Notes under the pieces: generated by a model
Database searches by the model: none
The model's input: only the letters and a program-made list of their open reading frames with translations
Told to the model about the DNA's origin: nothing
Shown here: positions 1 to 64,000 of the stretch, one piece after another
Layout of the letters: every line of letters starts with the position of its first letter
How positions within the stretch are numbered: the first letter of the stretch is position 1
Program-made: the position numbers and the translations under genes
Source of the DNA: Actinomycetota bacterium
GTDB lineage: Bacteria > Actinomycetota > Actinomycetes > S36-B12 > FW305-bin1
NCBI GenBank assembly: GCA_004297305.1
Contig: SCTR01000007.1
Coordinates: 25,281-89,280 of the forward strand
Reading direction: 5' to 3'
Length of the DNA: 64,000 nucleotides

Positions 1-2034
1 CTGCTGTTCGCTGAGATAGCCGAGCAGGTTGTCGACGGCCCAGTCGTCCATCCCGCTGCGCTGCAGCCGGTCTCGGGCTGCTGCCGCGGGCAGGCCGGCG
101 ACGTCTCGGACGTAACCGCCGATCGCCTGGCCCAGTTCGGCGGGCCGGCCGATGGCGTCGCCGTGCCAGAACGGCAGGCGTCCGGGCTGGCCAGGGGCCG
201 GCGATACCAGCACGCGGTCGTGGGTGATGTCCTCGATCCGCCAGGAACTGGCGCCGAGGCTGAAGACGTCGCCGACCCGGGACTCGTAGACCATCTCTTC
301 GTCGAGTTCACCGACACGGCTTGCCTTCTCGCCCACCAGGAATACCCCGAACAGTCCGCGGTCGGGGATGGTGCCGCCGCTGGTGACCGCGAGCCGCTGG
401 GCACCGGGCCGGGTCGTTAACGTGCCGCCGATGCGGTCCCACACCAGGCGCGGTCGTAGCTCGGCGAACTCGTCCGCGGGATAGCGGCCGGACAGCATGT
501 CCAGCACCGCGTCGTACGCCGACTGCGGAAGGGTGGCGAACGGCGCTGCCCGGCGGACGAGGGCGAGCAGCGCGTCCGCGTCCCAGTCGTCGACCGCGAC
601 GGCCGCCACGATGTGCTGGGACAGCACGTCCAGCGGGTTGCGTGGCATCCGCGTCGACTCGATGAGACCGGCGTCCATGCGTTCCACGACCACGGCGGTC
701 TGGACGAGGTCGCCGCGGTACTTCGGGAACACCACGCCGCGGCTGACGGCTCCGACCTGGTGGCCGGCACGGCCGACCCGCTGCAGTCCGCTGGCGACGC
801 TCGGCGGTGATTCCACCTGCACGACCAGGTCGATGGCCCCCATGTCGATGCCGAGTTCGAGGCTGCTGGTCGCCACGACAGCTGGGAGCCGGCCGGCCTT
901 GAGGTCGTCCTCGATGAGAGCGCGTTGTTCCTTGCTCACCGATCCGTGATGGGCGCGGGCCAGCAGCGGGGCGGCGCCGCCGCTGGATCCGGCCTGGGCC
1001 ATCACCGCCGCTGGCGCTCCGCGGGGGTCCAGGGTTTCCCCGCTGGCACGCTCGTGGGCGATCTCGTTGAGCCGGGCGGTCAGGCGTTCGGCGAGCCGTC
1101 GCGAGTTGGCGAACACCAGCGTCGAGCGGTGCGCCGCCACCAGGTCCACGACCCGTTCCTCGACGTGCGGCCAGATCGAGCTGCGGGCGGTGGCTCCGGC
1201 GGCCGGCCCCGTGTGGTCGAGCTCCTCGCCCAGTGCGCCCATGTCGGCGACCGGGACCTCGATGCGCAGCTGCACCTGCTTGTCCGCCGGCGGCGCCACG
1301 ATGGTCAGGCCGCGTCCGGAGTCGTGGGAACCGGCACCGGCAAGGAAACGGGCGACCTCGTCGGGCGGGCGCACCGTCGCCGACAGGCCGATGCGTTGCG
1401 CCGGCCGGGCCAGCAGGGCGTCGAGCCGCTCCAGCGACACCGCCAGGTGCGCCCCGCGCTTGGTGCCGGCCACGGCGTGGACCTCGTCGAGAATCACTGT
1501 CTCGATGCCGCGCAACGACTCTCGTGCCTGCGAGGTCAGCAGCAGGAACAACGATTCCGGCGTGGTGATGAGGATGTCCGGCGGCCGGCGGACCTGCCGT
1601 GCCCGCTCGTTCGGCGGGGTGTCGCCGGTCCGGATCGCCACGGTGATGTCGGGTTCGGGAAGGCCGAGGCGGCTCGCTTCGCGCCGCAGGCCGGTCAGTG
1701 GGCTGCGCAGGTTGCGCTCCACGTCGACGGCCAGCGCCTTCAGCGGCGAGACGTACAGCACTCGGCAGCGGGCTCGGGCGTCGTCCGGGCGCGGCGTACT
1801 GGCGAGTCGGTCGACGGACCACAGGAAGGCGGCGAGTGTCTTGCCGCTGCCGGTCGGTGCCACGACCAACGTGTGGTCGCCCTGGCTGATCGCCGCCCAC
1901 GCACCGATCTGGGCTGGCGTCGGAGCGGCAAACGCCGCGGCGAACCACGATCTCGTCGCCGCCCCGAAACCGGCCGCTTCCAGCGGGGAGGTCCCCGGGC
2001 CGGCAGCCGGTTGTGTCGCGCTCACGGTCGCCAT
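1..2034 (-). CDS. lhr: Lhr-family ATP-dependent DEAD/DEAH-box helicase, N-terminal ~678 codons (3' end runs off the left edge of the window)
   Basis: Absent from the ORF track because this frame has no stop inside the window. My minus-strand translation from ATG 2034 (in-frame GTG at 2025) reads MATVSATQ...FGAATRSWFAAAFAAPTPAQIGAWAAISQGDHTLVVAPTGSGKTLAAFLW. That is a Walker A motif plus the Lhr N-terminal signature. The frame stays open to position 1 (...RDRLQRSGMDDWAVDNLLGYLSEQQ). The listed ORFs here (308..1948-, 925..2052+, 1067..2344+) are R/P/G-rich shadow frames. Confidence 0.85.
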   Translation of the reverse strand, partial: MATVSATQPAAGPGTSPLEAAGFGAATRSWFAAAFAAPTPAQIGAWAAISQGDHTLVVAPTGSGKTLAAFLWSVDRLASTPRPDDARARCRVLYVSPLKALAVDVERNLRSPLTGLRREASRLGLPEPDITVAIRTGDTPPNERARQVRRPPDILITTPESLFLLLTSQARESLRGIETVILDEVHAVAGTKRGAHLAVSLERLDALLARPAQRIGLSATVRPPDEVARFLAGAGSHDSGRGLTIVAPPADKQVQLRIEVPVADMGALGEELDHTGPAAGATARSSIWPHVEERVVDLVAAHRSTLVFANSRRLAERLTARLNEIAHERASGETLDPRGAPAAVMAQAGSSGGAAPLLARAHHGSVSKEQRALIEDDLKAGRLPAVVATSSLELGIDMGAIDLVVQVESPPSVASGLQRVGRAGHQVGAVSRGVVFPKYRGDLVQTAVVVERMDAGLIESTRMPRNPLDVLSQHIVAAVAVDDWDADALLALVRRAAPFATLPQSAYDAVLDMLSGRYPADEFAELRPRLVWDRIGGTLTTRPGAQRLAVTSGGTIPDRGLFGVFLVGEKASRVGELDEEMVYESRVGDVFSLGASSWRIEDITHDRVLVSPAPGQPGRLPFWHGDAIGRPAELGQAIGGYVRDVAGLPAAAARDRLQRSGMDDWAVDNLLGYLSEQQ

Positions 2035-2141
2035 CCTGGCCCAGCGGTCTGACGCCGGCCCGTCGCGATCATCGGGGGAGCACAGCAGCGAAGCGGCGGC
2101 CGCGAGCCGCCGGCGGGCGGGCGGTCGGGCAGGATGGCCGC

Positions 2142-2336
2142 GTGCGGTTGACCGAGTTCTGGGCCAGGCTCGAGGCGGCACTGGGCCCGTCGTACGCCCG
2201 GTCCTGGGCACACGACCACGTCGTCGCGGCGCTCGGCGGGCGCACGGTCGACGAGGCGCTGGATGCCGGGGTAGAGGCGAAAGCGGTCTGGCGGGCCGTC
2301 CACGCGGAGCTCGGCTTGCCGGCCCGGGACCGCTGA
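2142..2336 (+). CDS. DUF3046 family small protein (conserved upstream of recA in actinobacteria)
   Basis: This is the in-frame part of ORF 2013..2336. From GTG 2142 it reads [60 protein letters not shown]. The family identification comes from my memory of the motif, supported by the position next to recA. Confidence 0.75.
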
Positions 2337-2414
2337 CCCGATAGGAGCTGAGCCGGTAGCAGCCGACTCGGTAGCAGCAGCCGGGCCACCAGCCGCTGCG
2401 GCGTGTCGCTGTCA

Positions 2415-2430
2415 TCGAACAGGTGTTCGT
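2415..2430. promoter_or_regulatory. LexA (SOS) box upstream of recA
   Basis: TCGAACAGGTGTTCGT matches the actinobacterial/mycobacterial SOS box TCGAAC-N4-GTTCGA at 15 of 16 positions. A TAGGGT -10-like hexamer follows directly, and the site lies about 115 bp upstream of the recA ATG. Confidence 0.85.
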
Positions 2431-2544
2431 TCTAGGGTGAAGCTGTGGGTACGGCGCCCCCAGGGGTGTCGTGGCCGGCAGGGATGTCGGACCGCCGCCC
2501 TAGCGTGCGTCCGGCATCAATCGTTCTCGCCGAAGGAGCCCCTC

Positions 2545-3615
2545 ATGGCTGCGACCCCTGACCGTTCCGTGGCCTCTCGGCCGAACGACAGAGAGAAGGC
2601 GCTGGATTCTGCGCTGGCGCAGATCGAGCGTCAGTTCGGCAAGGGTTCGGTGATGCGGCTGGGCGACGACGGCCGCGCTCCCATCGACGTCATTCCGACC
2701 GGTTCGATCGCCCTCGACGTCGCACTCGGGATCGGCGGTCTTCCGCGGGGCCGCATCATCGAGATCTATGGCCCGGAGTCGTCCGGCAAGACCACCGTCG
2801 CCCTGCACGCGATCGCCAACGTGCAGCGTTCCGGCGGGATCGCGGCCATGATCGACGCCGAGCACGCACTCGACCCGGAGTATGCCAAGAAGCTCGGTGT
2901 CGACCTCGACAGTCTCTATGTCTCGCAACCGGATACCGGCGAGCAGGCACTGGAGATCTGCGACACGCTCGTCCGATCGGGGGCGCTCGATCTCGTCGTC
3001 ATCGACTCGGTTGCCGCTCTGGTTCCGCGAGCGGAGATCGAGGGCGAGATGGGCGACAGCCACGTCGGCCTGCACGCTCGTCTCATGAGTCAGGCGCTGC
3101 GCAAGATGGCCGGCGCGCTGAGCCAGACCAACACCGCGGCGATCTTCATCAATCAGCTGCGGGAGAAGATCGGCGTCATGTTCGGTTCGCCGGAGACGAC
3201 GACCGGTGGCCGGGCCCTGAAGTTCTACGCCTCGGTTCGTCTCGACGTCCGGCGGATCGAGACGTTGAAGGGCGGGACCGAAGCGGTCGGCAACCGCACG
3301 CGCGTCAAGGTCGTGAAGAACAAGGTGAGTCCGCCGTTCAAGCAGGCGGAGTTCGACATTCTCTACGGCGAGGGGATTTCCCGTGAGGGGAGTCTGATCG
3401 ACATGGGCGTCGACCACGGCATCGTGCGCAAGTCGGGCGCGTGGTTCACCTACGAAGGCGATCAGCTCGGCCAAGGCAAGGAAAACGCACGGACCTTCTT
3501 GCGAGACAATCCTGATCTGGCTGACGACATCGAGAAGCGGATCAAAGAAGCGCTGGGCATCGGTGCCCGTGTCGATGCTCCGGCAGTGGACTCGCCGGCA
3601 CCGATCGACATCTGA
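2545..3615 (+). CDS. recA: Recombinase RecA
   Basis: ORF 2437..3615. The likely true start is ATG 2545, preceded by GAAGGAG. The sequence MAATPDRS...[25 protein letters not shown]...[16 protein letters not shown]...[37 protein letters not shown] is unmistakably RecA. Confidence 0.98.
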
Positions 3616-3617
3616 AT

Positions 3618-4187
3618 GTGAGTTCTGTCGACATCGCCGGGCGTACGCCGATGCCTGTCGACCAGCACGATGGCGGCGCCGCCGATCTGGAGGCGGCGGC
3701 GCGCACCATCGTGCTCCAGCGATTGACTGCGTCCGCGCAGACTCGGGCGCAGCTGGAGGCCACGCTGGCACGCCGCGGTGTGCGACCGGAGATCGCAAAG
3801 ACGGTGCTGGACCGCCTGACCGAGGTCGGCCTGGTGGACGACGTGGCATTCGCTCACGCCTGGGTCCAGTCCCGGCATGCCGGCCGAGGGTTGTCGGCCC
3901 GGGCGTTGGAGCACGAACTGCGGCAGCGGGGTATCCCGCCGGAGGTCATCACCGAGGCCGTCGCCACAGTCGATTCGGCGGCCGAACGGCAACGGGCGGC
4001 CGACCTGGTCGCTCGCGTGATGCGCCGGACCGCGGGTTTGGCCGTCGATGTTCGCCGTCGCCGGCTCACCGCGATGCTGGCGCGCAAGGGCTATCCGCCC
4101 GCGGTCGCGTACGCCGTGGTCCACGCGGCCCTGCGCGGCCAGGAGTCTGTCGATGCGGAACTGGCCGATCCGGAGTTCGTCGACTGA
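3618..4187 (+). CDS. recX: Recombination regulator RecX
   Basis: Starts 3 nt after the recA stop. The sequence ...ARTIVLQRLTASAQTRAQLEATLARRGVRPEIAKTVLDRLTEVGLVDDVAFAHAWVQSR...LEHELRQRGI shows typical RecX repeats. The exact start is uncertain. Confidence 0.9.
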   Translation: MSSVDIAGRTPMPVDQHDGGAADLEAAARTIVLQRLTASAQTRAQLEATLARRGVRPEIAKTVLDRLTEVGLVDDVAFAHAWVQSRHAGRGLSARALEHELRQRGIPPEVITEAVATVDSAAERQRAADLVARVMRRTAGLAVDVRRRRLTAMLARKGYPPAVAYAVVHAALRGQESVDAELADPEFVD

Positions 4188-4287
4188 GCGCAGCAGTCGG
4201 ACTGATAGGCGCGGTACTGACAGGCGGGTTATTACAGGCGCGCTGCCAACAGGGAAGGGGCGCGCGGCGGTCGCCGGAGCGATGGCG

Positions 4288-4989
4288 TCAGGTGTCGGTG
4301 GAGTTCTCACCGAGCCGGGCCACGCCGCGCGCGAACGAATCGGCCAGCGCCGTGAAGGTCTGCAGGTCGTCAGTCGAGAAGTCGGCGACGATGCGCTCGA
4401 TCACCGAAATCCTGGCGTCGGTGAGGGCGCGGACGGCATCCCGGCCCGCGTCGCTGAGCGATACGACAGTGCGTCGCCGGTCGTGGGGGTCGGCATTGCG
4501 GACGACCAGACCCTCCGCCTCGGCATCGGCGAGCAGCCGGCTCGCCGTCGATTGATCCAGTTGCATGGTGGCGGCCACGTCCTTGACCGAGATCGATGTT
4601 CCGGTTGCCGAGAGGTCGGCGATTTTCTGACAGGCCAGAAGCTTGGCCAGGTCGATCCGGCGTCCCAGGCGTTCGGCGATGTAGCTCTGAACCGGCGGCC
4701 GGGTGAACAGCAGTCGAAGTCCGTCCAGCACGTCGCCGAGCAGATTGACCGCAGCCAATCGTTCGGCCCGCTCCGTTCCCGCTTCGTCCGGTCCCGGCGC
4801 CTCGGGGTCGGTCGGCGCTTCCAACGTGGCGTCGACGGAACGCGCAGCTGACGTCTGCGGAGGACCGGCAGACGGACGGCTCGGGCGCTGCCACACTGGC
4901 GACGACGATTCGGTGCCCGCAGCACGCCGGACCGCCGGTGCGACGGGAGTCACCCCGGGCGGCCTGGGCAAGTCATTTGCATGTGCCAC
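4288..4989 (-). CDS. MarR-family transcriptional regulator (start probably internal to the listed ORF)
   Basis: The C-terminal ~150 aa (LLACQKIADLSATGTSISVKDVAATMQLDQSTASRLLADAEAEGLVVRNADPHDRRRTVVSLSDAGRDAV) form a MarR winged helix. The first ~80 residues are low-complexity, and a start at 4989 would leave too little divergent promoter space. Confidence 0.8.
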   Translation of the reverse strand: MAHANDLPRPPGVTPVAPAVRRAAGTESSSPVWQRPSRPSAGPPQTSAARSVDATLEAPTDPEAPGPDEAGTERAERLAAVNLLGDVLDGLRLLFTRPPVQSYIAERLGRRIDLAKLLACQKIADLSATGTSISVKDVAATMQLDQSTASRLLADAEAEGLVVRNADPHDRRRTVVSLSDAGRDAVRALTDARISVIERIVADFSTDDLQTFTALADSFARGVARLGENSTDT

Positions 4990-5053
4990 ACATACACTCT
5001 AGCCTCGGCGATCACAGGTGGCGACCGGAGCCATCACTGAGGGGAGCACGCGC

Positions 5054-7525
5054 ATGGGTGGGTTGTCACGGTGGGCGGTCCTGCACCCGAAGTCGGCGAT
5101 CTTGGGGTGGTTCGTCCTCATGGTCGTCGTCTTCGTCGGTGGCGGGGCTGCGGCCGGCACGCTCAACGACTCGTTCAACCTTCCGGACACCGAGTCCACC
5201 ACCGCCCAGACGTTGCTCGAGTCCAACGGCACCTCCCAGGCGGCGTTCGGCAACACCGCCAAGGTGGTGTTCTCGCCGTCCACCGGCACCGTGACCGACC
5301 CCGCGGTGGTCCAGCGGGTGACGACCCTCGCCAACGAGATCGCGGCCGTCCCCTCCGTCGAGTGTGTGCAGAACCCCTTGGGCCAGAACGTCGGCGCCAA
5401 GTGTGCGGCCGATTCCGGTGTGCCGGACCTGTCGAAGCTCACGCCGGCGCAGCAGGCCGAGGCAGCCAAGGCCCTCGCCGTCTTCTCGCCGATCAGCCCG
5501 GACAAGTCCGTCGGCTACCTGACCGTCGACTTCGCCGGAGCGGCTGAGGACGTTCCGGTCGATGACGCCACCAAGGTGCTCAACCTGGTCAAGGCGGCCA
5601 ACGGATCCACCGTCGGCAACGCCACGCTGACCGTGGGCGCCAACGGTGACGTCCTCACCTTCGCCGGTCAGGAGCCGCCCAGCAGCGAACTCATCGGCAT
5701 CCTGGTCGCGCTGATCATTCTGCTGTTCGCTTTTGGCTCCGTCGTCGGCGCGATTCTGCCGATCTTGTCGGCCACGATCTCGCTGAGCCTCGGCTTGGTC
5801 TTGGTCAACGTCGCAGCGCGTTGGCTCGACGTCGCGACCTTCGCGCCGATCCTCGCCTCGATGATCGGGCTCGGCGTCGGCATCGACTATTCGCTGTTCG
5901 TGATCAACCGGTTCCGGCAGGCACTCGACGTCGGCCGGACCTCGCGCGAGGCCGCGCTCGAGGCCGTCCGAACCGCAGGCCGCGCCGTCCAGTTCGCGGC
6001 GGTCACCGTCGTCATCGCCCTGCTCGGCCTGTTCATCCTGCGCATCAACTTCTTCAACGGCCTCGCTGTCGCGGCTGCCGTGACGGTGTTCATGGTCATG
6101 CTCGGTGCCTTGTGGTTGCTGCCGGCCTTCCTGTCACTGGTCGGGCACCGTGCCTTCGGCGTGCGGATGCCGTGGGTGTCGAAGCTGGCGCCGCACGTCG
6201 CCCCGCCCATGAAGGGCGACAAGCACCCCGGCATCCTCGCCGCGTTCCGCGCCGTGGGGATCGGCGTTCGCTGGTTCTTCTGGATCCTGTTCTTCCCGAT
6301 CTCGCTCATCGGGCTCGCCTGGCACAAGCTCACCAGTGGACGTGCCCACGAGCACGGCAACGCCTTCGCCCGGCACGGCAACCGGCTGCAGCGGCACCCG
6401 TGGCTGATCGGCGGTTCGGCGTTCATCGTCATGATGCTGTTCGCCATCCCGGCGTTCTCGATCCGGCAGGGCTTCGCCGATGACAGCGGTGCCCCGGTCG
6501 GCAGCCCGGCCAAGATCGGCTACGACCTGCTCAGCGAGGGCTTCGGCCCGGGCAGCAACGGGCCGTTCTTCGTCGCGGCGCAGCTGCCGGCACCCGGCCA
6601 GGCCGCGGGGGTACCGGCACTGGTGCAGGCACTCGCCTCGGCTCCCGACGTGGCTCAGGCCGTGGCAATCCCGAACTTCACCGATCCGGGCGCCGACGTG
6701 GTGTCGATCATCGTCGTGCCGAAGTCGGCGCCACAGGACGAGGCCACGTCGGATCTGCTCTCGACTCTGCGCTCCGACGTGATCCCGCAGGCGACGGCGT
6801 CGTCGGGGATCAAGGCCTATGTCGGTGGGACCCAGGCGATCACGCAGGACTTCACCACCGTCCTCGTCGAGAAGCTGCCGCTGTTCCTCGCGGTCGTCGT
6901 CGGTCTGGGCTTCCTCGTGCTCGTCGTCCTGTTCCGGTCTCTGGTTGTCCCGCTCACCGCGGTTCTGACCAGCCTGCTCTCGCTCGGGGCGGCGATCGGG
7001 ATCACCGTCGCCGTGTTCCAGTGGGGCTGGCTGACCAGCGTGTTCGGTGTGACCGCGACCGGGCCGATCTTCCCGTTCCTGCCGATCATGTTGTTCGCGA
7101 TCCTGTTCGGCCTCTCGATGGACTACCAGGTGTTCCTGGTGACCCGGATGCAGGAGGAGTGGCTGCATCGGGGCGACAACCGGGCCGCCGTTCGACGTGG
7201 CCTGGCCGGTTCCGGTCGGGTCGTGGCGATCGCGGCGGCGATCATGGGCTCGGTGTTCGCCGCGTTCATTCCGACGAACGTGACGTTCATCAAACTGTTC
7301 GGCGTGGCCCTGGCCTCCGCCGTGCTCCTCGACGCGTTCGTCGTCCGGCTCATCATCGTGCCGTCGCTGATGACCGTGCTCGGCCGGGTGAACTGGTGGC
7401 TGCCCGGCTGGCTGGACAAGATCATTCCGCATGTCTCGGTGGAGTCCGAGGAGGACTACGAGGCCGAGGCGGCGGCGATCGAGGATGTTCCGGAGGACGA
7501 GCTGGAAAGTGCCGGCGAGCGGTAG
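5054..7525 (+). CDS. MMPL-family (RND superfamily) membrane transporter
   Basis: ORF 5018..7525. ATG 5054 is preceded by GAGGGGAG. There are two blocks of multiple hydrophobic helices (..GIDYSLFVINRFRQ.. and ..GLSMDYQVFLVTRMQEE..), which is typical of MMPL. The gene is divergent from the MarR gene. Confidence 0.9.
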   Translation: MGGLSRWAVLHPKSAILGWFVLMVVVFVGGGAAAGTLNDSFNLPDTESTTAQTLLESNGTSQAAFGNTAKVVFSPSTGTVTDPAVVQRVTTLANEIAAVPSVECVQNPLGQNVGAKCAADSGVPDLSKLTPAQQAEAAKALAVFSPISPDKSVGYLTVDFAGAAEDVPVDDATKVLNLVKAANGSTVGNATLTVGANGDVLTFAGQEPPSSELIGILVALIILLFAFGSVVGAILPILSATISLSLGLVLVNVAARWLDVATFAPILASMIGLGVGIDYSLFVINRFRQALDVGRTSREAALEAVRTAGRAVQFAAVTVVIALLGLFILRINFFNGLAVAAAVTVFMVMLGALWLLPAFLSLVGHRAFGVRMPWVSKLAPHVAPPMKGDKHPGILAAFRAVGIGVRWFFWILFFPISLIGLAWHKLTSGRAHEHGNAFARHGNRLQRHPWLIGGSAFIVMMLFAIPAFSIRQGFADDSGAPVGSPAKIGYDLLSEGFGPGSNGPFFVAAQLPAPGQAAGVPALVQALASAPDVAQAVAIPNFTDPGADVVSIIVVPKSAPQDEATSDLLSTLRSDVIPQATASSGIKAYVGGTQAITQDFTTVLVEKLPLFLAVVVGLGFLVLVVLFRSLVVPLTAVLTSLLSLGAAIGITVAVFQWGWLTSVFGVTATGPIFPFLPIMLFAILFGLSMDYQVFLVTRMQEEWLHRGDNRAAVRRGLAGSGRVVAIAAAIMGSVFAAFIPTNVTFIKLFGVALASAVLLDAFVVRLIIVPSLMTVLGRVNWWLPGWLDKIIPHVSVESEEDYEAEAAAIEDVPEDELESAGER

Positions 7526-7547
7526 CGGCGCCGGCGCGCCGTAGCCT

Positions 7548-9035
7548 GTGACGGTGACACGCACCTACGAGGTCCGCACGTTCGGTTGCCAGATGAACGT
7601 GCACGACTCCGAACGCCTCTCGGGCCTGCTCGAGGACGCTGGCTACACCTCAGCTGCACCCGGGTCGACGCCGGATGTCCTGGTCCTCAACACCTGTGCG
7701 GTCCGGGAGAACGCCGACAACCGGCTCTACGGTAACCTCGGCCAGCTCCTGCCGGTCAAGGCCGGCCATCCGGGGATGCAGATCGCCGTCGGTGGTTGCC
7801 TCGCGCAGAAGGACCGCGGCGAGATCACCCGGCGGGCACCCTGGGTCGACGTCGTCTTCGGCACGCACAACCTCGGTTCGCTTCCGGTGCTGTTGGAACG
7901 CGCCAGGATCGCCGAAGAAGCGCAGGTCGAGATTCTGGAGCACCTGCAGGAGTTTCCCTCGACGCTGCCGACCCGGCGGGAGTCGCCGTACGCCGCCTGG
8001 GTCGCGATCTCGGTGGGCTGCAACAACACCTGCACGTTCTGCATCGTGCCGTCGCTGCGTGGGACGGAGAAGGACCGCCGTCCCGGCGATGTCCTCGCCG
8101 AGGTCGAAGCGCTGGTGGCCGAAGGGGTTCTGGAAGTCACCCTGCTGGGGCAGAACGTCAACGCGTACGGCGTGGAGTTCGGCGACCGCGGCGCGTTCGC
8201 CGACTTGTTGCGAGCCTGCGGGGACGTCGAAGGACTCGAGCGGGTCCGCTTCACCAGCCCACATCCACGCGACTTCACCGATGACGTCATCGATGCCATG
8301 GCGAACACCCCGAACGTCATGCCGCAGTTGCACATGCCGCTGCAGTCCGGCTCGGACGCCGTGCTGGCCCGCATGCGCCGCTCTTACCGGCAGGAGCGCT
8401 ACCTCGGCATCGTCGAACGGGTACGTGAGGCGATTCCGCAGGCCGCCATCACCACCGACATCATCGTCGGGTTCCCGGGGGAGACCGAGGCCGACTTCGC
8501 CGAGACGCTCGCCGTCGTCCGGGCGGCCCGATTCGCCAGCGCCTTCACCTTCCAGTACTCCCCGCGTCCCGGGACGCCCGCGGCCACCATGCCGGACCAG
8601 GTGCCGGCCGAGGTCGTGGCGGAGCGCTATCAGCGGCTGGTGGCCATCGTCGAAGACGTCGCCTGGGCGGAGAACCGCGCCCTGCAGGGCGAGATCGTCG
8701 AGGTGCTGCTGGCCGAAGGGGAGGGGCGCAAGGACGCCGCCACCCGACGGCTGTCGGGGCGGGCGCGTGACAACCGGTTGGTCCACGTCGCCGTCCCGAG
8801 CGACGGGCAGCCGCGGCCCGGTGATCTGGTCACCGCGCGCGTCACGTACGCCGCGCCGCATCATCTGGTCGCCGATGAGGTGCTGGGTGTCCGCGCGACC
8901 CGGGCCGGCGACGCCTGGCAGTCGCGTGCCGCAGCGCCGCCGGACGTCGCGCCATCGCCCACGAGGGTTGCGCTCGGCATGCCGCAGGTCAGGCCGGCCG
9001 GCGCGACAGCCGATTCCGCCGTGGCCCTCGCCTGA
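7548..9035 (+). CDS. miaB: tRNA-2-methylthio-N6-dimethylallyladenosine synthase MiaB (radical SAM)
   Basis: [28 protein letters not shown]..., radical-SAM [11 protein letters not shown], and a C-terminal TRAM-like region. Confidence 0.95.
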
Positions 9036-9077
9036 CCACCTGCGGGCGGCGGCAGGGCGGGCTCTAAGGTCGTCGCC

Positions 9078-9884
9078 ATGATCGACGCGGTGGTGTTCCT
9101 TCCCACGGCGCCGATCGTCGTGCCGGAGATCGCCGGCGCTGCCGCCCCCGAACTGGACCATCTCCGGGCGGCGGCCGACGAGACGTTGGCCGGGGTCCTC
9201 GGCCCAGCTGCTCCCGATCGAGTGATCCTGCTGGCCGTCGCACCGCAGCCGTGGGACGTCACCGACACCACCAACCCCGCCGCGGGTGACTTCGCGGACC
9301 TGGGTCTCAACATCGACCTCACCGTTGAGGTCAACCACGGCGCCGCGGCTATGAATGCCGATTGGCTGGTCCCACTGGGGCTACGGCTCGGCGCCTGGCA
9401 GCTGCAGCGGGTGGGGTGGTCCGGCGCGGTGCGAGCAGTCGCGGTCGCGGCCACCGCGACGGATGCGGAGCTCGACGCGACGGGGTCGGCGCTGGCCACC
9501 GACCCCGGCGAGCGCGTGGTGCTGGTGGTGATGGGAGACGGTTCCGCTCGACGCGGAGTCGCGGCGCCCGGCTATCTCGATCCCCGGGCGGAGGCCTACG
9601 ACAAGGAGTGGCTCGAGTCGATCCGCGACGGCGATCCGGCCGCTCTGGCCGACCTCGACCGCGACGTCGCTGCTGAACTGCTGGTCGGTGGGGCGCCTGC
9701 CTGGCGCGCCGCAGCGGCCGCGACCGCGCAGGCGGACTGGGACGCCCATGTCGCCGTCGAGGAAGCTCGGTACGGCGTGGCCATGGTGGTCGGCAGCTGG
9801 CGACGGGTGCCCGACACGGTGTCCCCGCGCCCGGCGGCCGCCCCCGGGCGCGAGGACCGGGAGCGGCCGTTGCGGCGCGGCTGA
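9078..9884 (+). CDS. Conserved hypothetical protein downstream of miaB (function unknown; a LigB/class III dioxygenase-like fold is only a guess)
   Basis: A 268-aa ORF with ordinary amino-acid composition, in the same position as the conserved hypothetical gene after miaB in mycobacteria. I recognise no diagnostic motif. Confidence 0.6.
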   Translation: MIDAVVFLPTAPIVVPEIAGAAAPELDHLRAAADETLAGVLGPAAPDRVILLAVAPQPWDVTDTTNPAAGDFADLGLNIDLTVEVNHGAAAMNADWLVPLGLRLGAWQLQRVGWSGAVRAVAVAATATDAELDATGSALATDPGERVVLVVMGDGSARRGVAAPGYLDPRAEAYDKEWLESIRDGDPAALADLDRDVAAELLVGGAPAWRAAAAATAQADWDAHVAVEEARYGVAMVVGSWRRVPDTVSPRPAAAPGREDRERPLRRG

Positions 9885-9897
9885 CGCCCGGCCGGCG

Positions 9898-10209
9898 TCA
9901 GACCGACGGGTCAGCCGGCGGGGTCTTGTCCTCGCCGCTCTTCAACGCGTCGACCGCCTTACCGGTGAGGTCGTCGACCTTGTCGGTGACAGTGGTGATC
10001 TTGCCGCCGGTCTTGTCGTCGACGAAGTCCGTGCCCTTCTCGACCGCGCCAGTCACCTTGTCTCCGTGCTGGTCGGCGAGGCCGCCGACCTTTTCCTTGA
10101 GGTCGCCAGCGATGTCCTTGGCCTTCTCGGCAACCTCGCTGGCGACGTCCTTTGCCTTGTCGGCGAACTCGCCGGCCTTCTCCTTGAAGTTGTCGAACGT
10201 TCCGCTCAC
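9898..10209 (-). CDS. Small Lys/Asp-rich protein of the Rv0909/MT0933-like putative antitoxin family
   Basis: MSGTFDNFKEKAGEFADKAKD...GDKVTGAVEKGTDFVDDKTGGKITTVTDKVDDLTGKA carries the repeated DK..G..VD.KTGGK pattern of that family. No partner toxin gene is adjacent. Confidence 0.6.
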   Translation of the reverse strand: MSGTFDNFKEKAGEFADKAKDVASEVAEKAKDIAGDLKEKVGGLADQHGDKVTGAVEKGTDFVDDKTGGKITTVTDKVDDLTGKAVDALKSGEDKTPPADPSV

Positions 10210-10264
10210 GACTGAGCTCCTTCCCTGACGCCTGAAGGGACCAACCTAGGGGAGGATCCCGGCC

Positions 10265-11311
10265 ATGACACCCGACCTGGGGACACCCGACCTGGGGACA
10301 CCCGACTCGGGGGAGCCCACCCCACGGTCGGGTGCGGTGCACCCGGGCACGCCACCGGATCGGGCGCCAACGACAGCCGGACGGCCGACCGGTGACGCGC
10401 CGAGCGTCGTGGCGATCGTCGGCCCGACCGCCACCGGCAAGTCCGACCTCGGCATCGCCGTCGCCGAAGCCGTCGGGGGTGAGGTCGTCAACGCCGATTC
10501 CATGCAGCTGTACGACGGCATGCGGATCGGTACCGCCACGGTCCCCGAGCAGCAGCGCCGGGGCGTGCCGCACCATCTGCTGGGCGTCTGGGACATCCAG
10601 GATCCCGCCAGCGTCGTGCGCTACCGCCGCCAGGCCCGCGACGTCATCGACGAGTTGCTCTCGCGGGGCGTCACCCCGGTCCTGGTCGGCGGTTCCGGGT
10701 TGTACGTCAGCGCGGTTCTGGACGACCTGGAGTTCCCGGGCACCGATCCCGCGGTGCGGGCGCGGTGGGAGTCGGCCCTGGCCGACCGCGGATCGGTTGC
10801 GCTGCATGCCGAACTGGCCGCCGTCGATCCCGCGGCGGCCGCGGCCATCCTGCCCAGCAACGGCCGTCGGGTGGTCCGGGCGCTGGAAGTGGTCGAGCTT
10901 CACGGCTCCTTCGTCGCCACGTTGCCGCCGTCGCAGCCGGTGTACCCCTCGGTCCGGCTGGGCTTGGAGTTGTCGCGGCCGGAGCTCGACGCCCGCATCG
11001 ACGCCCGGGTGCAGCGGATGTGGGCCGAGGGCTTGGTCGACGAGGTACGGCGCCTGGTGGAGCGTGGCCTGCGAACGGCGCCGACCGCATCCCGTGCGCT
11101 CGGCTACGCCCAGGTGCTCCGCCTGCTCGCCGGAGAGTACGACGAGGCCACCGCCCAGGCCGAGACCGCTCGCGCGACAAGGGCTTTCGCCCGGCGTCAG
11201 CAGCGCTGGTTCAGGCGCGACCAGCAGGTGCACTGGCTCGACGCCGCCGCCGGCGACCTCGTCGACCGCACGGTTGGCGCGGTGGCTCAGCGCGCGGGGA
11301 CCTCGCGGTAG
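10265..11311 (+). CDS. miaA: tRNA dimethylallyltransferase MiaA (start uncertain; may lie nearer 10409)
   Basis: VVAIVGPTATGKSDLGIAVAEAVGGEVVNADSMQLYDGMRIGTA...GGSGLYV. The N-terminal extension contains a 15-bp tandem repeat. Confidence 0.93.
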   Translation: MTPDLGTPDLGTPDSGEPTPRSGAVHPGTPPDRAPTTAGRPTGDAPSVVAIVGPTATGKSDLGIAVAEAVGGEVVNADSMQLYDGMRIGTATVPEQQRRGVPHHLLGVWDIQDPASVVRYRRQARDVIDELLSRGVTPVLVGGSGLYVSAVLDDLEFPGTDPAVRARWESALADRGSVALHAELAAVDPAAAAAILPSNGRRVVRALEVVELHGSFVATLPPSQPVYPSVRLGLELSRPELDARIDARVQRMWAEGLVDEVRRLVERGLRTAPTASRALGYAQVLRLLAGEYDEATAQAETARATRAFARRQQRWFRRDQQVHWLDAAAGDLVDRTVGAVAQRAGTSR

Positions 11312-12057
11312 AACTCGGTGCCGAACACGTATCGGTACAGCGGCATCGGCAGGCGCAGGAACGCCGCGAGCGTGCGGTCGGCGCCGTCCGCACTGGCCTG
11401 GCTGGCGTGTGCGGCCATCGCGGCTCGTTTCGCGGCGGCGAACCGGCGTACGTCGACCCGGTGGGTGATCTGCGCACGCGGGGTGAACGCCCGCTCGAAG
11501 GTCGTCGGGTCGAATTCCGGTGGGAACCGATACACCTTGCCCACCAACGAGATCGCCCGGGTCAGCGCCTCGCGGGGAACTGTCGCCTCGAACAGTCGTG
11601 GTGTCCCCGCGATCGCCGCTGCGGCAGTTCCGACCCGGTGTACGGCGACGTGGTCCGGGTGTCCGTAGCCGCCCGCGGCGTCGTACACCGTCAGCACGTC
11701 GGCGGACTCCTGCTGCAACAACGAGGCGAGACCGCCGGCCGCGTCGGCCGGGTCGGCCCGGCTGAACGGGACGGGGCCGCCCGGCGGCGGTGTGGCCGTG
11801 CCGTCCAGGCCGGAGTCGGCGTACCCCAGCTCCACCACCCGGGCGACCCCGAGCGCGGCGGCAGAGGCGCGCAGCTCGGCCCGGCGGCGTTCGCCGAGAC
11901 CGTCGCGTAGCGCGGCGGCGGCCAGCCCGGCTTCCCCAGCGGTCGCGACGACGAGGACGACCCGGTGTCCCGCCGCCGATGCCCGGGCCATGGTTCCCGC
12001 CGTCAGCAGTGCCTCGTCGTCGGGGTGAGCGTGAAAGAACACCAGCGTCTGCGGCAC
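11287..12057 (-). CDS. PIG-L/LmbE-family N-acetylglucosaminyl deacetylase
   Basis: This is the C-terminal 257 codons of ORF 11287..12663. It reads VPQTLVFFHAHPDDEALLTAGT... and YGHPDHVAVH, the zinc-binding motifs of the PIG-L family. A GTG at 12057 (or TTG at 12069) is the plausible start. The upstream part of the ORF is R/G-rich and overlaps the divergent GT4 gene. Confidence 0.8.
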   Translation of the reverse strand: MPQTLVFFHAHPDDEALLTAGTMARASAAGHRVVLVVATAGEAGLAAAALRDGLGERRRAELRASAAALGVARVVELGYADSGLDGTATPPPGGPVPFSRADPADAAGGLASLLQQESADVLTVYDAAGGYGHPDHVAVHRVGTAAAAIAGTPRLFEATVPREALTRAISLVGKVYRFPPEFDPTTFERAFTPRAQITHRVDVRRFAAAKRAAMAAHASQASADGADRTLAAFLRLPMPLYRYVFGTEFYREVPAR

Positions 12058-12309
12058 GACCCCATCCAACCCGAGCGGCGTTTCCCTCCGCGCAAGGCGT
12101 TCCCGTCCGCGCACGCCGGCTCCCCGTGGCGCCCGGCCTGAGCTCCGGCCGGCGGCAGCGGCCCCCGGTATGGCGTGGCCGGGGAGAGGAGGTCGCGCCG
12201 CCGCTGGGACGTCCCGGCGGTCAGGACCGGCGACTACCCTGCCGCCCGACACCGAACTGACGACGCGGGCGGCTCGACGAGGCCCGTCCCGGACCAGGCG
12301 AGGAGCGGC

Positions 12310-13410
12310 GTGAGGATCGCGCACGTCAGCGACTGCTACGCCCCGCGGCTGGGCGGCATCGAGGTCCAGGTGGGCGAACTGGCCCGTCGCCAGGTCGAGG
12401 CCGGCGACGAGGTCCGGGTGCTCACCGCGACGCGGCTGGGCGCGGACCACGACGGCGCGGACGGTGTGGTGGTGCACCGGATCACCGCCCGCGTCCCCTT
12501 CGACCTGCCGGTGGCGCCCCGCACTCACCACCACGTCACCGACGTGCTGCGCCGCCACCGCGTCGACGTCGTCCATGTCCACGCCGGTGTCGTGTCGCCG
12601 TTCGCCTGGTCCGGGCTCAAGGCCGCGCTGGACCTCGGCATGCCCACCCTCGTCACGGCCCACTGCGTCTGGGGTCCGCTGGCCACACCGGGCTTCCGGC
12701 TCGCCGAGAAGGTGGTGCGGTGGAGCAGCGCCGGCGCGCAGTTGTCGGCTGTCAGCGACGTGGCCGCCGCACCGATCCGTTCCGTCGCCGCTGACGGCGC
12801 GTCAGTGTTGGTGCTGCCCAACGGAATCGACCCGTCACGGTGGCAGGTCGAACACCGGCCCCGTGAGCCAGGTGTGCTGCGGGTCGCCGCGGTCATGCGG
12901 CTGGCGCCCCGCAAGCGGGCGGTCCCCTTGGCGGTCATCCTGCGCAACGCCGCCGACGCGCTCGCGCCCCAGGTCCGACTGCGGGCCACCGTCGTCGGGG
13001 ACGGACCTGACCGCGCCCGGCTGCAACGCCACGCCGGCGGCGCCGTACGGCTGCCCGGGCGGCTGTCGCACGACGCGATCCGGTCGCTGTACGCCACCAC
13101 CGACGTCTTCGTGCAGCCGTCGGTACGAGAGTCGTTCGGGCTGGCTGCACTGGAGGCGCGTGCCGCGGGCCTGCCGGTCGTCGCGCGGAGCCAGGCCGGT
13201 ATCGGCACCTTCGTCCGTGACGGGGTGGAAGGCCTGCTGGCCGCCGACGATGCCGGGCTGACCGCCGCGCTGGTCCGGCTCGGCCAGGACCCGGTGCTGC
13301 TCGACCGGATCAGCGACCACAACCGGCAGACCCCGGTGGTCCAGGACTGGCCGCACGTGCTCGCTGCGACCAGGGCGGCGTACGCCGCCGCCGGAGCGAC
13401 GGCGGCTTGA
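12310..13410 (+). CDS. GT4-family glycosyltransferase
   Basis: GTG 12310 is preceded by AGGAG. The sequence runs VRIAHVSDCYAPRLGGIEVQV...ESFGLAALEARAAGLPVVA (GT-B/GT4 EX7E region). Confidence 0.85.
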   Translation: MRIAHVSDCYAPRLGGIEVQVGELARRQVEAGDEVRVLTATRLGADHDGADGVVVHRITARVPFDLPVAPRTHHHVTDVLRRHRVDVVHVHAGVVSPFAWSGLKAALDLGMPTLVTAHCVWGPLATPGFRLAEKVVRWSSAGAQLSAVSDVAAAPIRSVAADGASVLVLPNGIDPSRWQVEHRPREPGVLRVAAVMRLAPRKRAVPLAVILRNAADALAPQVRLRATVVGDGPDRARLQRHAGGAVRLPGRLSHDAIRSLYATTDVFVQPSVRESFGLAALEARAAGLPVVARSQAGIGTFVRDGVEGLLAADDAGLTAALVRLGQDPVLLDRISDHNRQTPVVQDWPHVLAATRAAYAAAGATAA

Positions 13411-13466
13411 CCCCGGACCACCGCTTGACCTGACCGGAGCGGGCCCGGGACGCCTAGGCTGCCAGC

Positions 13467-14381
13467 GTGACTGCCGACGCCCACGCCTTCGTCACCGGGC
13501 TGCCGCCGGCCGACGGCCTCGGTCACCGCGGGCTGCCCTTCCTCAAGGCGCACGGCACGGGCAACGACTTCGTGATCCTCGACGACTCCGACGGCCGGCT
13601 CGACCTCACCCCGGGCCTGGTCGCCGCGATCTGCGATCGCCACCGCGGGGTGGGTGCCGACGGCGTCCTGCGCGTCGTGGCCAGTGGGGCCGATCCGGTC
13701 AGCGCCGGCCAGGTCGCCGCCGCGCCGTACTTCATGGACTACCGGAACTCCGACGGCTCGCTGGCTCAGATGTGCGGCAACGGCGCCCGGGTCTTCCTGC
13801 GGTATTTGGTGGCCGCGAAACTGTGTCCTGCCGGCTGGATCCCGTTCGCGACCCGCGCCGGCGTCCTGCGCGGCTACGTCCCGCCGGTGGGCGACGTCGT
13901 CGTCCAGATGGGACGCCCGCAGCCGGGCGAGCCGACGGCCGCGCCGCAGGTCGCCGTGCCCGGGAACCGTTGGCCTGCAGCCGCTGTCTTCGCACCCAAC
14001 CCGCATGCCGTGGTGTTCGTCGACGACCTTGCCGACGCCGGCGACCTGCGGCAGGCGCCGAGGGTCGAGCCATCCACGGCGTTCCCGGACGGGGTGAACG
14101 TCGAGTTCGTCGTCACCCGCGGCCAGGCCCACCTCGCGATGCGCGTCCACGAACGCGGCTCGGGGGAGACGCTGTCGTGCGGGACCGGGGCGGTCGCGGC
14201 GACCTGGGCCGCCCGGCGACGTGACGGCGCGTCGCCGGAGGCTCGCTGGCGGGTCGACGTGGGCGGCGGGACGCTGTGGGTGACCGAACGCGAGGACGGG
14301 TCGTTCGAGTTGGCCGGGCCGGTCTCGTTCGTCGCCCGCGGCGTGCTGAGTCCCACCTGGCTGGCCGAGGTCACCGGCTGA
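13467..14381 (+). CDS. dapF: Diaminopimelate epimerase
   Basis: FLKAHGTGNDFVILDD, catalytic MCGNGARVF and SCGTGAVA motifs. Confidence 0.95.
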   Translation: MTADAHAFVTGLPPADGLGHRGLPFLKAHGTGNDFVILDDSDGRLDLTPGLVAAICDRHRGVGADGVLRVVASGADPVSAGQVAAAPYFMDYRNSDGSLAQMCGNGARVFLRYLVAAKLCPAGWIPFATRAGVLRGYVPPVGDVVVQMGRPQPGEPTAAPQVAVPGNRWPAAAVFAPNPHAVVFVDDLADAGDLRQAPRVEPSTAFPDGVNVEFVVTRGQAHLAMRVHERGSGETLSCGTGAVAATWAARRRDGASPEARWRVDVGGGTLWVTEREDGSFELAGPVSFVARGVLSPTWLAEVTG

Positions 14382-14448
14382 GCCCCGCCTGGCTGGCGGA
14401 GGTCACCGGCTAAGCCTCCCGTGGCTGGCCGAGGTCACCGGCTGAGCT
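14356..14448. repeat. Three tandem ~32-bp copies of the dapF 3' end including its stop codon
   Basis: The three copies are CCTGGCTGGCCGAGGTCACCGGCTGAGCC, CCTGGCTGGCGGAGGTCACCGGCTAAGCC and CGTGGCTGGCCGAGGTCACCGGCTGAGCT. The stop triplets fall at 14379, 14411 and 14443. Confidence 0.9.
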
Positions 14449-14519
14449 GGGCCGGCGCGACGTTCGCCGGCGGCGAATCGGCACTGCGCCGGGCGGCGTC
14501 GCGTGCGACCCTGGAGCCG

Positions 14520-15938
14520 ATGACTGAATCCGTGCCCCAGGCGCCCCTGCGCAGCGCGCCGTACGACGAGGACCCCGACCTGGGGTCGTTGCAGCTGGAG
14601 GACCGCCAGGCGCTGCGACGCGTCGCCGGCCTGTCGACCGAACTCGAGGACGTCAGCGAGGTCGAGTATCGGCGCGTCCGGCTCGAGCGCGTCGTGCTGG
14701 TCGGAGTCTGGACCGAGGGGACGCTGCGCGACGCGGAGCGTTCGCTGCAGGAACTCGCCCGGCTGGCTGAAACTGCCGGCTCGATCGTGCTCGACGGCGT
14801 CGTGCAACGCCGCGACCGCCCGGACGCCGCGACGTACATCGGGTCGGGCAAGGCCCGCGAACTGCGCGACATCGTCGCCGCGACGGGAGCGGACACGGTG
14901 ATCTGCGACGGCGAACTGACCCCCGGGCAGCTGCGCGAACTGGAGGACGTCGTCAAGGTCAAGGTCGTGGACCGGACCTGGCTGATCCTGGACATCTTCG
15001 CCCAGCACGCCCGCAGCCGAGAGGGCAAAGCTCAGGTCTCGTTGGCGCAGATGCAATATCTGATGCCGCGGCTGCGCGGTTGGGGCGAGTCGCTGTCCCG
15101 GCAGGCCGGTGGCCGGGTCGGTGCCGCTGGCGGCGGTATCGGGACCAGAGGCCCGGGCGAGACGAAGATCGAGACCGACCGGCGGCGGATCCGTACGCAG
15201 ATGGCGCGGCTGCGCCGGGACATTCGCGATATGGCGACCGCCCGGACCACCCAGCGTGCGCACCGGCGCCGCCACGCCGTCCCGGCCGTGGTGATCGCCG
15301 GGTACACCAACGCCGGCAAGTCCAGTGTGCTGAACCGGCTGACCGGCGCCGGCGTGCTGGTGCAGGACGCGCTGTTCGCCACGCTGGATCCGACCGTACG
15401 GCGGGGCCGCACCGTCGGTGGACGCGAGTTCACGTTGACCGACACCGTCGGTTTCGTCCGGCATCTGCCGCACCAACTCGTCGAGGCGTTCCGGTCGACC
15501 CTGGAAGAGGTCGCCGAGTCGGACCTGGTGCTGCATGTCGTGGACGGGTCCGATGAGGCTCCGGAGGAACAGATCCGGGCGGTCCGTGAGGTCCTCGCCG
15601 ATATCGACGCGACGACGGTCACCGAACTGATCGTGTTCAACAAGGCCGACGCCGCCGACCCGTTGGCGTTGGAACAGGTCCGCCGGCAATACCCCGGCTC
15701 GTTGGTGGTCTCGGCACGGACCGGCGCGGGTTTCGAGGAGTTGTCGCGGCGGATCGAACAATTGCTGCCACGGCCCCGCGTCGAGGTCGAGGTCGTCGTG
15801 CCGTACGACCGCGGTGACCTGGTCTCCCGGGTCCATCGTGACGGCGAGGTTCTCGAACTCGATCACCTGTCGGCCGGCACGCGACTGGTCGCGCGGGTCC
15901 CGGCCGGGCTCGCCGGCGAACTTCGCGCCCTCGCCTGA
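14520..15938 (+). CDS. hflX: GTPase HflX
   Basis: ORF 14421..15938; the likely start is ATG 14520 (MTESVPQ...). G-domain motifs IAGYTNAGKSSVLNRLT, DTVGF and NKAD are present, along with the HflX N-terminal domain. Confidence 0.93.
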   Translation: MTESVPQAPLRSAPYDEDPDLGSLQLEDRQALRRVAGLSTELEDVSEVEYRRVRLERVVLVGVWTEGTLRDAERSLQELARLAETAGSIVLDGVVQRRDRPDAATYIGSGKARELRDIVAATGADTVICDGELTPGQLRELEDVVKVKVVDRTWLILDIFAQHARSREGKAQVSLAQMQYLMPRLRGWGESLSRQAGGRVGAAGGGIGTRGPGETKIETDRRRIRTQMARLRRDIRDMATARTTQRAHRRRHAVPAVVIAGYTNAGKSSVLNRLTGAGVLVQDALFATLDPTVRRGRTVGGREFTLTDTVGFVRHLPHQLVEAFRSTLEEVAESDLVLHVVDGSDEAPEEQIRAVREVLADIDATTVTELIVFNKADAADPLALEQVRRQYPGSLVVSARTGAGFEELSRRIEQLLPRPRVEVEVVVPYDRGDLVSRVHRDGEVLELDHLSAGTRLVARVPAGLAGELRALA

Positions 15939-16025
15939 GCGCGCAGCGGCCTCGCTCGCCGCGTCGGTGTCCCCAGGCCGCGACGCCGAGCTGGTTGCCG
16001 GCGATGACTCTGCGACCATGCCGGG

Positions 16026-18161
16026 GTGACCGGTGCCTCCGATGGACGTCGATCCAGCGCAGCGCCCGGCGAGCTGGCCGCCGACGGCCCGGCGACCACG
16101 TCGACCTCGAATGCGGCCACAGCGGGCCCGCACGTGCTGCGGGCGCTCGCTGCCGCCGTCGACGCCCTGGGTGGCGAGCACCGCAGTGGTCAGGTGGCGA
16201 TGGCCGAGGCCGTGGCTTCGGCGCTGGACGGCAACCGACATCTGCTCGTGCAGGCCGGGACGGGGACGGGCAAGTCGCTGGCGTACCTGGTCCCCGCGCT
16301 GCTGCACGCCCGCAGTGGCAGCGGCCGGGTCGTCGTCGCCACGGCAACCCTGGCCTTGCAGCACCAGCTGGTCGAGCGTGACCTGCCGCGGCTCGTCGAT
16401 GCCATCGAGCCGGTGATCGGGCGTCGGCCGGTCTACGCCGTACTCAAAGGCCGGCAGAACTACGTGTGCCTGGACCGGCTGCACCGAGCTGGCCCGGACG
16501 ACGACACCGCCGCGCTGTTCGACGCGCCGCAGACGGCGCTGGGCAAGCAGTCCGTGGCGCTGCGGGAGTGGGCCGAGCAGACCGACACCGGCGATCGGGA
16601 CGACTATCCGGACCCGGTCGACCCTCGGGTGTGGCGCGGCTTGTCGGTGTCGAGCCGGGAATGTGTCGGCAAGGCCCGCTGTGGGTTCGGCGAGGAGTGT
16701 TTCGCCGAACGCGCCCGCGATCGCGCTCGCGAGGCCGACGTCGTCGTCACCAACCACGCGCTGCTCGCGATCGGTGCGCTGGAAGGCATTCCGGTCCTGC
16801 CCGAACACGACGCGGTGGTCATCGACGAGGGTCACGAACTGGTCGACCGGGCGACGGCGGCCGTGACGATGGAGCTGAGTTCCCGCACCGTCGAACGCGC
16901 GGCCGGACGTGCCCGGCGTAGTGCGGAAGACGAGGTGGTGGACCGACTCGCCGACGCCGGCGACGACCTGGCAGAGGCGCTGCAATCGCTTGCTGGCCAG
17001 TCAGTACGCCGCATCCAGGGCGCCGACGGACCGTTGGCCGCGGCGCTGGTCGAGGTGCGGGACGCCGCCCACGCCGTGATCACCGCGATCAACCGGACGA
17101 AGCTCGACGCCAGCGACGCCGAGGGAATCGCCCGGCGGCAACTGGTCCGGGCCGCGCTGGACGAGGTCCACGATGCGGCGGTGCGGCTGTCGGACCTCAC
17201 CGAGCACGACGTCGCCTGGTTGGACGCGGGCGAACAGCGGACGCCGGCACTGAAGTTGGCCCCGTTGTCGGTGTCCGGGTTGCTCCGGCTGGCCCTGTTC
17301 GAGCAGTCCACCGTCATCGTGACCAGTGCGACGCTGACGCTGGGCGGGTCGTTCGACCCGCTGGCCGCCTCCTTCGGTCTGGCCGGACCTGCCGCCCCGC
17401 GGTGGGACAGCCTGGATGTGGGTTCGCCGTTCGACTTCGCCCGGCAGGGCATCCTCTACGTCGCAGCGCATCTGCCGTCGCCGGGCCGTGACGGGCTGCC
17501 TGAGGAAGCGCTCGACGAACTCGGAGACCTCGTGGCGGCGGCCGGCGGCCGGACCCTGGCGCTGTTCTCGTCGTGGCGCGCCGTCGACCGGGCGGCCGAC
17601 TACCTGCGGGTCCGGTTGGGGGAGAAGGCACCCGGTCCGCTGCACGTGCAGCGCCGAGGCGACAGCGTCGGAGATCTGGTCAAGCGCTTCGCCGCGGACG
17701 AGCGTTCCACGCTGCTGGGCACGCTGTCGTTGTGGCAGGGCGTCGACGTCCCGGGACCGGCGTGCACGTGTGTGGTGATCGATCGCATCCCGTTCCCGCG
17801 TCCGGACGATCCGTTGGTCGCCGCCCGGCAACAGGCCGTGGACGACAAGGGCGGCAGCGGGTTTCGCGCGGTGAGCGTGCCTCGGGCCGCCCTGCTGCTG
17901 GCCCAGGGGGTCGGGCGGTTGATCCGGGGCGGTGACGACCGGGGGGTGGTGGCCGTGCTCGACCCGCGGCTGGCGACGGCCGGCTACGGCGGTTTCCTGC
18001 GGGCCAGTTTGCCGCCGTTCTGGTACACCGTGGACGGCTCGCTGGTCCGTGCCGCACTGACCCGGCTGGACGCCGGTTTCACCGAATCCGATCGTCCCGG
18101 TGCTGTTCTCAGCGGCGCTGGTCGTGCCGGCTCCGGGGCGAACGAGGACTCCACCGGTTAG
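16026..18161 (+). CDS. dinG: DinG/XPD-like ATP-dependent DNA helicase (SF2, Fe-S type)
   Basis: VQAGTGTGKSLAYLVPAL (Walker A), a Cys-rich insert (YVCLDRL...SRECVGKARCGFGEECF), VVIDEGHEL, and a C-terminal helicase domain. Confidence 0.85.
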   Translation: MTGASDGRRSSAAPGELAADGPATTSTSNAATAGPHVLRALAAAVDALGGEHRSGQVAMAEAVASALDGNRHLLVQAGTGTGKSLAYLVPALLHARSGSGRVVVATATLALQHQLVERDLPRLVDAIEPVIGRRPVYAVLKGRQNYVCLDRLHRAGPDDDTAALFDAPQTALGKQSVALREWAEQTDTGDRDDYPDPVDPRVWRGLSVSSRECVGKARCGFGEECFAERARDRAREADVVVTNHALLAIGALEGIPVLPEHDAVVIDEGHELVDRATAAVTMELSSRTVERAAGRARRSAEDEVVDRLADAGDDLAEALQSLAGQSVRRIQGADGPLAAALVEVRDAAHAVITAINRTKLDASDAEGIARRQLVRAALDEVHDAAVRLSDLTEHDVAWLDAGEQRTPALKLAPLSVSGLLRLALFEQSTVIVTSATLTLGGSFDPLAASFGLAGPAAPRWDSLDVGSPFDFARQGILYVAAHLPSPGRDGLPEEALDELGDLVAAAGGRTLALFSSWRAVDRAADYLRVRLGEKAPGPLHVQRRGDSVGDLVKRFAADERSTLLGTLSLWQGVDVPGPACTCVVIDRIPFPRPDDPLVAARQQAVDDKGGSGFRAVSVPRAALLLAQGVGRLIRGGDDRGVVAVLDPRLATAGYGGFLRASLPPFWYTVDGSLVRAALTRLDAGFTESDRPGAVLSGAGRAGSGANEDSTG

Positions 18162-18177
18162 CGACGATGATGGGCGC

Positions 18178-18585
18178 ATGGATCAGGACGACGTACGCCG
18201 GATCGCCCTTGCGCTGCCGGAGACCGAGGAAGCGACGGACCGCTTCGGAATCGGAATCCGGCACAACGGCAAGCTGAAGAAGCTCGCCTGGGTGTGGCTC
18301 GAGCGTCTGCAGCCCAAACGGTCTCGGGTGCCCAATCCGACGGTGCTGGCCGTCCGGGTGGCCGGTGAGGCCGAGAAGCGCGAACTGGTCGCTGCCGACC
18401 CACGGATCTACTTCACCGAACCGCACTACGACGGCTATCCCGCCGTCCTGGTGCGGTTGGCCGAGATCGACGAGCCGGAGCTGACCGAACTCCTCCTCGA
18501 CGCCTGGCGGGCGGCCGCGCCACCGGCGCTGCAGCAAGCTCACCGGGCGGAGTCGCCGGCCGATCCTCGGCAGCCTCGCAGCTGA
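18178..18585 (+). CDS. MmcQ/YjbR-like putative DNA-binding protein
   Basis: From ATG 18178: MDQDDVRRIALALPETEEATDRFGIGIRHNGKLKKLAWVW... The pattern resembles the YjbR family; this call comes from memory. Confidence 0.5.
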   Translation: MDQDDVRRIALALPETEEATDRFGIGIRHNGKLKKLAWVWLERLQPKRSRVPNPTVLAVRVAGEAEKRELVAADPRIYFTEPHYDGYPAVLVRLAEIDEPELTELLLDAWRAAAPPALQQAHRAESPADPRQPRS

Positions 18586-18642
18586 CGGCAGCCGACGGCC
18601 GCTGCTCCGCGCCAGCCAGCGACCGGCTGGCGAGTCGTCATG

Positions 18643-18720
18643 GAGTGGGCGTTCGAGCTCACACTGAGTAGGGCGTTCCAGCCGACACTGAGTGGGGCGT
18701 TTGAGCGGACGGTGAGGGGG
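18643..18720. repeat. 3.3 copies of a ~24-bp tandem repeat upstream of the DUF4383 gene
   Basis: The copies are GAGTGGGCGTTCGAGCTCACACT, GAGTAGGGCGTTCCAGCCGACACT, GAGTGGGGCGTTTGAGCGGACGGT and a partial GAGGGGG. Confidence 0.85.
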
Positions 18721-18774
18721 AATCCCCAGCGCACCGGTACCGCCGTGTGGCGGTGCCTGCTGCGGAGGTGGGAC

Positions 18775-19236
18775 ATGTCGGATACGCGCCCAACGTGGTC
18801 GAACGATCCCGGTGTGGTTCCCCGGACGTTGGCTCTGGTCTTCGGGATTGTCTACCTGGTCGTCGGGATCGTCGGCTTCTTCATCACCGGGTTCGACAAC
18901 TTCGCCTCGCACACCGACGAGCATCTGCTGTGGTTCGAGATCAACCCGCTGCACAACGTGGTGCACATCGTCATCGGTCTCGCCGGAATCGCTCTCGCCA
19001 GTAGCCTGACCGGTGCCCGCACCTACGGCTGGCTGCTGTTCGCCGGGTACGGCATCGTGTTTGTGTACGGCCTCTGGGCGGTCGGACGGACCGGGAACGA
19101 GAACTTCCTCAGCATCAACAGCGCGGACAATGTCTTGCACGGCGTGACCGCACTGATCGGCCTGGTGATCGCGCTGTGGCCGATCCGCGCTGACGCCCGG
19201 TCGTCGGTCGACCGCAGCATCAATCCCACGCTGTAG
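18775..19236 (+). CDS. DUF4383-family membrane protein
   Basis: ATG 18775 follows GGAGGTGGG. The sequence RTLALVFGIVYLVVGIVGFFITGF...FEINPLHNVVHIVIGLAG...NVLHGVTALIGL has four hydrophobic helices and the family's conserved NxxH motifs. Confidence 0.8.
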   Translation: MSDTRPTWSNDPGVVPRTLALVFGIVYLVVGIVGFFITGFDNFASHTDEHLLWFEINPLHNVVHIVIGLAGIALASSLTGARTYGWLLFAGYGIVFVYGLWAVGRTGNENFLSINSADNVLHGVTALIGLVIALWPIRADARSSVDRSINPTL

Positions 19237-19318
19237 CCCGAAAGCTCGCTCCTTCTCGGCGGTCGCTCGGTTGCGTGCTCGGCTCGGCGGTCGTTCGGGG
19301 GTTGCGTGCTCGGCGTTG

Positions 19319-20083
19319 CTAGACCTTGCGCAGCACGGCGACGACGCGGCCGAGCACCCGGCTGTGATCGCCGAGAATCGGCTCGTACGCGGGGTTGTGT
19401 GGCATCAGCCAGACGTGGCCGTCGCGGCGCTTGTAGGTCTTGACGGTCGCCTCGTCGTCCAGCAGGGCAGCAACGATGTCGCCGTTCTCCGCTGTGGGCT
19501 GGGATCTGACGACGACCCAGTCGCCGTCGCAGATTGCCGCGTCGACCATCGAGTCACCCACTACCTTGAGCAGGAAGAGTTCACCGTCGCCCACGACCTC
19601 GCGCGGCAGCGGGAAGACCTGTTCGACGGCCTGCTCGGCCAGGATCGGACCGCCGGCAGCGATCCGCCCGACGACCGGGACGTACGCCGCCGCGGGGTGG
19701 GCGTCGCCGCTGCCGGTCTCGTCGTACGCCGCTTCGCCGGGCAGCAGAACCTCGACCGCCCGCGGGCGGTGCGGGTCACGACGCAGAAACCCTTTGGCCT
19801 CCAAGCTCTTCAGCTGGTGCGCGACGCTGGACGGTGAGGTGAGGCCGACCGCCTCGCCGATCTCGCGGATGCTCGGCGGATAGCCGCGGCGTTCGACTGT
19901 CTCCCGGATGACCTCGAGCACGCGTCGGGCTCGTGGCGTCAGCCCGTGGATGTCCGGAGGGCCATCCGGAATGGGGATCACCGCGCCGGACTCACCCGCG
20001 GTGCTCGACTGTGGCGACGCCGTGCCGATCGAGCCGCGCGCGGCGGTCGGAGTGGTACCGGTACGGCTGCGGCGCTCGGCCAC
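19319..20083 (-). CDS. lexA: LexA repressor
   Basis: [56 protein letters not shown] (winged HTH), the AAG cleavage region, and the S24 peptidase motifs GDSM and KR. An N-terminal extension is typical of actinobacteria. Confidence 0.95.
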
Positions 20084-20293
20084 GGGGGCTCCCTTGTTCG
20101 TGTCACCTCGGCGCTTGTGTGAGCGGCCTGCTCTGTCTGTCGGACAGGACGCCGACAGGACTGTCAGACAGGCGCGGCACCGTGTGGGGCGTGCCTCGGA
20201 CGTTAGTGCGCCCCGCCGACGACATCAAACACCTGTACGAAGAAATCGTTGCGCGTGTCGGACCGGCCTGGTAGAAATCGCACACAGGTTCGA

Positions 20294-20309
20294 TCGAACG
20301 CATGTTCGC
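20294..20309. promoter_or_regulatory. LexA (SOS) box in the lexA / LysM-gene divergent region
   Basis: TCGAACGCATGTTCGC matches TCGAAC-N4-GTTCGA at 15 of 16 positions. It lies 24 bp upstream of the LysM gene ATG and about 210 bp upstream of lexA. Confidence 0.8.
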
Positions 20310-20332
20310 CTCTCCCTTCCCCGGAGGTCCCC

Positions 20333-20836
20333 ATGAGTACGACTGTCCGCTCGGCCCGCACCGCAGTACCGCAGGCATCGGCCGGCTCCTCGTGGCGGCA
20401 GCTACCGGCACGCCAACCGGCGACGTTCACCCGCCCGGCGACGTCCAACCGACCGGGGGCGTCCAACCCACCGGCGACGCCGAGCCGGCAGCGGATCAGC
20501 CCACAGCGGATCAGCCGGCAGGGGACGTCCCGCCGGAAGGGGCCGGCCCGGCTGACCCGACGAGGCCGGTTGGTCCTGCTCGTCCTGCTCGTGCTGCTCA
20601 TGTTCGCCGCCGTGTCGTTCGGTCGGAGCGCTTCGTCCGAGGCTTCGTCGGAAGCGGCGCGCCCGGCGACCCGGGAGCTGATCGTGCAGCCGGGGCAGTC
20701 GTTGTGGCAGATCGCTCAGCACGTGGCTCCGGGAGTGGATCCGCGGGAGATGGTGCTGCGGATCCGCGACCTCAACGATCTCGACAGCTCCTTGGTCGTC
20801 CCTGGTCAGCCGCTCGTCGTGCCGGTGTTCGTCTGA
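20333..20836 (+). CDS. ChiZ-like membrane-anchored LysM protein (Arg-rich disordered N-terminus, one TM helix, C-terminal LysM)
   Basis: ATG 20333 follows GGAGGT. Features are the Arg-rich stretch RQRISPQRISRQGTSRRKGPARLTRRGR, the TM helix LVLLVLLVLLMFAAVSF, and the LysM domain LIVQPGQSLWQIAQHV...IRDLNDLDSSLVVPGQPLVVP. The architecture and position divergent from lexA match M. tuberculosis Rv2719c (chiZ). Confidence 0.8.
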   Translation: MSTTVRSARTAVPQASAGSSWRQLPARQPATFTRPATSNRPGASNPPATPSRQRISPQRISRQGTSRRKGPARLTRRGRLVLLVLLVLLMFAAVSFGRSASSEASSEAARPATRELIVQPGQSLWQIAQHVAPGVDPREMVLRIRDLNDLDSSLVVPGQPLVVPVFV

Positions 20837-20920
20837 CGTCGCGCAAGACGCCGGGGCGGCTGCTGTGCCGCGCTGTCCGGCGTGAGTAGAGCTGCTCGAG
20901 CGGCGGCATTGCCCGGCCAG

Positions 20921-21150
20921 ATCGGCTGCTCGACCAGACCGCATCGCCCGACGGGATCGAGCTGCTTCACCGGGACCCGTACCGCCCGACGAGATCAGCT
21001 GCTCCACGGGACCCGCACCGCCCGACGAGATCGGCTGCTCCACCGGGAGTGCACTGCGCCCTCGGGGATCGAGCTGCTTCACCGGGGCCGCCCCGCCCAG
21101 GGCCTCGGCCCGTGCGCGCCCGCCCAAGGCCTCGGCCGGTGCGCGACACG
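20921..21150. repeat. Degenerate tandem array (about 5 x 36-38 bp, then a 27-bp sub-repeat) in the long LysM-nrdR intergenic region
   Basis: The units start with GATCGGCTGCTCGACC..., GATCGAGCTGCTTCACCGGGACCCGTACCGCCCGACGA, GATCAGCTGCTCCACGGGACCCGCACCGCCCGACGA, GATCGGCTGCTCCACCGGGAG... and GATCGAGCTGCTTCACCGGGGCC... They are followed by CCCGCCCAGGGCCTCGGCCCGTGCGCG and CCCGCCCAAGGCCTCGGCCGGTGCGCG. Confidence 0.85.
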
Positions 21151-21206
21151 CGCGAGGTTGCTGCCGGTTCTTGACACCCATAGCGGCGGAGGGTCTACCT
21201 TCCCCT

Positions 21207-21246
21207 ACATCTAGTAATGACATCGGTGTCATTCATCCACATCTGG
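21207..21246. promoter_or_regulatory. Candidate operator upstream of nrdR-nrdJ: a perfect inverted repeat flanked by two ACATCT(A/G)G motifs
   Basis: AATGACA-tcgg-TGTCATT (21216-21233) is a perfect 7-bp dyad. ACATCTAG at 21207 and ACATCTGG at 21239 are 32 bp apart. This is the only markedly AT-rich patch in the nrdR leader. Confidence 0.4.
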
Positions 21247-21415
21247 GGAGTTGCAGGATCCACAGGCCGGCCCGAACGGACAGGCCCAGCGATCCCCAAC
21301 CCGTCCACAGCGCGGCCCGCTCAAGACACAGCCCGACCCGAAGACTGCCGATCCGAAAGACACTGCCCAGCCACGTCGCCCGAGACGGGGCTCCGCACCC
21401 AGGAGGGGGTACTCG

Positions 21416-21916
21416 ATGCACTGCCCGTTCTGCCGCCACTCGGACTCCCGGGTCGTCGACTCGCGCCCGTCCGAGGACGGCGCAGCGATCCGCCGCCGCC
21501 GGCAGTGCCCGGAGTGCGGCCGTCGGTTCACCACCACGGAGACCGCGACGCTGTCGGTGGTGAAGCGGTCGGGTGTCAGCGAGCCGTTCAGCCGTACCAA
21601 GGTGCTCGTCGGCGTGCGCAAGGCCTGCCAGGGGCGGCCGGTGGGGGAGGACGACCTCGCGCTACTCGCCCAGCGAGTCGAGGAGGCCGTGCGCTCCGGG
21701 GGTGCGGCCGAGGTGCCCTCCGGCGAGGTCGGGCTGGCGATCCTCGGACCGCTGCGCGAACTCGACGAGGTCGCGTACCTGCGCTTTGCCAGCGTGTACC
21801 GCTCGTTCGACACGCTCGACGACTTCGAGGCGGAGATCGCGTTGCTCCGAGCCGAGGGGGAGCCCACCGGCCAGGAGCGTCCGCCGCAGACCAAGGCGGT
21901 CGGCGCCACCCCGTAG
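21416..21916 (+). CDS. nrdR: Transcriptional repressor NrdR
   Basis: ATG 21416 follows [51 protein letters not shown] (zinc ribbon) is followed by an ATP-cone ([14 protein letters not shown]...[11 protein letters not shown]). Confidence 0.97.
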
Positions 21917-22082
21917 CGCCCCGCCGAGCACGTGCCCACCGACCCGTGCTGGGCCACCGACTGGTGCCGCCCCAGCCATCCGTACGACGTACGACGTCTT
22001 CCCCGACGCACTGCCTGACCGAGACCCCGAGCGGGATGCCCCGCCGCCCTGCCGTTGTTTGAACGACCGAGGAGGACCACCC

Positions 22083-25000
22083 ATGACCGAGACCGTGACC
22101 GGGCCCACTGCCGGCACCGGGTTCGCGCGCGCCGGTTTGGCGCTGCAGCGCCTTTACACCACGGCGGGCACGCACCCGTACGACGAGGTGACCTGGGAGC
22201 GGCGTGACGTCGTTCAGACCAACTGGAAGACCGGCGAGACGGTCTTCGAGCAGCGTGCTGTGGAGTTCCCCGACTTCTGGAGCGTCAACGCTTCGACGAT
22301 CGTGACCACGAAGTACTTCCGTGGCGCGGTCGGCAGCGACGTCCGGGAGTGGAGCCTCAAGCAGCTGATCGACCGGGTCGTGCTGAGCTACACCAAGGCC
22401 GGTCGCGAGCACGGCTACTTCGCCACGCCGGCCGATGCCGAGATCTTCGAGCACGAGCTGACGTGGATGCTGCTGCACCAGGTATTCAGCTTCAACTCGC
22501 CGGTGTGGTTCAACGTCGGGACGTCCGCTCCGCAGCAGGTCAGTGCCTGCTTCATCCTCGCCGTCGACGACACGATGGACTCGATCCTCAACTGGTATCG
22601 GGAAGAGGGGCTGATCTTCAAGGGTGGCTCCGGAGCCGGCTTGAACCTGTCCCGCATCCGTTCGTCCAAGGAACTGCTGAGTTCTGGTGGGACGGCGAGT
22701 GGTCCGGTGTCGTTCATGCGGGGCGCGGACGCCTCCGCGGGGACCATCAAGTCCGGTGGTGCGACCCGGCGGGCAGCCAAGATGGTGGTGCTCGACGTCG
22801 ACCACCCAGACATCGTCGAGTTCATCGAGACGAAGGTGCGCGAGGAGGACAAGATCCGCGCACTGCGGGACGCCGGGTACGACATGGACCTGGGCGGCAA
22901 GGACATCACCAGCGTGCAGTACCAGAACGCCAACAACTCCGTGCGGGTGTCCGACGAGTTCATGCGTGCGGTCGAGGAGGGCGGCCAGTTCGGGCTGACC
23001 GCGCGCGGTACCGGTGAGGTCCTCGAGACCGTCGACGCCAAGCAGTTGTTCCGTTCCATGGCCGAGGCGGCGTGGGCGTGCGCCGACCCCGGCATCCAGT
23101 ACGACGGCACGATCAACGACTGGCACACCAACCCGGAGACCGGCCGCATCAACGCGTCGAACCCGTGCAGCGAGTACATGTCGCTGGACAACTCGTCGTG
23201 CAACCTGGCGTCGCTGAACCTGCTGAAGTTCCTCACCGACGACGACACCTTCGACGCTGACCGGTTCGCCAAGGCGGTCGAGTTCGTCATCACCGCGATG
23301 GACATCTCGATCTGCTTCGCCGACTTCCCGACCCAGCCGATCGCGGAGACCACGCGTGCCTACCGGCAGCTCGGCATCGGGTACGCCAACCTCGGCGCCC
23401 TGCTCATGGCGACCGGGCTGGCCTACGACTCCGACGGGGGTCGCGCGCTTGCCGGGGCCATCACCAGCCTGATGACCGGTACGGCGTACAAGCGCTCGGC
23501 CGAGTTGGCCGCGATCGTCGGTCCGTACGAGGGCTACGCCCGCAACGCCGACGCGCACAAGCGGGTCATGCGCAAGCACGCCGCGGCCACCGACTCGGTG
23601 CGGTCGGCGAGCGCACTGGATGCCGACATCCTGACGTTGGCGACGAAGGCGTGGGCGGACTGCCTGGCGATCGGGGAGAAGAACGGCTGGCGCAACGCCC
23701 AGGCCAGCGTGCTCGCACCGACTGGCTGCCTCACCGGCGACACCCTCGTCACCACCGATCGCGGGCTCATGCGGCTGTCGGAGATCGGTGACGTGTGGGG
23801 AGACAAGTGGCAAGACCTCGACCTCACTGTGATGACCGACGAGGGCCCGAAGCAGGCCACGAAGTTCTTCGTCAACGGCGAGGAGCCGACCCGCCGCATC
23901 ACCACCGCAGGCGGATATACCATCCAGGGCACGCTGGCGCACCGGATCAAGGTCGTCGACGAGTCGACCGGTGAGTGGGTCTGGAAGCGGCTCGCCGATG
24001 TCACCGCGGGCGACCTCGTCCCGATGCAACTGGGCTTCCTCGTCGGTGCCGAGCGGGAGGTCCCGCTGCCGGTTCTCGACCAGGCGTACTACGCCGGCGA
24101 CAGGGGCATCGTCGTCCCTGAGACGCTCCAAGCGGAACTGGCCGAACTGGTCGGGTACTTCATGGGCGACGGCAGCCTGCACGCCAAGGGTGTTCGCCTC
24201 TGCGTTGCCGATACTGATCTCGACGTCGTCGAGCGAATCCGCATTCTGTGCAAGGGCCTGTTCAACCTCGAGCCCGTGGTCACCGCGCAGCAGGGTTATC
24301 AGGAGGTCACGCTGCAGTCCGTGCGGCTGGCACGGTGGTGGCAGGCGGCCGGGTTCGCCAAGGACCTCCCCGGGGTCGACCATGCCGGCAAGGGGTGGAC
24401 CCCACGGGTGCCGGCGGCGATCCGGGAGACCAACGACGCGGGCGTGTACGCCGCGTTCCTGCGCGGTCTCTTCGAAGCAGACGGGTCGGTCTCCGCGGGC
24501 GTGCCCGCGCTGTCGACGGCGTCCGAGACGTTCGCCGCCGACCTGCGGACAATGCTGCTCGCCCTTGGCGTTCCGACCACCACTCGGCAGACCGTCAGCG
24601 GCTGGGGCGGTGCCCAGTACCAGCTGCGGGTGCGCAACCTGTCCCACGTGGCCCAGTTCGCCGAGACCGTCGGTTTCCTGTCCGACCGCAAGAACCGCGC
24701 GATGAGCCTGCTGCCCACCCAGTCGGGCAACCGAGACCGCATTCACCTGCCCGAGCCGGTGTGGCGTGAACTGGCTGACCGGGCGCCGGTCTCGCGCGAG
24801 CTGCTGCTGCAGGCCGTTCGCCGGGGGCAGGGCGTCGCACGTGATTTGGCGATCAAGGTGCTGCGAGAGACCGAAGATCCCCGGCTGTCCAACGCGATGC
24901 TCTACCTCTACGAGGAGGTCGCGGACAACGCGGACGGCGGGGTGCAGCCGACGTACGACCTCTCGGTGCCGGCGAACGTCACGTACGTTGCCGCAGGTTT

Positions 25001-26210
25001 CGTGAGCCACAACACCATCGGTTTCATGATGGATTGCGACACAACGGGTGTGGAGCCGGACTTCTCGCTGGTGAAGTTCAAGAAGCTCGTCGGCGGCGGT
25101 TCGATGCAGATCGTCAACGCGACGATTCCGCGGGCGTTGCGGCAGCTCGGGTACGCCGAGGAGACCATCGAGGCGATCGTCGAGTACATCGCCGAGCACG
25201 GTCACGTCGTGGACGCGCCCGGCCTGCGGCCGGAGCACTACTCGGTGTTCGACTGCGCCGTAGGAGAACGAGCGATCACCCCGATGGGCCATGTCCGGAT
25301 GATGGCGGCGGTGCAGCCGTTCATCTCCGGTGCCATCTCCAAGACGGTCAACATGCCCGAGTCGTCCACGGTCGACGAGGTGGAGAACATCTACTTCGAG
25401 TCCTGGAAGCTGGGTATCAAGGCGCTGGCGATCTACCGCGACAACTGCAAGGTCGGGCAGCCGCTGTCGGACGCGAAGGCCAAGAAGGCCGACGCCCCGG
25501 TCGAGGTCATCGTGGAGCGCCCGGTTCGCAAGCGGCTGCCGAAGTCGCGGCCGAGCATGACGACGTCGTTCAGCGTCGCCGGTGCCGAGGGATACATGAC
25601 GGCCGGCTCGTACCCGGATGACGGTCTCGGCGAGGTATTCCTCAAACTCGGCAAGCAGGGTTCGACGCTCGCCGGTGTGATGGACGCCTTCTCGATCGCG
25701 GTGTCGATCGCGCTGCAGTACGGCGTCCCGCTGGACGCCTACGTGTCCAAGTTCGTCAACATGCGGTTCGAGCCGGCGGGGATGACGGACGACCCGGACA
25801 TCCGGATGGCGCAGTCGATCATGGACTACATCTTCCGGCGGCTGGCGCTGGACCACCTGCCGTACGAGCAGCGGGCCGGTCTGGGCATCTACACGGCCGA
25901 GGAGCGCACCCGGGCGGTGGAGACCGGGTCGTACGAGACGCCGGCCGAAGACGACGACATGGACGCTCTCGCCCAGTCGGTCCCGGTGGGCAAGGCCGAC
26001 AGCCTGCCGGCTGCCAAGCCTGCGGCCGACCCGGTCACAGCGACCGCTGTCGCTGCCCCGCGGGAGGTCCACTCGTCGGCGGAACTGCTGGAAGTGTTCA
26101 CCGGGACGGCGTCTGACGCTCCGCTGTGCATGACCTGCGGGACGAAGATGCGCCCGGCCGGCAGCTGCTACGTCTGCGAAGGTTGCGGCAGCACCAGCGG
26201 GTGTAGTTAG
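22083..26210 (+). CDS. nrdJ: Vitamin B12-dependent (class II) ribonucleotide reductase NrdJ, interrupted in frame by an intein
   Basis: ATG 22083 follows GAGGAGGA, and the upstream part of ORF 21573.. overlaps nrdR in another frame. Supporting sequence: MTETVTGP...HPYDEVTWERRD...VNASTIVTTKYFRG...NSPVWFNVG...NPCSEY...DCDTTGVEPDF...TVNMPE..., plus the C-terminal Cys tail CMTCGTKMRPAGSCYVCEGCGSTSGCS. Confidence 0.95.
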   Translation: MTETVTGPTAGTGFARAGLALQRLYTTAGTHPYDEVTWERRDVVQTNWKTGETVFEQRAVEFPDFWSVNASTIVTTKYFRGAVGSDVREWSLKQLIDRVVLSYTKAGREHGYFATPADAEIFEHELTWMLLHQVFSFNSPVWFNVGTSAPQQVSACFILAVDDTMDSILNWYREEGLIFKGGSGAGLNLSRIRSSKELLSSGGTASGPVSFMRGADASAGTIKSGGATRRAAKMVVLDVDHPDIVEFIETKVREEDKIRALRDAGYDMDLGGKDITSVQYQNANNSVRVSDEFMRAVEEGGQFGLTARGTGEVLETVDAKQLFRSMAEAAWACADPGIQYDGTINDWHTNPETGRINASNPCSEYMSLDNSSCNLASLNLLKFLTDDDTFDADRFAKAVEFVITAMDISICFADFPTQPIAETTRAYRQLGIGYANLGALLMATGLAYDSDGGRALAGAITSLMTGTAYKRSAELAAIVGPYEGYARNADAHKRVMRKHAAATDSVRSASALDADILTLATKAWADCLAIGEKNGWRNAQASVLAPTGCLTGDTLVTTDRGLMRLSEIGDVWGDKWQDLDLTVMTDEGPKQATKFFVNGEEPTRRITTAGGYTIQGTLAHRIKVVDESTGEWVWKRLADVTAGDLVPMQLGFLVGAEREVPLPVLDQAYYAGDRGIVVPETLQAELAELVGYFMGDGSLHAKGVRLCVADTDLDVVERIRILCKGLFNLEPVVTAQQGYQEVTLQSVRLARWWQAAGFAKDLPGVDHAGKGWTPRVPAAIRETNDAGVYAAFLRGLFEADGSVSAGVPALSTASETFAADLRTMLLALGVPTTTRQTVSGWGGAQYQLRVRNLSHVAQFAETVGFLSDRKNRAMSLLPTQSGNRDRIHLPEPVWRELADRAPVSRELLLQAVRRGQGVARDLAIKVLRETEDPRLSNAMLYLYEEVADNADGGVQPTYDLSVPANVTYVAAGFVSHNTIGFMMDCDTTGVEPDFSLVKFKKLVGGGSMQIVNATIPRALRQLGYAEETIEAIVEYIAEHGHVVDAPGLRPEHYSVFDCAVGERAITPMGHVRMMAAVQPFISGAISKTVNMPESSTVDEVENIYFESWKLGIKALAIYRDNCKVGQPLSDAKAKKADAPVEVIVERPVRKRLPKSRPSMTTSFSVAGAEGYMTAGSYPDDGLGEVFLKLGKQGSTLAGVMDAFSIAVSIALQYGVPLDAYVSKFVNMRFEPAGMTDDPDIRMAQSIMDYIFRRLALDHLPYEQRAGLGIYTAEERTRAVETGSYETPAEDDDMDALAQSVPVGKADSLPAAKPAADPVTATAVAAPREVHSSAELLEVFTGTASDAPLCMTCGTKMRPAGSCYVCEGCGSTSGCS
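23727..25013 (+). mobile_element. Intein (429 codons) with a LAGLIDADG homing-endonuclease domain inside nrdJ
   Basis: The extein junctions read ...SVLAPTG|CLTGDTLVTT...AAGFVSHN|TIGFMMDCDTTG... Cys1, block B GTLAHR (TxxH), two LAGLIDADG motifs (LVGYFMGDGSL, FLRGLFEADGSV) and terminal HN followed by Thr+1 are all present. The length is a multiple of 3. Confidence 0.9.
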
Positions 26211-26255
26211 ACGCTCGCTTGGTTGCTTTGGGACGACGGCGGCAGAGGAGGCCAG

Positions 26256-27362
26256 GTGGAACTCGAGAAGCAGATCCTGGGACGGGCTCGTGAGATCAAG
26301 ACCGACGGATACCCAATGTCGATAGGCGAGGTACTTTCCCTGTACCGAGATGGCGACATTGATATTCATCCGGAGTTTCAGAGGATCTTTCGATGGGATG
26401 AAGACCAGAAGTCGAGGCTAATTGAGTCGATTCTTCTGGGGATACCTATCCCGCCAATATTTGTTTCCCAACGCGATGATGGGGTGTGGGACGTAATCGA
26501 CGGCGTCCAGCGTCTATCGACGGTTCTGGAGTTCGTGGGTGAGTACAAGAATGAAGCTGGACTGAGGACACCCAGTTCGACTCTGCGTAAGACAGAGTAC
26601 TTGCCGGCGCTGGATGGCTGCACATGGGAAAGCGGTACCGACGAGGAGAAGGTGTTCTCCGAACCGCTGCGTAGGGACTTCAAGCGGGCCAAGCTCGAAT
26701 TCCGTATTATTCGTAAAGAATCGGATGCAAACGCAAAGTACGATCTGTTCCAGCGGCTAAACTCGGGTGCTCAACTCTCACCTCAAGAGGCACGAAACTG
26801 CCTGCTCGTAATGATGAATGTTGAGCTGTTCAATCGGGTTGCTTCTTTGTCGCAGCAAGATGAGTTTGTCTCTTGCACGCCACTGTCGGATAGGCAGGAG
26901 GATCAAGCGTACCGGCAAGAACTCGTGCTGAGGTTCTTCTCACAGGCTGATTTCGATAGAGGAGAAGGCCAGCTAGACGTGGAATACGGGGAGTATCTGA
27001 CGAATTGGATGCGACGCAAGGCTGAGGGCCCTTCTGCGGAGTTGAACGACGTGGACTCGGGTCTTTTCGAGTCGTGCTTCCGACTGTTGGGGGGTGCGCT
27101 CGGCGAAGACTCCTTCAGGCGCTGGGATCCGGAACGTGGCGCTCATCTTGGTCCCTTCTCGATTTCGTCGTATGAATTCGTTACTACTGGTTTGGCATCT
27201 AACTTTTCGCGGTGGGTGAGTCGCCCTGACGAATTGACGACGCGTATTCGGGGCACATGGTCCGAGCCAACATTCCGTGATAACTCTGGAAGTGGGATCA
27301 GTCCCAGGCGCCGTGTTCCGAAGCTGGTACATGCGGCCCGGAGATACTTCGCGGAGGGCTGA
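26256..27362 (+). CDS. DUF262 (ParB-like nuclease superfamily) protein
   Basis: ORF 26223..27362; GTG 26256 follows AGAGGAGG. IDIHPEFQRIFRWDEDQKSRLIESILLGIPIPPIF...WDVIDGVQRLSTVLEF is the DUF262 core (FQR..W, DGxQRL). I see no HNH/DUF1524 motif in the C-terminal half. The region is AT-richer than its flanks. Confidence 0.85.
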   Translation: MELEKQILGRAREIKTDGYPMSIGEVLSLYRDGDIDIHPEFQRIFRWDEDQKSRLIESILLGIPIPPIFVSQRDDGVWDVIDGVQRLSTVLEFVGEYKNEAGLRTPSSTLRKTEYLPALDGCTWESGTDEEKVFSEPLRRDFKRAKLEFRIIRKESDANAKYDLFQRLNSGAQLSPQEARNCLLVMMNVELFNRVASLSQQDEFVSCTPLSDRQEDQAYRQELVLRFFSQADFDRGEGQLDVEYGEYLTNWMRRKAEGPSAELNDVDSGLFESCFRLLGGALGEDSFRRWDPERGAHLGPFSISSYEFVTTGLASNFSRWVSRPDELTTRIRGTWSEPTFRDNSGSGISPRRRVPKLVHAARRYFAEG

Positions 27363-27363
27363 C

Positions 27364-28065
27364 GTGAAGGTTCGCTCTGCTGAAGAAGTAGCTGATGCAG
27401 TGGACAACTCACTCGCGTGGCGCAGGATGGAAATGAAGACGCTCGAGAAAGAAGTTCAACGCGCCGCGCAACTTGGTGAAGACAAGCCCGTTTGTAGAGC
27501 CCTTACCCGAAGTTCGCTCGCCGTCCTATATGCCCATTGGGAAGGATTCGTCAGGGATGCATTCGGCGCCTATGTGGACTATATCTCAGCGTCTAAGCCA
27601 AAATTCGCCGAGTTGAACGATGGTTTGCTTCGAGCCGTGGCCAAGGCGCTCCATAGGCGAGTTGCGAATGGAGATCTTGCGGCTCTGCAATCGGTGGCGG
27701 AGGCTGTTCGGCGTCCAAGTGAGGGCCGTGCTCCTATACCTTCTAGGGCAGCAATGGTTGATACACGAGCGAATCTTCGCTTCGAAGTGCTGAAGGAGAT
27801 CTTGGGATCCGTTGGGATGGATTCTGCCGAATTCGAGACCAAGCAGTTATTGATAGACAAGTCTCTTTGTGACGCACGAAACTCAATTGCACACGGGAGA
27901 TATCTTGATCAGGGGAGCGGGCAGTACCTAGAGCTGCAGAAAGAAGTCCTCCACATGATGGAAGAGTTGCGCGACAAGATTGTATTTTGTGCGAGTAGTG
28001 CTTCATATCGCATCCGAGTGCCAGACTCAGTGGAAGGGGCGGATGTGCTGTCTGGTTCGACCTAG
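27364..28065 (+). CDS. HEPN-domain protein (MAE_28990/RiboL-PSP-like), putative RNase partner of the DUF262 protein
   Basis: This is the in-frame part of ORF 27277..28065. GTG 27364 lies 1 nt after the upstream TGA (27360-27362). The sequence has YAHWEGFVRD... and the HEPN Rx4-6H signature CDARNSIAHGRY near the C-terminus. Confidence 0.75.
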   Translation: MKVRSAEEVADAVDNSLAWRRMEMKTLEKEVQRAAQLGEDKPVCRALTRSSLAVLYAHWEGFVRDAFGAYVDYISASKPKFAELNDGLLRAVAKALHRRVANGDLAALQSVAEAVRRPSEGRAPIPSRAAMVDTRANLRFEVLKEILGSVGMDSAEFETKQLLIDKSLCDARNSIAHGRYLDQGSGQYLELQKEVLHMMEELRDKIVFCASSASYRIRVPDSVEGADVLSGST

Positions 28066-28300
28066 CGTTGCCTACGTTGGGAAGGTCGCGCACGCTTAGC
28101 CCGATTGCAGGTTACGCAGCCCGCTTTCACAGGACTTGCGCCGCGGTTCGTGAGCTTAGCGACCACCGTGCGAAGTGGCTGCGGGCCTTGAACGAGATCA
28201 TCGCCGTCGTGGCCCGCAATGTGCGCATACGCACGACCTCGTGGGAATCGATGACTTGGTCGTTGTCTCGGTTGCTCTCTTTGAGGTAGGGCAGACGCGA

Positions 28301-31300
28301 CTACCCAGGGCCGCCGCCCTCGCTCCATAGCTCTCGCCACACAAACACGTACCGCGTGAGCCGAAAGTCGTCCGTCCCGGTCGCATCGAAGGGTCGCCGC
28401 ACATACCGCAATCGATCCGCCCCCGCGCCCTCAGGCGACACCTCCACGAGCGCCAACCGGTAGTCGTCGCCGAGATTCTTCGCCGTCAGAACCTCGTTGC
28501 GGGTGATGCTGAACTCGTCGGCCCCGGCGATGCGGCCCTTCACCTCGATCCGTATCACCGACCCGTCGACCCGTACCGACCGGACGTCGAAGCCCGGGTT
28601 GTTCGGCGGCATCTCCTCCGGCACCGCGCCCAACTTCCGCTCCGCAGCGAGCACCGCATCCACCGCCCGCCGCTCCACCGCCCGCCGCGCCTCCTCCGAA
28701 GCGGCGAGATCCACCACGGACGCGCCTCGCCACCGGTCGAGCAGTCCTTGCGGAATCACCAGGGCCGCACCGGAGATCACGGGCGGCAGCACCGTCAATG
28801 CGGCGTCGACGTCCAACTCGGCCAGCCGACGCTGCAGCCGCCCCTCAAGGTCACGTGCGCGCCGGTATGCCGTTTCTGGGCGCATCCGCAACTGCCGCCC
28901 TGCCGACTCTTGGTCCAGGAGCAGGGCGTGTTGCCCGTCCCAGTAGTTGATTTCGCTGGTGAGCCGGGCCCGCACGGCGTCTCGGGTCCGCGCGACCGAC
29001 GCCACCACGCGCGTCTCAACGTCGCGGCGGTGGTCGGGCAGCGAGTGCTGCACCGCCCACGCGCGGGCCACGTCTTCCACACCGGCCGTGAGCCACTCCG
29101 CGCCGAGTAGCGACTCCAGCTGGTCACCAGCGGCCGGCTGCCACGGGGCGTAGTCGAGGTACGGCGCAGGTCCGCCAGTCCGCGCAACGCCATCGGCGTC
29201 CAGTTCCACGAAGCCGAAGCGTTTGGACACCGTCCGCGACCGGCCGTCTTTGATCTCCTCGATCGATGCCACCAGCAGCCGCGGCGTGCTCGACAGATCA
29301 TCCGGATCTACTAGGACCGCGCCGTGCTTGAGCAGGCTCGAGTGGTCGTTGACGGTCAGGTCCACGACGGCGTCGAGCAGCGGATGCCCCGGCGCCAGCA
29401 ACTGGGCGACGGGCAACCCTGGCCGGCGTACGTCGTTGCGCTCGAAGCACACCCGTTCATAGCGCGTGAGTACGGCAGCGCCGATTCCAGCCTGCCGGTC
29501 GCGGTCGCGAATTCGTGCCGGGACGTGGGTGATCTCGTGCCGACCGCGTTCGCGAGCGGCAAGCTGCCCGCCCATGCGTTCGAACGCCTCGGCAAAGAAC
29601 GCCCGGATGTAGTGCGGCTGCAATCGCCTGGCCTGCGCCTCCTCGACGCGGCGGCGGACTTCGTCGGGGTCGCTTTGCGCGAGGACGTCGTGTTCGAGTG
29701 CCCGCTCGGCGAGCAGAGCCTCGATTCCCTCGTTGACGGATGCGTCGATGACGCGGTTGAGATGCTCGCGGGTCTCGGGAAGGTCGCCGTACCGGATCGC
29801 TTCGATCAGCAGTTCTCGCAATGGCCGACCCTCGAAGGCGTCGCCGAGCACGTCGAAGACCTTGCCGCCGTAAGCTTCACGCTGCTCGTCGACTTTGGCT
29901 AGCAAGCGCAGGAAGACATCGCCTTCCCGGGTGTCGCGGGCGACGAGGTTCCACAGGTGGCACACCTCGGTCTGGCCGATGCGGTGGATCCGACCGAACC
30001 GCTGTTCGATCTTGTTCGGGTTCCACGGCAGGTCGTAGTTCACCATCAGGTGGGCACGCTGCAGGTTCAGGCCTTCCCCGGCAGCGTCGGTGGCGACGAG
30101 GATGCGCACCTGCGGGTCCGAGGTGAACAGTTCCTGCGCCGTGCGCCGATCCTCCCGACGCACGCCGCCATGAATCGCGACGACGGTTCGGTCGTCGCCG
30201 AGCAACGTGCCGATCCGGTCGACGAGATAGTTCAGCGTGTCTTTGTGTTCGGTGAAGACGATGATCTTCCGTGGTGTGCCGGCGGAGTCGGTGACCATCG
30301 CCTCGTCCAGCAGGATGGTGCGCAGCTCGGTCCATTTGCGGTCGGTGTCGGACTGCCGCACCCGCCGGGCCACTTCGATCAGGTCGTCGAGGACACCGAT
30401 CTCGTGCTGCAGTTCGGTGCGCGTGCGCGCCGCGGTCGCCGCGTCGGTGACGGTGTCCTCGACCTGCTCGACCTCCTCGGCGGTCATGTCCTCCAGTGCG
30501 TCGTCGATGCGACCGACGTCGCGGCCGAGCATCTCGGCCAAGCGATCCCGCAGCGGCGCAGCCGCAGTCGAGCCGTCACGGTCGATCGTCTGTAGCTGGC
30601 GCCCCAATCGGTCGCGCCGCCGCTGCAGGCTGCGCAGGATCGCCTCCGGGCTGGACGCCAGCCGGCGTTGCAGCACCGTGAGCGCGAATCCCACGTTCGT
30701 GCGGCGCCGGTCGCCCTCGCCGAGCGCGTCGGCCCTGCCCATTTCCTCACGGACGTACGCCGTGACGACGTCGTACAGCTCCTTCTCTGCCGCCGACAGC
30801 TCGTACGGCACCGTGGACGCGCGCCGCTCGGGGAAGAGCGGCCGACCGTCCATGGTGAGCAGTTCCTCTTTCACCATGCGGCGCATCAGGTCGCCGGGCT
30901 GTGCGCTGTGCAACCCGTCCCGGAAGCGACCCTCGAAACGGTCCCCGTCCAGCAGCGCGAGGAAGAGCTGGAAGTCCTCCTGCTTGCCTGAGTGCGGCGT
31001 CGCCGTCATGAGCAACAGGTGCCGAGTGACGCGGCCGAGCGATCGCCCGAGTTCGTAGCGCTTGGTGGTCGTCAGTTCGTTGCCGAAGTAGTGCGCGGAC
31101 ATGCGGTGCGCTTCGTCGACGACGACGAGGTCCCAGTCGCTGCCGTCGAGCTGGCCGCGCAGATCATCGTTGCGCGAGAGCTGGTCCATCCGGGCGATGA
31201 GCAGCGGGTGCTGGTCGAAGACGTTCGACCCCAACGTGGTGGCGTCGATCATCGGGCGGGTCAGCACCTCGAAGTCGAGACCGAACTTGTCGTGCAGCTC

Positions 31301-31840
31301 GTCTTGCCACTGGTCGACCAGGGATCCAGGCGCCACGATCAGGCAACGGGCGAGGTCGCCACGCAGCCGGAGCTCCTTGATGTAGAGGCCGGCCATGATG
31401 GTCTTGCCGGCGCCGGGATCGTCGGCCAAGAGGAAACGCAGCGGGCTGCGGGGCAGCAACTCGCCGTAGACGGCGGTGAGCTGGTGTGGCAGCGCTTCCA
31501 ATTCGGACGTGGACACCGCGACCATGGGGTCGAAGAGCGCGGCGTACCGGATCCGCAACGCCTCCGCCGCGAGCCGCCACAGCGCCCCGTCGGCATCGAA
31601 GGCGCGGGTGGTCCCGGCGGATTCCAGCCGCAGCCGAGGCTCGTCGTCCCGCCCGAGCATCGCCTGGCCGACATCGCCGTGACCGTCGCGGTAGGTGACT
31701 TCGAGGAACTGCGTCCCTACCCACCGGGCGGCGACGATGTCGACCACTCCGGCGGTCGCGACACCGGCGGCACGAACGCCCGGCACGAGGTTCTCCAGCG
31801 CTGCGGCGAGTGCGCGTTCGATGGGCGATTCGGCGTCCAC
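28301..31840 (-). CDS. SNF2-family (SF2) helicase with a C-terminal DUF3883 / restriction-endonuclease-like domain
   Basis: LLADDPGAGKTIMAG, DLVVVDEAHRMS, LLLMTATPHSGKQEDF and NYDLPWNPNKIEQRFGRIHRIGQ (SNF2 motifs I-VI). The C-terminus reads LGAVPEEMPPNNPGFDVRSVRVDGSVIRIEVKGR...FSITRNEVLTAKNLGDDYRLALVEV (DUF3883 pattern GxD..S...IEVK...T.NE). Confidence 0.9.
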   Translation of the reverse strand: MDAESPIERALAAALENLVPGVRAAGVATAGVVDIVAARWVGTQFLEVTYRDGHGDVGQAMLGRDDEPRLRLESAGTTRAFDADGALWRLAAEALRIRYAALFDPMVAVSTSELEALPHQLTAVYGELLPRSPLRFLLADDPGAGKTIMAGLYIKELRLRGDLARCLIVAPGSLVDQWQDELHDKFGLDFEVLTRPMIDATTLGSNVFDQHPLLIARMDQLSRNDDLRGQLDGSDWDLVVVDEAHRMSAHYFGNELTTTKRYELGRSLGRVTRHLLLMTATPHSGKQEDFQLFLALLDGDRFEGRFRDGLHSAQPGDLMRRMVKEELLTMDGRPLFPERRASTVPYELSAAEKELYDVVTAYVREEMGRADALGEGDRRRTNVGFALTVLQRRLASSPEAILRSLQRRRDRLGRQLQTIDRDGSTAAAPLRDRLAEMLGRDVGRIDDALEDMTAEEVEQVEDTVTDAATAARTRTELQHEIGVLDDLIEVARRVRQSDTDRKWTELRTILLDEAMVTDSAGTPRKIIVFTEHKDTLNYLVDRIGTLLGDDRTVVAIHGGVRREDRRTAQELFTSDPQVRILVATDAAGEGLNLQRAHLMVNYDLPWNPNKIEQRFGRIHRIGQTEVCHLWNLVARDTREGDVFLRLLAKVDEQREAYGGKVFDVLGDAFEGRPLRELLIEAIRYGDLPETREHLNRVIDASVNEGIEALLAERALEHDVLAQSDPDEVRRRVEEAQARRLQPHYIRAFFAEAFERMGGQLAARERGRHEITHVPARIRDRDRQAGIGAAVLTRYERVCFERNDVRRPGLPVAQLLAPGHPLLDAVVDLTVNDHSSLLKHGAVLVDPDDLSSTPRLLVASIEEIKDGRSRTVSKRFGFVELDADGVARTGGPAPYLDYAPWQPAAGDQLESLLGAEWLTAGVEDVARAWAVQHSLPDHRRDVETRVVASVARTRDAVRARLTSEINYWDGQHALLLDQESAGRQLRMRPETAYRRARDLEGRLQRRLAELDVDAALTVLPPVISGAALVIPQGLLDRWRGASVVDLAASEEARRAVERRAVDAVLAAERKLGAVPEEMPPNNPGFDVRSVRVDGSVIRIEVKGRIAGADEFSITRNEVLTAKNLGDDYRLALVEVSPEGAGADRLRYVRRPFDATGTDDFRLTRYVFVWRELWSEGGGPG

Positions 31841-32001
31841 AACACCCCCGGTCTCGGCGTACGGCGATCTACCAGGTGGCAGGTTCCCACAGCGGGCGCT
31901 CGGAGTCTCCGCGGCAACTCGGGCCCCTCGCTCCGCCGGAGATCCATGTGGCTGTGTCAGACGGGACTGCCAGGGTGCCCCAGATCCAATAGAGGGGCGG
32001 C

Positions 32002-32478
32002 GTGGAGGCTGATCCGACCTGGCTCGTGATTGTGACGACGACAGTCGGCCCGGCTGCTGCGGTCATCGTTGCGGTTATCGCGGCTAGCGTCGCCGTCGGG
32101 CTGTGGCGACGCGAGGAGAGTTTCCGTATGGTCCGCTGGGCAGCCGAACAGGCCGCTCAGGAACGCCGATCCGACCACGACGGACCAGCAGTCGGGACGG
32201 CCGTCCTCGACTACCTCACGGCAACGACCCCCGGATCGCGGCGGTGGTGGGAGCCCAGGCGCCGTCGCCGCGTGCTGGACGCAGGGGGCGCTGCGCTCGC
32301 CGAGGTCGTCAGCGCAGCGCTCGTGGAGGAGCTGCGGTCGCGTGTGGCGGTGGCTGCCGCGGCCGACACCTCCGTGGTCGTCACGTCCGACGCCTTCCCT
32401 GCCGTCCCTGGTCAAGGTCCATACACTGTTCGATCGGAACCCGTGCCCGGGGAGGCGACCGATGACGACGACACCTGA
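32002..32478 (+). CDS. Hypothetical membrane-anchored protein (158 aa) embedded between the helicase and the methylase
   Basis: GTG 32002 follows AGAGGGG. The N-terminal hydrophobic helix is WLVIVTTTVGPAAAVIVAVIAASVAVGLW, and third-codon positions are mostly G/C, as in real genes here. The competing minus-strand ORF (31957..32526) is R/G/P-rich shadow. I recognise no homology. Confidence 0.45.
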   Translation: MEADPTWLVIVTTTVGPAAAVIVAVIAASVAVGLWRREESFRMVRWAAEQAAQERRSDHDGPAVGTAVLDYLTATTPGSRRWWEPRRRRRVLDAGGAALAEVVSAALVEELRSRVAVAAAADTSVVVTSDAFPAVPGQGPYTVRSEPVPGEATDDDDT

Positions 32479-32647
32479 CGTGATCGCCGTGACGCCGACG
32501 GAGATGCGGGCCGCCAAGGTGGTCATCAGGTTGATGCGCCGACGCGGCGAGGCGCCCAGTCAGGCGTTGCTCGCCATCGCGAACGCGACGGTCGAGCCCA
32601 CGCGGATCTCGGATGCCGCTGCCCGGGTCCCCGCTGACGAGGTCTGA
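32462..32647 (+). CDS. Hypothetical small protein (61 aa), overlapping the previous ORF by 17 nt
   Basis: From ATG 32462, within ORF 32069..32647: MTTTPDVIAVTPTEMRAAKVVIRLMRRRGEAPSQALLAIANATVEPTRISDAAARVPADEV. The overlap suggests translational coupling. I recognise no family. Confidence 0.35.
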   Translation: MTTTPDVIAVTPTEMRAAKVVIRLMRRRGEAPSQALLAIANATVEPTRISDAAARVPADEV

Positions 32648-32828
32648 CGCGCATGGTCAGACGGTCCCTCGGCGACCTGTCACGCAGGGGCCCCGCGAAG
32701 GGACCGCGCAACGTGTCTGTCCGACGCGCCATGATGTGCCGTCAAGAGCGGCGACGGAGTCTGTGGACTGAGAGCCGCATGGGGTGATCGCCGGCCTGGA
32801 CGTCCGGCGTGACGAGGGGACCGAGCGG

Positions 32829-35668
32829 ATGGCCACGACGGCGGACGTGCCAAGGCGGAAGCTGATCGAGGTGTCGTTGCCGCTGGAGGACATCAACCGC
32901 GAGTCCGCCCGGGAGAAGTCCATCCGGCACGGCCACCCGTCCACGCTGCACCTGTGGTGGTCAAGGAAGCCGACGGCTGCAGCACGAGCCGTGCTCTTCG
33001 CCCAACTCGTGGACGACCCGTCGTCGCACCCGGACCGCTTCCCGACGCCGGAGGCTCAGGCCGCCGAGCGGGAGCGGCTGCACGACCTGATTCGGCGACT
33101 CGTCGTCTGGGAAAACGTCGGTGACGAGCGGCTCCTGCGCGAGGCCCACGAGGAAATCTTGAAATCCAGCGGGGGGGGGCCAGCAGTTTGCCGGTCATCC
33201 TCGACCCGTTCGCGGGCGGCGGGTCTATCCCGCTGGAGGCTCAGCGGCTCGGCCTTGAGGCCCATGCCAGCGACCTGAACCCCGTCGCTGTCCTCATCAA
33301 CAAGGCACTCATCGAGATCCCGCCCCGCTTCGCCGGCCGGTCTCCCGTCTTTCCCGGCGCCGCCGAGTCGCGGCTCGGCGACTGGCCCCGCGCGACCGGG
33401 CTCGCCGAGGACGTCCGCCGGTACGGCGGCTGGATGCGCGAGCGCGCCCAGGAACGGATCGGGCATCTCTACCCGCCGGCGAAGCTGCCGGACGGATCGA
33501 CCGCCCCCGTCATCGCCTGGATCTGGGCCCGGACAGCGACGTGTCCCAACCCCGCCTGCGGGATCGAAATGCCGCTCACGAGTAAGTGGCGGCTGGGCAA
33601 GAAGAAGGGAAAGGAGGCGTACGTCGTCCCCTCCGTCGTCCCCGACCCGTCAGTCGCGGCAGGGCGCCGAGTCGTCTACACGATCGGGCACGATCCCGCC
33701 CAGGCGCCGACCAAGGACACGGACGGGACGATGTCGGGCCGTCGCGGCGCCCTTTGTGTCGCCTGCGGTACAGCCGTGCCCACTGATCACATCAAGGCCG
33801 AAGGCGTCGCGGGGCGTATGGGCGCGCAGCTACTCGCCATCGTCGCGGAAGGCGCTCGGCAACGGATCTACCTGCCGCCGAATGCAGAACACATCGCCGC
33901 GGCGGACGTGGCCCGTCCGGATGACGTGCCCGAGGGCGAAATCGCCACCAACCCAAGGTGGTTTTCGACGCCTGCATTTGGGATGACCGAGTTTGCGGAT
34001 CTTTTCACAAACCGGCAGTTGGTGGCGTTGACGACATTCAGCGACCTCGTCGGCGAGGCACGGGAACAAGTTCTTGCCGATGCCCTCGCCTCCGGCCTCC
34101 CTGAAGGCACCCGCCTAGAAGCCGGCGGCTCCCACGCCGCCGCCTACGCCGACGCCGTGGCAACCTACCTAGCCATGACCGTAAGCCGCCTCGCTGATCT
34201 CGGCAATTCTCTCTGTCGTTGGGAACCCGTCGCCGAATGTCCCCGTCAACTCTTCGGCCGCCAGGCCGTTGCCATGGTGTGGGACTATGCGGAGGGCAAT
34301 TCGCTCGGCGAATCGTCCGGCTCCTGGCAGGTGCTGACCGGCGGCACGCAACGCGCCTTCGCCAGTGCAGCGTTCTCGCGGGCCAATGTGTCTGCGCATG
34401 CAACTCAAGGAGATGCGCTGGAGGCGGTTTCGCGGAAGCAGGTCGTCATATCGACCGATCCACCCTACTACGACAATATCGGGTACTCCGACCTTTCGGA
34501 CTTCTTCTACATTTGGTTGCGACGAACGTCCGGCGATCAGTTCCCGGCTCTGTTCGGAACCCTGCTGGTGCCGAAGGCAGACGAGTTGGTGGCGAACCCG
34601 TATCGCCACGGTGGTCGCGACACGGCGGAGCAATTCTTCGAGACGCGGTTTCGTGATGTGTTCACTCGAGCACGTGATCATGCAAGTCCGGATATGCCCA
34701 TTGCCGTGTACTACGCCTTCAAGCAAGCTGAGCTCAAGACTGACGGCGTTTCATCGACGGGATGGGCCACGATGCTCGAGGGCATCATCGGCGCAGGCTG
34801 GTCGGTCACTGGCACGTGGCCGCTACGCACCGAGACATCGAGCCGTTTGACTGCCCAGGGAACCAACGCCCTCGCATCTTCCATCGTCCTCGCGCTTCGT
34901 CCCCGCCACGAGGACGCTCAGGCCACGACCCGTCGCGGCTTCCTCGCCGCGCTGAAGGCCGAGTTGCCGCATTCGCTCCGGGAGATGCAGCAGGGCGCGA
35001 TCGCACCCGTCGACTTGGCCCAAGCCACCATCGGTCCAGGCATGGCCGTATTCTCCCGCCACAGCCGAGTCGTCGAAGCAGACGGCTCGGCAATGTCAGT
35101 GAAGACGGCGCTCGCGCTCATCAACCACGCGCTCGACGAGGTGCTGGCGGAGCAGGACGGCGACCTCGACGTCGACACCCGGTTCGCGCTCAAGTGGTAC
35201 GAGCAGTATGGCTTCGGCCTCGCCAAGGGCAAGTTCGGCGAGGCCGACGTCCTGGCTCGTGCGACGAACACGTCCGTCGAAGGACTGAAGCGTGGCGGCA
35301 TTCTGGCCTCGGGCGGAGGAGACATTCGCCTCCTGGCGCCGACAGATCTGGACGCCTCCTGGGACCCCCTGGCCGACGACCGGATCAGCGTGTGGGAAGC
35401 CACGATGCATCTGGCTCGGGTCCTCGACACCGGCGGCGTCGAGGCGGCCGCGGCGCTCATTCCGAAGGTGGGCCAGCGGATCGACCTTGACGCGGTCCAG
35501 CTGATCGCGTACCGGCTTTACGAGCTGTCACAAGCCAACCGGCCCGCGGATGCGTTGCTGTTCAACGCGCTCGGTACTTCATGGGGTGATCTTGCATCCA
35601 CCCGGCGTACCGACCCGGCGCCGACGGTGACGGCACCGACACTCAACTACGGCGACGAGGATGAGTAG
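32829..35668 (+). pseudogene. DUF1156-type N6-adenine DNA methyltransferase, reading frame broken at a G9 tract (frameshifted, possibly phase-variable OFF, or a homopolymer sequencing error)
   Basis: The N-terminal piece runs from ATG 32829 to stop 33278 ([48 protein letters not shown]...). It continues in the +1 frame as ORF 33188..35668 ([44 protein letters not shown]..., catalytic STDPPYYDNIGYSDLSDFFYIWL). The two pieces join seamlessly if the G run at 33171-33179 has 10 or 7 G instead of 9. Confidence 0.85.
33171..33179. repeat. Homopolymeric G9 tract at the methyltransferase frameshift site
   Basis: The sequence reads ...atccagc GGGGGGGGG ccagcag... Confidence 0.95.
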
Positions 35669-35749
35669 TCACTTCTTACCCGAGCCGCCACCATGCGGCG
35701 CGGCGAGTTCCACCACCATTGACGAGCTGGACGCAAGGGGGATCACGCC

Positions 35750-38700
35750 GTGGCGCTGAGCAACCGGGACAGGATCGATCGTGGGCTTCAGGCGCTCGTC
35801 CTCGGGGTGCGGCCGTTCGTCGACCAGCACATGGGCGCCGCCGCCAAAGGCGCCGACTGGGTCGCGCTGCTCACTGCTCGCGACGCCGCGAAGCACGGCA
35901 CGGTCAAGAAGAACTCACCGGACGACCCGCGCTTCCTCCTGAAGATCTTGACCGAAGAATGGCGCGCCTTCGGCCAGGAACTCTCGCGCGTCGACCAGTC
36001 CTATGCCTCCGAGTTGCGCGACGTCGGCAATCGGCTCGCCCACGGCGAGTCGTTCAGCGCGGACGACACCACCCGCGCACTGGACACCATCGAGCGGTTG
36101 CTTACGTCGGTGGGCGCGCCCGACCAGGCCGACGCCGTCCGGACATTGCGGCTGGACCATCAGCGCGACGTCTTCGAGGCGCAGACCAAGAAGACCGTGC
36201 GCGCCGCAGTCGGCACCGTCAACACGCCCGGGACCGGCCTGAAGCCGTGGCGCGAGGTCATCACGCCGCATCCCGACGTCACAGCGGGACAGTTCAACGC
36301 CGCCGAGTTCGCCGCCGACCTGCATCAGGTATCGACGGGGGAGACGACACAGCAGGAGTACGCCGATCCGCGGGAGTTCTTCGCGCGCACGTACCTCACC
36401 GAAGGGCTCAAGGACCTGCTCGGGCGGGCGGTCCAGCGGTTGAGCGGTGACCTCAACGCGTCCCCGGTTGTCAATCTGCAGACCAACTTCGGTGGCGGCA
36501 AGACCCACTCGATGCTCGCCGTCTACCACCTGGTGGCCGGCCTGCCGGCCAGTGCCTATCCGCAGCCGGTCCAGGAAATCGTCGGGCCGGTGAAACTCGA
36601 CGAACTCAACGTCCGGCGGGTGACCCTTGTCGGGACGCATCTCGCCCCGAACCAGCCACGGGTCAAGGAGGACGGCACTGCCGTTCGTACCCTTTGGGGA
36701 GAGCTCGCCTGGCAGCTCGGCGGACGTACGGCGTACGACGTCGTCGCCGACGCTGACCGGTCGGGAACTCCGCCGGGAGATGCACTGACCGGGCTGCTGC
36801 GCGAGCACGCACCGGTGCTCATCCTTATCGACGAGTGGGTGGCCTACGCCCGGGGACTCAGCGATGACGAGGATCTCGCCGGCGGGCGTTTCGACAACCA
36901 GTTCACGTTCGCCCAGCACCTGACCGAGGCGGTCAGCGCGATCCCCGGAGCGATGCTGCTGGTCTCTATCCCGGCGTCTGACACCTTGGACGCTGGCGGT
37001 GGCGGGTCGGCGATCGAGGTCGGTGGTGAGCGGGGTCGTCGCGCCCTCATGGCGCTGCAGAACGTGGTCGGCCGCAAGGCCGACCACTGGCGGCCGGCGA
37101 GCAGCATCGAGTCGTTCGAGATTGTCCGACGCCGGTTGTTCGCCGAGCCCGATGCCGCGGCGCGCACGGAGATCGCTGCGGTCGCGCGGCAGGTCGTCCA
37201 GTTCTACCGGGAGCACCACGGTCAGTTCCCCCGCGAGGCCGAGGAGTCGGCGTACGAGGACCGCCTCAAAGCGGCCTACCCCATCCACCCCGAGCTCTTC
37301 GACCGCCTCTACCACGACTGGTCGACGCTCGAACGGTTCCAGCGAACGCGGGGCGTGCTGCGGCTCATGTCGATCGTCATCCACGAGCTGTGGCGGTCCG
37401 GCGACGCGAGCCCGCTCATCACCCCGGGCACGATCCCGTTGCACGCGCCGCTTGTGGCCAGCGAGCTGACCAACTATTTGCCGGATGCGTGGCGCCCGAT
37501 CATCGACAGCGACATCGACGGCGAGGGCTCCGATGCCGTGCGGATCGATGCGAGTCGCCCCGGCACGTTCGGCGCCCGGTCATTGACCCGCCGGATCGCT
37601 CGGACGATCTTCCTCGACACGGCGGCCACGCTGAACAGCGACCACCGCGGCGTGGAGCGACCGCGGATCTGGCTCGGGGTCGCGATCCCGGGTGACACGC
37701 TCGGCAACTTCGGCTCCGCGCTGGAACTGCTCAGTCAGGAGTCGACGTACCTGTACTCCGAAGCAGCGCGTTACTGGTTCTCAACCGCGGCGTCGGTCAC
37801 CCGCACCGCCGCCGACATTGCCGACCGGCTTCGTGAGGAGCCCGAGGCGGTGTGGAAGGAGATCCTCGATCGGGTGAAGGTGCTCGTCCGTGACCGGGGT
37901 GGATTCGCCGGTGTCCACGTGGGCCCGGTGTCGTCGGCGGACGTTCCGGACCTGGAGGAGGTGCGGCTTGTCGTCGTACACCCCCGGATGCGCCACGCGA
38001 AGAACGAGAAGGAGTCCGAGGCGCTCCGCTTCGCCCGCGATGCCACGTTGCGAGTCGGATCCGCACAGCGGCGCAACCGGAACATGGTCGTCTTCGTCGC
38101 TGCCGACGGGCAGCGGTACGAGGAGCTCGACAGTGCGGTCCGGGCCTTCCTGTCCTGGAAGCAGATTGCCGACCAGGCCACGGAAATGGACCTGACGCCC
38201 AGCCAGAAGGCCCAGGCCGATAGTCGTCGGCGGCAGGCTGACGAGGATGCCAGGAACCGACTGGCGGCGACGTACACGTGGACCTTCGTCCCGACGCAGG
38301 ATCCACAGTCGCCACCTGAGGTCGCAGTGGTACCGGTGAAGGACGGCCAGGGCGGTCTGGCCGAGCGGGTGACCACCAAGCTCGTACGGGAAGGTCTGCT
38401 GGCAACGACTTACGGTGCCTTCTCGGCGCGGATGGCGCTCGATGGGCCGCTGAGCACGGCTTGGGCAGCGGGTCACGTCTCCGTGGGGGAGCTGTGGTCG
38501 CTCTATACGCAGTATCCGTATCTGGACCGCCTTCGCGATCGGTCCGTCCTGGAGTCGGCTCTGCTCAGTCCGCCGATTCTGTGGGAACAGGAAGGCTTCG
38601 CCTGGGCCGCTTCGGTGGATGACGGTGGACGGTACGTCGGGCTGGTCCTGCCCAGTGACGAGACCGTACCGAGCTCATTGCCGGATTCCTGGCTTGTCGT

Positions 38701-39094
38701 GAAGCCAGGGCGGGCCTTGCGGCAGCGAGCAGCGGACAAGGCAGCTGCGGACAACACCGTCGCCGATCCGATAGGGCTGTCCGGCTCCGATGACACCGCG
38801 GACGGGCTTGAGGTGGCGGGACTCTCGGCAGCCGCCGAGGCCGAGCCGGGACGCTCGCTCTCGGTCAGTCGTTTCTTTGGCTCCGTCGGCGTCGATCCTG
38901 AGCGATACAACCGGGACTTCGCCCGCGTGGGGCAGGAGATCTTGCAGCACCTCGCTGCTGTCCCGGGAGTTGAGCTGACGGTCACGATCGAGATCCACGC
39001 CACGGCGACCGAGGGCTTCAGCCCTGAGACAGTCCGCGTTGTGGGGGAAAATGCAACGACCTTGAAGTTCAAGGCAAGCGGATTCGATGACTAA
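35750..39094 (+). CDS. Swt1-like HEPN domain fused to a DUF499 P-loop ATPase
   Basis: The N-terminus has DPRFLLKILTEEWRAFGQEL...ELRDVGNRLAHGESFS (HEPN R-x4-H). It is followed by PWREVITPHPDV...NLQTNFGGGKTHSMLAVYHL (DUF499 Walker A) and a long C-terminal region. Confidence 0.85.
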   Translation: MALSNRDRIDRGLQALVLGVRPFVDQHMGAAAKGADWVALLTARDAAKHGTVKKNSPDDPRFLLKILTEEWRAFGQELSRVDQSYASELRDVGNRLAHGESFSADDTTRALDTIERLLTSVGAPDQADAVRTLRLDHQRDVFEAQTKKTVRAAVGTVNTPGTGLKPWREVITPHPDVTAGQFNAAEFAADLHQVSTGETTQQEYADPREFFARTYLTEGLKDLLGRAVQRLSGDLNASPVVNLQTNFGGGKTHSMLAVYHLVAGLPASAYPQPVQEIVGPVKLDELNVRRVTLVGTHLAPNQPRVKEDGTAVRTLWGELAWQLGGRTAYDVVADADRSGTPPGDALTGLLREHAPVLILIDEWVAYARGLSDDEDLAGGRFDNQFTFAQHLTEAVSAIPGAMLLVSIPASDTLDAGGGGSAIEVGGERGRRALMALQNVVGRKADHWRPASSIESFEIVRRRLFAEPDAAARTEIAAVARQVVQFYREHHGQFPREAEESAYEDRLKAAYPIHPELFDRLYHDWSTLERFQRTRGVLRLMSIVIHELWRSGDASPLITPGTIPLHAPLVASELTNYLPDAWRPIIDSDIDGEGSDAVRIDASRPGTFGARSLTRRIARTIFLDTAATLNSDHRGVERPRIWLGVAIPGDTLGNFGSALELLSQESTYLYSEAARYWFSTAASVTRTAADIADRLREEPEAVWKEILDRVKVLVRDRGGFAGVHVGPVSSADVPDLEEVRLVVVHPRMRHAKNEKESEALRFARDATLRVGSAQRRNRNMVVFVAADGQRYEELDSAVRAFLSWKQIADQATEMDLTPSQKAQADSRRRQADEDARNRLAATYTWTFVPTQDPQSPPEVAVVPVKDGQGGLAERVTTKLVREGLLATTYGAFSARMALDGPLSTAWAAGHVSVGELWSLYTQYPYLDRLRDRSVLESALLSPPILWEQEGFAWAASVDDGGRYVGLVLPSDETVPSSLPDSWLVVKPGRALRQRAADKAAADNTVADPIGLSGSDDTADGLEVAGLSAAAEAEPGRSLSVSRFFGSVGVDPERYNRDFARVGQEILQHLAAVPGVELTVTIEIHATATEGFSPETVRVVGENATTLKFKASGFDD

Positions 39095-39142
39095 TAGCGC
39101 GCCACAGTGTCGACGATGTGACGGCTGCACGAGGGGGAGGGC

Positions 39143-40682
39143 ATGGACGAAACCGCTCGGTTCTTGATCAGGTCAATACTGGCGGAGAACCCAGGACTGT
39201 CCGCGTTCGAGATATCGACGCAGCTCGCCGCCCACGGTATCCGGCTGAGGTCGCACCAGATCAAGCTGGAGCTGGAGGGCATGACAGATGCGACCGCCGC
39301 GCGCCGGCCTGATCATCGACAGGCCTGGTCGGTGCGGTCTGGCGCAGCGGGAATCCAACCGCATCACGACTCGCTGAATGATGATTGGGAGGTCACCTAT
39401 CGCGGACCGGAGTTGCGCCGCTGGCAGATCCGAGCGCTCCGCTCCTGGCGGGCGGCGGACCGGCGCGGAGTTATCGAGGCGATCACCGGTACGGGGAAGT
39501 CCCTTGTCGGCATCAAGGCGGTCGAGGAGGTCGTGCGCGACGGAGGGCGGGCATTGGTGGTCGTGCCCGGCGTCGCCCTCCTTCAGCAATGGCGACGCGG
39601 GCTCGAGGCGGAAATTCGCGGCATCCGGATCGCAGCGCTCGGGGACGGAGCGTCGGCGACGTTCTACGACAATGACGTCCTCATCGCATCCGTCCAATCC
39701 GGGTATCGCCATCGACCCGTCCCTCCCGGACTGGGTCTGCTGGTCGCCGACGAGGTGCATAGGTATGGCGCGCCCACGTTCGCACAGGTGCTGTCAGATC
39801 GATTCGATCGACGGTTAGGGCTGACCGGGACCTACGAGCGGATTGACGACGGAATCACCACCTGGCTCGATCCGTACTTTGGTGGAGTGGCATTCGAGTA
39901 TCGATACGCAGATGCCCTTCTCGACAAGGTCGTGGCACCGTTCCACCTCGCTATGGTCGGCGTCAGTTTCACGGACATCGAGCGATCGGAGCACGACCGC
40001 TTCGACAAGGAATGTAAGGACACCGCCACGGCTCTCATCGAGATGCACGGATATCCAAGGGCACCATGGAGTGCGTTCTTTGAGGCCGTCCAATCGGGGG
40101 CCGCCAGTCCAGATTGGAACGAAGCTCAGATCTGTCGACGGCACCTCGCGGCGTTCATGCGACGAAAGGAGCTGCTGGCCGCCGCCGTGGCCAAGTCCCG
40201 CATCCTCAAGGAAATCGGCATCGCTTGGATCGAGGCCGGTCAGGCATTGGTTTTCACTGAGACGGTGTCAGCAGCCAAGAACGCCGCCGCCGCCATCGGC
40301 GAATTCACCCCGGCCGCAGCTCTCACCGGCGACATAACTCGGCGGAGCCGAGAGATGGCGCTTCGGCGCAGGGCGAGTCCAGGTTCTGACCGCTCCGCGG
40401 CTCCTGGACGAAGGTATCGACGTCCCCGAAGCCAGCCTGGCGGTCATCGTCGCAGCCAGCCGGACGCGACGCCAGATGGTGCAGCGCATGGGGCGGGTTA
40501 TCAGGCTGAAGGACGACGGCCGGCCTGCTCGCGTGCTGGTCCTCTACGTGAAGGACACGCCGGAGGACCCTGTCCTTGGCGGGCACGAGGCCTTCCTCGC
40601 AGAGGTCATTCCACATGCACAAAGTACAGTCACCTTTGACGAGAATATGGTTCGGAGCGTCCAAGCGTGGTTGAGGAGCTGA
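39143..40682 (+). pseudogene. wHTH + SF2 (ResIII/XPB-like) DEAD/DEAH helicase, frameshifted between motifs IV and V
   Basis: ORF 39143..40639 carries RRWQIRALRSW...AITGTGKSLVG, LLVADEVHRYG and GLTGTYER, then degenerates into R/P/G-rich sequence after ...AALTGDIT. The +1 frame, open from 40335 to stop 40682, reads ...FGAGRVQVLTAPRLLDEGIDVPEASLAVIVAASRTRRQMVQRMGRVIRLK..., which is helicase motifs V and VI. Confidence 0.8.
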
Positions 40683-40910
40683 GCCGCCGCCGGTGGAGCG
40701 TCCACGGTGGCTGCCCATGCACGCGAACTGCCGTGCTGACCGGTCCTTGACACCGCACCACCGGAAGTCGACTATCGCGGTTGACGATCCCGTCCGAGAT
40801 CGCCAGCGTGCCAAATGGGCGACACCGAGGCCTCGGCGCGACGCCCGACCGGGTTCTCGGTCGTGGGGTACGCCGCCAGCCGGTGCTTGCCAGGTTGAGG
40901 AGGACGTGCG

Positions 40911-41627
40911 ATGGACCTGCGTTCGCTCGAGCGGGATGGCGTGCTGACGTCGAACCTGCGATACCGCATCACGAACCTGTTCGGGGATGTCGAGGCGAAC
41001 GCTCCTGGCCCACAGGTTTTCCGCGTTGAGCAGGGTGCGGGCCAGACGACGGCGCCGCACTATCACGCAGTCCCACAGTTCCAGGTCCTCGACGGTCGTC
41101 CTGGCCGGTTCGGTCGTGCCGAGGTGTCCGCACCGACGATCCACTATGCGGATCCGTGGACGACGTACGGCCCGATCGTCGGCGGCGACGCCGGCCTCAG
41201 CTACTTCACCGCTCGGATGGCCTCGGACACCGGTGCCCATTTCATGCCGGAGTCCCGGCACGAGAAGCCGCAGCGTTCCGGACGCCACTTCACCGTCTCA
41301 CTCGCGCCGGCCGACGCCGGCGAGGCGCAGGAAGGCGCCGTTCTGGACGTCCTGATCGAGGCGCAGCCGGACGGGCTCGCTGCCTACCGGGTCCGGCTTG
41401 CGCCCGGCAACGGCATCGAGTTGCCCGCGTGCACCGGGATCGGTCGGCTCGTCGCGGTGGTGTCCGGATCGCTGGTCGACGCCGGCCGGGAGTTCGGGCT
41501 CTGGTCGTGGGGATACGCCGCCACAGTCGACGACCGTGCGATCAGTGCCGGCTCCGACGGCGCGACGGTGCTGTGCCTGGACTATCCCGCCGCCGGTGCG
41601 CAGGCGACACCGCGGTCCGCAGCCTGA
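40911..41627 (+). CDS. Cupin-domain protein (function unknown)
   Basis: ATG 40911 follows GAGGAGGA. The pattern ...GAGQTTAPHYHAVPQFQVLDG... is cupin-like (G-x5-H-x-H). Assignment is by motif only. Confidence 0.55.
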   Translation: MDLRSLERDGVLTSNLRYRITNLFGDVEANAPGPQVFRVEQGAGQTTAPHYHAVPQFQVLDGRPGRFGRAEVSAPTIHYADPWTTYGPIVGGDAGLSYFTARMASDTGAHFMPESRHEKPQRSGRHFTVSLAPADAGEAQEGAVLDVLIEAQPDGLAAYRVRLAPGNGIELPACTGIGRLVAVVSGSLVDAGREFGLWSWGYAATVDDRAISAGSDGATVLCLDYPAAGAQATPRSAA

Positions 41628-41688
41628 CGTCGCAGACCTCGCCCCCGTGCTGACGTCCCTGGCTCGTTGCGTTGACATCGCTGAGTCG

Positions 41689-41719
41689 ACGCGGGTGACG
41701 TCGCAGACGTCACCCGCGT
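41689..41719. terminator. Strong hairpin between convergent genes (14-bp perfect stem, 3-nt loop)
   Basis: ACGCGGGTGACGTC-gca-GACGTCACCCGCGT, lying between the cupin gene (+) and the adenylating-enzyme gene (-). Confidence 0.7.
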
Positions 41720-41814
41720 GCCCAGAAAGTCGTTGCCCTCGCCTCGTTATTGTGACGTCGCCGCCCTGACCTCTCGGCCGGAAGGCGCCTACCGCCCGGG
41801 CTCCATGGCGCAGC

Positions 41815-43134
41815 TCAGCTGATCGCCTCCCGGACGTAAGCGTCGACTGACGCCGCACAGGTGAGCTTGTCGTCGCCGGCCGCGGAACCGGCGCCGTACC
41901 GGGTCACGTTGTCCTCGATCGTCGGGCCGTTCCGCCCGCAGGAGCACCGCCCGAAGTTGGCGTTGACCTTGTCCCCGGTGACCAGGCCGCCCCATCGTCC
42001 GCCGTAGACCGGATCGAAGAGCGCGAGTCGTCCGGTGACCTTGCCCTCCCCGGACAGCAGCTTTTCACCGCTCTCGTCGACGATGAGCATCTCGATCCAC
42101 GGTGGCCAGTGGTAGAAGCCGTCTTCGCACTTCTGCGCGTGCCCGGAGATCTCCGACATGCCGAACTGGTCGCACTGCCGGGCCGGGGCGAACCACTCCA
42201 GCACCTGCTCGCGGTAGTCATCGGGCAGGACGAGCCCCTTCGTCCCGCCGCCAAGCCCGAGCACGGTGTCCGGGTGCATGTCGCCGCGCTCGACGCCGCG
42301 GGCGCGCGCCGCCTCGACGAGCTGGTAGGCAAACGGCCACATTCCCAGCAGCAGCATCGGCTCGTCGTGATGGGCGATCACGATGTCGGCGAGCCGGCCC
42401 AGCGACGCGTTCATCCGGTCAGCGGCATCGGCACGAAGACCCTCGAACTCCTGGACCTCTTTGGGAGTGGCGGTGCTCGCCGCGATCATCGAACGCAGCG
42501 CAGCCATCCGGCTGAGATCGGCCAGCGGCACTGGCTCGTCGATCAGATAGTCGCCGCCCGGCTTGGCGAAGTAGCGCACGCGCGCCTGATGCATATAGAA
42601 GCCGCGGTAGCGGCCCTTCGCCGAGCGGCTCAGACTGATCACGATGCGGTCGTTGCGCAGCGGGACCTGATGGGGCCAGCCGAAGAGGCGCTGCGGGTTG
42701 TAGCCGATCTGTTCGATGTCGGCCGCGCTCTGGTCCAGGAACGAGCTCTTGCCGGACGTCCCGCTCGACGCGACGACGAAGTGCCCGGCGGCGGCAAGCC
42801 GGTCCAGCCACTCGTCGACGTCCTTGATGCCCTCGAGATCGACCTCGCCACCGTCGACGGCGGACAACGTGGTCAGCCACGTCGTCATCCGGTCCCAACG
42901 TCCTTGCTTCACGAACGACTCGGGATAGCTCTTGTACGTGGTGTGCGAGAACAGCAAGGGCACGATGTCATCACGACTGCGGATGGCGTCGATCCCGGTC
43001 TCGGCGGCTCGCCGGCCGAGGACGGGGATCTTCTCCCGGTGCTCCTGGAATCGCTCGGCCATCGCCGCCAGCCGAAGCTGCGCGACCTCGGGGCCGTTGG
43101 CCGCGTAAGGGTCGTCGAGTTCGATCAGTTCCAT
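41815..43134 (-). CDS. LuxE/PaaK-like adenylate-forming enzyme (acyl-protein synthetase / F390-synthetase-like)
   Basis: ORF 41815..43275; the likely start is ATG 43134 (MELIELDDPYAANG...). It has an SSGTSGKSSF nucleotide-binding motif, is about 440 aa long, and ends in a C-terminal ...GDDKLTCA region. The family call is approximate. Confidence 0.6.
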   Translation of the reverse strand: MELIELDDPYAANGPEVAQLRLAAMAERFQEHREKIPVLGRRAAETGIDAIRSRDDIVPLLFSHTTYKSYPESFVKQGRWDRMTTWLTTLSAVDGGEVDLEGIKDVDEWLDRLAAAGHFVVASSGTSGKSSFLDQSAADIEQIGYNPQRLFGWPHQVPLRNDRIVISLSRSAKGRYRGFYMHQARVRYFAKPGGDYLIDEPVPLADLSRMAALRSMIAASTATPKEVQEFEGLRADAADRMNASLGRLADIVIAHHDEPMLLLGMWPFAYQLVEAARARGVERGDMHPDTVLGLGGGTKGLVLPDDYREQVLEWFAPARQCDQFGMSEISGHAQKCEDGFYHWPPWIEMLIVDESGEKLLSGEGKVTGRLALFDPVYGGRWGGLVTGDKVNANFGRCSCGRNGPTIEDNVTRYGAGSAAGDDKLTCAASVDAYVREAIS

Positions 43135-43517
43135 CAGCGGTGTCAGTGCGGAAATGACGATCAGCTCCTCGATGCGGCAGCGGCGACGATCGCGGACGAC
43201 CGCGCCAGAGGCAGAACTGCCCGCCAGCGTAGCCGAACTGCATGCAGCCTGATAGGCCGGATCCAGTTGTGGCAAGCGCAGGATGGATCAACTCGTCTGT
43301 TGCGACTAACTATCTGGGCTGAGAACTTGCGGACGCGCGCCGATGGGCTTGCCCCGGGGTCGCGGCGCCTTGCCCGCGGCCGCTCGATGGGCCGCCTGCC
43401 CGTGCCCGCCGCGCGGGCCGCAGCCGCCTGGGCCGTGGCCGCCCCGATGCGGCCACCAGCCGCTTGCCGCCTGGCCCGCGGCCGGCGCGGTGGACACCGG
43501 TATCTATCGTCGGTGCC

Positions 43518-43685
43518 ATGGCGGCAGACGAGGGCGGTGAGTCGGCCTGCTGGCTGGATCGGATCTGCCCGGTCTGCGGCGCGTACCTCGCGACGGGCCC
43601 CGGCTCACCAGCCACGCCGTGCCCGCGCTGTGGCGACGCCGGGGCGCCGCCGCCGCCCGGCGACCGCCCGCCGGACCGATCCTGA
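43518..43685 (+). CDS. Small zinc-ribbon protein (55 aa)
   Basis: From ATG 43518: MAADEGGESACWLDRICPVCGAYL...TPCPRCGDAG, with two CxxC pairs. It is convergent with the large nuclease-helicase gene. Confidence 0.35.
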   Translation: MAADEGGESACWLDRICPVCGAYLATGPGSPATPCPRCGDAGAPPPPGDRPPDRS

Positions 43686-43701
43686 GCGGCGGCCGGCAGC
43701 G

Positions 43702-46700
43702 TCATCGAGCGCGGACCGGGCCGCCCTGGTGTGGCGGCTGGGCGGCAGGATCAGGTGGTGCGCCATCGAGCGCACGCAGGAACGCCCCGAGCTCCTCGAC
43801 CTCGGCCGGGCGGCCGGGCAGGTGATCGGCGAGCCGGGGGGAGTACACGGCCAGGGCACACCATTGCCCTCGCGACAGCGCGACATTGAGCCGGTTGCGA
43901 TCCAGCAGGAACGACAATCCCCGGGGCGCGTCGTCCGCTGACGACGCCGTCATCGACACGACGACCACGGCCGCCTGCTGGCCCTGGAATCGATCCACCG
44001 TCCCTACGCGGACGCCGTCGATGCCGGCCCGGTGGAGCGCCTCGGCGATGAGCGCGACCTGCGCGTTGTAGGGCGCGACGACGAGGACGTCCGCCGGTTC
44101 CAGGGGCCGGGCAGGCAGGTCGGCCGCCGGCGTCCAGGCGCGCCCGAGCAGCTCGCGGATCCGCGCCACCACCTCGGCGGCCTCCTCCGTCGAGGCCACT
44201 GCGTTCCCGTGGTGCTCGACGGGTACGGCGTGAACTCCCGGCGCCACCCCGGCCAGGTGACGGTCGCTGGTGCAGGCCGCGGCCTGCAGCAAGCCGTCGT
44301 ACGACAGCCGCGACACCACCGCGCACAGCTGCGGATGCATCCGCCAGGTCTGCGCCAGGAAGTAGCCGAACTCGTCAGGCAACGTGTCGTGCCCGTGGTT
44401 GAGCCAGCCGAGCGCCGAGCCGTCGACCGGCTCGGGATGGATTCCCTGGCTGACCTGCGGCAGCTGCTGCGGGTCGCCGAGCAGCAGCACGTTGCGCGCC
44501 GCGCAGGCGGCGGCGACGGTGTTGGCCAGCGAGAACTGGCCGGCTTCGTCGACGACGAGCAGGTCCAGCTCGTCGGGGGGCCGCCGCTTGGCGTTGACGA
44601 AGTCCCACGTCGTACCGCCGACGACGTAACCGCGGGCCTGCGCGGCGTAGAACGCGGCGAAACTCTTGTCGTCCACCGAGGTCCAGGGGCAGGTCGCCGC
44701 GTTCCCCTTGCTCCCCGGCTTCTTGGCGATGGCCGACTCCGGGACGCCGGCGGCCGCCACGCCGCGCAGCAGGTTCTCCACGACGGCGTGCGACTGCGCG
44801 ACAACCCCGATCCGCCAGCCGGCGGCGACCAGAGCAGCGATCACCCGCGCGCCGGTGTACGTCTTGCCGGTCCCGGGCGGCCCTTGCACGGCCAGGTACG
44901 ACCGATCCAGGTCGAGCAGGGCAGCCACGATGGTGTCGGCGATCGGCTCACGGCCGCTCGCGGTGGGCAGCGCCGAGCCGCTGCGGGTACGCGGCCGCTG
45001 CCGTCGAAGCAGGTCCAGTGCCGCACCCGCGGGGAGCTCGGGAAGGCCGGCGGCGACTGCGGTGGCCAGCGTCTGGATGGCCGCGGTGATCCCCTTGGTC
45101 TGCGGCGGCGCGCCGGGGGACAGCGCCATGGGCAGCGCGTCGTGACCGACGTGTCCCGTCGGCACGGTCTCCTCGACTCGCACCAGGTCGCGGGGAACGG
45201 CACCGGTGACGTCTGCGGTCACCTCGGTGATCAAGACCTCGCGGTACCCGCGGCCACCGCCGACGGCCACCTGCAGGGTGGGCGGCACCGGCGGCTCGTA
45301 CAACGCGTACGCCTTGCCGCCGGCGCGCAGCTCACTGCCGGGCTCGAGTTGGCCGAGCAGTCGCAGCTGGCGACGTTCTGTCCGCTTGCCTGGCGGGATG
45401 TGCCAGTCGACGTCGACAGCCACCTCGTCGGCTACCAGCGTGCTGCGGCTGTCCGCCCACTCGTCCGGCGGCGACTGCAGCCGGTCGAAGTGGTACCACC
45501 AGAAGGGTTTGTCCTCACGCCAGTGGTACCCGACTGCTGCCGCGAGCAGGGCCACGGCCTGCTGGTCGGCGTCCCGCGGACCGCCACCGGGGTCGGCGTA
45601 CGCCAGCAGCGTCGCAACGACCGGATCGACGTCCCTGTCGTCCTCCTCGTCGCCGGCGGCAGTCAGCTGCGGCCGCGGAGTCGGCTGAACTCCTTGGGCC
45701 GCAGCGCGATCAAGCAGCCAGTCGCGCAGCCGCCGAGTGGATTCGCAGTCGTACTCGTTGTACGTCGCGATCTGCGACAGTCGCTGCTGCCAGCCGATGT
45801 CGTCGCCGGCCTCACGCAATTCACAAGCGTGGGCGTACTCGACGATCGAATCTGCTGCGGTCGTGACATCGCCGGCGCGGTGGACCGGCATGTACAGCGG
45901 CTCGAGTTGCTTGAGGGAGTAGGACCGCTGACCGGTCCGCAGGCTGCCGCGGACCGTGGCATAGAGGTCGACGAGCAGGCCGGAACGCAGCCAGTCGTCG
46001 ATGATCTGCTCGCCGGCGCCGTGCCGCCCGGCCAGCCGCAGCAGGGCAGTCCGTTCGTAGGACGCGTAGTGGTAGACGTGCATGTCCGGGAATTGCGCGC
46101 GGCGCTGCTCGACGTACCGGAGAAACTGCAGGAACGACGCCTTCTCCTGACCGCGGTCGTGGGCCCAGAACGCCCGGAACTCCGCAGCCGTGCCACCGGC
46201 CGGCGGTTCGACGACGCCGAGCAGGTACTCCAGCCCCCAGCCCTCGGCGTGGTCGGCGTCAGTGGCGTCCCACCAGAGTGGGTCGCCCTCGATGTCGAAG
46301 AAGATGTCGCCGTCGTCCGGTGGCGGCAAGGCTCCGACGGTCGCGGGCGAATAGAGGTCGAACACCGGCGCCGTCACCGGCTGACCACCGGGCAGTGGGT
46401 CTTGTCTGGCCTGCAAGATGGCCTGCTGCCGAAGGGAATCCAGCGCTGCGGCGCTGATGCCGTCCACCGGCCCGGCATGGCCGGCGAGGTCGTCCACGGT
46501 GCGGATCTCGGCAGCCCACAGCCGGGTGCGTTGGGTGCCTCGGATCCCCGCGACCAAAAGTACGTCGCGCGTCCGTTCGACGTCGACCCGGCAGTCGTCG
46601 CAGCGCCCACACGCCCGATGCCCGCCGCGGCCCCATCCGACGGCGGTTCCGCCGTCGCGGTGGTCGTCCAGTAGCTGCTCGAGGCGGGCCCGCCGGTGGC

Positions 46701-47310
46701 GGTAGACGGGGATGAGTTCGTGAACTCGGTGCGAGGTTGTGCTCCGGTCGCCCAGGATCAGGTGGACCTCGTCGGACACGGGGACGCCCGCGGCCAGCAG
46801 CTGATCGGCGTAGGCGGCCAGCTGCAGCAGCGCGGTGACCTTCGCCCGCCGGGCAAGTTTCGAGTCGTATACCGCGTACGCCTGGCCGTCGGAGGCGCGC
46901 ACGACGAAGTCGGCCCAGCCGCCGAACCGGCCGTCGAAGAAGCCGGCCTGGAACACCACGTCGGCTCCGGTGTGAAGGACGGCGATGGTCTCGGCGTGCT
47001 TCGCCGCGAGGGTGGCGCGCGTCTGCTGTCCGCGGGGCACCCGCTCGATACAGGCCACGCCGCGGCCGGTTGCCGGGTCCCAGGGTCCGTAGTCGGTGAG
47101 GTAACCCGTGAGTACGCGTGCCTCGTGGGCGTCGCCGAGCGTCGCGGTCCGGGCCAGCAGCGCGTCGTCCGCGACGGCGGTCGGCGCCGCGCGGCCCAGC
47201 AGGATGTCGAGCTGACGCAGCAGGGCGTACTCACACGTCGCTGCGGCCGCCAGGTCTGTCGGGCTGCAGACCAGGCCCCCGTCGTCGAGCAGATACACGC
47301 GGGTCATCAT
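43702..47310 (-). CDS. TM0106-type RecB-like nuclease fused to an SF1 (DNA2/NAM7, AAA_11/AAA_12) helicase
   Basis: ORF 43702..47505; the probable start is ATG 47310/47307 (MMTRVYLLDDGGLVCSPTDLAAAATCEYALL...). The PD-(D/E)xK region reads GGWADFVV...YAVYDSKLARRAKVTALLQLAAYADQL. The helicase region has VQGPPGTGKTYTG, LLVVDEAGQFSL, LLGDPQQLPQV and VGTVDRFQGQQAAVVVVS. Confidence 0.85.
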   Translation of the reverse strand: MMTRVYLLDDGGLVCSPTDLAAAATCEYALLRQLDILLGRAAPTAVADDALLARTATLGDAHEARVLTGYLTDYGPWDPATGRGVACIERVPRGQQTRATLAAKHAETIAVLHTGADVVFQAGFFDGRFGGWADFVVRASDGQAYAVYDSKLARRAKVTALLQLAAYADQLLAAGVPVSDEVHLILGDRSTTSHRVHELIPVYRHRRARLEQLLDDHRDGGTAVGWGRGGHRACGRCDDCRVDVERTRDVLLVAGIRGTQRTRLWAAEIRTVDDLAGHAGPVDGISAAALDSLRQQAILQARQDPLPGGQPVTAPVFDLYSPATVGALPPPDDGDIFFDIEGDPLWWDATDADHAEGWGLEYLLGVVEPPAGGTAAEFRAFWAHDRGQEKASFLQFLRYVEQRRAQFPDMHVYHYASYERTALLRLAGRHGAGEQIIDDWLRSGLLVDLYATVRGSLRTGQRSYSLKQLEPLYMPVHRAGDVTTAADSIVEYAHACELREAGDDIGWQQRLSQIATYNEYDCESTRRLRDWLLDRAAAQGVQPTPRPQLTAAGDEEDDRDVDPVVATLLAYADPGGGPRDADQQAVALLAAAVGYHWREDKPFWWYHFDRLQSPPDEWADSRSTLVADEVAVDVDWHIPPGKRTERRQLRLLGQLEPGSELRAGGKAYALYEPPVPPTLQVAVGGGRGYREVLITEVTADVTGAVPRDLVRVEETVPTGHVGHDALPMALSPGAPPQTKGITAAIQTLATAVAAGLPELPAGAALDLLRRQRPRTRSGSALPTASGREPIADTIVAALLDLDRSYLAVQGPPGTGKTYTGARVIAALVAAGWRIGVVAQSHAVVENLLRGVAAAGVPESAIAKKPGSKGNAATCPWTSVDDKSFAAFYAAQARGYVVGGTTWDFVNAKRRPPDELDLLVVDEAGQFSLANTVAAACAARNVLLLGDPQQLPQVSQGIHPEPVDGSALGWLNHGHDTLPDEFGYFLAQTWRMHPQLCAVVSRLSYDGLLQAAACTSDRHLAGVAPGVHAVPVEHHGNAVASTEEAAEVVARIRELLGRAWTPAADLPARPLEPADVLVVAPYNAQVALIAEALHRAGIDGVRVGTVDRFQGQQAAVVVVSMTASSADDAPRGLSFLLDRNRLNVALSRGQWCALAVYSPRLADHLPGRPAEVEELGAFLRALDGAPPDPAAQPPHQGGPVRAR

Positions 47311-47321
47311 GCCCAAGCCGA

Positions 47322-47435
47322 CCGACAGCCCACGAGCCGACCGAAAGCGCCACGAGCACAGCCAGCCGACGAGCACACCGTGGCCACGAGAGCGCAATCG
47401 GCCCACGAGCCCGCCGACAGTCCACGAGAGCGCAG
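47322..47435. repeat. Array of CCACGAG heptamers at ~19-bp spacing in the divergent intergenic region
   Basis: CCACGAG occurs at 47330, 47350, 47384, 47403 and 47422, with the variant CGACGAG at 47368. CCACGAGAGCGCA occurs twice. Confidence 0.8.
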
Positions 47436-47519
47436 CCCGGCCAGCAGAGAGCAGGGCAGCGACGAGCGTTCCGGCGGCCCGATGTTGCACGCGGTCGGGC
47501 ACCACGTTTCACTCGACGT

Positions 47520-49142
47520 GTGGCTCGGTCGTCCGCAGGTCGCCCCTCAGCCGAGGCGCTGGCGTCCTATCGGGACAAACGGGATTTCGCGGCGACCCCG
47601 GAGCCGAACGGGACGCCGACGGCCCACGACAACTCCGCGGCGCCGGTCTTCGTCGTCCAGCGGCACCGCGCGCGCCGAATGCATTACGACTTCCGGCTCG
47701 AGATCGACGGCGTCCTGGCCAGCTGGGCCGTGCCGAAGGGCCCGACGCTCGACCCCGCCGTGAAGCGTGCGGCGTTCCACGTCGAGGACCATCCGATGGA
47801 GTACGCCGACTTCGAGGGCGTCATTCCGGCGGGGCAGTACGGCGGTGGGGACGTCATCGTCTGGGATACCGGTACCTGGCAGTCGCACGGCAAGGTCGGC
47901 CCCGCGCAAGCGGTCACCGACGGAGAGCTCCACATCGAGTTGGCGGGCCAGAAGCTCCGCGGCCATTTCATGCTGATCCGCACCCGGACCGATGCCGCCG
48001 GCAAGGAGGAATGGCTGCTGTTCCACAAGCGGGACGCCGCCGCCGTCGCCGACTGGGATCCCGAGGATCATCCCCGATCGGTCCTGTCCGGACGCACCAA
48101 CGAGGAGGTCAAGGCGGATCCGGCAACGATGTGGCGCTCGGACCTGCCGGCTGCGGCGGCCGCGGTGTCGTTGCGGCGAGCACCGGCGCTGCAGTCGGTG
48201 CCGGCAGCGGAGCTCGCCGCGCTCGACACCCTCGGCCCCGGCGGGACCTGGCCGATCTTCGGCCGGGAACTGCGGGTGACCAATCTGGACAAGATCCTTT
48301 TCCCGGCCCGGCCAGGAGAGGAACCGGTCACCAAGCGCGACCTGCTGCGGTATGCCGCGCAGATTGCTCCCGTTGTGTTGCCGTACCTCGCGGGTCGCGC
48401 GCTGAACATGCACCGCTTTCCGCAGGGTGCGGCGACCCGCGGTTTCTGGCACAAGGAACTTCCCGCGCATGCACCGCCGTGGCTCCCGCGATGGGACAAC
48501 GCAGCAGCAGACGCCGGGGAGGCTCACACCTACCTCGTCGTCGACGAGCCTGCCGCCTTGGTCTGGGCGGCTAACTTCGGTGCGCTCGAATGGCATGCCT
48601 GGACGTCGCGGACCGACCAGCCCCGGCATCCGACATACGCGCTGGTCGACCTCGACCCCGGCGACCGCACCAGCTGGGATGAGACGCTGCAGTTGGCGCG
48701 CCTGCATCGCACTGCCTTCGACCACCTCGGCATCGCCGCTCGACCGAAGGTCACCGGGCGCCGCGGTATCCAGATCTGGGTGCCGATTGCTCGCGGGCCG
48801 AGTTTCGACGAGACGCGGACCTGGGTCGAGCAGGTGTCCCGCACGGTCGGGGCAATCGTGCCGGAGCTGGTCAGTTGGTCCTGGAACGTCGCGGAGCGCG
48901 GCGGGCTCGCCCGGCTCGACTACACCCAGAACGCGATCAACAAGACGCTGGTCGCGCCATACAGCCCCCGCGCTGCGCCCGGCGCGCCGGTCTCGGCACC
49001 GATCGACTGGGACGAACTGGACGATCCGACTCTGCGACCTGACGGGTTCACGATCCGGACGATCGGGGATCGGCTGGCAGCGAAGGGCGACCTGTTCGCC
49101 GACGTCCTGGCGACGCAGCAGCGGCTACCCCGCTTGCGCTGA
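47520..49142 (+). CDS. ligD: LigD-like NHEJ protein: 3'-phosphoesterase domain + polymerase/primase domain, no ligase domain
   Basis: This is the in-frame part of ORF 47118..49142, from GTG 47520. LASYRDKRDFAATPEP...FVVQRHRARRMHYDFRLE...LASWAVPKGP is the PE domain. LRVTNLDKILFP...TKRDLLRYAAQIAPVVLPYLAGRALNMHRFPQG...GRRGIQIWVPI...YTQNAINKTLVAPYSPR is the LigD polymerase domain. I see no adenylation KxDG motif. Confidence 0.85.
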   Translation: MARSSAGRPSAEALASYRDKRDFAATPEPNGTPTAHDNSAAPVFVVQRHRARRMHYDFRLEIDGVLASWAVPKGPTLDPAVKRAAFHVEDHPMEYADFEGVIPAGQYGGGDVIVWDTGTWQSHGKVGPAQAVTDGELHIELAGQKLRGHFMLIRTRTDAAGKEEWLLFHKRDAAAVADWDPEDHPRSVLSGRTNEEVKADPATMWRSDLPAAAAAVSLRRAPALQSVPAAELAALDTLGPGGTWPIFGRELRVTNLDKILFPARPGEEPVTKRDLLRYAAQIAPVVLPYLAGRALNMHRFPQGAATRGFWHKELPAHAPPWLPRWDNAAADAGEAHTYLVVDEPAALVWAANFGALEWHAWTSRTDQPRHPTYALVDLDPGDRTSWDETLQLARLHRTAFDHLGIAARPKVTGRRGIQIWVPIARGPSFDETRTWVEQVSRTVGAIVPELVSWSWNVAERGGLARLDYTQNAINKTLVAPYSPRAAPGAPVSAPIDWDELDDPTLRPDGFTIRTIGDRLAAKGDLFADVLATQQRLPRLR

Positions 49143-49174
49143 CCGTCCGGCGCTCGCTGCCGATCGCCCGGCAC

Positions 49175-49705
49175 TCACCGTGGCGCCCCCCGCCCGTGAT
49201 CGTGGGCCGGCCAGGCCTCGCGCAGCAGGACGCTGATGGCCGCGGCGAATACCGTCTCACCCATCCACGATTGACCCAGCATGCAGCGGCTCCAGAAACT
49301 CTTGGAGAATCCGAATCTGCGGGTCACCACCCGAGCGAGATTCGGGTCGTCACGAGTGCGGATGACACACGCGAGGCGATGTTGGACCACCGCGACGGCG
49401 AGCGACACCGGATCGCCGCCGGGGGGCAGTACGGTCGTAGCATCGGGATCTGAACCGAACCGATGTGGTTCGAGCAAGTAGTCGCGCGGGAACAATGAAC
49501 GGCTGTCTAGCCGCCGCCGCCGACTGAACCGCTGATCGTCCCGTTCGTGCTCGTCAGCAGCCGGACCACGAAGCAGCGTGGGCGGGTCATCGGATGGCAC
49601 GGCAGTGCCTGACCCGAACAGGATTGCGGGCTGCTGTCGCGACCTCTCGGCGATCGTCCAACGACAAGGATGGCTCGTAGGACGATTTGTTTCGGATCTG
49701 TCCAT
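49175..49705 (-). CDS. Possible HTH-type protein or gene remnant (very uncertain)
   Basis: Only the C-terminal ~90 residues of ORF 49175..50215 look protein-like (LACVIRTRDDPNLARVVTRRFGFSKSFWSRCMLGQSWMGETVFAAAISVLL, loosely XRE-like). The upstream part is R-rich. ATG 49705 is one possible start. Confidence 0.25.
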   Translation of the reverse strand: MDRSETNRPTSHPCRWTIAERSRQQPAILFGSGTAVPSDDPPTLLRGPAADEHERDDQRFSRRRRLDSRSLFPRDYLLEPHRFGSDPDATTVLPPGGDPVSLAVAVVQHRLACVIRTRDDPNLARVVTRRFGFSKSFWSRCMLGQSWMGETVFAAAISVLLREAWPAHDHGRGAPR

Positions 49706-50349
49706 CGCGGACGACAGGTGGTGTGCTGCGGCTCGGAGCACAGCCGAGAACGAGCAGCCACGCCGAGCCGCAGGCAGCCACCACGGCGCCCGGCCCGACA
49801 GCCCGCTGGTCCACGGAGCTACCTCCTGAAGCCGTCGCGGCGGCTGGTCGCCCCCGATCAGCCGTCGCGACATGTCACGGGGATGAGGTCGATAGATGCG
49901 CCAGCACGGCCACGTCCGACGTAGCCGGAAGCTTCTGTGCCGCAGTGGGATCGCCGTCGACGGGAGGCGGCGTCGGTCGGTCTGTCGCCGCATCGCCACG
50001 ACGCTGTCGTGCTCCGTAGCGGTCGGCCGAGCCAGCCGGCTGTCGTGCTCCGCAGTGGTGCGGCGAGTCGGCCGCCGAGACGTTCGTGACCGGAACGTAG
50101 GTACGCCCTCCGACAGGTCCGCCGGCCTTATCAACAGGCGGTCAGGCGGGGGTTGTCCGAGCAGTGCGGGCCGCCTAACGTTCGCCGCGTTGGCCGGCGA
50201 CCGGCTGTCCACCAACAGAAGCCGCCGACCAGCGATCAGTCGGGGCCGGGCTCGTTGGCTACCTGATCCATCGTGTCGGCCGACCCGGCGAGCGGGATCC
50301 GGTATTCCGGCATGGCGAAACCGCGTGAACAGCTACCGAGGAGTGCCCG

Positions 50350-52761
50350 ATGTCAGGTGACCAGCCCCGCCGTTCCGGGACCAGCACGGTCGACGGAGTC
50401 ATGCGGAATCGTCAGGTCGACGCTGCCGCGTTGTACGCCGACGGCTGGGTCACCCGGCGGCACGGATACCTGCCGACAGTCGAGTTGGACATCGCGCCGG
50501 CGGTCCGGCTGCACGAGACGTTCGACCGCGAGATCGACCCGGTGACCTACCAGGTCCTGCGATCGCGTTTCTGGAACATCAATCTCGACCATTTCGACGC
50601 GATCAAGCGGATGTCCGGCTCGCCGATCATCGTGTACATGAGCGACTTCAACACCGCCATTCTCACCGAGAACGGCGACAATCTGGTCGCCGGTCCCGCC
50701 ATCCAATACTTCACGGGGCACAGTGACCTGACGGTCAAGTGGACCCTGGAGAACCGGAGCGGGAACCCGGGTATCGAGGACGGCGACGTCTTCATGATGA
50801 ACGATCCGTACATCGGGACCAGCCACCAGATGGACGTCGCGATCTACAGCCCGGTCTTCTGGGATGGCGCGATCTTCTCGTGGGTCATGAATGTGTGCCA
50901 TGTCGGTGACATCGGCGGCATGGATCCGGGCAGCTTCTGTGCCAGTGCGCCGGACATCTTCCAGGAGCCGGTGGTCATTCCGCCGGTCAAGCTCGTGCGT
51001 CGCGACGTCCTCCAGCAGGACGTGGCCGATGTGCTGGTGCGGCAGAGCCGGACGCCGGACATGGTGGCGTTGCAGTTGCGGGGGCAGGTCGCTGGCTTGC
51101 GCATGGCCAAGGAGCGGATGGTTCACATGCTGTCCGAGTACGGCCCGAACGTCGTCAAGGGCGTGATGCGACGCATGATCCGCGATGCGTCGGCGGCGGT
51201 CGAGCGACGCCTCGCCCAGATCCCGGATGGTGAGTGGAGCGAGACCATCTACGTCGGGAGCGTCGGGCCGGACGACCATGACCTGCACCGGCTGACGACG
51301 CGGCTGCGCAAGGTCGGCGATCGGCTGATCTTCGACAACGCCGGATCCGATCCGCAGTACTTCGCCGCCAATGCCAGCTTCACCACCTGGCGTTCCGGGA
51401 TCGTCTGTGCCGGCTCGGCGTTGCTGGGCTTCGACCAGTTGTACTGTCCGGCCGGAATCGTCGATCACCTGGAGTTCGAACCGGTTCCGGGGAAGATCAA
51501 CTGTTCGGAGTTTCCCGGCGGCGTCACGTCCTCGACCGGCGCCGTGGTGAGCGTCCACGTCGCGTCGCAGGTGTTCAGCAAGATGCTGCTGGCTGCCGAC
51601 GGCGACGTGAAGGACACGGCCAACGCCACCGGTGGTGGCTCACTGCCGGGCTTCTGGCTGTGCTCCGGGCTCGATCGTCACGGCAACTTCGTCGCGGATA
51701 TGACCGGCGATCCCCTCAACGGCTCGCTCGGCGCCTTTCCTGGCCGAGACGGGGTGGACACCGGGGGCGCGTGGTGGTGGCCGTCGAGTCGCTCGGGCAA
51801 CGTGGAGGAGTGGGAGGCCGCACTTCCCGTCCTGTACCTGTACCGGTTGGAGCAGATCGACAGTGGCGGGTCGGGCCGCTGGCGAGGTGGCAACGGCAAC
51901 GAGACGGCGATCATGCCCTACAAGTCGACGGACCTGGTCGTCCAGATCATCTCGTCCGATCCGGCCGTCAACGTGACGCCGGGTCTTGCTGGCGGCCTGC
52001 CAGGGCATTCGGGCAACTTCCTGCACGCCCGGCAGACCGCAGTGCGCGATCTGATGTCCAAGGGCGTCATGCCGGCCAGCCGGGCCGAGCTCGACGAGCT
52101 GCTCGGCGGGCTCACCCGGCTCTCTCCGAAGGCGACGACGTCATTCGGCAACGACGACGTGCTGGCGGTGGACTACAGCGCTGGCGGCGGCTACGGCGAC
52201 ATGCTGTTGCGTCTCCCGGAACTGGTCGCCGCCGACGTCGCCAAGAGCCGGGTGACCGAGGCCCAGGCCCGATCCTCGTTCGGCGTGGTCCTCGACCACA
52301 ACGGCGATCCCGATGTACGGGAGACACGGAAGGCTCGTCAGGCGATCCGCGACGAGCGGCTGGGACGCGCCACGATGCCGCAGGACCCCGTCGGTGCGCC
52401 GGTCGACCCCCGCGATGTGACGAGGATTTCCGACGTCCTGGGCGTCGTGTTCGGGCCATCCGGCAGCAGCCGCTGGGCCTGCGGAGGATGCGGCGCGGTG
52501 ATGGGCTCGACCGACCAGAACTACAAACTCGGCGCCGCCGTCCTCGAGGACAATCCGGCCCACGTCGATCCGCATCGCTACCCGGACCCCACCGACTTCT
52601 GTGACATTCCCTTCGTCCTGCGGCAGTTCCTTTGCCCGTCCTGCGGGACGGTGTTCGCGGCCGAATGCACCAAACAATCCGACCCTCCGACGCTCGACGT
52701 CTCCTTCAGCGCCGCCGGGCTCGCGACGCTGCGTCGCCGTGACACGCCGCAGGTTCGGTGA
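50350..52761 (+). CDS. Hydantoinase B/oxoprolinase-family protein fused to an acetone-carboxylase-gamma-like zinc domain
   Basis: DPVTYQVLRSRFWNI...NDPYIGTSHQMDV... is the HyuB family. The C-terminal ~110 aa (WACGGCGAVMGSTDQNYKLGAAVLEDNP...FVLRQFLCPSCGTVFAAEC) resemble the AcxC gamma subunit, with two Cys pairs. Confidence 0.8.
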   Translation: MSGDQPRRSGTSTVDGVMRNRQVDAAALYADGWVTRRHGYLPTVELDIAPAVRLHETFDREIDPVTYQVLRSRFWNINLDHFDAIKRMSGSPIIVYMSDFNTAILTENGDNLVAGPAIQYFTGHSDLTVKWTLENRSGNPGIEDGDVFMMNDPYIGTSHQMDVAIYSPVFWDGAIFSWVMNVCHVGDIGGMDPGSFCASAPDIFQEPVVIPPVKLVRRDVLQQDVADVLVRQSRTPDMVALQLRGQVAGLRMAKERMVHMLSEYGPNVVKGVMRRMIRDASAAVERRLAQIPDGEWSETIYVGSVGPDDHDLHRLTTRLRKVGDRLIFDNAGSDPQYFAANASFTTWRSGIVCAGSALLGFDQLYCPAGIVDHLEFEPVPGKINCSEFPGGVTSSTGAVVSVHVASQVFSKMLLAADGDVKDTANATGGGSLPGFWLCSGLDRHGNFVADMTGDPLNGSLGAFPGRDGVDTGGAWWWPSSRSGNVEEWEAALPVLYLYRLEQIDSGGSGRWRGGNGNETAIMPYKSTDLVVQIISSDPAVNVTPGLAGGLPGHSGNFLHARQTAVRDLMSKGVMPASRAELDELLGGLTRLSPKATTSFGNDDVLAVDYSAGGGYGDMLLRLPELVAADVAKSRVTEAQARSSFGVVLDHNGDPDVRETRKARQAIRDERLGRATMPQDPVGAPVDPRDVTRISDVLGVVFGPSGSSRWACGGCGAVMGSTDQNYKLGAAVLEDNPAHVDPHRYPDPTDFCDIPFVLRQFLCPSCGTVFAAECTKQSDPPTLDVSFSAAGLATLRRRDTPQVR

Positions 52762-52835
52762 CCTGACCTCATCGCGGTTGTCGACCAGCACTCTTCGCCG
52801 CCCGCCGGGCTGGCCCAGCGCAAAGGACCTCGTAC

Positions 52836-54956
52836 ATGACATCGGACGTGCAGTACCGCGAGCAGGACGGCTATGTGATCGGAGTCGACATCGGGGGGAC
52901 GTTCACCGACTGTGCGGTGACAACTCCCGACGGTCGGGTCGTCGGTGCGAAGTCCCCGACGACGCCAGCGGACCGGTCGGTCGGCTTCTTCGCCGCAATC
53001 GACCTCGCCGCAGCGAAGGTCGGCATCTCGTCGGCAGATCTCTACCGTCGCAGCGAGCGGATCGTGCACGGGACCACGACCGGCACCAACGCCATCGTGG
53101 CGCGTGAGGGAGCCAAGACCGCGCTGCTGACCACGGCCGGCCTTCGTGACGTGATGTTCCTCATGGCCGGTGGCGGGCGGACCTCCGGTCTGGACGTCGA
53201 TCAGGCCTTGCACGGCCCGTCCACGGACAAGCCGATTCCGATCGTGCCCAAACACCTCACCGCCGAAATCGTGGGCCGAATCGACGTCGACGGCGAGGTG
53301 ATCGCGCCGCTCGACGAAGCAGCCGCGCGAGCCACGATCGAACGACTCGTCGCCGTGCATGACATCGAAGCTCTCGCCATCAGCCTGGTGTGGTCGATCA
53401 AGAACCCGGTTCATGAACACCGCGTCGCCGAACTCGCCGCCGAGGTCGCTCCCTGGCTGTACACGACCTGTTCCAGCGACCTCATCTCGCACCTCGGTGA
53501 GTACGAGCGGACCACGACGACGGTCATGAACGCCTACATCGGGCCGCTCATGGTCCGGTACATCGACAGCATCGAGCGGGGCGCCGCCGAACGTGGTTTC
53601 GGGGGCCGCGTGTTGTTCGCCCAGTGCGCGGGCGGCGCGATCACGGGCGCTGAGGCGAAGTCGGCGCCCATCCGCACCGTGCAGTCGGGCCCCGTCGCCG
53701 GGATCGTCAGTTCGGAACTCCTGGCGCAGCGCATCGACACGCCGCAGGTGCTGCTTGCCGACATGGGCGGCACGACGTTCGACGTCAGCGTCATCAATCA
53801 GGGCAGGGCGCTGCGACGCACGAAGTCCCTGCTGCAGCGGTACGAGCTCGCGCTGCCGATGCTGGATGTCGAGTCCATCGGCGCAGGCGGGGGTTCGATC
53901 GCGTTCGTCGACGAGTCCGGACGGCTGAACGTCGGTCCGCGCAGTGCCGGCGCCGTCCCGGGTCCGGCTTGCTATGGCGCCGGCGGCGCAGAGCCGACGG
54001 TGACCGACGCCGACGTGGTCCTCGGCTACATCGACCCGGATCGCTTCCTGAATGGCCGCATGACGATCCGGCCCGATCTCGCCGAACGAGCCGTGGCGGG
54101 GGTAGGTGCTGCGGTCGGGCTGGACGTCGACGCCGCTGCCGCCGGCATCTGCCGCATCGTCGACTCGAAGATGGCCGACCTGATCCGGCGGATGAGTGTC
54201 CTCAAGGGTTTCGACCCTCGTCAGTTCGTCATGTACGCGTTCGGCGGGGGAGGACCGGTGCATGCCACCGCCGTGGCGCGCGAGGCGGGCGTCTCGACCG
54301 TCATCGTGCCCCTGCCGGCGGTGGCTGCCATGTGGTCCGCCTTCGGCGCGGCAGTCGCCGACGTGACGTACGTCTACCAGGAGCCGATGTGGTTGCGGCT
54401 GCCTGCGGCGGCAGCGCCGGTCAACGACGCATTCGCGGCGCTCGAAGCCCGAGCGCTCGCCACTGTTGCCGCGGAAGGCCTCGCCGACCTGCCCGCCACG
54501 ATGGCCCGGTCGGTGCGGGTGAAGTACCGCATGCAGGTGCACGACGTCGAAGTGCCGATGCCGTCGGGCGTGCTGACCGCCGAGACCGTGGCCGACCTCG
54601 ACGATCGATTCAACGAGGTCTACGAACAGATCTTCGGTGTCGGCGCCGGCTTCCGGGAAGGTGGTGCCGATCTCACGGGATTCCAGGTTCGCTACCAGGG
54701 GCAAACGGCCAAGCCGGAACTGCGAGGCGGCGAGCACGGCGACACCACGGTGACGCGGACGAGCCGATCGGTCTACTGGCCCGACCTGGGCGAGCGCCGG
54801 GATACCCCGGTCCTGGCGACGGCGACCGGAGTTCTCGCCGAACCGGTCGAGGGTCCCGCGCTGATCGCGCTGCCGGACACCGTGGTTGTGCTGCATCCCG
54901 GCCAGCGCGCCGTGTCGGATTCCTTCGGCAATCTCGTCATCGACACCGGGGCATGA
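52836..54956 (+). CDS. Hydantoinase A/oxoprolinase-family protein
   Basis: YVIGVDIGGTFTDCAV...HGTTTGTNAIV...ADMGGTTFDVS (HyuA ASKHA-fold motifs). Confidence 0.9.
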   Translation: MTSDVQYREQDGYVIGVDIGGTFTDCAVTTPDGRVVGAKSPTTPADRSVGFFAAIDLAAAKVGISSADLYRRSERIVHGTTTGTNAIVAREGAKTALLTTAGLRDVMFLMAGGGRTSGLDVDQALHGPSTDKPIPIVPKHLTAEIVGRIDVDGEVIAPLDEAAARATIERLVAVHDIEALAISLVWSIKNPVHEHRVAELAAEVAPWLYTTCSSDLISHLGEYERTTTTVMNAYIGPLMVRYIDSIERGAAERGFGGRVLFAQCAGGAITGAEAKSAPIRTVQSGPVAGIVSSELLAQRIDTPQVLLADMGGTTFDVSVINQGRALRRTKSLLQRYELALPMLDVESIGAGGGSIAFVDESGRLNVGPRSAGAVPGPACYGAGGAEPTVTDADVVLGYIDPDRFLNGRMTIRPDLAERAVAGVGAAVGLDVDAAAAGICRIVDSKMADLIRRMSVLKGFDPRQFVMYAFGGGGPVHATAVAREAGVSTVIVPLPAVAAMWSAFGAAVADVTYVYQEPMWLRLPAAAAPVNDAFAALEARALATVAAEGLADLPATMARSVRVKYRMQVHDVEVPMPSGVLTAETVADLDDRFNEVYEQIFGVGAGFREGGADLTGFQVRYQGQTAKPELRGGEHGDTTVTRTSRSVYWPDLGERRDTPVLATATGVLAEPVEGPALIALPDTVVVLHPGQRAVSDSFGNLVIDTGA

Positions 54957-55092
54957 AGCCGACGAAGCAGGAGGCGGGGGACAGGCCGCGGCCAGGTTGT
55001 CGACCGCGCTGAACCCCTCAGGACATGGACGTCGCCGTAGCCGGCGCTGGTGTCGCGGAATGCCCCGAATCGGGCGAGGGAAGGGACCAGCA

Positions 55093-56127
55093 GTGACCAG
55101 CACGAGACCGGAAAGCCCAGCAATCGCGCCGGATACGTCGTCCGTCGCCCAGCCGGCGGGCAGCAGCGCCGCGCCCAGGCGGCGACGTGCCCAGCCGATC
55201 GGTCGGTGGGCCGTCTTCGGGACCTACCTGCTCATCGTCGTCGTCGTGTTCCTGTTGCGGCGCGAGACCTTCTCCGAGTGGGCGACCTGGCAGGGAATCC
55301 TGCAGCAGAGCGCTATCCCGGTGATCGTCGTGGTGGGCCTGACGATCACGCTGATCGGCGGCGACTTCGACCTGTCGATCGGTGCGGTACTCGGCTTCGG
55401 TATGGCGCTGAGCATCGTGTTCATGGCCGAGGTCGGGATCAGTTGGCCGCTGGCGTGCCTGCTGGCCCTGGCGATCTGCGCAGTCATCGGCGTCGTCAAC
55501 GGCGTCCTGGTCACGCGGCTACGGGTCAACAGCTTCATCGGGACCTTGGCCATGACCAGCGTCGTCGCCGGCATCGACGCCAAGGTCACCGGTCAGGAGA
55601 CGATCTCCACCGGGGTTCCGGTCGAGTTCGCCGACGTCGGGATCCAGGCGATCTTCGGCATGAGTGTCGCCTTCTGGCTTGCCGTGATCGCCAGCATCGT
55701 TCTCTACGTCGTGGTGTCCCACACCGAATGGGGCCGGTTCCTCTACGCCACCGGAGAGAACAGCACCGCCGCGAGATTGGCCGGCGTGCGCGTCAGAGCA
55801 ATCCGCACCTGGGGTTTCGTCGCGGCGGCAGCGGCCGCCGGAGCGGGGGGCATCCTGCTCGCCTCGCAGAACGCGTCGTACTACCCCGGTGCGGGCGGCG
55901 GCTACCTCCTACCCGCTTATGCCGCAGCGTTCCTCGGTACCGCTGTGGGGGCTGGGAGATTCGGGGTACTCGCGAGTGTCTTCGGTGTCATCTTTCTGCA
56001 GACCCTGCAGACCGGCCTGACGGTGCTCAACGTCGAACCCTGGATCGTCCTTGTGGTGCAGGGTCTTGTGCTCGTCGTCGCCGTCATGGTCTCCGCCTTC
56101 GGCGCCTCGGCCCGGCGCTCCACCTGA
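55093..56127 (+). CDS. Sugar-type (ribose/xylose family) ABC transporter permease
   Basis: ORF 54886..56127; the likely start is GTG 55093 (or ATG 55060). It has about 9 hydrophobic helices and the motif GGDFDLSIGAVLGF. Confidence 0.85.
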   Translation: MTSTRPESPAIAPDTSSVAQPAGSSAAPRRRRAQPIGRWAVFGTYLLIVVVVFLLRRETFSEWATWQGILQQSAIPVIVVVGLTITLIGGDFDLSIGAVLGFGMALSIVFMAEVGISWPLACLLALAICAVIGVVNGVLVTRLRVNSFIGTLAMTSVVAGIDAKVTGQETISTGVPVEFADVGIQAIFGMSVAFWLAVIASIVLYVVVSHTEWGRFLYATGENSTAARLAGVRVRAIRTWGFVAAAAAAGAGGILLASQNASYYPGAGGGYLLPAYAAAFLGTAVGAGRFGVLASVFGVIFLQTLQTGLTVLNVEPWIVLVVQGLVLVVAVMVSAFGASARRST

Positions 56128-56234
56128 GCGTCGCGCGGCCGCGCCGCAGGGCCGGCCGCAACGTCCACGACCCCGTGCGGGGGGCGCCCACCACCAGTCC
56201 GCACCGTGACCCAGTTTCGAGGAGTCGACGACCC

Positions 56235-57332
56235 ATGAAGAAGCACGTAGGAGGGGCGCTGCTGGCAGGCGCTCTCGCCGCGACGGTCGCGGTGGCCGGC
56301 TGCGGCAGCGGTACGAGTTCACCGAACTCGTCAGCCACGCCGCAGGCCGCTGGAACGGGGGCGAAGGTGGTCGGCGCCAAGACCATCGGACTGCTGCTGC
56401 AGAGCAAGGCCAGCGAGTACGCCGTGCGCGCGATCAGCAGTTCGCAGGAAGCCATCGACCTCCTCGGCTGGAAGATGGTCCAGCTCGATGCTCAGGCCGA
56501 CCCGCAGAAGGTCGTCACCAACCTGCAGACCTTCGTCACGCAGAAAGTCGACGCCGTCATGTCGACGGCGTGGAGCGCCGACGTGCTCCGGCAACCGTTG
56601 CAGGCCGCCAACAATGCCAAGATCCCGGTGGTCAATGTCTGGGCGGAGGTGCCGAAGTCGCCGCTGTTCGCCGGCCAGCTCGGACCGAGTGAGACGTCGA
56701 TGGGGACGGTCGCGGCGGACGAGTTCATCAAGCTGCTGCCCAAGGGTGGCCCGGTGGCCTACTTCAACTCCAAGCAGTTCGGGTTCGGGGCGATTCGGGG
56801 CAAGATTCTCGAGGACAAGATCAACGCCGCGGGCAACATCCAGATCGTCGCGACGCACCAGACCGACTACACCAACGTGCAGGCCGACACGACCAAGGCG
56901 CTGACCGACATCCTGAACGCGCATCCGGACATCGTCGGGTTGTATCTGGACTCCAGCACGACGGTGCCGCAAGCGGTCCAGGTCCTCAAAGCAAAAGGTC
57001 TGTGCGGCAAGGTCGCCGTCGTCACCTACTACGGCGACCTGCCGAACTTGGCGGCCGTCCGCGACGGCTGTGTGAACGTCCTCGTCGATGTCCCGGTCTT
57101 CCCCCTCATGTGGACCGAACTCGATCTCCTCGCCGCGAACCTCGCCAACGGCACGCCGATCCCGCAGGACGGGCCGCCGAGCACGGGTTACCCGTTCCCG
57201 CCGGCCAAGGTCCTCACCATCACCAAGGCGAACGTGCCCCAGGACCCCACGAAGTACTTCGACATCGACTACGACTTCCGAAGCTACTTCAAGGACCGGT
57301 GGGCCAAGGGACTGTACGGGCCCACGTCCTGA
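56235..57332 (+). CDS. ABC transporter periplasmic-type sugar-binding lipoprotein
   Basis: From ATG 56235, within ORF 55050..57332: MKKHVGGALLAGALAATVAVAGCGSG (lipobox), followed by a periplasmic-binding-protein type I fold pattern. Confidence 0.8.
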   Translation: MKKHVGGALLAGALAATVAVAGCGSGTSSPNSSATPQAAGTGAKVVGAKTIGLLLQSKASEYAVRAISSSQEAIDLLGWKMVQLDAQADPQKVVTNLQTFVTQKVDAVMSTAWSADVLRQPLQAANNAKIPVVNVWAEVPKSPLFAGQLGPSETSMGTVAADEFIKLLPKGGPVAYFNSKQFGFGAIRGKILEDKINAAGNIQIVATHQTDYTNVQADTTKALTDILNAHPDIVGLYLDSSTTVPQAVQVLKAKGLCGKVAVVTYYGDLPNLAAVRDGCVNVLVDVPVFPLMWTELDLLAANLANGTPIPQDGPPSTGYPFPPAKVLTITKANVPQDPTKYFDIDYDFRSYFKDRWAKGLYGPTS

Positions 57333-57400
57333 CGACCGCGGCGGGTTCGGCCCTGTGGGGTCGGACCCGCCAGGCCTGTCACCAGAGTCGGAGGAAGCAG

Positions 57401-58981
57401 ATGAGCACTCCGGTGCTTCAGATCCAGGGCCTGACGAAGACGTACGGCGGGCAGCGTGCAGTCGACGGCGTCGACCTGTCCGTGGCTGCCGGCGAGATCG
57501 TCGCTCTGGTCGGGAAGAACGGCGCCGGCAAGAGCACGATCATCCGCGCCGTCAGCGGGGCGACGACGGGGGACTCCGGGACGATCTCGCTGGTCGGTCA
57601 GGCGCGCCGGTTCTCCGGCCCGCTTGCGGCACGGCAGGCCGGCGTTTCGGTGATGCATCAGGAGTTGAACGTCGCTGCCCGGATGACGGTGGCGGAGAAC
57701 CTCGGGCTGGGTGCGGGCTATCCCCGGCGGGCCGGCCTGTTCATCGACCGGCGCGCCTTGGATCGGAAGGCGCGCAGCGTGCTGGCTCGAGTTCATCTGG
57801 ATCAACTCGACCCGGATACCCCGATGACGGACCTGACCCCGGTCCAGCAGCGCCTCGTCATGATTGCGGCGGCCCTGTGGGTGGACGCCCGGCTGCTGAT
57901 CCTCGACGAGCCGACGGCGTCGCTGACCGAGGAGGAGATCGGTCATCTGCATCGAACCGTGCAATCCCTGCGCGCCGAGGGCGTCGGAGTGCTGTACGTG
58001 TCCCATCGGCTCGACGAGGTCCTCGCGCTCGCCGACCGCATCGTCGTCATGCGCGACGGGCTGGTTGTCGCTGATGTCCCGCGGGCCGACCTGACGAAGG
58101 CTCAGCTGGTCGCGCTCATTGGCGGAGTGGCACGCAACGTGCACCGTGCCGCCGCGCCGGCTCCGCTGTCCGACGACGCCCCGGTCATGCTCGACGTTCA
58201 GCAGCTGCAGGTTCTCGGTGCGACAGCGCCGGTCTCGATGCAGGTACGACGAGGCGAGGTGCTCGGCGTCGGCGGTCTCGTCGGTGCCGGGCGTACCGAA
58301 CTGCTCCGGGGGATCTACGGCGCCGATCCGGTACTCGATGGCGAGGTCACTGTCGGCGGTCGTCCGGTACGACGTGGGTCACCGCGCGCCTCGATCGCCG
58401 CGGGCCTGGTCCTGTTGACCGAGGATCGCGCCGGCCAGGGGGCATTTCATGGCTTCTCGGTGCGCTGGAACACCACCATTGGATCGCTGCGACGCTTCCG
58501 GGCGCTGTCCTGGCTGCCGGTGCCGTCGGTGGCTGCCGAACGGCGCAGCGCCGGCGGCTTGATCGACCAACTCCGCATCGCCGGCGCGCAGCCGGACACC
58601 GACATCGACGCGCTGTCGGGCGGTAACCAGCAGAAGGTGCTGATCTCGCGATGGCTGGCGACCGGCGCCCAGGTCATCCTGCTCGACGAACCGACGATCG
58701 GTATCGACGTGCATGCCAAGGCCGAGATCTACGACCTGCTGCGGTCCATGGCGGCGCAAGGCCGCACCGTCGTGGTGGTCTCAGCCGACCTGGCCGAACT
58801 CGAGATGCTGTGCCATCGCGTGATCGTCCTGCATGACGGAGCCGTCGGAGCAGAACTGGTTGGCGCGCAGATCAGCGAGGAGGCGATCCTGCGGACCTGC
58901 TTCCGTCTCGACGAAGCCGACACCGAGCCGGCCCCGGTCGCCGGCACCGGCGTGACCGGGGACGCCGCAGCCCGCTACTGA
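57401..58981 (+). CDS. Sugar ABC transporter ATP-binding protein (two fused ABC domains)
   Basis: From ATG 57401: MSTPVLQIQGLTKTYGG...GKNGAGKST...LILDEPTASL, with a second domain containing LSGGNQQKV...ILLDEPTIGIDV. Confidence 0.92.
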   Translation: MSTPVLQIQGLTKTYGGQRAVDGVDLSVAAGEIVALVGKNGAGKSTIIRAVSGATTGDSGTISLVGQARRFSGPLAARQAGVSVMHQELNVAARMTVAENLGLGAGYPRRAGLFIDRRALDRKARSVLARVHLDQLDPDTPMTDLTPVQQRLVMIAAALWVDARLLILDEPTASLTEEEIGHLHRTVQSLRAEGVGVLYVSHRLDEVLALADRIVVMRDGLVVADVPRADLTKAQLVALIGGVARNVHRAAAPAPLSDDAPVMLDVQQLQVLGATAPVSMQVRRGEVLGVGGLVGAGRTELLRGIYGADPVLDGEVTVGGRPVRRGSPRASIAAGLVLLTEDRAGQGAFHGFSVRWNTTIGSLRRFRALSWLPVPSVAAERRSAGGLIDQLRIAGAQPDTDIDALSGGNQQKVLISRWLATGAQVILLDEPTIGIDVHAKAEIYDLLRSMAAQGRTVVVVSADLAELEMLCHRVIVLHDGAVGAELVGAQISEEAILRTCFRLDEADTEPAPVAGTGVTGDAAARY

Positions 58982-59043
58982 CACAACTCGGGGCGGGGCG
59001 GCGGGCAACGGCGCGCGCGGATCGTCCCCGATACTCCCGACCG

Positions 59044-60000
59044 CTAGACCGTCGCGGCCTGCTCCTGCCGGTAGATCGAGATCATCTCCTCGATCGCGGT
59101 ACGGAAGGTGTACTCCGGGACGACCCCGAGTTCGCGCTGAGCGCGACTGCCGTCCAGTAGTGGGATGTCGGCCGACGATTCCGCCGCACCCATAGTCGCC
59201 AGGTCGAGGTGCGCGTCGGGCACGACCTGCCGGAAGGTCTCCAACGTCTCACCGACGGTGAGGATCTCGCTCACCGGCGCGTTGAAGATGACGTGTTCTG
59301 GGCGCGGGACCAGAACGCCGGCCACGAAGGTCCGTGCGATGTCCGCGGCGTACATCGGCTGCCACTTGGCCTCTCGCGGACCGAACATCGCCGGGAACAC
59401 GGCCGGCTCGCCCAGCGCGACGCGGCGAACGGTATCGGCGATCAGACCGCTGCCGCTCCCCAGTCGGCCGACGCCGTACGACGTGACCGGCCGGATGCCC
59501 ACGACGTCGAGGTCGTACTGGTCGCGGTAGGCCAAGCTGACCTGTTCGCAGGTGACCTTGCTCGCGCGGTAGACGGTGAACGGTCCCACCAGCTGGTCCT
59601 CGTCCAACAGGCCCGTCGCGCCGTACTCCTGGCTGCGGCCGTAGACCCCACTCGAACTGGCCCAGCACACGCGTTCGACGTCCAGGATGCGGGCGGCTTC
59701 GAACACGTTGGTGGTCCCGACGCAGTTGGCCATCACGACCTGCATCGGCACGATCGTGTCCGCGACGGCTCCGGCCAGGTGGACGATCCGCTCGACCTTG
59801 CCTCGCTTGAGTGTCGACAACAGCCCGACCAGGTCGGTGACATCGCCACGGACCAGTTCGACCTCGTCGGCGGCTGCTCCGAGGCGTCCCGGGTTGAGGA
59901 ACAGATCCTGGGCGATGATGCTGTGACCGAGTTCGACCAGTTGCCGCGTCACCGGCGCGCCGATCAGGCCTGTCGCTCCGGTCACCAGGATTCTCGCCAT
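59044..60000 (-). CDS. NAD-dependent epimerase/dehydratase (extended SDR)
   Basis: MARILVTGATGLIGAPV (Rossmann GxxGxxG) and YRASK (catalytic YxxxK). Confidence 0.85.
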   Translation of the reverse strand: MARILVTGATGLIGAPVTRQLVELGHSIIAQDLFLNPGRLGAAADEVELVRGDVTDLVGLLSTLKRGKVERIVHLAGAVADTIVPMQVVMANCVGTTNVFEAARILDVERVCWASSSGVYGRSQEYGATGLLDEDQLVGPFTVYRASKVTCEQVSLAYRDQYDLDVVGIRPVTSYGVGRLGSGSGLIADTVRRVALGEPAVFPAMFGPREAKWQPMYAADIARTFVAGVLVPRPEHVIFNAPVSEILTVGETLETFRQVVPDAHLDLATMGAAESSADIPLLDGSRAQRELGVVPEYTFRTAIEEMISIYRQEQAATV

Positions 60001-60291
60001 GCCAGGTCCTTTCTCATTGCGCCGCAGCGATCGTGGCGGATCGCAGATCGGGCGCGGTGTGGACCGGACCCGACGATCACCGGACGGCCGGATTGTCGGA
60101 CTGAAGTCGTCTCGGCAGCGTGGCTCGAGGCGTGGGCACGTTACACCCGCATGCGGTCAGGTGAAAGCAGCCAGCGCTGACACCCAACGAGGCTGTCGTG
60201 GTCTAGTTTGACTGTCAGGCAATGCATTGGCGAAGGGAAGCTCGTTGACCTCGATGGGCCGGTCTGCGATGCCGGTGGGCTGGCGGTGTCG

Positions 60292-61110
60292 ATGAATCTT
60301 GAGTTTTCCGCCGGGACCTTGCCGGTGGATCGGGTGGCGTTGCTGTTGGTGGGCAGTTTCCTGGTCACTTTCGTCATCGTCCGGCTATGGGTCCGGATGC
60401 AACGTGACGGTCCCTCCTGGTGGCCGCGAAGCCTGTCCAGCGGTGGGACTCACGTCCATCACCTGGTACCTGGCATCTTCTTGTTGCTGCTGTCCGGCTT
60501 CCTGGTGTTCGCCCTCGCGCCAGGGTCGCCCTGGCTCGAACTGCTGGCTGTGGCGTTCGGCGCCGGGGCGGCGTTGACGTTGGACGAGTACGCGCTCTGG
60601 CTGCACCTGTCCGATGTCTACTGGAGTGACGAGGGGAGGCGATCGGTCGACGTCATCGTCGTTGCCTTCGCCGTCGGCGGACTCGTCGCGTTGGGCTACC
60701 GCCCGCTGGACCTGGACACCCTGCAGCTGGGCTGGTTGGCCGGCTGGTGGTGGGTTCCCCTGCTGGTCGTCGTCGGCAACACCGCGACCGTGGTCGGCTC
60801 CGCGCTCAAGGGCAAGTACTACTGCGCCGCGATAGGAATCATGATTCCTACCGTGGCCTTGATCGGAGCGCTCCGGCTGGCCCAGCCGTCGTCGTGGTGG
60901 GCCAGGCGCTGGTACCGCGACCGACCCGACAAGCTCGCCAGGGGCGGGCGCCGGGCGGCCATCTGGGGTGACCGCCGTACCCGCTGGTGGGACGCAATCG
61001 GCGGCCGCCACGGCGCCCCGGTCGACACCGCAGCCGGTACGGCGAGTACGGCGACAGACGCCGCGGCCGGTACGGCGACAGGTACGGCGAGCGACACCGA
61101 CCGGCCGTGA
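60292..61110 (+). CDS. Hypothetical integral membrane protein
   Basis: ORF 60208..61110; ATG 60292 gives MNLEFSAGTLPVDRVALLLVGSFLVTFVIV... It has several hydrophobic helices and a low-complexity Ala/Thr-rich C-terminus. Confidence 0.6.
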   Translation: MNLEFSAGTLPVDRVALLLVGSFLVTFVIVRLWVRMQRDGPSWWPRSLSSGGTHVHHLVPGIFLLLLSGFLVFALAPGSPWLELLAVAFGAGAALTLDEYALWLHLSDVYWSDEGRRSVDVIVVAFAVGGLVALGYRPLDLDTLQLGWLAGWWWVPLLVVVGNTATVVGSALKGKYYCAAIGIMIPTVALIGALRLAQPSSWWARRWYRDRPDKLARGGRRAAIWGDRRTRWWDAIGGRHGAPVDTAAGTASTATDAAAGTATGTASDTDRP

Positions 61111-61144
61111 CACCGAGGTCCGGCCGGGGCGAGCCGGCGTGGCG

Positions 61145-61549
61145 TCAGCGGGCGCGAACCCGGTTGTTGCGTGGCTCGTGCGTCAGCTCAGCGAGTCCGA
61201 GTTCTTCCAGCAGCGGCGGCAGGTACATCCCGAAGCGGCCGCGGTACCCCTTGCGCAGGCCGTACCACCCGCCGATCGGGTTGTCCGGCGCGCGGCCCCA
61301 CGCCTCTACGGTGCCGGGTGCTGGTTCCTTGTTCTCGTCAGCCGCGCCCAGCGCGATCCAGTCACTGGCGGCGACGAGCATCGCGTGCAGGTCGTCGATC
61401 GCCCGGGCGTCGTAGGACAACCAGGTCGAACCGACCTGGCAGCGCAACGTCGGCGGGTCGGTCGTGTCGTCACGGTGGATCGTGTACGACGACGTCCCGG
61501 GCGCGGTCGTCAGGTGCCACGGATCGTCGGCGGTGCCGCTACCGGTCAT
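61145..61549 (-). CDS. Hypothetical protein (134 aa)
   Basis: MTGSGTADDPWHLTTAPGTSSYTIHRDD...GGWYGLRKGYRGRFGMYLPPLLEELGLAELTHEPRNNRVRAR has an ordinary composition and a conserved-looking C-terminal block. I cannot name the family with confidence. Confidence 0.6.
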   Translation of the reverse strand: MTGSGTADDPWHLTTAPGTSSYTIHRDDTTDPPTLRCQVGSTWLSYDARAIDDLHAMLVAASDWIALGAADENKEPAPGTVEAWGRAPDNPIGGWYGLRKGYRGRFGMYLPPLLEELGLAELTHEPRNNRVRAR

Positions 61550-61694
61550 GGTGCCCTCCGTCGGGTGCAGCGGTGGCGAGGACTGCGGATGACGTTAGCG
61601 CGCCGCAGGCCGCCCGGCCGACCATCGGCGTGGTCCCACCGCGCGGGCCAGGCAGCCGCGCGGCCGAGGATCTCCTGGCCGACAGCAGGCCGAA

Positions 61695-63701
61695 TCAGAA
61701 GGGAAACTCGTCGTCCTCGCTGCCGGGGATCCCGAGGATGGCTGCGGCCAGCCCGATCGCCGCTGGGTCGTCGACGGACTCCAGAATCTCGCCGGTGACC
61801 GGATCGACGTCCGGCGGCGTATCCGGGTCTGACCCGTCGCCCGGCGCTGCAACCGTGCCGCCGGTCTGCCTCGTCCCGGAGTCGCGGTCGGCGAAGGCGT
61901 CAGGGCACCAGCGAGCGACTTCGCAACTGGCACAAGCCGGTCCTGGCCGCGTGGCGAAGTCGTCGTCGTGGTGCCAGGCATGGATCGCCTGTGCCAGAGC
62001 CGCTCGCGCCGCTACCACGGTGGCCTCGTGCCTGGCGTCGTACCGCACGAGCCGGGACTCGACGGGGCTCAGCAGTTCCAGTTCCACGGTCGCGGCGCCC
62101 TCCCCGAGCGCGGCGTCCGCGTCCGTGCTGGCACCAGCACCGGGCCCGGTGCCAGCGCCCGGGTCTGCGACGGGGTAGGCCCCGGTGTCGCCGGCAGGGC
62201 CGGACTCGGTGACGGCTGCACCGACGGCGCCGTCGGCCAGGGCGCAGATGGCGATGGCGACCTGGGGGAAGGCAGCCAACAGGACATCGTCGGAGGCGGT
62301 GGGCAGGTGAGTCAGGGTCTTGGTCTCTCGCCACACCACGCCCGTGGGGGTCCGCAACTGCAAATCGGGACGCATGACGACGAGGACCTCGGCGTCGGTG
62401 TCATCGATGGCGAGGTCGGCTTCGGGCCGCACCGCGCCGACGTCGTGGAGCTGGAACGGGCAGATCGTCATGTGCTGCAGCAGGTAAGGGGCCACCTCGG
62501 TCAGTTCTGGCACCGACATGCCCGCCGCGTCGAGGAGGTCCGCGGCGGCAGGAGACTGCGGGTCGAGGTCGGCTGCGCAGCAGCCGGTGCCGCGCGAATG
62601 GGACTGTTCCAGCCACCGATGCGCCAGCAGGCCGCGGCGCATCGGTGCCGATTCGGTGCTGCGTTCGGCCGGGAGCTTCAGATCGGCGGTGAGCAGATAG
62701 CGCGCCGGACACACCGCGTAGGTGACCAGCCGGCTGGGGTTGAGTACCCGCGGCCGTCGGCCGTTGTCGGGCATCCCGAGCAGGCCTGGGTCGCGGTTCA
62801 CCGCGCGGCATTGCGGCCGTGCCCGGCAGGTCCCGCATTTCCGCTGCGGCCGGGTGTCCCCACCGGCGATGAGCACCGGGACCAGCGGCAACCCGAGCGC
62901 TCGGTAGCGGTCGGTCGCCTCGGCCGGATCGCCCTCCCACAGCACCTCAACGCTGCCGTCGCCGAGTCCGACGTCGAGCAGGCGCACCAACTGGACGGGT
63001 CGTTCGGCGGGAGCGACCCGCACCGGGCCGCCGCGGTCCGTGCCGTCGATCACCCGGCGTCCGACCGCGGTAACGTACGCCGCGGCCGCGATCTGCTGTG
63101 CCGGACGAGGTTTGACGTCGCGGGCTGACCGCAGCCGGAGGAGCCGCAGCTCGCGGACCGTGCCGTCGGCAGCGGCGTACCCCAAGCCCCACGCCGTCAC
63201 CTCGCGAATGTCGCCGTCGTTCGCCCACACCACGGCACGCGGCGCATCGGGGAGCAGGCCGGCCGATACGGCGGCCAGAGACTCGGCGAGGTCCAGATAG
63301 GTCTCGGTGGCGTGTTCGGCCCAGCGCTGCATCGCCGGATGGACCTCGAGTCGTACGTCGTCTCCAGCGACGGCCGCGGCGACGGCTCGATCGGCGATCG
63401 CCGACCACGGCTCGTCCGCAGCAGCCGGCACCCCGCCGGACTCGACCGATCGCACGGCAGCGACCACCAGGCCCAGCGGGAAGGACTCCCAGCGGGGTTG
63501 CCGCCGCGGTACCCATTCGGCCCGTCGCGGCCAGACCTGCGGATGCGCCTTGCCCGCGAGGTACTCCGCGCAGGAACCAGGACCGACCTCGCCGAGCAGG
63601 CTGGCGCTAACCCGGACATGGTCGAGGTTTCCGTCGTAATCCCACGGCGGAGTCCAGGCGTTCGCGGCCGCGTGATCGCGCGTCGACGGAGTCCCGGTCA
63701 T
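61695..63701 (-). CDS. PD-(D/E)xK nuclease-family protein with Cas4/AddB-like Cys cluster and an SSB-tail-like C-terminus
   Basis: VLNPSRLVTYAVCPARYLL, GLLAHRWLE, VVMRPDLQL...VVWRETKT and PACASCEVARWC match the Cas4/AddB pattern C-x(n)-CxxCx5C. An additional CGTCRARPQC is present. The N-terminal ~330 aa are unassigned. The protein ends ...GIPGSEDDEFPF. Confidence 0.7.
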   Translation of the reverse strand: MTGTPSTRDHAAANAWTPPWDYDGNLDHVRVSASLLGEVGPGSCAEYLAGKAHPQVWPRRAEWVPRRQPRWESFPLGLVVAAVRSVESGGVPAAADEPWSAIADRAVAAAVAGDDVRLEVHPAMQRWAEHATETYLDLAESLAAVSAGLLPDAPRAVVWANDGDIREVTAWGLGYAAADGTVRELRLLRLRSARDVKPRPAQQIAAAAYVTAVGRRVIDGTDRGGPVRVAPAERPVQLVRLLDVGLGDGSVEVLWEGDPAEATDRYRALGLPLVPVLIAGGDTRPQRKCGTCRARPQCRAVNRDPGLLGMPDNGRRPRVLNPSRLVTYAVCPARYLLTADLKLPAERSTESAPMRRGLLAHRWLEQSHSRGTGCCAADLDPQSPAAADLLDAAGMSVPELTEVAPYLLQHMTICPFQLHDVGAVRPEADLAIDDTDAEVLVVMRPDLQLRTPTGVVWRETKTLTHLPTASDDVLLAAFPQVAIAICALADGAVGAAVTESGPAGDTGAYPVADPGAGTGPGAGASTDADAALGEGAATVELELLSPVESRLVRYDARHEATVVAARAALAQAIHAWHHDDDFATRPGPACASCEVARWCPDAFADRDSGTRQTGGTVAAPGDGSDPDTPPDVDPVTGEILESVDDPAAIGLAAAILGIPGSEDDEFPF

Positions 63702-64000
63702 CGGGCGTGGTCAGCCGCGGTCGCGGGATCCGCCTGTCGCGGTTCGGGTCGCGGACCCGACCGGCGTTGCAGCCCAGTGCCGGTCAGCAGGAGATCGGAA
63801 TCGGCGGTTCCCGGTGCCGGGGCGCCGTGCCGTAGCACCGGGCACGCCCGGCGAAACGCGCACCGACGGCACAGCGGGCCACGCCGGGCCTCCCAGGTGT
63901 TGCGCTGCAGCGACTCAGCCGACGACGCGCGCATGGTGGACAGGGTCGCGACGGCGTCGTCGAGCACGGCCCGGTACACCGGGCGCCGCACGCGTGTCCC
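63698..64000 (-). CDS. C-terminal end of a larger protein (continues beyond the right edge) with a Cas4/AddB-like CxxCx5C motif
   Basis: The frame is open through position 64000. The sequence ...LQRNTWEARRGPLCRRCAFRRACPVL... is present, and the stop TGA overlaps the ATG of the downstream gene (ATGA at 63698-63701). Confidence 0.6.
   Translation of the reverse strand, partial: GTRVRRPVYRAVLDDAVATLSTMRASSAESLQRNTWEARRGPLCRRCAFRRACPVLRHGAPAPGTADSDLLLTGTGLQRRSGPRPEPRQADPATAADHAR

Follow-up and report, generated by a model that had tools for sequence, protein, structure and literature searches.

The anti-phage cluster Hma, also known as the Type-1 DUF499-centred BREX-related system, has been described by Payne et al. 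2021 (PMC8565338), by Liu et al. 2024 (PMC11232893) and in a survey of 2446 taxa published in NAR in 2026 (PMC12839542). It comprises an ATPase in which a HEPN domain is fused to DUF499, a DUF1156 N6-methyltransferase and a Snf2 helicase with a C-terminal PD-(D/E)XK nuclease, and it tends to host passenger defence genes, such as those of GmrSD-like proteins and helicases. Embedded genes occur in 62.7% of the Hma loci, and variable passengers in and around the cluster have been described as a feature of the system (bioRxiv 10.1101/2024.01.29.577857). Among the Type-1 systems surveyed, the helicase-nuclease fusion is present in 79%, and the HEPN fusion was found in 1370 of the 2446 taxa (PMC12839542). 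HmaA, from Halomonas meridiana, is the only component tested experimentally; it blocks phage T4 alone by means of a nickase activity (PMC11232893) and, according to the published data, works in E. coli without HmaB or HmaC.

Related systems provide further points of comparison. The mechanism of MANTIS (Gao_RL), the sister Type-2 system, was reconstituted in 2026; methylation requires MtsABC, which are also needed for restriction (bioRxiv 10.64898/2026.09.23.753747). Type-3 BREX contains homologues of all three proteins: BrxC of the ATPase, BrxXI of the methylase and BrxHII of the helicase (PMC12839542). In the Pgl system (BREX type 2) of Streptomyces coelicolor, pglX has been reported to undergo phase variation through a G tract (Sumby & Smith 2003, as cited in PMC4365076).

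The DNA analysed here is a 64-kb stretch (hereafter the window) from a metagenome-assembled genome (MAG) of an uncultured actinobacterium. Positions 28301-40682 are, judged from their sequence, occupied by an ordinary member of the Hma cluster, situated on the chromosome as part of a small defence island that lies downstream of nrdJ. The best overall explanation, to which we assign a probability of about 0.75, is a chromosomal Hma system that is genetically off or decaying, followed by an unrelated, inactivated helicase gene.

Gene content and family membership

The features of the locus and its surroundings, with coordinates in the window, are as follows.

26256..28065, plus strand: low-G+C two-gene cassette, DUF262/GmrSD_N (26256-27362) and HEPN_MAE_28990 (27331-28065)
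28301..31840, minus strand: hmaA, Snf2-family helicase with C-terminal PD-(D/E)XK (NOV_C/DUF3883) nuclease, 1179 aa, intact, divergent from hmaB-hmaC
31841..32828, no strand assigned: divergent intergenic region with two small annotated ORFs, neither conserved
32002-32478 (158 aa) and 32462-32647 (61 aa), plus strand: the small ORFs, as annotated
32829..33278, plus strand: hmaB 5' fragment, DUF1156 helical domain, out of frame after about 33185 with a stop at 33278
33171..33179, plus strand: G9 homopolymer at the hmaB frame break; one added G (G10) gives a 946-aa ORF
33188..35668, plus strand: hmaB 3' fragment, 826 aa as annotated, with the whole predicted N6-adenine methyltransferase core, a Zn-ribbon-like CxxC region and C-terminal HTH-like domains
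35750..39094, plus strand: hmaC, N-terminal Swt1-like HEPN and DUF499 ORC/Cdc6-type AAA+ ATPase, 1114 aa, intact
39143..40682, plus strand: Hel2, XPB/Rad25-like SF2 helicase, about 515 aa when repaired, pseudogene
40362..40369, plus strand: Hel2 frameshift site, a single remaining TTCGGCGC unit, located from an alignment with six intact homologues and from the DNA

The ORFs and motifs claimed for this region in the original prediction, which was made from the letters alone, are all present. Its assignment of the SNF2 helicase, DUF1156 methylase and DUF499 ATPase to Hma was borne out by PADLOC and Pfam matches and by synteny, the three proteins matching the PADLOC models nearly end to end. HmaA scored 1454.9 bits over residues 15-1153; it carries the Pfam domains SNF2-rel_dom, Helicase_C and NOV_C (the DUF3883 end), is full length with 67-69% identity to its counterparts at three related loci (L002, L044 and L085), and is a Swi2/Snf2 helicase with the C-terminal nuclease that most members possess. 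The nuclease motif GFD...IEVKGR (D...EVK) is kept across 57 homologues. HmaC scored 885.8 bits over residues 164-1113, with Pfam matches to HEPN_Swt1 (98.1 bits) and DUF499 (103.5 bits), and its ORC/Cdc6-type AAA+ domain shows the Walker A motif NFGGGKTHS. HmaB, after repair by one added G, scored 1097.1 bits over residues 9-927; Pfam DUF1156 matches its residues 17-86 (100.8 bits), and the methyltransferase motifs I and IV are present as DPFAGGGS and DPPY. At least 8000 DUF1156 proteins, some 940 aa long, share 56-73% identity with it, and among 5.8 billion proteins no other HmaB comes closer than 72-73%. No solved structure related in sequence to HmaB or HmaC was found.

The core genes form a co-located block that is conserved in other genomes. 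Of 80 related loci, mostly actinobacterial, 73 have hmaB and hmaC side by side and 57 have hmaA no more than 10 kb away. The curated PADLOC set demanded that the genes share a single strand, whereas hmaA is divergent from hmaB-hmaC here; the nearest relatives share this divergent layout. Their identities for A, B and C are 67, 71 and 68%, respectively, which together with the common layout fits inheritance as one block. The G+C content of the hma genes (66-69%) is host-like, as originally noted, against 54-55% in the DUF262/HEPN cassette. This copy differs from described Hma systems in its frameshifted hmaB, in an Arg to Gly change in the HEPN domain and in a broken XPB-like helicase gene after hmaC; hmaA and hmaC are full length and hmaB is split.

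Some features regarded earlier as additions are not peculiar to this locus. The family was correctly recognised, but the NOV_C end and the HEPN fusion are published majority or common features, and exactly this architecture is the majority form in the Type-1 survey (PMC12839542). The count of two candidate nuclease domains was overstated: the HEPN motif of HmaC reads GNRLAH against the family consensus RNxWAH, a degenerate catalytic motif from which the canonical Arg of Rx4-6H is absent, and Gly takes the place of this Arg throughout the sub-clade. The view that no mechanism had been demonstrated is outdated in part, as the HmaA nickase, the BREX-related classification and the reconstitution of MANTIS mean that published functional work already explains some of the architecture; to call the system mechanistically incompletely characterised remains fair.

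Comparison with the related systems placed the locus outside each of them. MANTIS shares the DUF499 AAA+ ATPase, a DUF1156-type N6-adenine methylase and a helicase-nuclease effector, but the effector here is Snf2 plus PD-(D/E)XK, not a PLD helicase-nuclease, and no ORF in 26.2-43.3 kb matches DUF3870 (MtsB) or a PLD domain (MtsD). Scores against the NCBIfam Gao_RL models are far below their cut-offs (DUF499_antiphage 146.8 vs 1200, DUF1156_antiphage 118.6 vs 1000, phospholipD_antiphage 172.5 vs 1100). As regards BREX (types 1-6), the only matches are secondary ones of HmaA to PADLOC BrxHI/BrxHII (288-313 bits), and no scanned ORF of the island matches PglZ, BrxA, BrxB or BrxL; in contrast to Type-3 BREX, the helicase has an active-looking nuclease and the methylase a DUF1156 N-terminal domain. 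The Snf2 core of HmaA also matches models of DrmD of class 1 DISARM, but at 377.5 bits it falls below the NCBIfam cut-off of 610; DrmA, DrmB and DrmC are absent, no DUF1998 or PLD gene is present, and HmaA differs in its NOV_C nuclease end.

By homology to BREX and to the reconstituted relative MANTIS, a working scheme can be proposed for an intact system. At a short asymmetric motif, the AAA+ ATPase HmaC would load and activate HmaB, the DUF1156 N6-adenine methylase, and the resulting methylation of host DNA would serve as the self mark. Recognition by HmaB/HmaC of unmethylated sites on incoming DNA would license HmaA, whose Snf2 motor would translocate while its C-terminal PD-(D/E)XK domain nicks or cuts. 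MANTIS, with its ATPase-loaded hemimethylation and methylase-directed restriction, is the likely template. Since HmaA works without its partners in E. coli, the idea that restriction depends on the methylase is one taken over from the Type-2 system and BREX.

The downstream helicase gene

Hel2 has Pfam matches to ResIII, Helicase_C and ERCC3_RAD25_C and the motifs GTGKS, DEVH and QRMGRV, the last of which lies in a different frame from the other two. Its DNA and the aligned homologues suggest that one unit of a tandem 8-bp repeat has dropped out: when a second tandem TTCGGCGC copy is restored, the translation reads ...MALRRFGAGRVQVL... and matches the family motif LRxFxxGRVxVL without gaps. 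Intact relatives are 450-620 aa long and 45-56% identical. The closest PADLOC model is PbeA, and the closest NCBIfam model, dnd_restrict_1, was matched under its cut-off.

The original prediction had taken this wHTH-SF2 helicase for an integral component working with HmaABC, which would make the locus a distinct four-motor Hma variant. The gene begins 48 nt past hmaC on the same strand and is therefore probably co-transcribed with it, and a helicase occupies the position directly after hmaC at one distant Hma locus (L075). Extra helicases also accompany the nearest relatives, but these belong to other families (UvrD-like and a second SNF2). The helicase at L075 is only 25% identical, and the family is missing from the other 79 of the 80 loci and from all four nearest relatives. 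Elsewhere it occurs without Hma in unrelated defence or mobile surroundings, behind a TrwC relaxase, beside McrBC/NERD genes and beside SbcCD/GmrSD genes. Further, Hel2 has a lower G+C content (64%) than the hma genes, it is frameshifted, and its presence agrees with the published frequency of passenger genes cited above. A functional role for Hel2 in the system is thus very improbable; on its distribution, Hel2 is taken to be an unrelated defence-island passenger and not a conserved Hma component.

The frame break in hmaB and the state of this copy

The DNA, the frame translations and the alignments place the hmaB break within 33171-33190, either on the G9 run or immediately behind it. In a tblastn search with the HmaB of a relative, residues 1-121 aligned to 32835-33191 in the frame of the 5' fragment, and the 826 codons downstream are devoid of any other lesion. 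The exact event is ambiguous: with a change from G10 to G9 the linker exceeds that of all 39 aligned homologues by 3 aa, and taking out 8 nt directly behind the run makes the present sequence fit the homologues without a gap. Eight nucleotides separate the run from the TTG at 33188 with which the 3' fragment starts, and the split gene might yield two interacting polypeptides. The mention of a repaired cluster in the earlier account had only hinted at such damage; hmaB and Hel2 are now confirmed as non-intact reading frames.

Since the remaining scanned genes of the window have complete domain matches, the only two breaks among about 45 genes both fall inside the 12-kb Hma locus. This copy of Hma is most likely switched off or decaying, the breaks probably being real mutations. 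If the methylase is the specificity factor of restriction, as in BREX and MANTIS, its loss would silence both activities and hence be tolerable; HmaA might keep some stand-alone activity.

An origin of both frameshifts in sequencing or assembly, in an organism with an intact, active Hma system and an intact accessory helicase, was also considered. The source is a MAG, a 9-nt homopolymer in G+C-rich DNA is a classic site of error at which a systematic miscall may have arisen, and apart from the breaks neither gene has a stop in its proper frame. Two NCBI MAG assemblies and a Logan assembly contain the identical sequence, with both interrupted ORFs (826 aa and 498 aa); all of them probably derive from one read set. 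The Hel2 break, however, is not at a homopolymer and is most readily accounted for by the loss of an 8-bp repeat unit, a signature of biological slippage and not a typical read error, and no other scanned gene in the 64 kb looks broken. An artefact is accordingly considered improbable.

A somewhat less improbable, though still unlikely, alternative is that the G9 run is a true contingency tract, at which slipped-strand changes between G9 and G10 turn the entire Hma system on or off within the population, the MAG consensus representing the OFF phase. The break falls at the window's sole homopolymer of at least 7 nt, in a genome that strongly avoids such runs (a first-order Markov expectation of 15.8 runs of at least 7 nt and 1.2 of at least 9 nt, against one observed), and tract length sets the frame, as one added G restores the full-length methylase. 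The pglX tract mentioned above, as reported through PMC4365076, offers a precedent: both tracts are runs of G within the methylase gene of an actinobacterial BREX-family system, and both mark the point of frame loss. Hma is BREX-related, and cells with the methylase off would be safe provided that this enzyme guides restriction. Unlike pglX, the tract is seen in a single allele, among other proteins and in another gene set, and it is not maintained in related genes: neither the 39 aligned homologues nor the DNA of loci L002, L085 and L088 has a G run at the corresponding site, and homopolymers of 8 nt or longer are absent from all 80 related hmaB genes. A metagenome scan with the flanks of the tract, allowing a gap of 6-13 nt, returned no match. 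The G10 reading also needs the 3-aa linker insertion seen in none of the 39 homologues, and the second, irreversible frameshift in the adjoining Hel2 points to decay of the island over regulated switching.

Were the switch real, a population dominated by methylase-OFF cells with intact HmaA and HmaC would be in-vivo evidence that the methylase is the Type-1 restriction specificity factor, methylase-OFF would be non-toxic, and Pgl-like phase variation of BREX-family defences would have evolved more than once in the actinobacteria.

Intergenic ORFs and the neighbouring cassette

The two small ORFs between hmaA and hmaB may not be real genes. Neither has a match in Pfam, PADLOC or NCBIfam, and tblastn against the 80 related loci gave none. 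G+C by codon position is weakly coding-like in the 158-aa ORF (0.77/0.58/0.75) and better in the 61-aa ORF (0.65/0.56/0.87). A search of 31841-32828 for promoter-like, terminator-like or Rfam matches was negative. In the nearest relatives a 792-aa UvrD-like gene stands in place of these ORFs.

The cassette behind hmaA is a separate defence module, with Pfam matches to GmrSD_N (85.9 bits) and HEPN_MAE_28990 (96.9 bits) and PADLOC matches to NsnA (195 bits) and PD-T4-2_A (93 bits). DUF262 genes recur inside or beside Hma loci L038, L064, L075 and L085-L088.

The Hma core and its published counterparts

All the ORFs and motifs named in the original prediction for positions 28301-40682 were found to be present, and a PADLOC run bore out the assignment to the Hma family, with HmaA, HmaB and HmaC scoring 1454.9, 1097.1 and 885.8 bits, respectively, in nearly end-to-end matches.

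Genes of the Hma locus and the adjoining helicase
28301-31840, minus strand: hmaA, helicase-nuclease; Pfam SNF2-rel_dom, Helicase_C and NOV_C (the DUF3883 end)
from ATG 32829, plus strand: hmaB, methylase; DUF1156, DPFAGGGS and DPPY
plus strand, after hmaB: hmaC, ATPase; HEPN_Swt1 and DUF499, NFGGGKTHS
39143-40682, plus strand: Hel2, the second helicase

Relatives were collected using the repaired methylase (one base added to rejoin the hmaB frame) as the query and one genome per species; 284 were found, and the best 80, nearly all from Actinomycetota, were kept. The expected co-conservation of the block was observed: among these best 80 of the 284, hmaC comes next after hmaB, or is separated from it by embedded genes spanning 1-2 kb, in 73 loci and hmaA lies at most 10 kb away in 57. 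The closest relatives are four Logan metagenome contigs (L085-L088; HmaA, HmaB and HmaC identities 67, 71 and 68%, respectively), while the corresponding values for the Cellulomonas fimi locus (L002) are 68, 67 and 68%. The divergent layout of hmaA against hmaB-hmaC is common to all of these, which indicates that the three genes travel together as one block. The PD-(D/E)XK motif of HmaA (GFD...IEVKGR) is intact here and conserved in 57 homologues. A structure search with HmaA matched generic Snf2 cores only, such as RapA, and for HmaB and HmaC no solved structure with sequence similarity was found.

Hma was defined by PADLOC in 2021 (PMC8565338). A later reclassification, which covers 2446 taxa, makes it the Type-1 DUF499-centred BREX-related system and treats the DUF1156 methylase as a homologue of the Type-3 BREX methylase (NAR 2026, PMC12839542). 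The DUF3883 end, previously regarded as an addition to the system, and the HEPN fusion are both canonical, the helicase-nuclease fusion occurring in 79% of Type-1 systems and the HEPN fusion in 1370 of the 2446 Type-1 taxa (PMC12839542). Thus, the architecture in the window is the published majority form. The description of the system as mechanistically uncharacterised holds in part, as only part of the function has been described; however, the architecture is published and HmaA is a known nickase. Halomonas HmaA alone protects E. coli against T4, for which the nicking activity of its NOV_C PD-(D/E)XK domain is required, and the roles of HmaB and HmaC are stated to be unknown (Liu et al. 2024, PMC11232893). 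The main value of the present analysis is therefore a correction, in that an apparent uncharacterised four-motor restriction-like system is a standard Hma/Type-1 BREX-related locus, most likely present as a damaged or switched-off copy.

Hel2 and the embedded genes

Hel2, when repaired, is a protein of ~515 aa with an XPB/Rad25-like SF2 core (ResIII/Helicase_C) and a short N-terminal extension, and its nearest models, PbeA and dnd_restrict_1, both score far below the cut-off. It had been predicted to be a further component of the system, and its position just after hmaC on the same strand would suit an integral four-motor Hma variant. However, Hel2 is missing from 79 of the best 80 of the 284 Hma loci, the sole match (in L075) having 25% identity, and from the four nearest Hma relatives. 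Its own relatives, intact proteins of 450-620 aa that share 45-56% identity with it, are found in places that have no Hma. Such a variant is therefore highly improbable. From these distributions, we conclude that Hel2 is carried in the island as an incidental passenger and does not belong to the Hma system as a fourth component.

In the loci L082-L084, L089 and L090, the Hel2 helicase family is represented by a solitary gene in varied surroundings, and it may constitute an uncharacterised single-gene defence or mobile-element helicase.

Surroundings of Hel2 homologues
L084: directly behind a TrwC relaxase gene
L082 and L083: adjoining a DUF6994 gene, with McrBC or NERD genes close by
L089: between SbcCD and GmrSD_N/NERD-kinase/MmeI-like methylase genes
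one case: plain chromosomal neighbourhood

Two candidate partners of Hel2 were rejected. In L082 and L083 the helicase is preceded by the DUF6994 gene, but these two loci share 90% identity and hence do not provide independent evidence; the window contains no such gene. The ORF that follows Hel2 here, 40911-41627, does not resemble those found after its homologues.

Passenger genes are embedded in 62.7% of Hma loci and are often GmrSD-like (Payne et al., bioRxiv 10.1101/2024.01.29.577857). The nearest relatives carry other passengers in equivalent slots, in agreement with this picture of an embedding hotspot: a 792-aa UvrD-like gene between hmaA and hmaB (L085-L088), a GmrSD_N gene between hmaB and hmaC (L085-L087) and, in L085-L088, more GmrSD-like genes after hmaC, a second SNF2 helicase behind hmaA, and HNH and NERD genes nearby. 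The 1-kb divergent spacer of the window, with its small ORFs, was considered as a remnant of the UvrD-like gene, for which tblastn found nothing. The small ORFs gave no family matches and have no homologues in the best 80 of the 284 loci, and no promoter-like or terminator-like sites were found in the spacer.

Frame breaks, the HEPN motif and the state of the locus

The DUF1156 part of hmaB is read in one frame from the ATG at 32829 and the catalytic core in another from 33188, the change occurring between 33171 and 33190, where a run of nine G residues (G9, 33171-33179) is located. This is the only homopolymer of at least 7 nt in the 64 kb, against 15.8 expected from a first-order Markov model of the window, and homopolymers of at least 6 nt number 10 against 55.7 expected; the same model expects 1.2 runs of at least 9 nt. 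Homopolymers are thus strongly avoided, and the G9 run is an outlier against this avoidance, yet not improbable by base composition alone. Among 1.66 Mb of related loci, only four runs of at least 9 nt were found, none of them inside hmaB. With one G added, the methylase is 946 aa long, but its linker exceeds that of every one of the 39 aligned homologues by 3 aa; if 8 nt are instead deleted directly behind the run, the alignment with the homologues has no gaps. Which of these events took place is therefore uncertain; slippage by one base within the run would be the simplest single step to account for the break. When the two flanks of the run, with a gap of 6-13 nt between them, were sought in the metagenome collection of JGI, 0 matches were returned, and in protein searches no HmaB outside its own metagenome-assembled genome was closer than 72-73% identity.

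In Hel2, alignment with six intact homologues leaves a gap where the frame changes (near 40362-40369), and the DNA at the break reads ATGGCGCTTCGGCGCAGGG. Duplication of the unit TTCGGCGC restores ...MALRRFGAGRVQVL..., which agrees with the family pattern LRxFxxGRVxVL at every position. The best interpretation of the lesion is that an 8-bp tandem repeat has lost one of its copies, through biological slippage rather than the kind of error usual in sequencing.

The source of the window is a metagenome-assembled genome (Actinomycetota bacterium, proteins TAK69425-TAK69431); over 25750-43424, its sequence recurs with 100% identity in another NCBI assembly, GCA_040959485.1. Both breaks are considered real, with a probability of roughly 0.75-0.85, because the NCBI records and the Logan assembly both show them and no other gene scanned in the window looks broken. 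An error-ridden assembly was rejected because those genes give complete domain matches, and an assembly artefact as the source of the two breaks is regarded as quite improbable.

The position of the hmaB break at a G run recalls the phase variation of pglX in Streptomyces (cited in PMC4365076), and this precedent would favour a Pgl-like phase switch at the G9 run. The tract is, however, not conserved in relatives, the linker is too long when the tenth G is supplied and the lesion in the adjoining Hel2 is irreversible, all of which make a switch unlikely, though less so than an artefact.

A further departure from the family was observed in the HEPN domain of HmaC, where the Rx4-6H motif (36014-36040, residues ~89-97) reads GNRLAH, against RNxWAH in ~60 other homologues. 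The sub-clade formed by this HmaC and those of L002, L085 and L088 carries GNRLAH, GNRFAH or GNTWAH, with the Gly common to all, and one Streptomyces clade has ANAAHH. Judged from these alignments, the canonical catalytic Arg has been lost throughout the sub-clade, and the HEPN domain here is therefore probably not a standard RNase. The loss of this Arg across the clade suggests that some Hma lineages keep the HEPN domain for a function distinct from RNA cleavage.

The MANTIS/Gao_RL system, the Type-2 sister of Hma, has been reconstituted: the methylase is loaded by its AAA+ ATPase together with a co-regulator and hemimethylates 6-bp sites that are asymmetric, and restriction by the helicase-nuclease depends on this complex, too. 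From homology to BREX and MANTIS and from the HmaA nickase data, we infer that an intact Type-1 system would act as an ATP-gated restriction-modification system, in which HmaC would load HmaB onto an asymmetric motif, HmaB would methylate the host DNA, and HmaB and HmaC on unmethylated sites of incoming DNA would engage HmaA for translocation and a nick or cut. In this genome hmaB is out of frame and the helicase-nuclease HmaA is intact, a state that would be tolerable if restriction, too, takes its target specificity from the methylase. The locus would then be off or left with whatever activity HmaA has by itself, and a natural methylase-null allele beside an intact helicase-nuclease would be the genotype expected if the methylase directs restriction, as in BREX and MANTIS.

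Chromosomal setting of the island

The island is preceded by conserved actinobacterial core genes (recA, miaB, miaA, dapF, hflX, a DinG-like helicase gene, lexA and nrdJ) and followed by a RecB-nuclease/SF1-helicase gene, ligD, and metabolic and transport genes; the stretch between ~26.2 kb and 41-43 kb is thus taken to be a defence island in chromosomal surroundings. No tRNA genes or Rfam matches were found in the 64-kb window, no convincing flanking direct repeats at the island and no integrase among the ORFs scanned.

The island begins directly after the stop codon of nrdJ (21573-26210, plus strand), which encodes a class II ribonucleotide reductase interrupted by an intein with a LAGLIDADG homing endonuclease (Pfam Ribonuc_red_2_N, Ribonuc_red_lgC, Intein_splicing, LAGLIDADG_3 and TSCPD). 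It is followed by a cassette of two overlapping ORFs, DUF262/GmrSD_N and HEPN_MAE_28990 (26256-28065, plus strand), with PADLOC scores of 195 bits for NsnA and 93 bits for PD-T4-2_A. As originally predicted, its G+C content (54-55%) differs from that of the adjoining genes, hma genes included (66-69%), and it looks like a separate, recently acquired defence module. DUF262 genes are found again inside or adjoining seven of the Hma loci (L038, L064, L075 and L085-L088).

Beyond the island, a 1267-aa protein (43702-47505, minus strand) combines a RecB-like PD-(D/E)XK nuclease of the TM0106 family, RNase_H_2 and an Upf1/IGHMBP2-like SF1 helicase, its gene lying back to back with a LigD gene (phosphoesterase and primase-polymerase; 47112-49142, plus strand); the protein may serve either repair or defence. 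The coding signature of two ORFs that may be part of the island, 40911-41627 (plus strand, 238 aa) and 41815-43275 (minus strand, 486 aa), is good (GC3 0.82-0.86), and neither has a Pfam or NCBIfam match; the 486-aa protein carries an SSGTSGKS motif which, judged by eye, resembles that of adenylate-forming enzymes.

Follow-up and report, generated by a model that had tools for sequence, protein, structure and literature searches.

The methylase gene (hmaB) of an Hma-type defence locus was probably inactivated recently, a reading to which we assign a probability of about 55%, by an indel (net +8 nt) at, or directly downstream of, a run of nine G residues (G9) that is specific to this lineage. 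The gene lies in a stretch of 64 kb from a metagenome-assembled actinobacterial genome, hereafter termed the window, and we judge it to be a recent pseudogene or an OFF allele.

The locus is an Hma, or Type-1 BREX-related (BR), defence system, centred on a DUF499 protein; Hma is the Type-1 BR system (PMC12839542). Its three core genes are clustered within positions 28301-39094, as in other systems of this type, and sequence identifies HmaA, a DUF1156 N6-adenine methyltransferase (HmaB, once its frame is repaired), and a DUF499 ATPase. The hmaA gene (28301-31840, minus strand, divergent from hmaB) encodes an intact 1179-aa SNF2 helicase with a C-terminal NOV_C/DUF3883 (PD-(D/E)xK) nuclease domain. 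The hmaC gene (35750-39094, plus strand) encodes an intact 1114-aa protein in which an N-terminal HEPN_Swt1 domain is fused to a DUF499 AAA+ ATPase, the commonest Hma variant (1370 of 2446 taxa; PMC12839542, PMC11232893). An earlier note on this DNA, made from the sequence alone, had described both of these genes as intact, and this is what we observe. The PADLOC profiles were matched over their full length, with 1454.9 bits for HmaA (residues 15-1153 against profile positions 4-1149 of 1176), 1097.1 bits for repaired HmaB in a single stretch (profile positions 8-954 of 967), and 885.8 bits for HmaC. Pfam matches were DUF1156 in HmaB, SNF2-rel_dom, Helicase_C, and NOV_C in HmaA, and HEPN_Swt1 (residues 11-122) and DUF499 in HmaC.

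The window departs from the typical system in three respects: hmaB as encoded is frameshifted, hmaA is divergent, and the 1-kb spacer between hmaA and hmaB holds two small ORFs of 158 and 61 aa (32002-32647, plus strand). Neither small ORF matched a Pfam family or had a tblastn counterpart in 80 related loci. An hmaA divergent from hmaBC is common only to the closest relatives (L002 and L083) and otherwise occurs in 1 of 66 loci; as the closest relatives share it, the arrangement is no sign of decay. Inversion scars around hmaA were considered as a mark of decay and rejected, since only weak inverted repeats were found and the closest relatives are divergent as well. MANTIS (Gao_RL; Type-2 BR) is a sister family that also has a DUF499 ATPase, an N6-adenine methylase, and a helicase-nuclease. 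The window differs from it in that the NCBIfam Type-2 equivalogs scored far under their cut-offs (119.6 vs 1000 bits and 146.8 vs 1200 bits) and neither the Type-2 marker, a DUF3780/MtsB-like gene, nor a PLD nuclease was detected at the locus.

The G9 run occupies positions 33171-33179 (plus strand), is flanked by C on both sides, and is the longest homopolymer of the window. In the frame of the 5' part of hmaB (frame A) it reads GGG GGG GGG (Gly-Gly-Gly), which aligns to the G/D-G-N (once G-G-G) loop positions of homologues. The frame A fragment (32829-33278, plus strand) starts at ATG 32829, although a mechanical ORF begins at GTG 32784, contains the DUF1156 region at 32877-33086, remains homologous up to the Pro codon at 33180-33182, and continues as an out-of-frame tail to a TGA at 33276-33278. 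The remainder of the gene lies in frame B (33191-35668, plus strand), in which the second conserved Pro codon (CCG, 33191) is followed by motif I (DPFAGGG, 33203-33223), motif IV (DPPY, 34457-34468), and a TAG stop at 35668; gene callers place the start of this ORF at TTG 33188 (826 aa, P0001). A tblastn search with the repaired protein gave two HSPs that abut at the tract and differ in frame, where each of the 80 other loci gave a single HSP, and the GC3 signal changes frame at approximately 33180. Translation and tblastn thus confirm the break that the earlier note had placed at G9, after the N-terminal DUF1156 part and ahead of motif I, and translation likewise confirms the stop at 33278. 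Its arithmetic also holds: from ATG 32829, G10 restores one ORF of 946 aa and G7 one of 945 aa, and G8, G9, and G11 stop early. PGAP lists no protein under the locus tag that should separate TAK69427 from TAK69428, consistent with the gene having been called a pseudogene.

Comparison with homologues indicates that the length of the tract, which the earlier note took to be the lesion, probably is not. The loop preceding motif I, K-S-T-[G/D]-G-N-P-P-[A/P]-ILDPF, has a fixed length in 34 proteins and approximately 65 genome loci. Counted from W94, ILDPF lies at a distance of 27 residues in 183 homologues and of 28 in another 19, and no insertion that lengthens the loop was found among these roughly 200 sequences. 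In the window, the same distance is 30 residues with G10, 29 with G7, and 27 if 8 nt are removed. Frame A matches the homologues through the first Pro (CCA) and frame B from the second Pro (CCG), with 8 extra nucleotides in between, for which the best-fitting placement is AGCAGTTT at 33182-33189 (plus strand). Their removal (del8) leaves GGG GGG GGG CCG CCG GTC, encoding GGGPPV, a loop of the family's modal length (GGNPPA or GGGPPA in homologues); a natural GGGPPA-ILDPF occurs in one homologue (P0022, locus L090), coded GGC GGC GGC CCG CCC. The loops produced by G10 and G7 are 3 and 2 residues longer, respectively, occur in none of the approximately 200 homologues, and lack a near-invariant Pro. 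An HMM of 34 homologues gave del8 1684.5 bits, some 10 bits above G7 (1674.9) and G10 (1673.9), and when 293 distinct single-indel repairs were scanned, del8 at 33182/33183 ranked first and G10 63rd. Because the loop length is fixed and del8 scores best, G9 most likely encodes three in-frame Gly residues and the lesion is most likely the net +8 indel.

The exact position of the 8 nt is ambiguous within approximately 33173-33190. Deletions that overlap the tract, such as 33175-33182, score only 4 bits lower, so the insertion may have brought in some of the G residues of the run. A 15-mer around the site is unique in the window even when up to 2 mismatches are allowed, and neither a local direct or inverted repeat that could have supplied the 8 nt nor a target-site duplication of the flanks was found. 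The rare codons AGT and TTG were considered as a means of dating the insertion and dropped, as the flanking homologous codons GAA, TTG, AAA, and CCA are also rare. A search of 5.8 billion clustered proteins gave no relative above 72-73% identity over the full length or 85% over the N-terminal 233 residues, and all matches to both queries carry the canonical loop. With the nearest relative at approximately 72%, the branch on which the change took place cannot be divided further.

The break nevertheless is no more than 12 nt away from the G9, the one long homopolymer of the window, and slips of one nucleotide in such a tract are orders of magnitude commoner than 8-nt insertions, so involvement of the tract has to be weighed. 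The earlier note proposed a phase-variable ON/OFF switch, in which G10 (or G7) would be the ON state, G9 would be OFF through slippage, and the population would toggle both methylation and defence; in a weaker form, the +8 insertion came first and slippage to G10 acts as a reversible suppressor. The uninterrupted ORFs obtained with G10 and G7, which are the part of the proposal that stands, speak for it, as does the absence of other decay in hmaB. However, neither the length nor the sequence of the loop in the ON protein would be matched by any homologue, the near-invariant Pro would be lost, and an in-frame 9-nt (or 6-nt) insertion would be required in addition to the slip. Neither a G10 or G7 allele nor an identical full-length protein was found in the 5.8 billion proteins. 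A second assembly (GCA_040959485.1, contig JBFOMI010000905.1) matches at every one of 20,237 bases, those of the G9 among them, although it may derive from the same reads; both assemblies thus have the same tract length. We consider a switch unlikely, though a serious candidate.

The frequency of the run was assessed from composition and from related loci. Dinucleotide shuffles gave 1.68 G9 or C9 runs per 64 kb, with at least one run in 70 of 100 shuffles, and composition alone would allow a G9. Real sequence is poorer in long runs than the shuffles: the window has eight G6 runs, one C6 run, and no runs of 7 or 8, and homologous high-GC loci totalling 438 kb contain a single run of 9. GGG accounts for 21.5% of Gly codons, making three in succession an event of approximately 1%, and none of the 19 other Gly-Gly-Gly triplets in the window is coded in this way. 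That the G9 is the outlier among the window's homopolymers, with three rare GGG codons where a relative has GGC, therefore counts in favor of a switch. The tract itself is absent from the orthologues compared. In 80 genome loci, hmaB contains no run of at least 9 nt (the maximum is 8, found once and elsewhere in the gene) and no frameshift. JGI metagenome contigs gave no matches to a run of at least 8 G placed no more than 24 nt ahead of ILDPFAGG in its commonest high-GC codings, nor to the exact 24-mer upstream of the tract, which was used to look for variants of the same strain. Of the features of a contingency gene, hmaB thus has a homopolymer of potentially mutable type inside its reading frame but shows no recurrence of it in orthologues.

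The earlier note had further held that slippage of this kind would be unusual for a high-GC actinobacterium, which published precedents contradict. According to PMC4365076, which cites Sumby & Smith 2003, pglX of Streptomyces coelicolor, the methylase of a BREX type 2 (Pgl) system, carries a poly-G tract that is G8 when ON and G7 when OFF and switches at a rate of 1e-2 to 1e-4. G-tract phase variation of a defence methylase is already known in high-GC actinobacteria, and pglX resembles hmaB in that the poly-G lies inside a BREX-family methyltransferase gene and a change in its length shifts the frame. The two cases differ in that alleles and rates have been measured for pglX, whereas the window shows one length, its slippage alleles would have a non-canonical loop, and an 8-nt indel fits better. 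Homopolymer phase variation is also well documented in Mycobacterium tuberculosis (PMC10334774, PMC6667613), and actinobacterial NucS repair leaves indels uncorrected (PMC8228993). The 7C tract of glpK and other M. tuberculosis cases share with the window G/C homopolymer indels in an actinobacterium lacking MutS/L and have ON and OFF states (PMC6667613, PMC10334774, PMC8228993), but they rest on population sequencing and phenotypes and concern metabolic or virulence genes, not defence methylases.

An artefact of sequencing or assembly, in which the true sequence is in frame (for example, a G10 miscalled as G9) and hmaB is intact, appears improbable. Homopolymers are classic sites of indel errors, the source is a metagenome-assembled genome, the agreement of the second assembly carries less weight if it shares its reads with the first, and an unrelated long-read assembly that contains an hmaB family member (L089) shows many such breaks. 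In this window, however, the other long genes are unbroken and the G6 runs break no frames, and a Logan-derived record contains the same 826-aa ORF, a record from which the tract length is not directly readable. The N-terminal fragment was absent as a called protein from the protein collection searched. The nature of the difference also argues against an error, since correction to G10 does not give a family-like loop and removal of the 8 nt, which are not a homopolymer, does; an 8-nt insertion is atypical of sequencing errors.

Expression of a functional methylase despite the break, through either of two routes, is highly improbable. In the first route, the 826-aa catalytic part would be translated separately from TTG 33188, with the G9, located 8 nt before this codon, acting like a Shine-Dalgarno sequence, and would associate with the DUF1156 fragment. 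The hma genes of this locus do have ribosome-binding sites of the GGGGG type, spaced 6-9 nt from the start codon, which G9-N8-TTG mimics, and TTG 33188 is the start chosen by gene callers. Split methyltransferases with overlapping ORFs, such as M.AquI, exist. Nevertheless, a split hmaB occurs in 0 of 80 related loci, and a start codon at such a spacing is expected by chance in approximately 10% of cases. In the second route, -1 ribosomal or transcriptional slippage would join the frames, and a -1 slip on G GGG GGG would allow perfect re-pairing of the tRNA, but its product would be of the G10 type with a non-canonical loop. RNA folds downstream of and around the tract are not unusually stable (z = -0.5 and +0.23, respectively), and no relative has the site; a programmed ribosomal frameshift was rejected on these grounds. 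An AlphaFold2 model (mean pLDDT 63.9, pTM 0.41, and pLDDT below 50 across 116-190 and 514-558, the very regions that matter here) was too poor to define a domain boundary, and no PDB sequence was matched in a profile search.

Apart from this site, hmaB shows no further decay. No second stop or frameshift occurs in its 2.8 kb, and at otherwise invariant columns it carries 4 unique substitutions, one of which is an artefact of the G10 reading, where homologues carry 0 to 15; approximately 300 columns are invariant across all 35 aligned sequences, a set to which this sequence necessarily belongs. Viewed as a pseudogene, hmaB therefore combines a frame that is disrupted relative to intact homologues with a lack of added lesions or relaxed constraint, and it would, judging from these comparisons, be a young one. 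For the favored history, an inactivating net +8 indel, we propose a functional ancestor in which three Gly residues were coded GGG GGG GGG with the G9 in frame. An insertion of 8 bases between the two conserved Pro codons, probably in a single event, would then have put motif I and all that follows it in the -1 frame. What remains would be an N-terminal product of 149 aa (164 aa if GTG 32784 is taken as the start), and full-length methylase would no longer be made.

The earlier note had asked whether loss of the methylase would expose the cell to its own effectors, and by analogy with related systems the loss is likely harmless. Loci with hmaA but without hmaB make up 14.7% of hmaA loci, and HmaA alone is not toxic in E. 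coli (PMC11232893). In BREX/Pgl and MANTIS systems, restriction also depends on the methylase to recognize its sites, and deletion of the MANTIS methylase abolished restriction without toxicity (10.64898/2026.09.23.753747), which makes that knock-out a model for an hmaB null. Extrapolating from these systems, methylation and methylase-dependent restriction would most likely both be off in the window without autoimmunity, and HmaA may keep some methylase-independent activity. The safety of a methylase-OFF state in BREX-like systems, as reported in the MANTIS preprint, would equally suit a phase-variable gene.

If the tract does switch, pglX-type phase variation would extend from Streptomyces to the Hma/Type-1 BR family, and the two states would provide a natural ON/OFF pair for finding the methylation motif of the system. 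Under either reading the concept is already established and the host is an uncultured metagenome-assembled genome, so the practical value is limited. A more general lesson is that the mere presence of a homopolymer beside a frame break does not prove the run to be the lesion, and that a comparison of loop length among homologues can discriminate. If hmaB is instead a young knock-out, it would be one more natural loss of hmaB with intact hmaA and hmaC, and would fit the idea that a BREX-related methylase is needed for restriction and can thus be lost safely. Truncations of HmaB on long contigs were traced in one case to the contig end, in another to an error-ridden long-read assembly, and in a third to a real IS disruption. 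IS-split hmaB genes, natural loss-of-function alleles like that of the window, were present in a set of 19 actinobacterial metagenome contigs and are a further sign that loss of the methylase is tolerated; the loci shown (L085-L087) each retain a called hmaA or hmaC gene next to hmaB. In these alleles a DDE transposase element is inserted, whereas the window has a small indel beside a homopolymer.

A run of nine Gs (G9) occupies positions 33171–33179, with a C on either side, within the DUF1156 N6-adenine methylase gene hmaB. The 5′ reading frame of the gene (frame A, plus strand) opens at GTG 32784, with a likely true start at ATG 32829, runs out of frame past the tract, and ends at TGA 33276–33278; the 3′ reading frame (frame B), shifted by −1 relative to frame A, is open to TAG 35668. 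When the gene was rebuilt from ATG 32829, a G10 allele gave a 946-aa ORF and a G7 allele a 945-aa ORF, and early termination was obtained with G8, G9, and G11. A tblastn search of the window with the repaired protein split into two HSPs, one per frame, with the tract as their common boundary, and GC at third codon positions shifts frame at ~33180. The description in the earlier note, that G9 breaks the methylase frame with a stop at 33278 and that G10 or G7 would give a single ORF, is therefore accurate, and the frame break lies at most 12 nt from G9.

The methylase belongs to an Hma defense system whose other genes were found at full length using PADLOC and Pfam, as had been claimed for the helicase-nuclease and the HEPN-ATPase. 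HmaA, the SNF2 helicase-nuclease (28301–31840, minus strand), scored 1454.9 bits with PADLOC and matched the Pfam families SNF2, Helicase_C, and NOV_C. HmaC, the HEPN and DUF499 ATPase (35750–39094), scored 885.8 bits and matched HEPN_Swt1 and DUF499, and the repaired HmaB scored 1097.1 bits in a single stretch spanning profile positions 8–954 of 967 and matched DUF1156. Hma is the PADLOC name of what is now also termed a Type-1 DUF499-centred BREX-related (BR) system, the commonest form of which has an ATPase with HEPN fused (PMC12839542). NCBIfam equivalogs of the Type-2 (MANTIS/Gao_RL) proteins scored far under their cut-offs, consistent with the Type-1 assignment. In the source metagenome-assembled genome, labelled "Actinomycetota bacterium" and carrying EPO13_ locus tags, HmaA and HmaC are TAK69425.1 and TAK69428.1, and the locus tag expected for hmaB has no protein accession, suggesting that the gene was probably called a pseudogene by PGAP.

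The proposal that tract length is itself the cause of the break fared less well: G10 and G7 do reopen the frame, but removal of 8 nt restores a loop (the segment before methylase motif I) that fits the family better. In 34 full-length homologues (63–72% identical) and ~65 genome loci, this segment reads EIL-K-S-T-[G/D]-G-N-P-P-[A/P]-ILDPFAGGG and has a fixed length. The spacing between the VVWEN Trp, which is invariant, and ILDPF was 27 residues for 183 homologues and 28 for another 19, with no insertions lengthening the loop among them. Frame A follows the family through K-S-S-G-G-G-P, the Pro being CCA 33180–33182, and frame B follows it from P-V-I-L-D-P-F, the Pro being CCG 33191–33193, with 8 extra nt between the two Pro matches. 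Where a relative 72% identical (L082) has AAG TCG ACC GGC GGC AAC CCG CCG GCG ATC CTC GAC, the window has AAA TCC AGC GGG GGG GGG CC[A GCA GTT T]G CCG GTC ATC CTC GAC. Removal of AGCAGTTT (33182–33189) with G9 kept, a repair termed del8, yields GGG GGG GGG CCG CCG GTC, or GGGPPV, at the modal length of 27, whereas the loop is 30 residues long with G10 and 29 with G7 and its near-invariant Pro is replaced by ASSL. Scored with an HMM of the 34 homologues, del8 reached 1684.5 bits, compared to 1674.9 for G7 and 1673.9 for G10. When 293 distinct single-indel repairs from 33150 to 33215 were scanned, del8 at 33182/33183 ranked first and G10 63rd, and 8-nt deletions made up all of the top four and seven of the top twelve. 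The reconstructed loop is a real family variant, as one homologous protein (P0022) naturally has STGGGPPAILDPF, encoded by the homopolymer-free codons GGC GGC GGC CCG CCC. These comparisons point to a G9 that encodes three in-frame glycines and a net +8-nt indel that most likely breaks hmaB. The 8-nt placement is ambiguous within ~33173–33190, since a deletion that overlaps the tract costs only 4 bits, and the insertion may therefore have brought in part of the G run. We thus favor, at a probability of roughly 0.55, a young loss-of-function allele of hmaB arising from a net +8-nt indel that adjoins, or partly falls within, an in-frame G9 specific to the lineage.

On composition alone G9 is unremarkable, as dinucleotide-preserving shuffles gave 1.68 G9/C9 runs per 64 kb. 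Long runs are strongly depleted in real sequence: the window holds eight G6 runs, one C6 run, none of 7 or 8, and G9 as its one run of 9, and 438 kb of high-GC homologous loci hold a single run of 9. Of the Gly codons in the window genes, 21.5% are GGG, so its use three times in succession is a ~1% event, found in none of the 19 other Gly-Gly-Gly triplets in the window. G9 is an outlier tract. Positions 33152–33182 also contain a cluster of genome-rare codons at otherwise conserved residues (GAA, TTG, AAA, GGG three times, and CCA), for which relatives use GAG, CTC, AAG, GGC, and CCG.

An outlier tract made of rare codons, a frame reopened by G10 or G7, and an otherwise intact hmaB would suit a tract-length switch proper, or reversible suppression by G10. 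Both the Hma system and the switching concept were already known, and direct precedent exists in high-GC actinobacteria. According to passages of PMC4365076 citing Sumby & Smith 2003, pglX of S. coelicolor toggles between G8 (ON) and G7 (OFF) at a rate of 1e-2 to 1e-4; like hmaB it carries a G tract in a high-GC actinobacterium, and its product is the methylase of Pgl, a system of the BREX family. M. tuberculosis makes wide use of homopolymer tracts (PMC10334774, PMC6667613), and the NucS pathway, the actinobacterial replacement of MutS/L, leaves indels uncorrected (PMC8228993). With these precedents, the earlier view that phase variation would be unusual for such an organism is not right. However, any ON allele produced by slippage would carry a loop without parallel in the family, and the orthologue comparison that had been suggested uncovered no shared tract: across 80 species-representative loci, no hmaB is frameshifted and no run in the gene reaches 9 (the longest, of 8, occurs once, elsewhere in the gene). 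A search of JGI metagenome contigs for at least 8 G in the 24 nt preceding ILDPFAGG, in its commonest high-GC codons, matched none, and the protein collection contains neither a G10 or G7 allele nor an identical full-length protein. A rare 8–9-nt insertion beside the tract is common to the switch and the loss-of-function reading, so co-location favors neither over the other. We judge switching unlikely, while granting it appreciable weight.

Apart from the lesion, hmaB has no second stop or frameshift, and motif I (33203–33223) and DPPY (34457–34468) are both present. About 300 alignment columns are invariant across all 35 sequences, the window hmaB included; at otherwise invariant columns it has four unique substitutions, one an artefact of the G10 reading, and the homologues have 0 to 15. 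As the gene is otherwise clean, its inactivation is either recent or reversible. That the break is a sequencing or assembly artefact is improbable, given that the other long genes of the window are all unbroken and that 20.2 kb of a second NCBI assembly, site included, match at 100% identity; the assembly as a whole is not error-prone. In a related locus on a 713-kb long-read contig (ENA ERZ10645735 contig_7417), hmaA, hmaB, and hmaC are each split into many short ORFs, the mark of uncorrected long-read indel errors and a warning when tallying "frameshifted" defense genes from metagenome assemblies.

Expression despite the break, through a split gene or slippage, has a very small probability. 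GGGGG-type Shine-Dalgarno-like runs lie 6–9 nt before the starts of the hma genes and the next downstream gene (31841–31866, 35725–35749, 39118–39142), a layout mimicked by G9, 8 nt, and TTG 33188, so separate translation of the 826-aa catalytic fragment is conceivable, with this mimicry as the one point in its favor. Programmed frameshifting is unsupported because the RNA structure at the tract is ordinary (z = −0.5 and +0.23) and the site is not conserved in relatives. Other explanations take up the remainder of the probability.

The loss of hmaB would most likely silence the methylation-dependent arm without autoimmunity, by analogy with several systems. In MANTIS, a sister Type-2 BR system, every deletion of the ATPase, co-regulator, or methylase ended restriction without toxicity, as the methylase supplies the sequence recognition for cleavage (10.64898/2026.09.23.753747), and in Pgl/BREX a contracted pglX tract inactivates Pgl, according to a passage of PMC4365076. 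HmaA by itself protected E. coli against T4 without toxicity, and hmaB is absent from 14.7% of hmaA loci (PMC11232893); HmaA could possibly retain some independent activity here. Nineteen metagenome contigs carry an hmaB interrupted by a DDE-transposase IS, with hmaA or hmaC still called alongside in each locus shown; in three (JGI metagenomes 3300013772, 3300039203, and 3300039109), an inserted DDE_Tnp_1 gene separates 244-aa and 697-aa parts. The identical truncated HmaB on all 19 contigs marks a natural knock-out that has spread through a population.

In the window, hmaA is divergent from hmaBC, an arrangement otherwise seen in one of 66 other loci (65 are co-directional). It is also present in L002 and L083, the closest relatives, whose hmaB is intact, which makes it a lineage trait rather than a sign of decay. 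The ~1-kb hmaA–hmaB spacer contains two small ORFs (32002–32478 and 32462–32647) with no family match and no tblastn counterpart in 80 loci. The system lies within a defense island downstream of lexA (19319–20083, minus strand) and nrdJ (21573–26210, plus strand), which encodes a 1545-aa class II (B12-dependent) ribonucleotide reductase bearing an intein with a LAGLIDADG_3 homing-endonuclease domain; lexA and a LysM protein gene are just upstream of nrdJ. Between nrdJ and hmaA, a gene for a 379-aa GmrSD_N/NsnA-like protein and, overlapping it, one for a 262-aa HEPN protein of the MAE_28990/RiboL-PSP type occupy 26223–28065 (plus strand) at 55.8% GC, compared to 68.9% for the window, and look like a separately acquired defense module. 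Directly 3′ of hmaC, a 498-aa ResIII-type helicase-like protein (39143–40639, plus strand) matches PbeA and dnd_restrict_1 only partially and has no tblastn counterpart in the 80 related loci. A 1267-aa protein (43702–47505, minus strand) with a weak PD-(D/E)XK match, an RNase_H_2-like domain, and an SF1 helicase (AAA_11/AAA_12/AAA_30) may be a further defense or repair gene at the island edge. In Actinoplanes sp. RD1, a single 17.7-kb contig (NZ_JAUQWH010000179.1) carries two hmaB homologues, with identities of 57% and 49% to the query, which suggests that Hma-type systems lie there in tandem or adjacent to each other.
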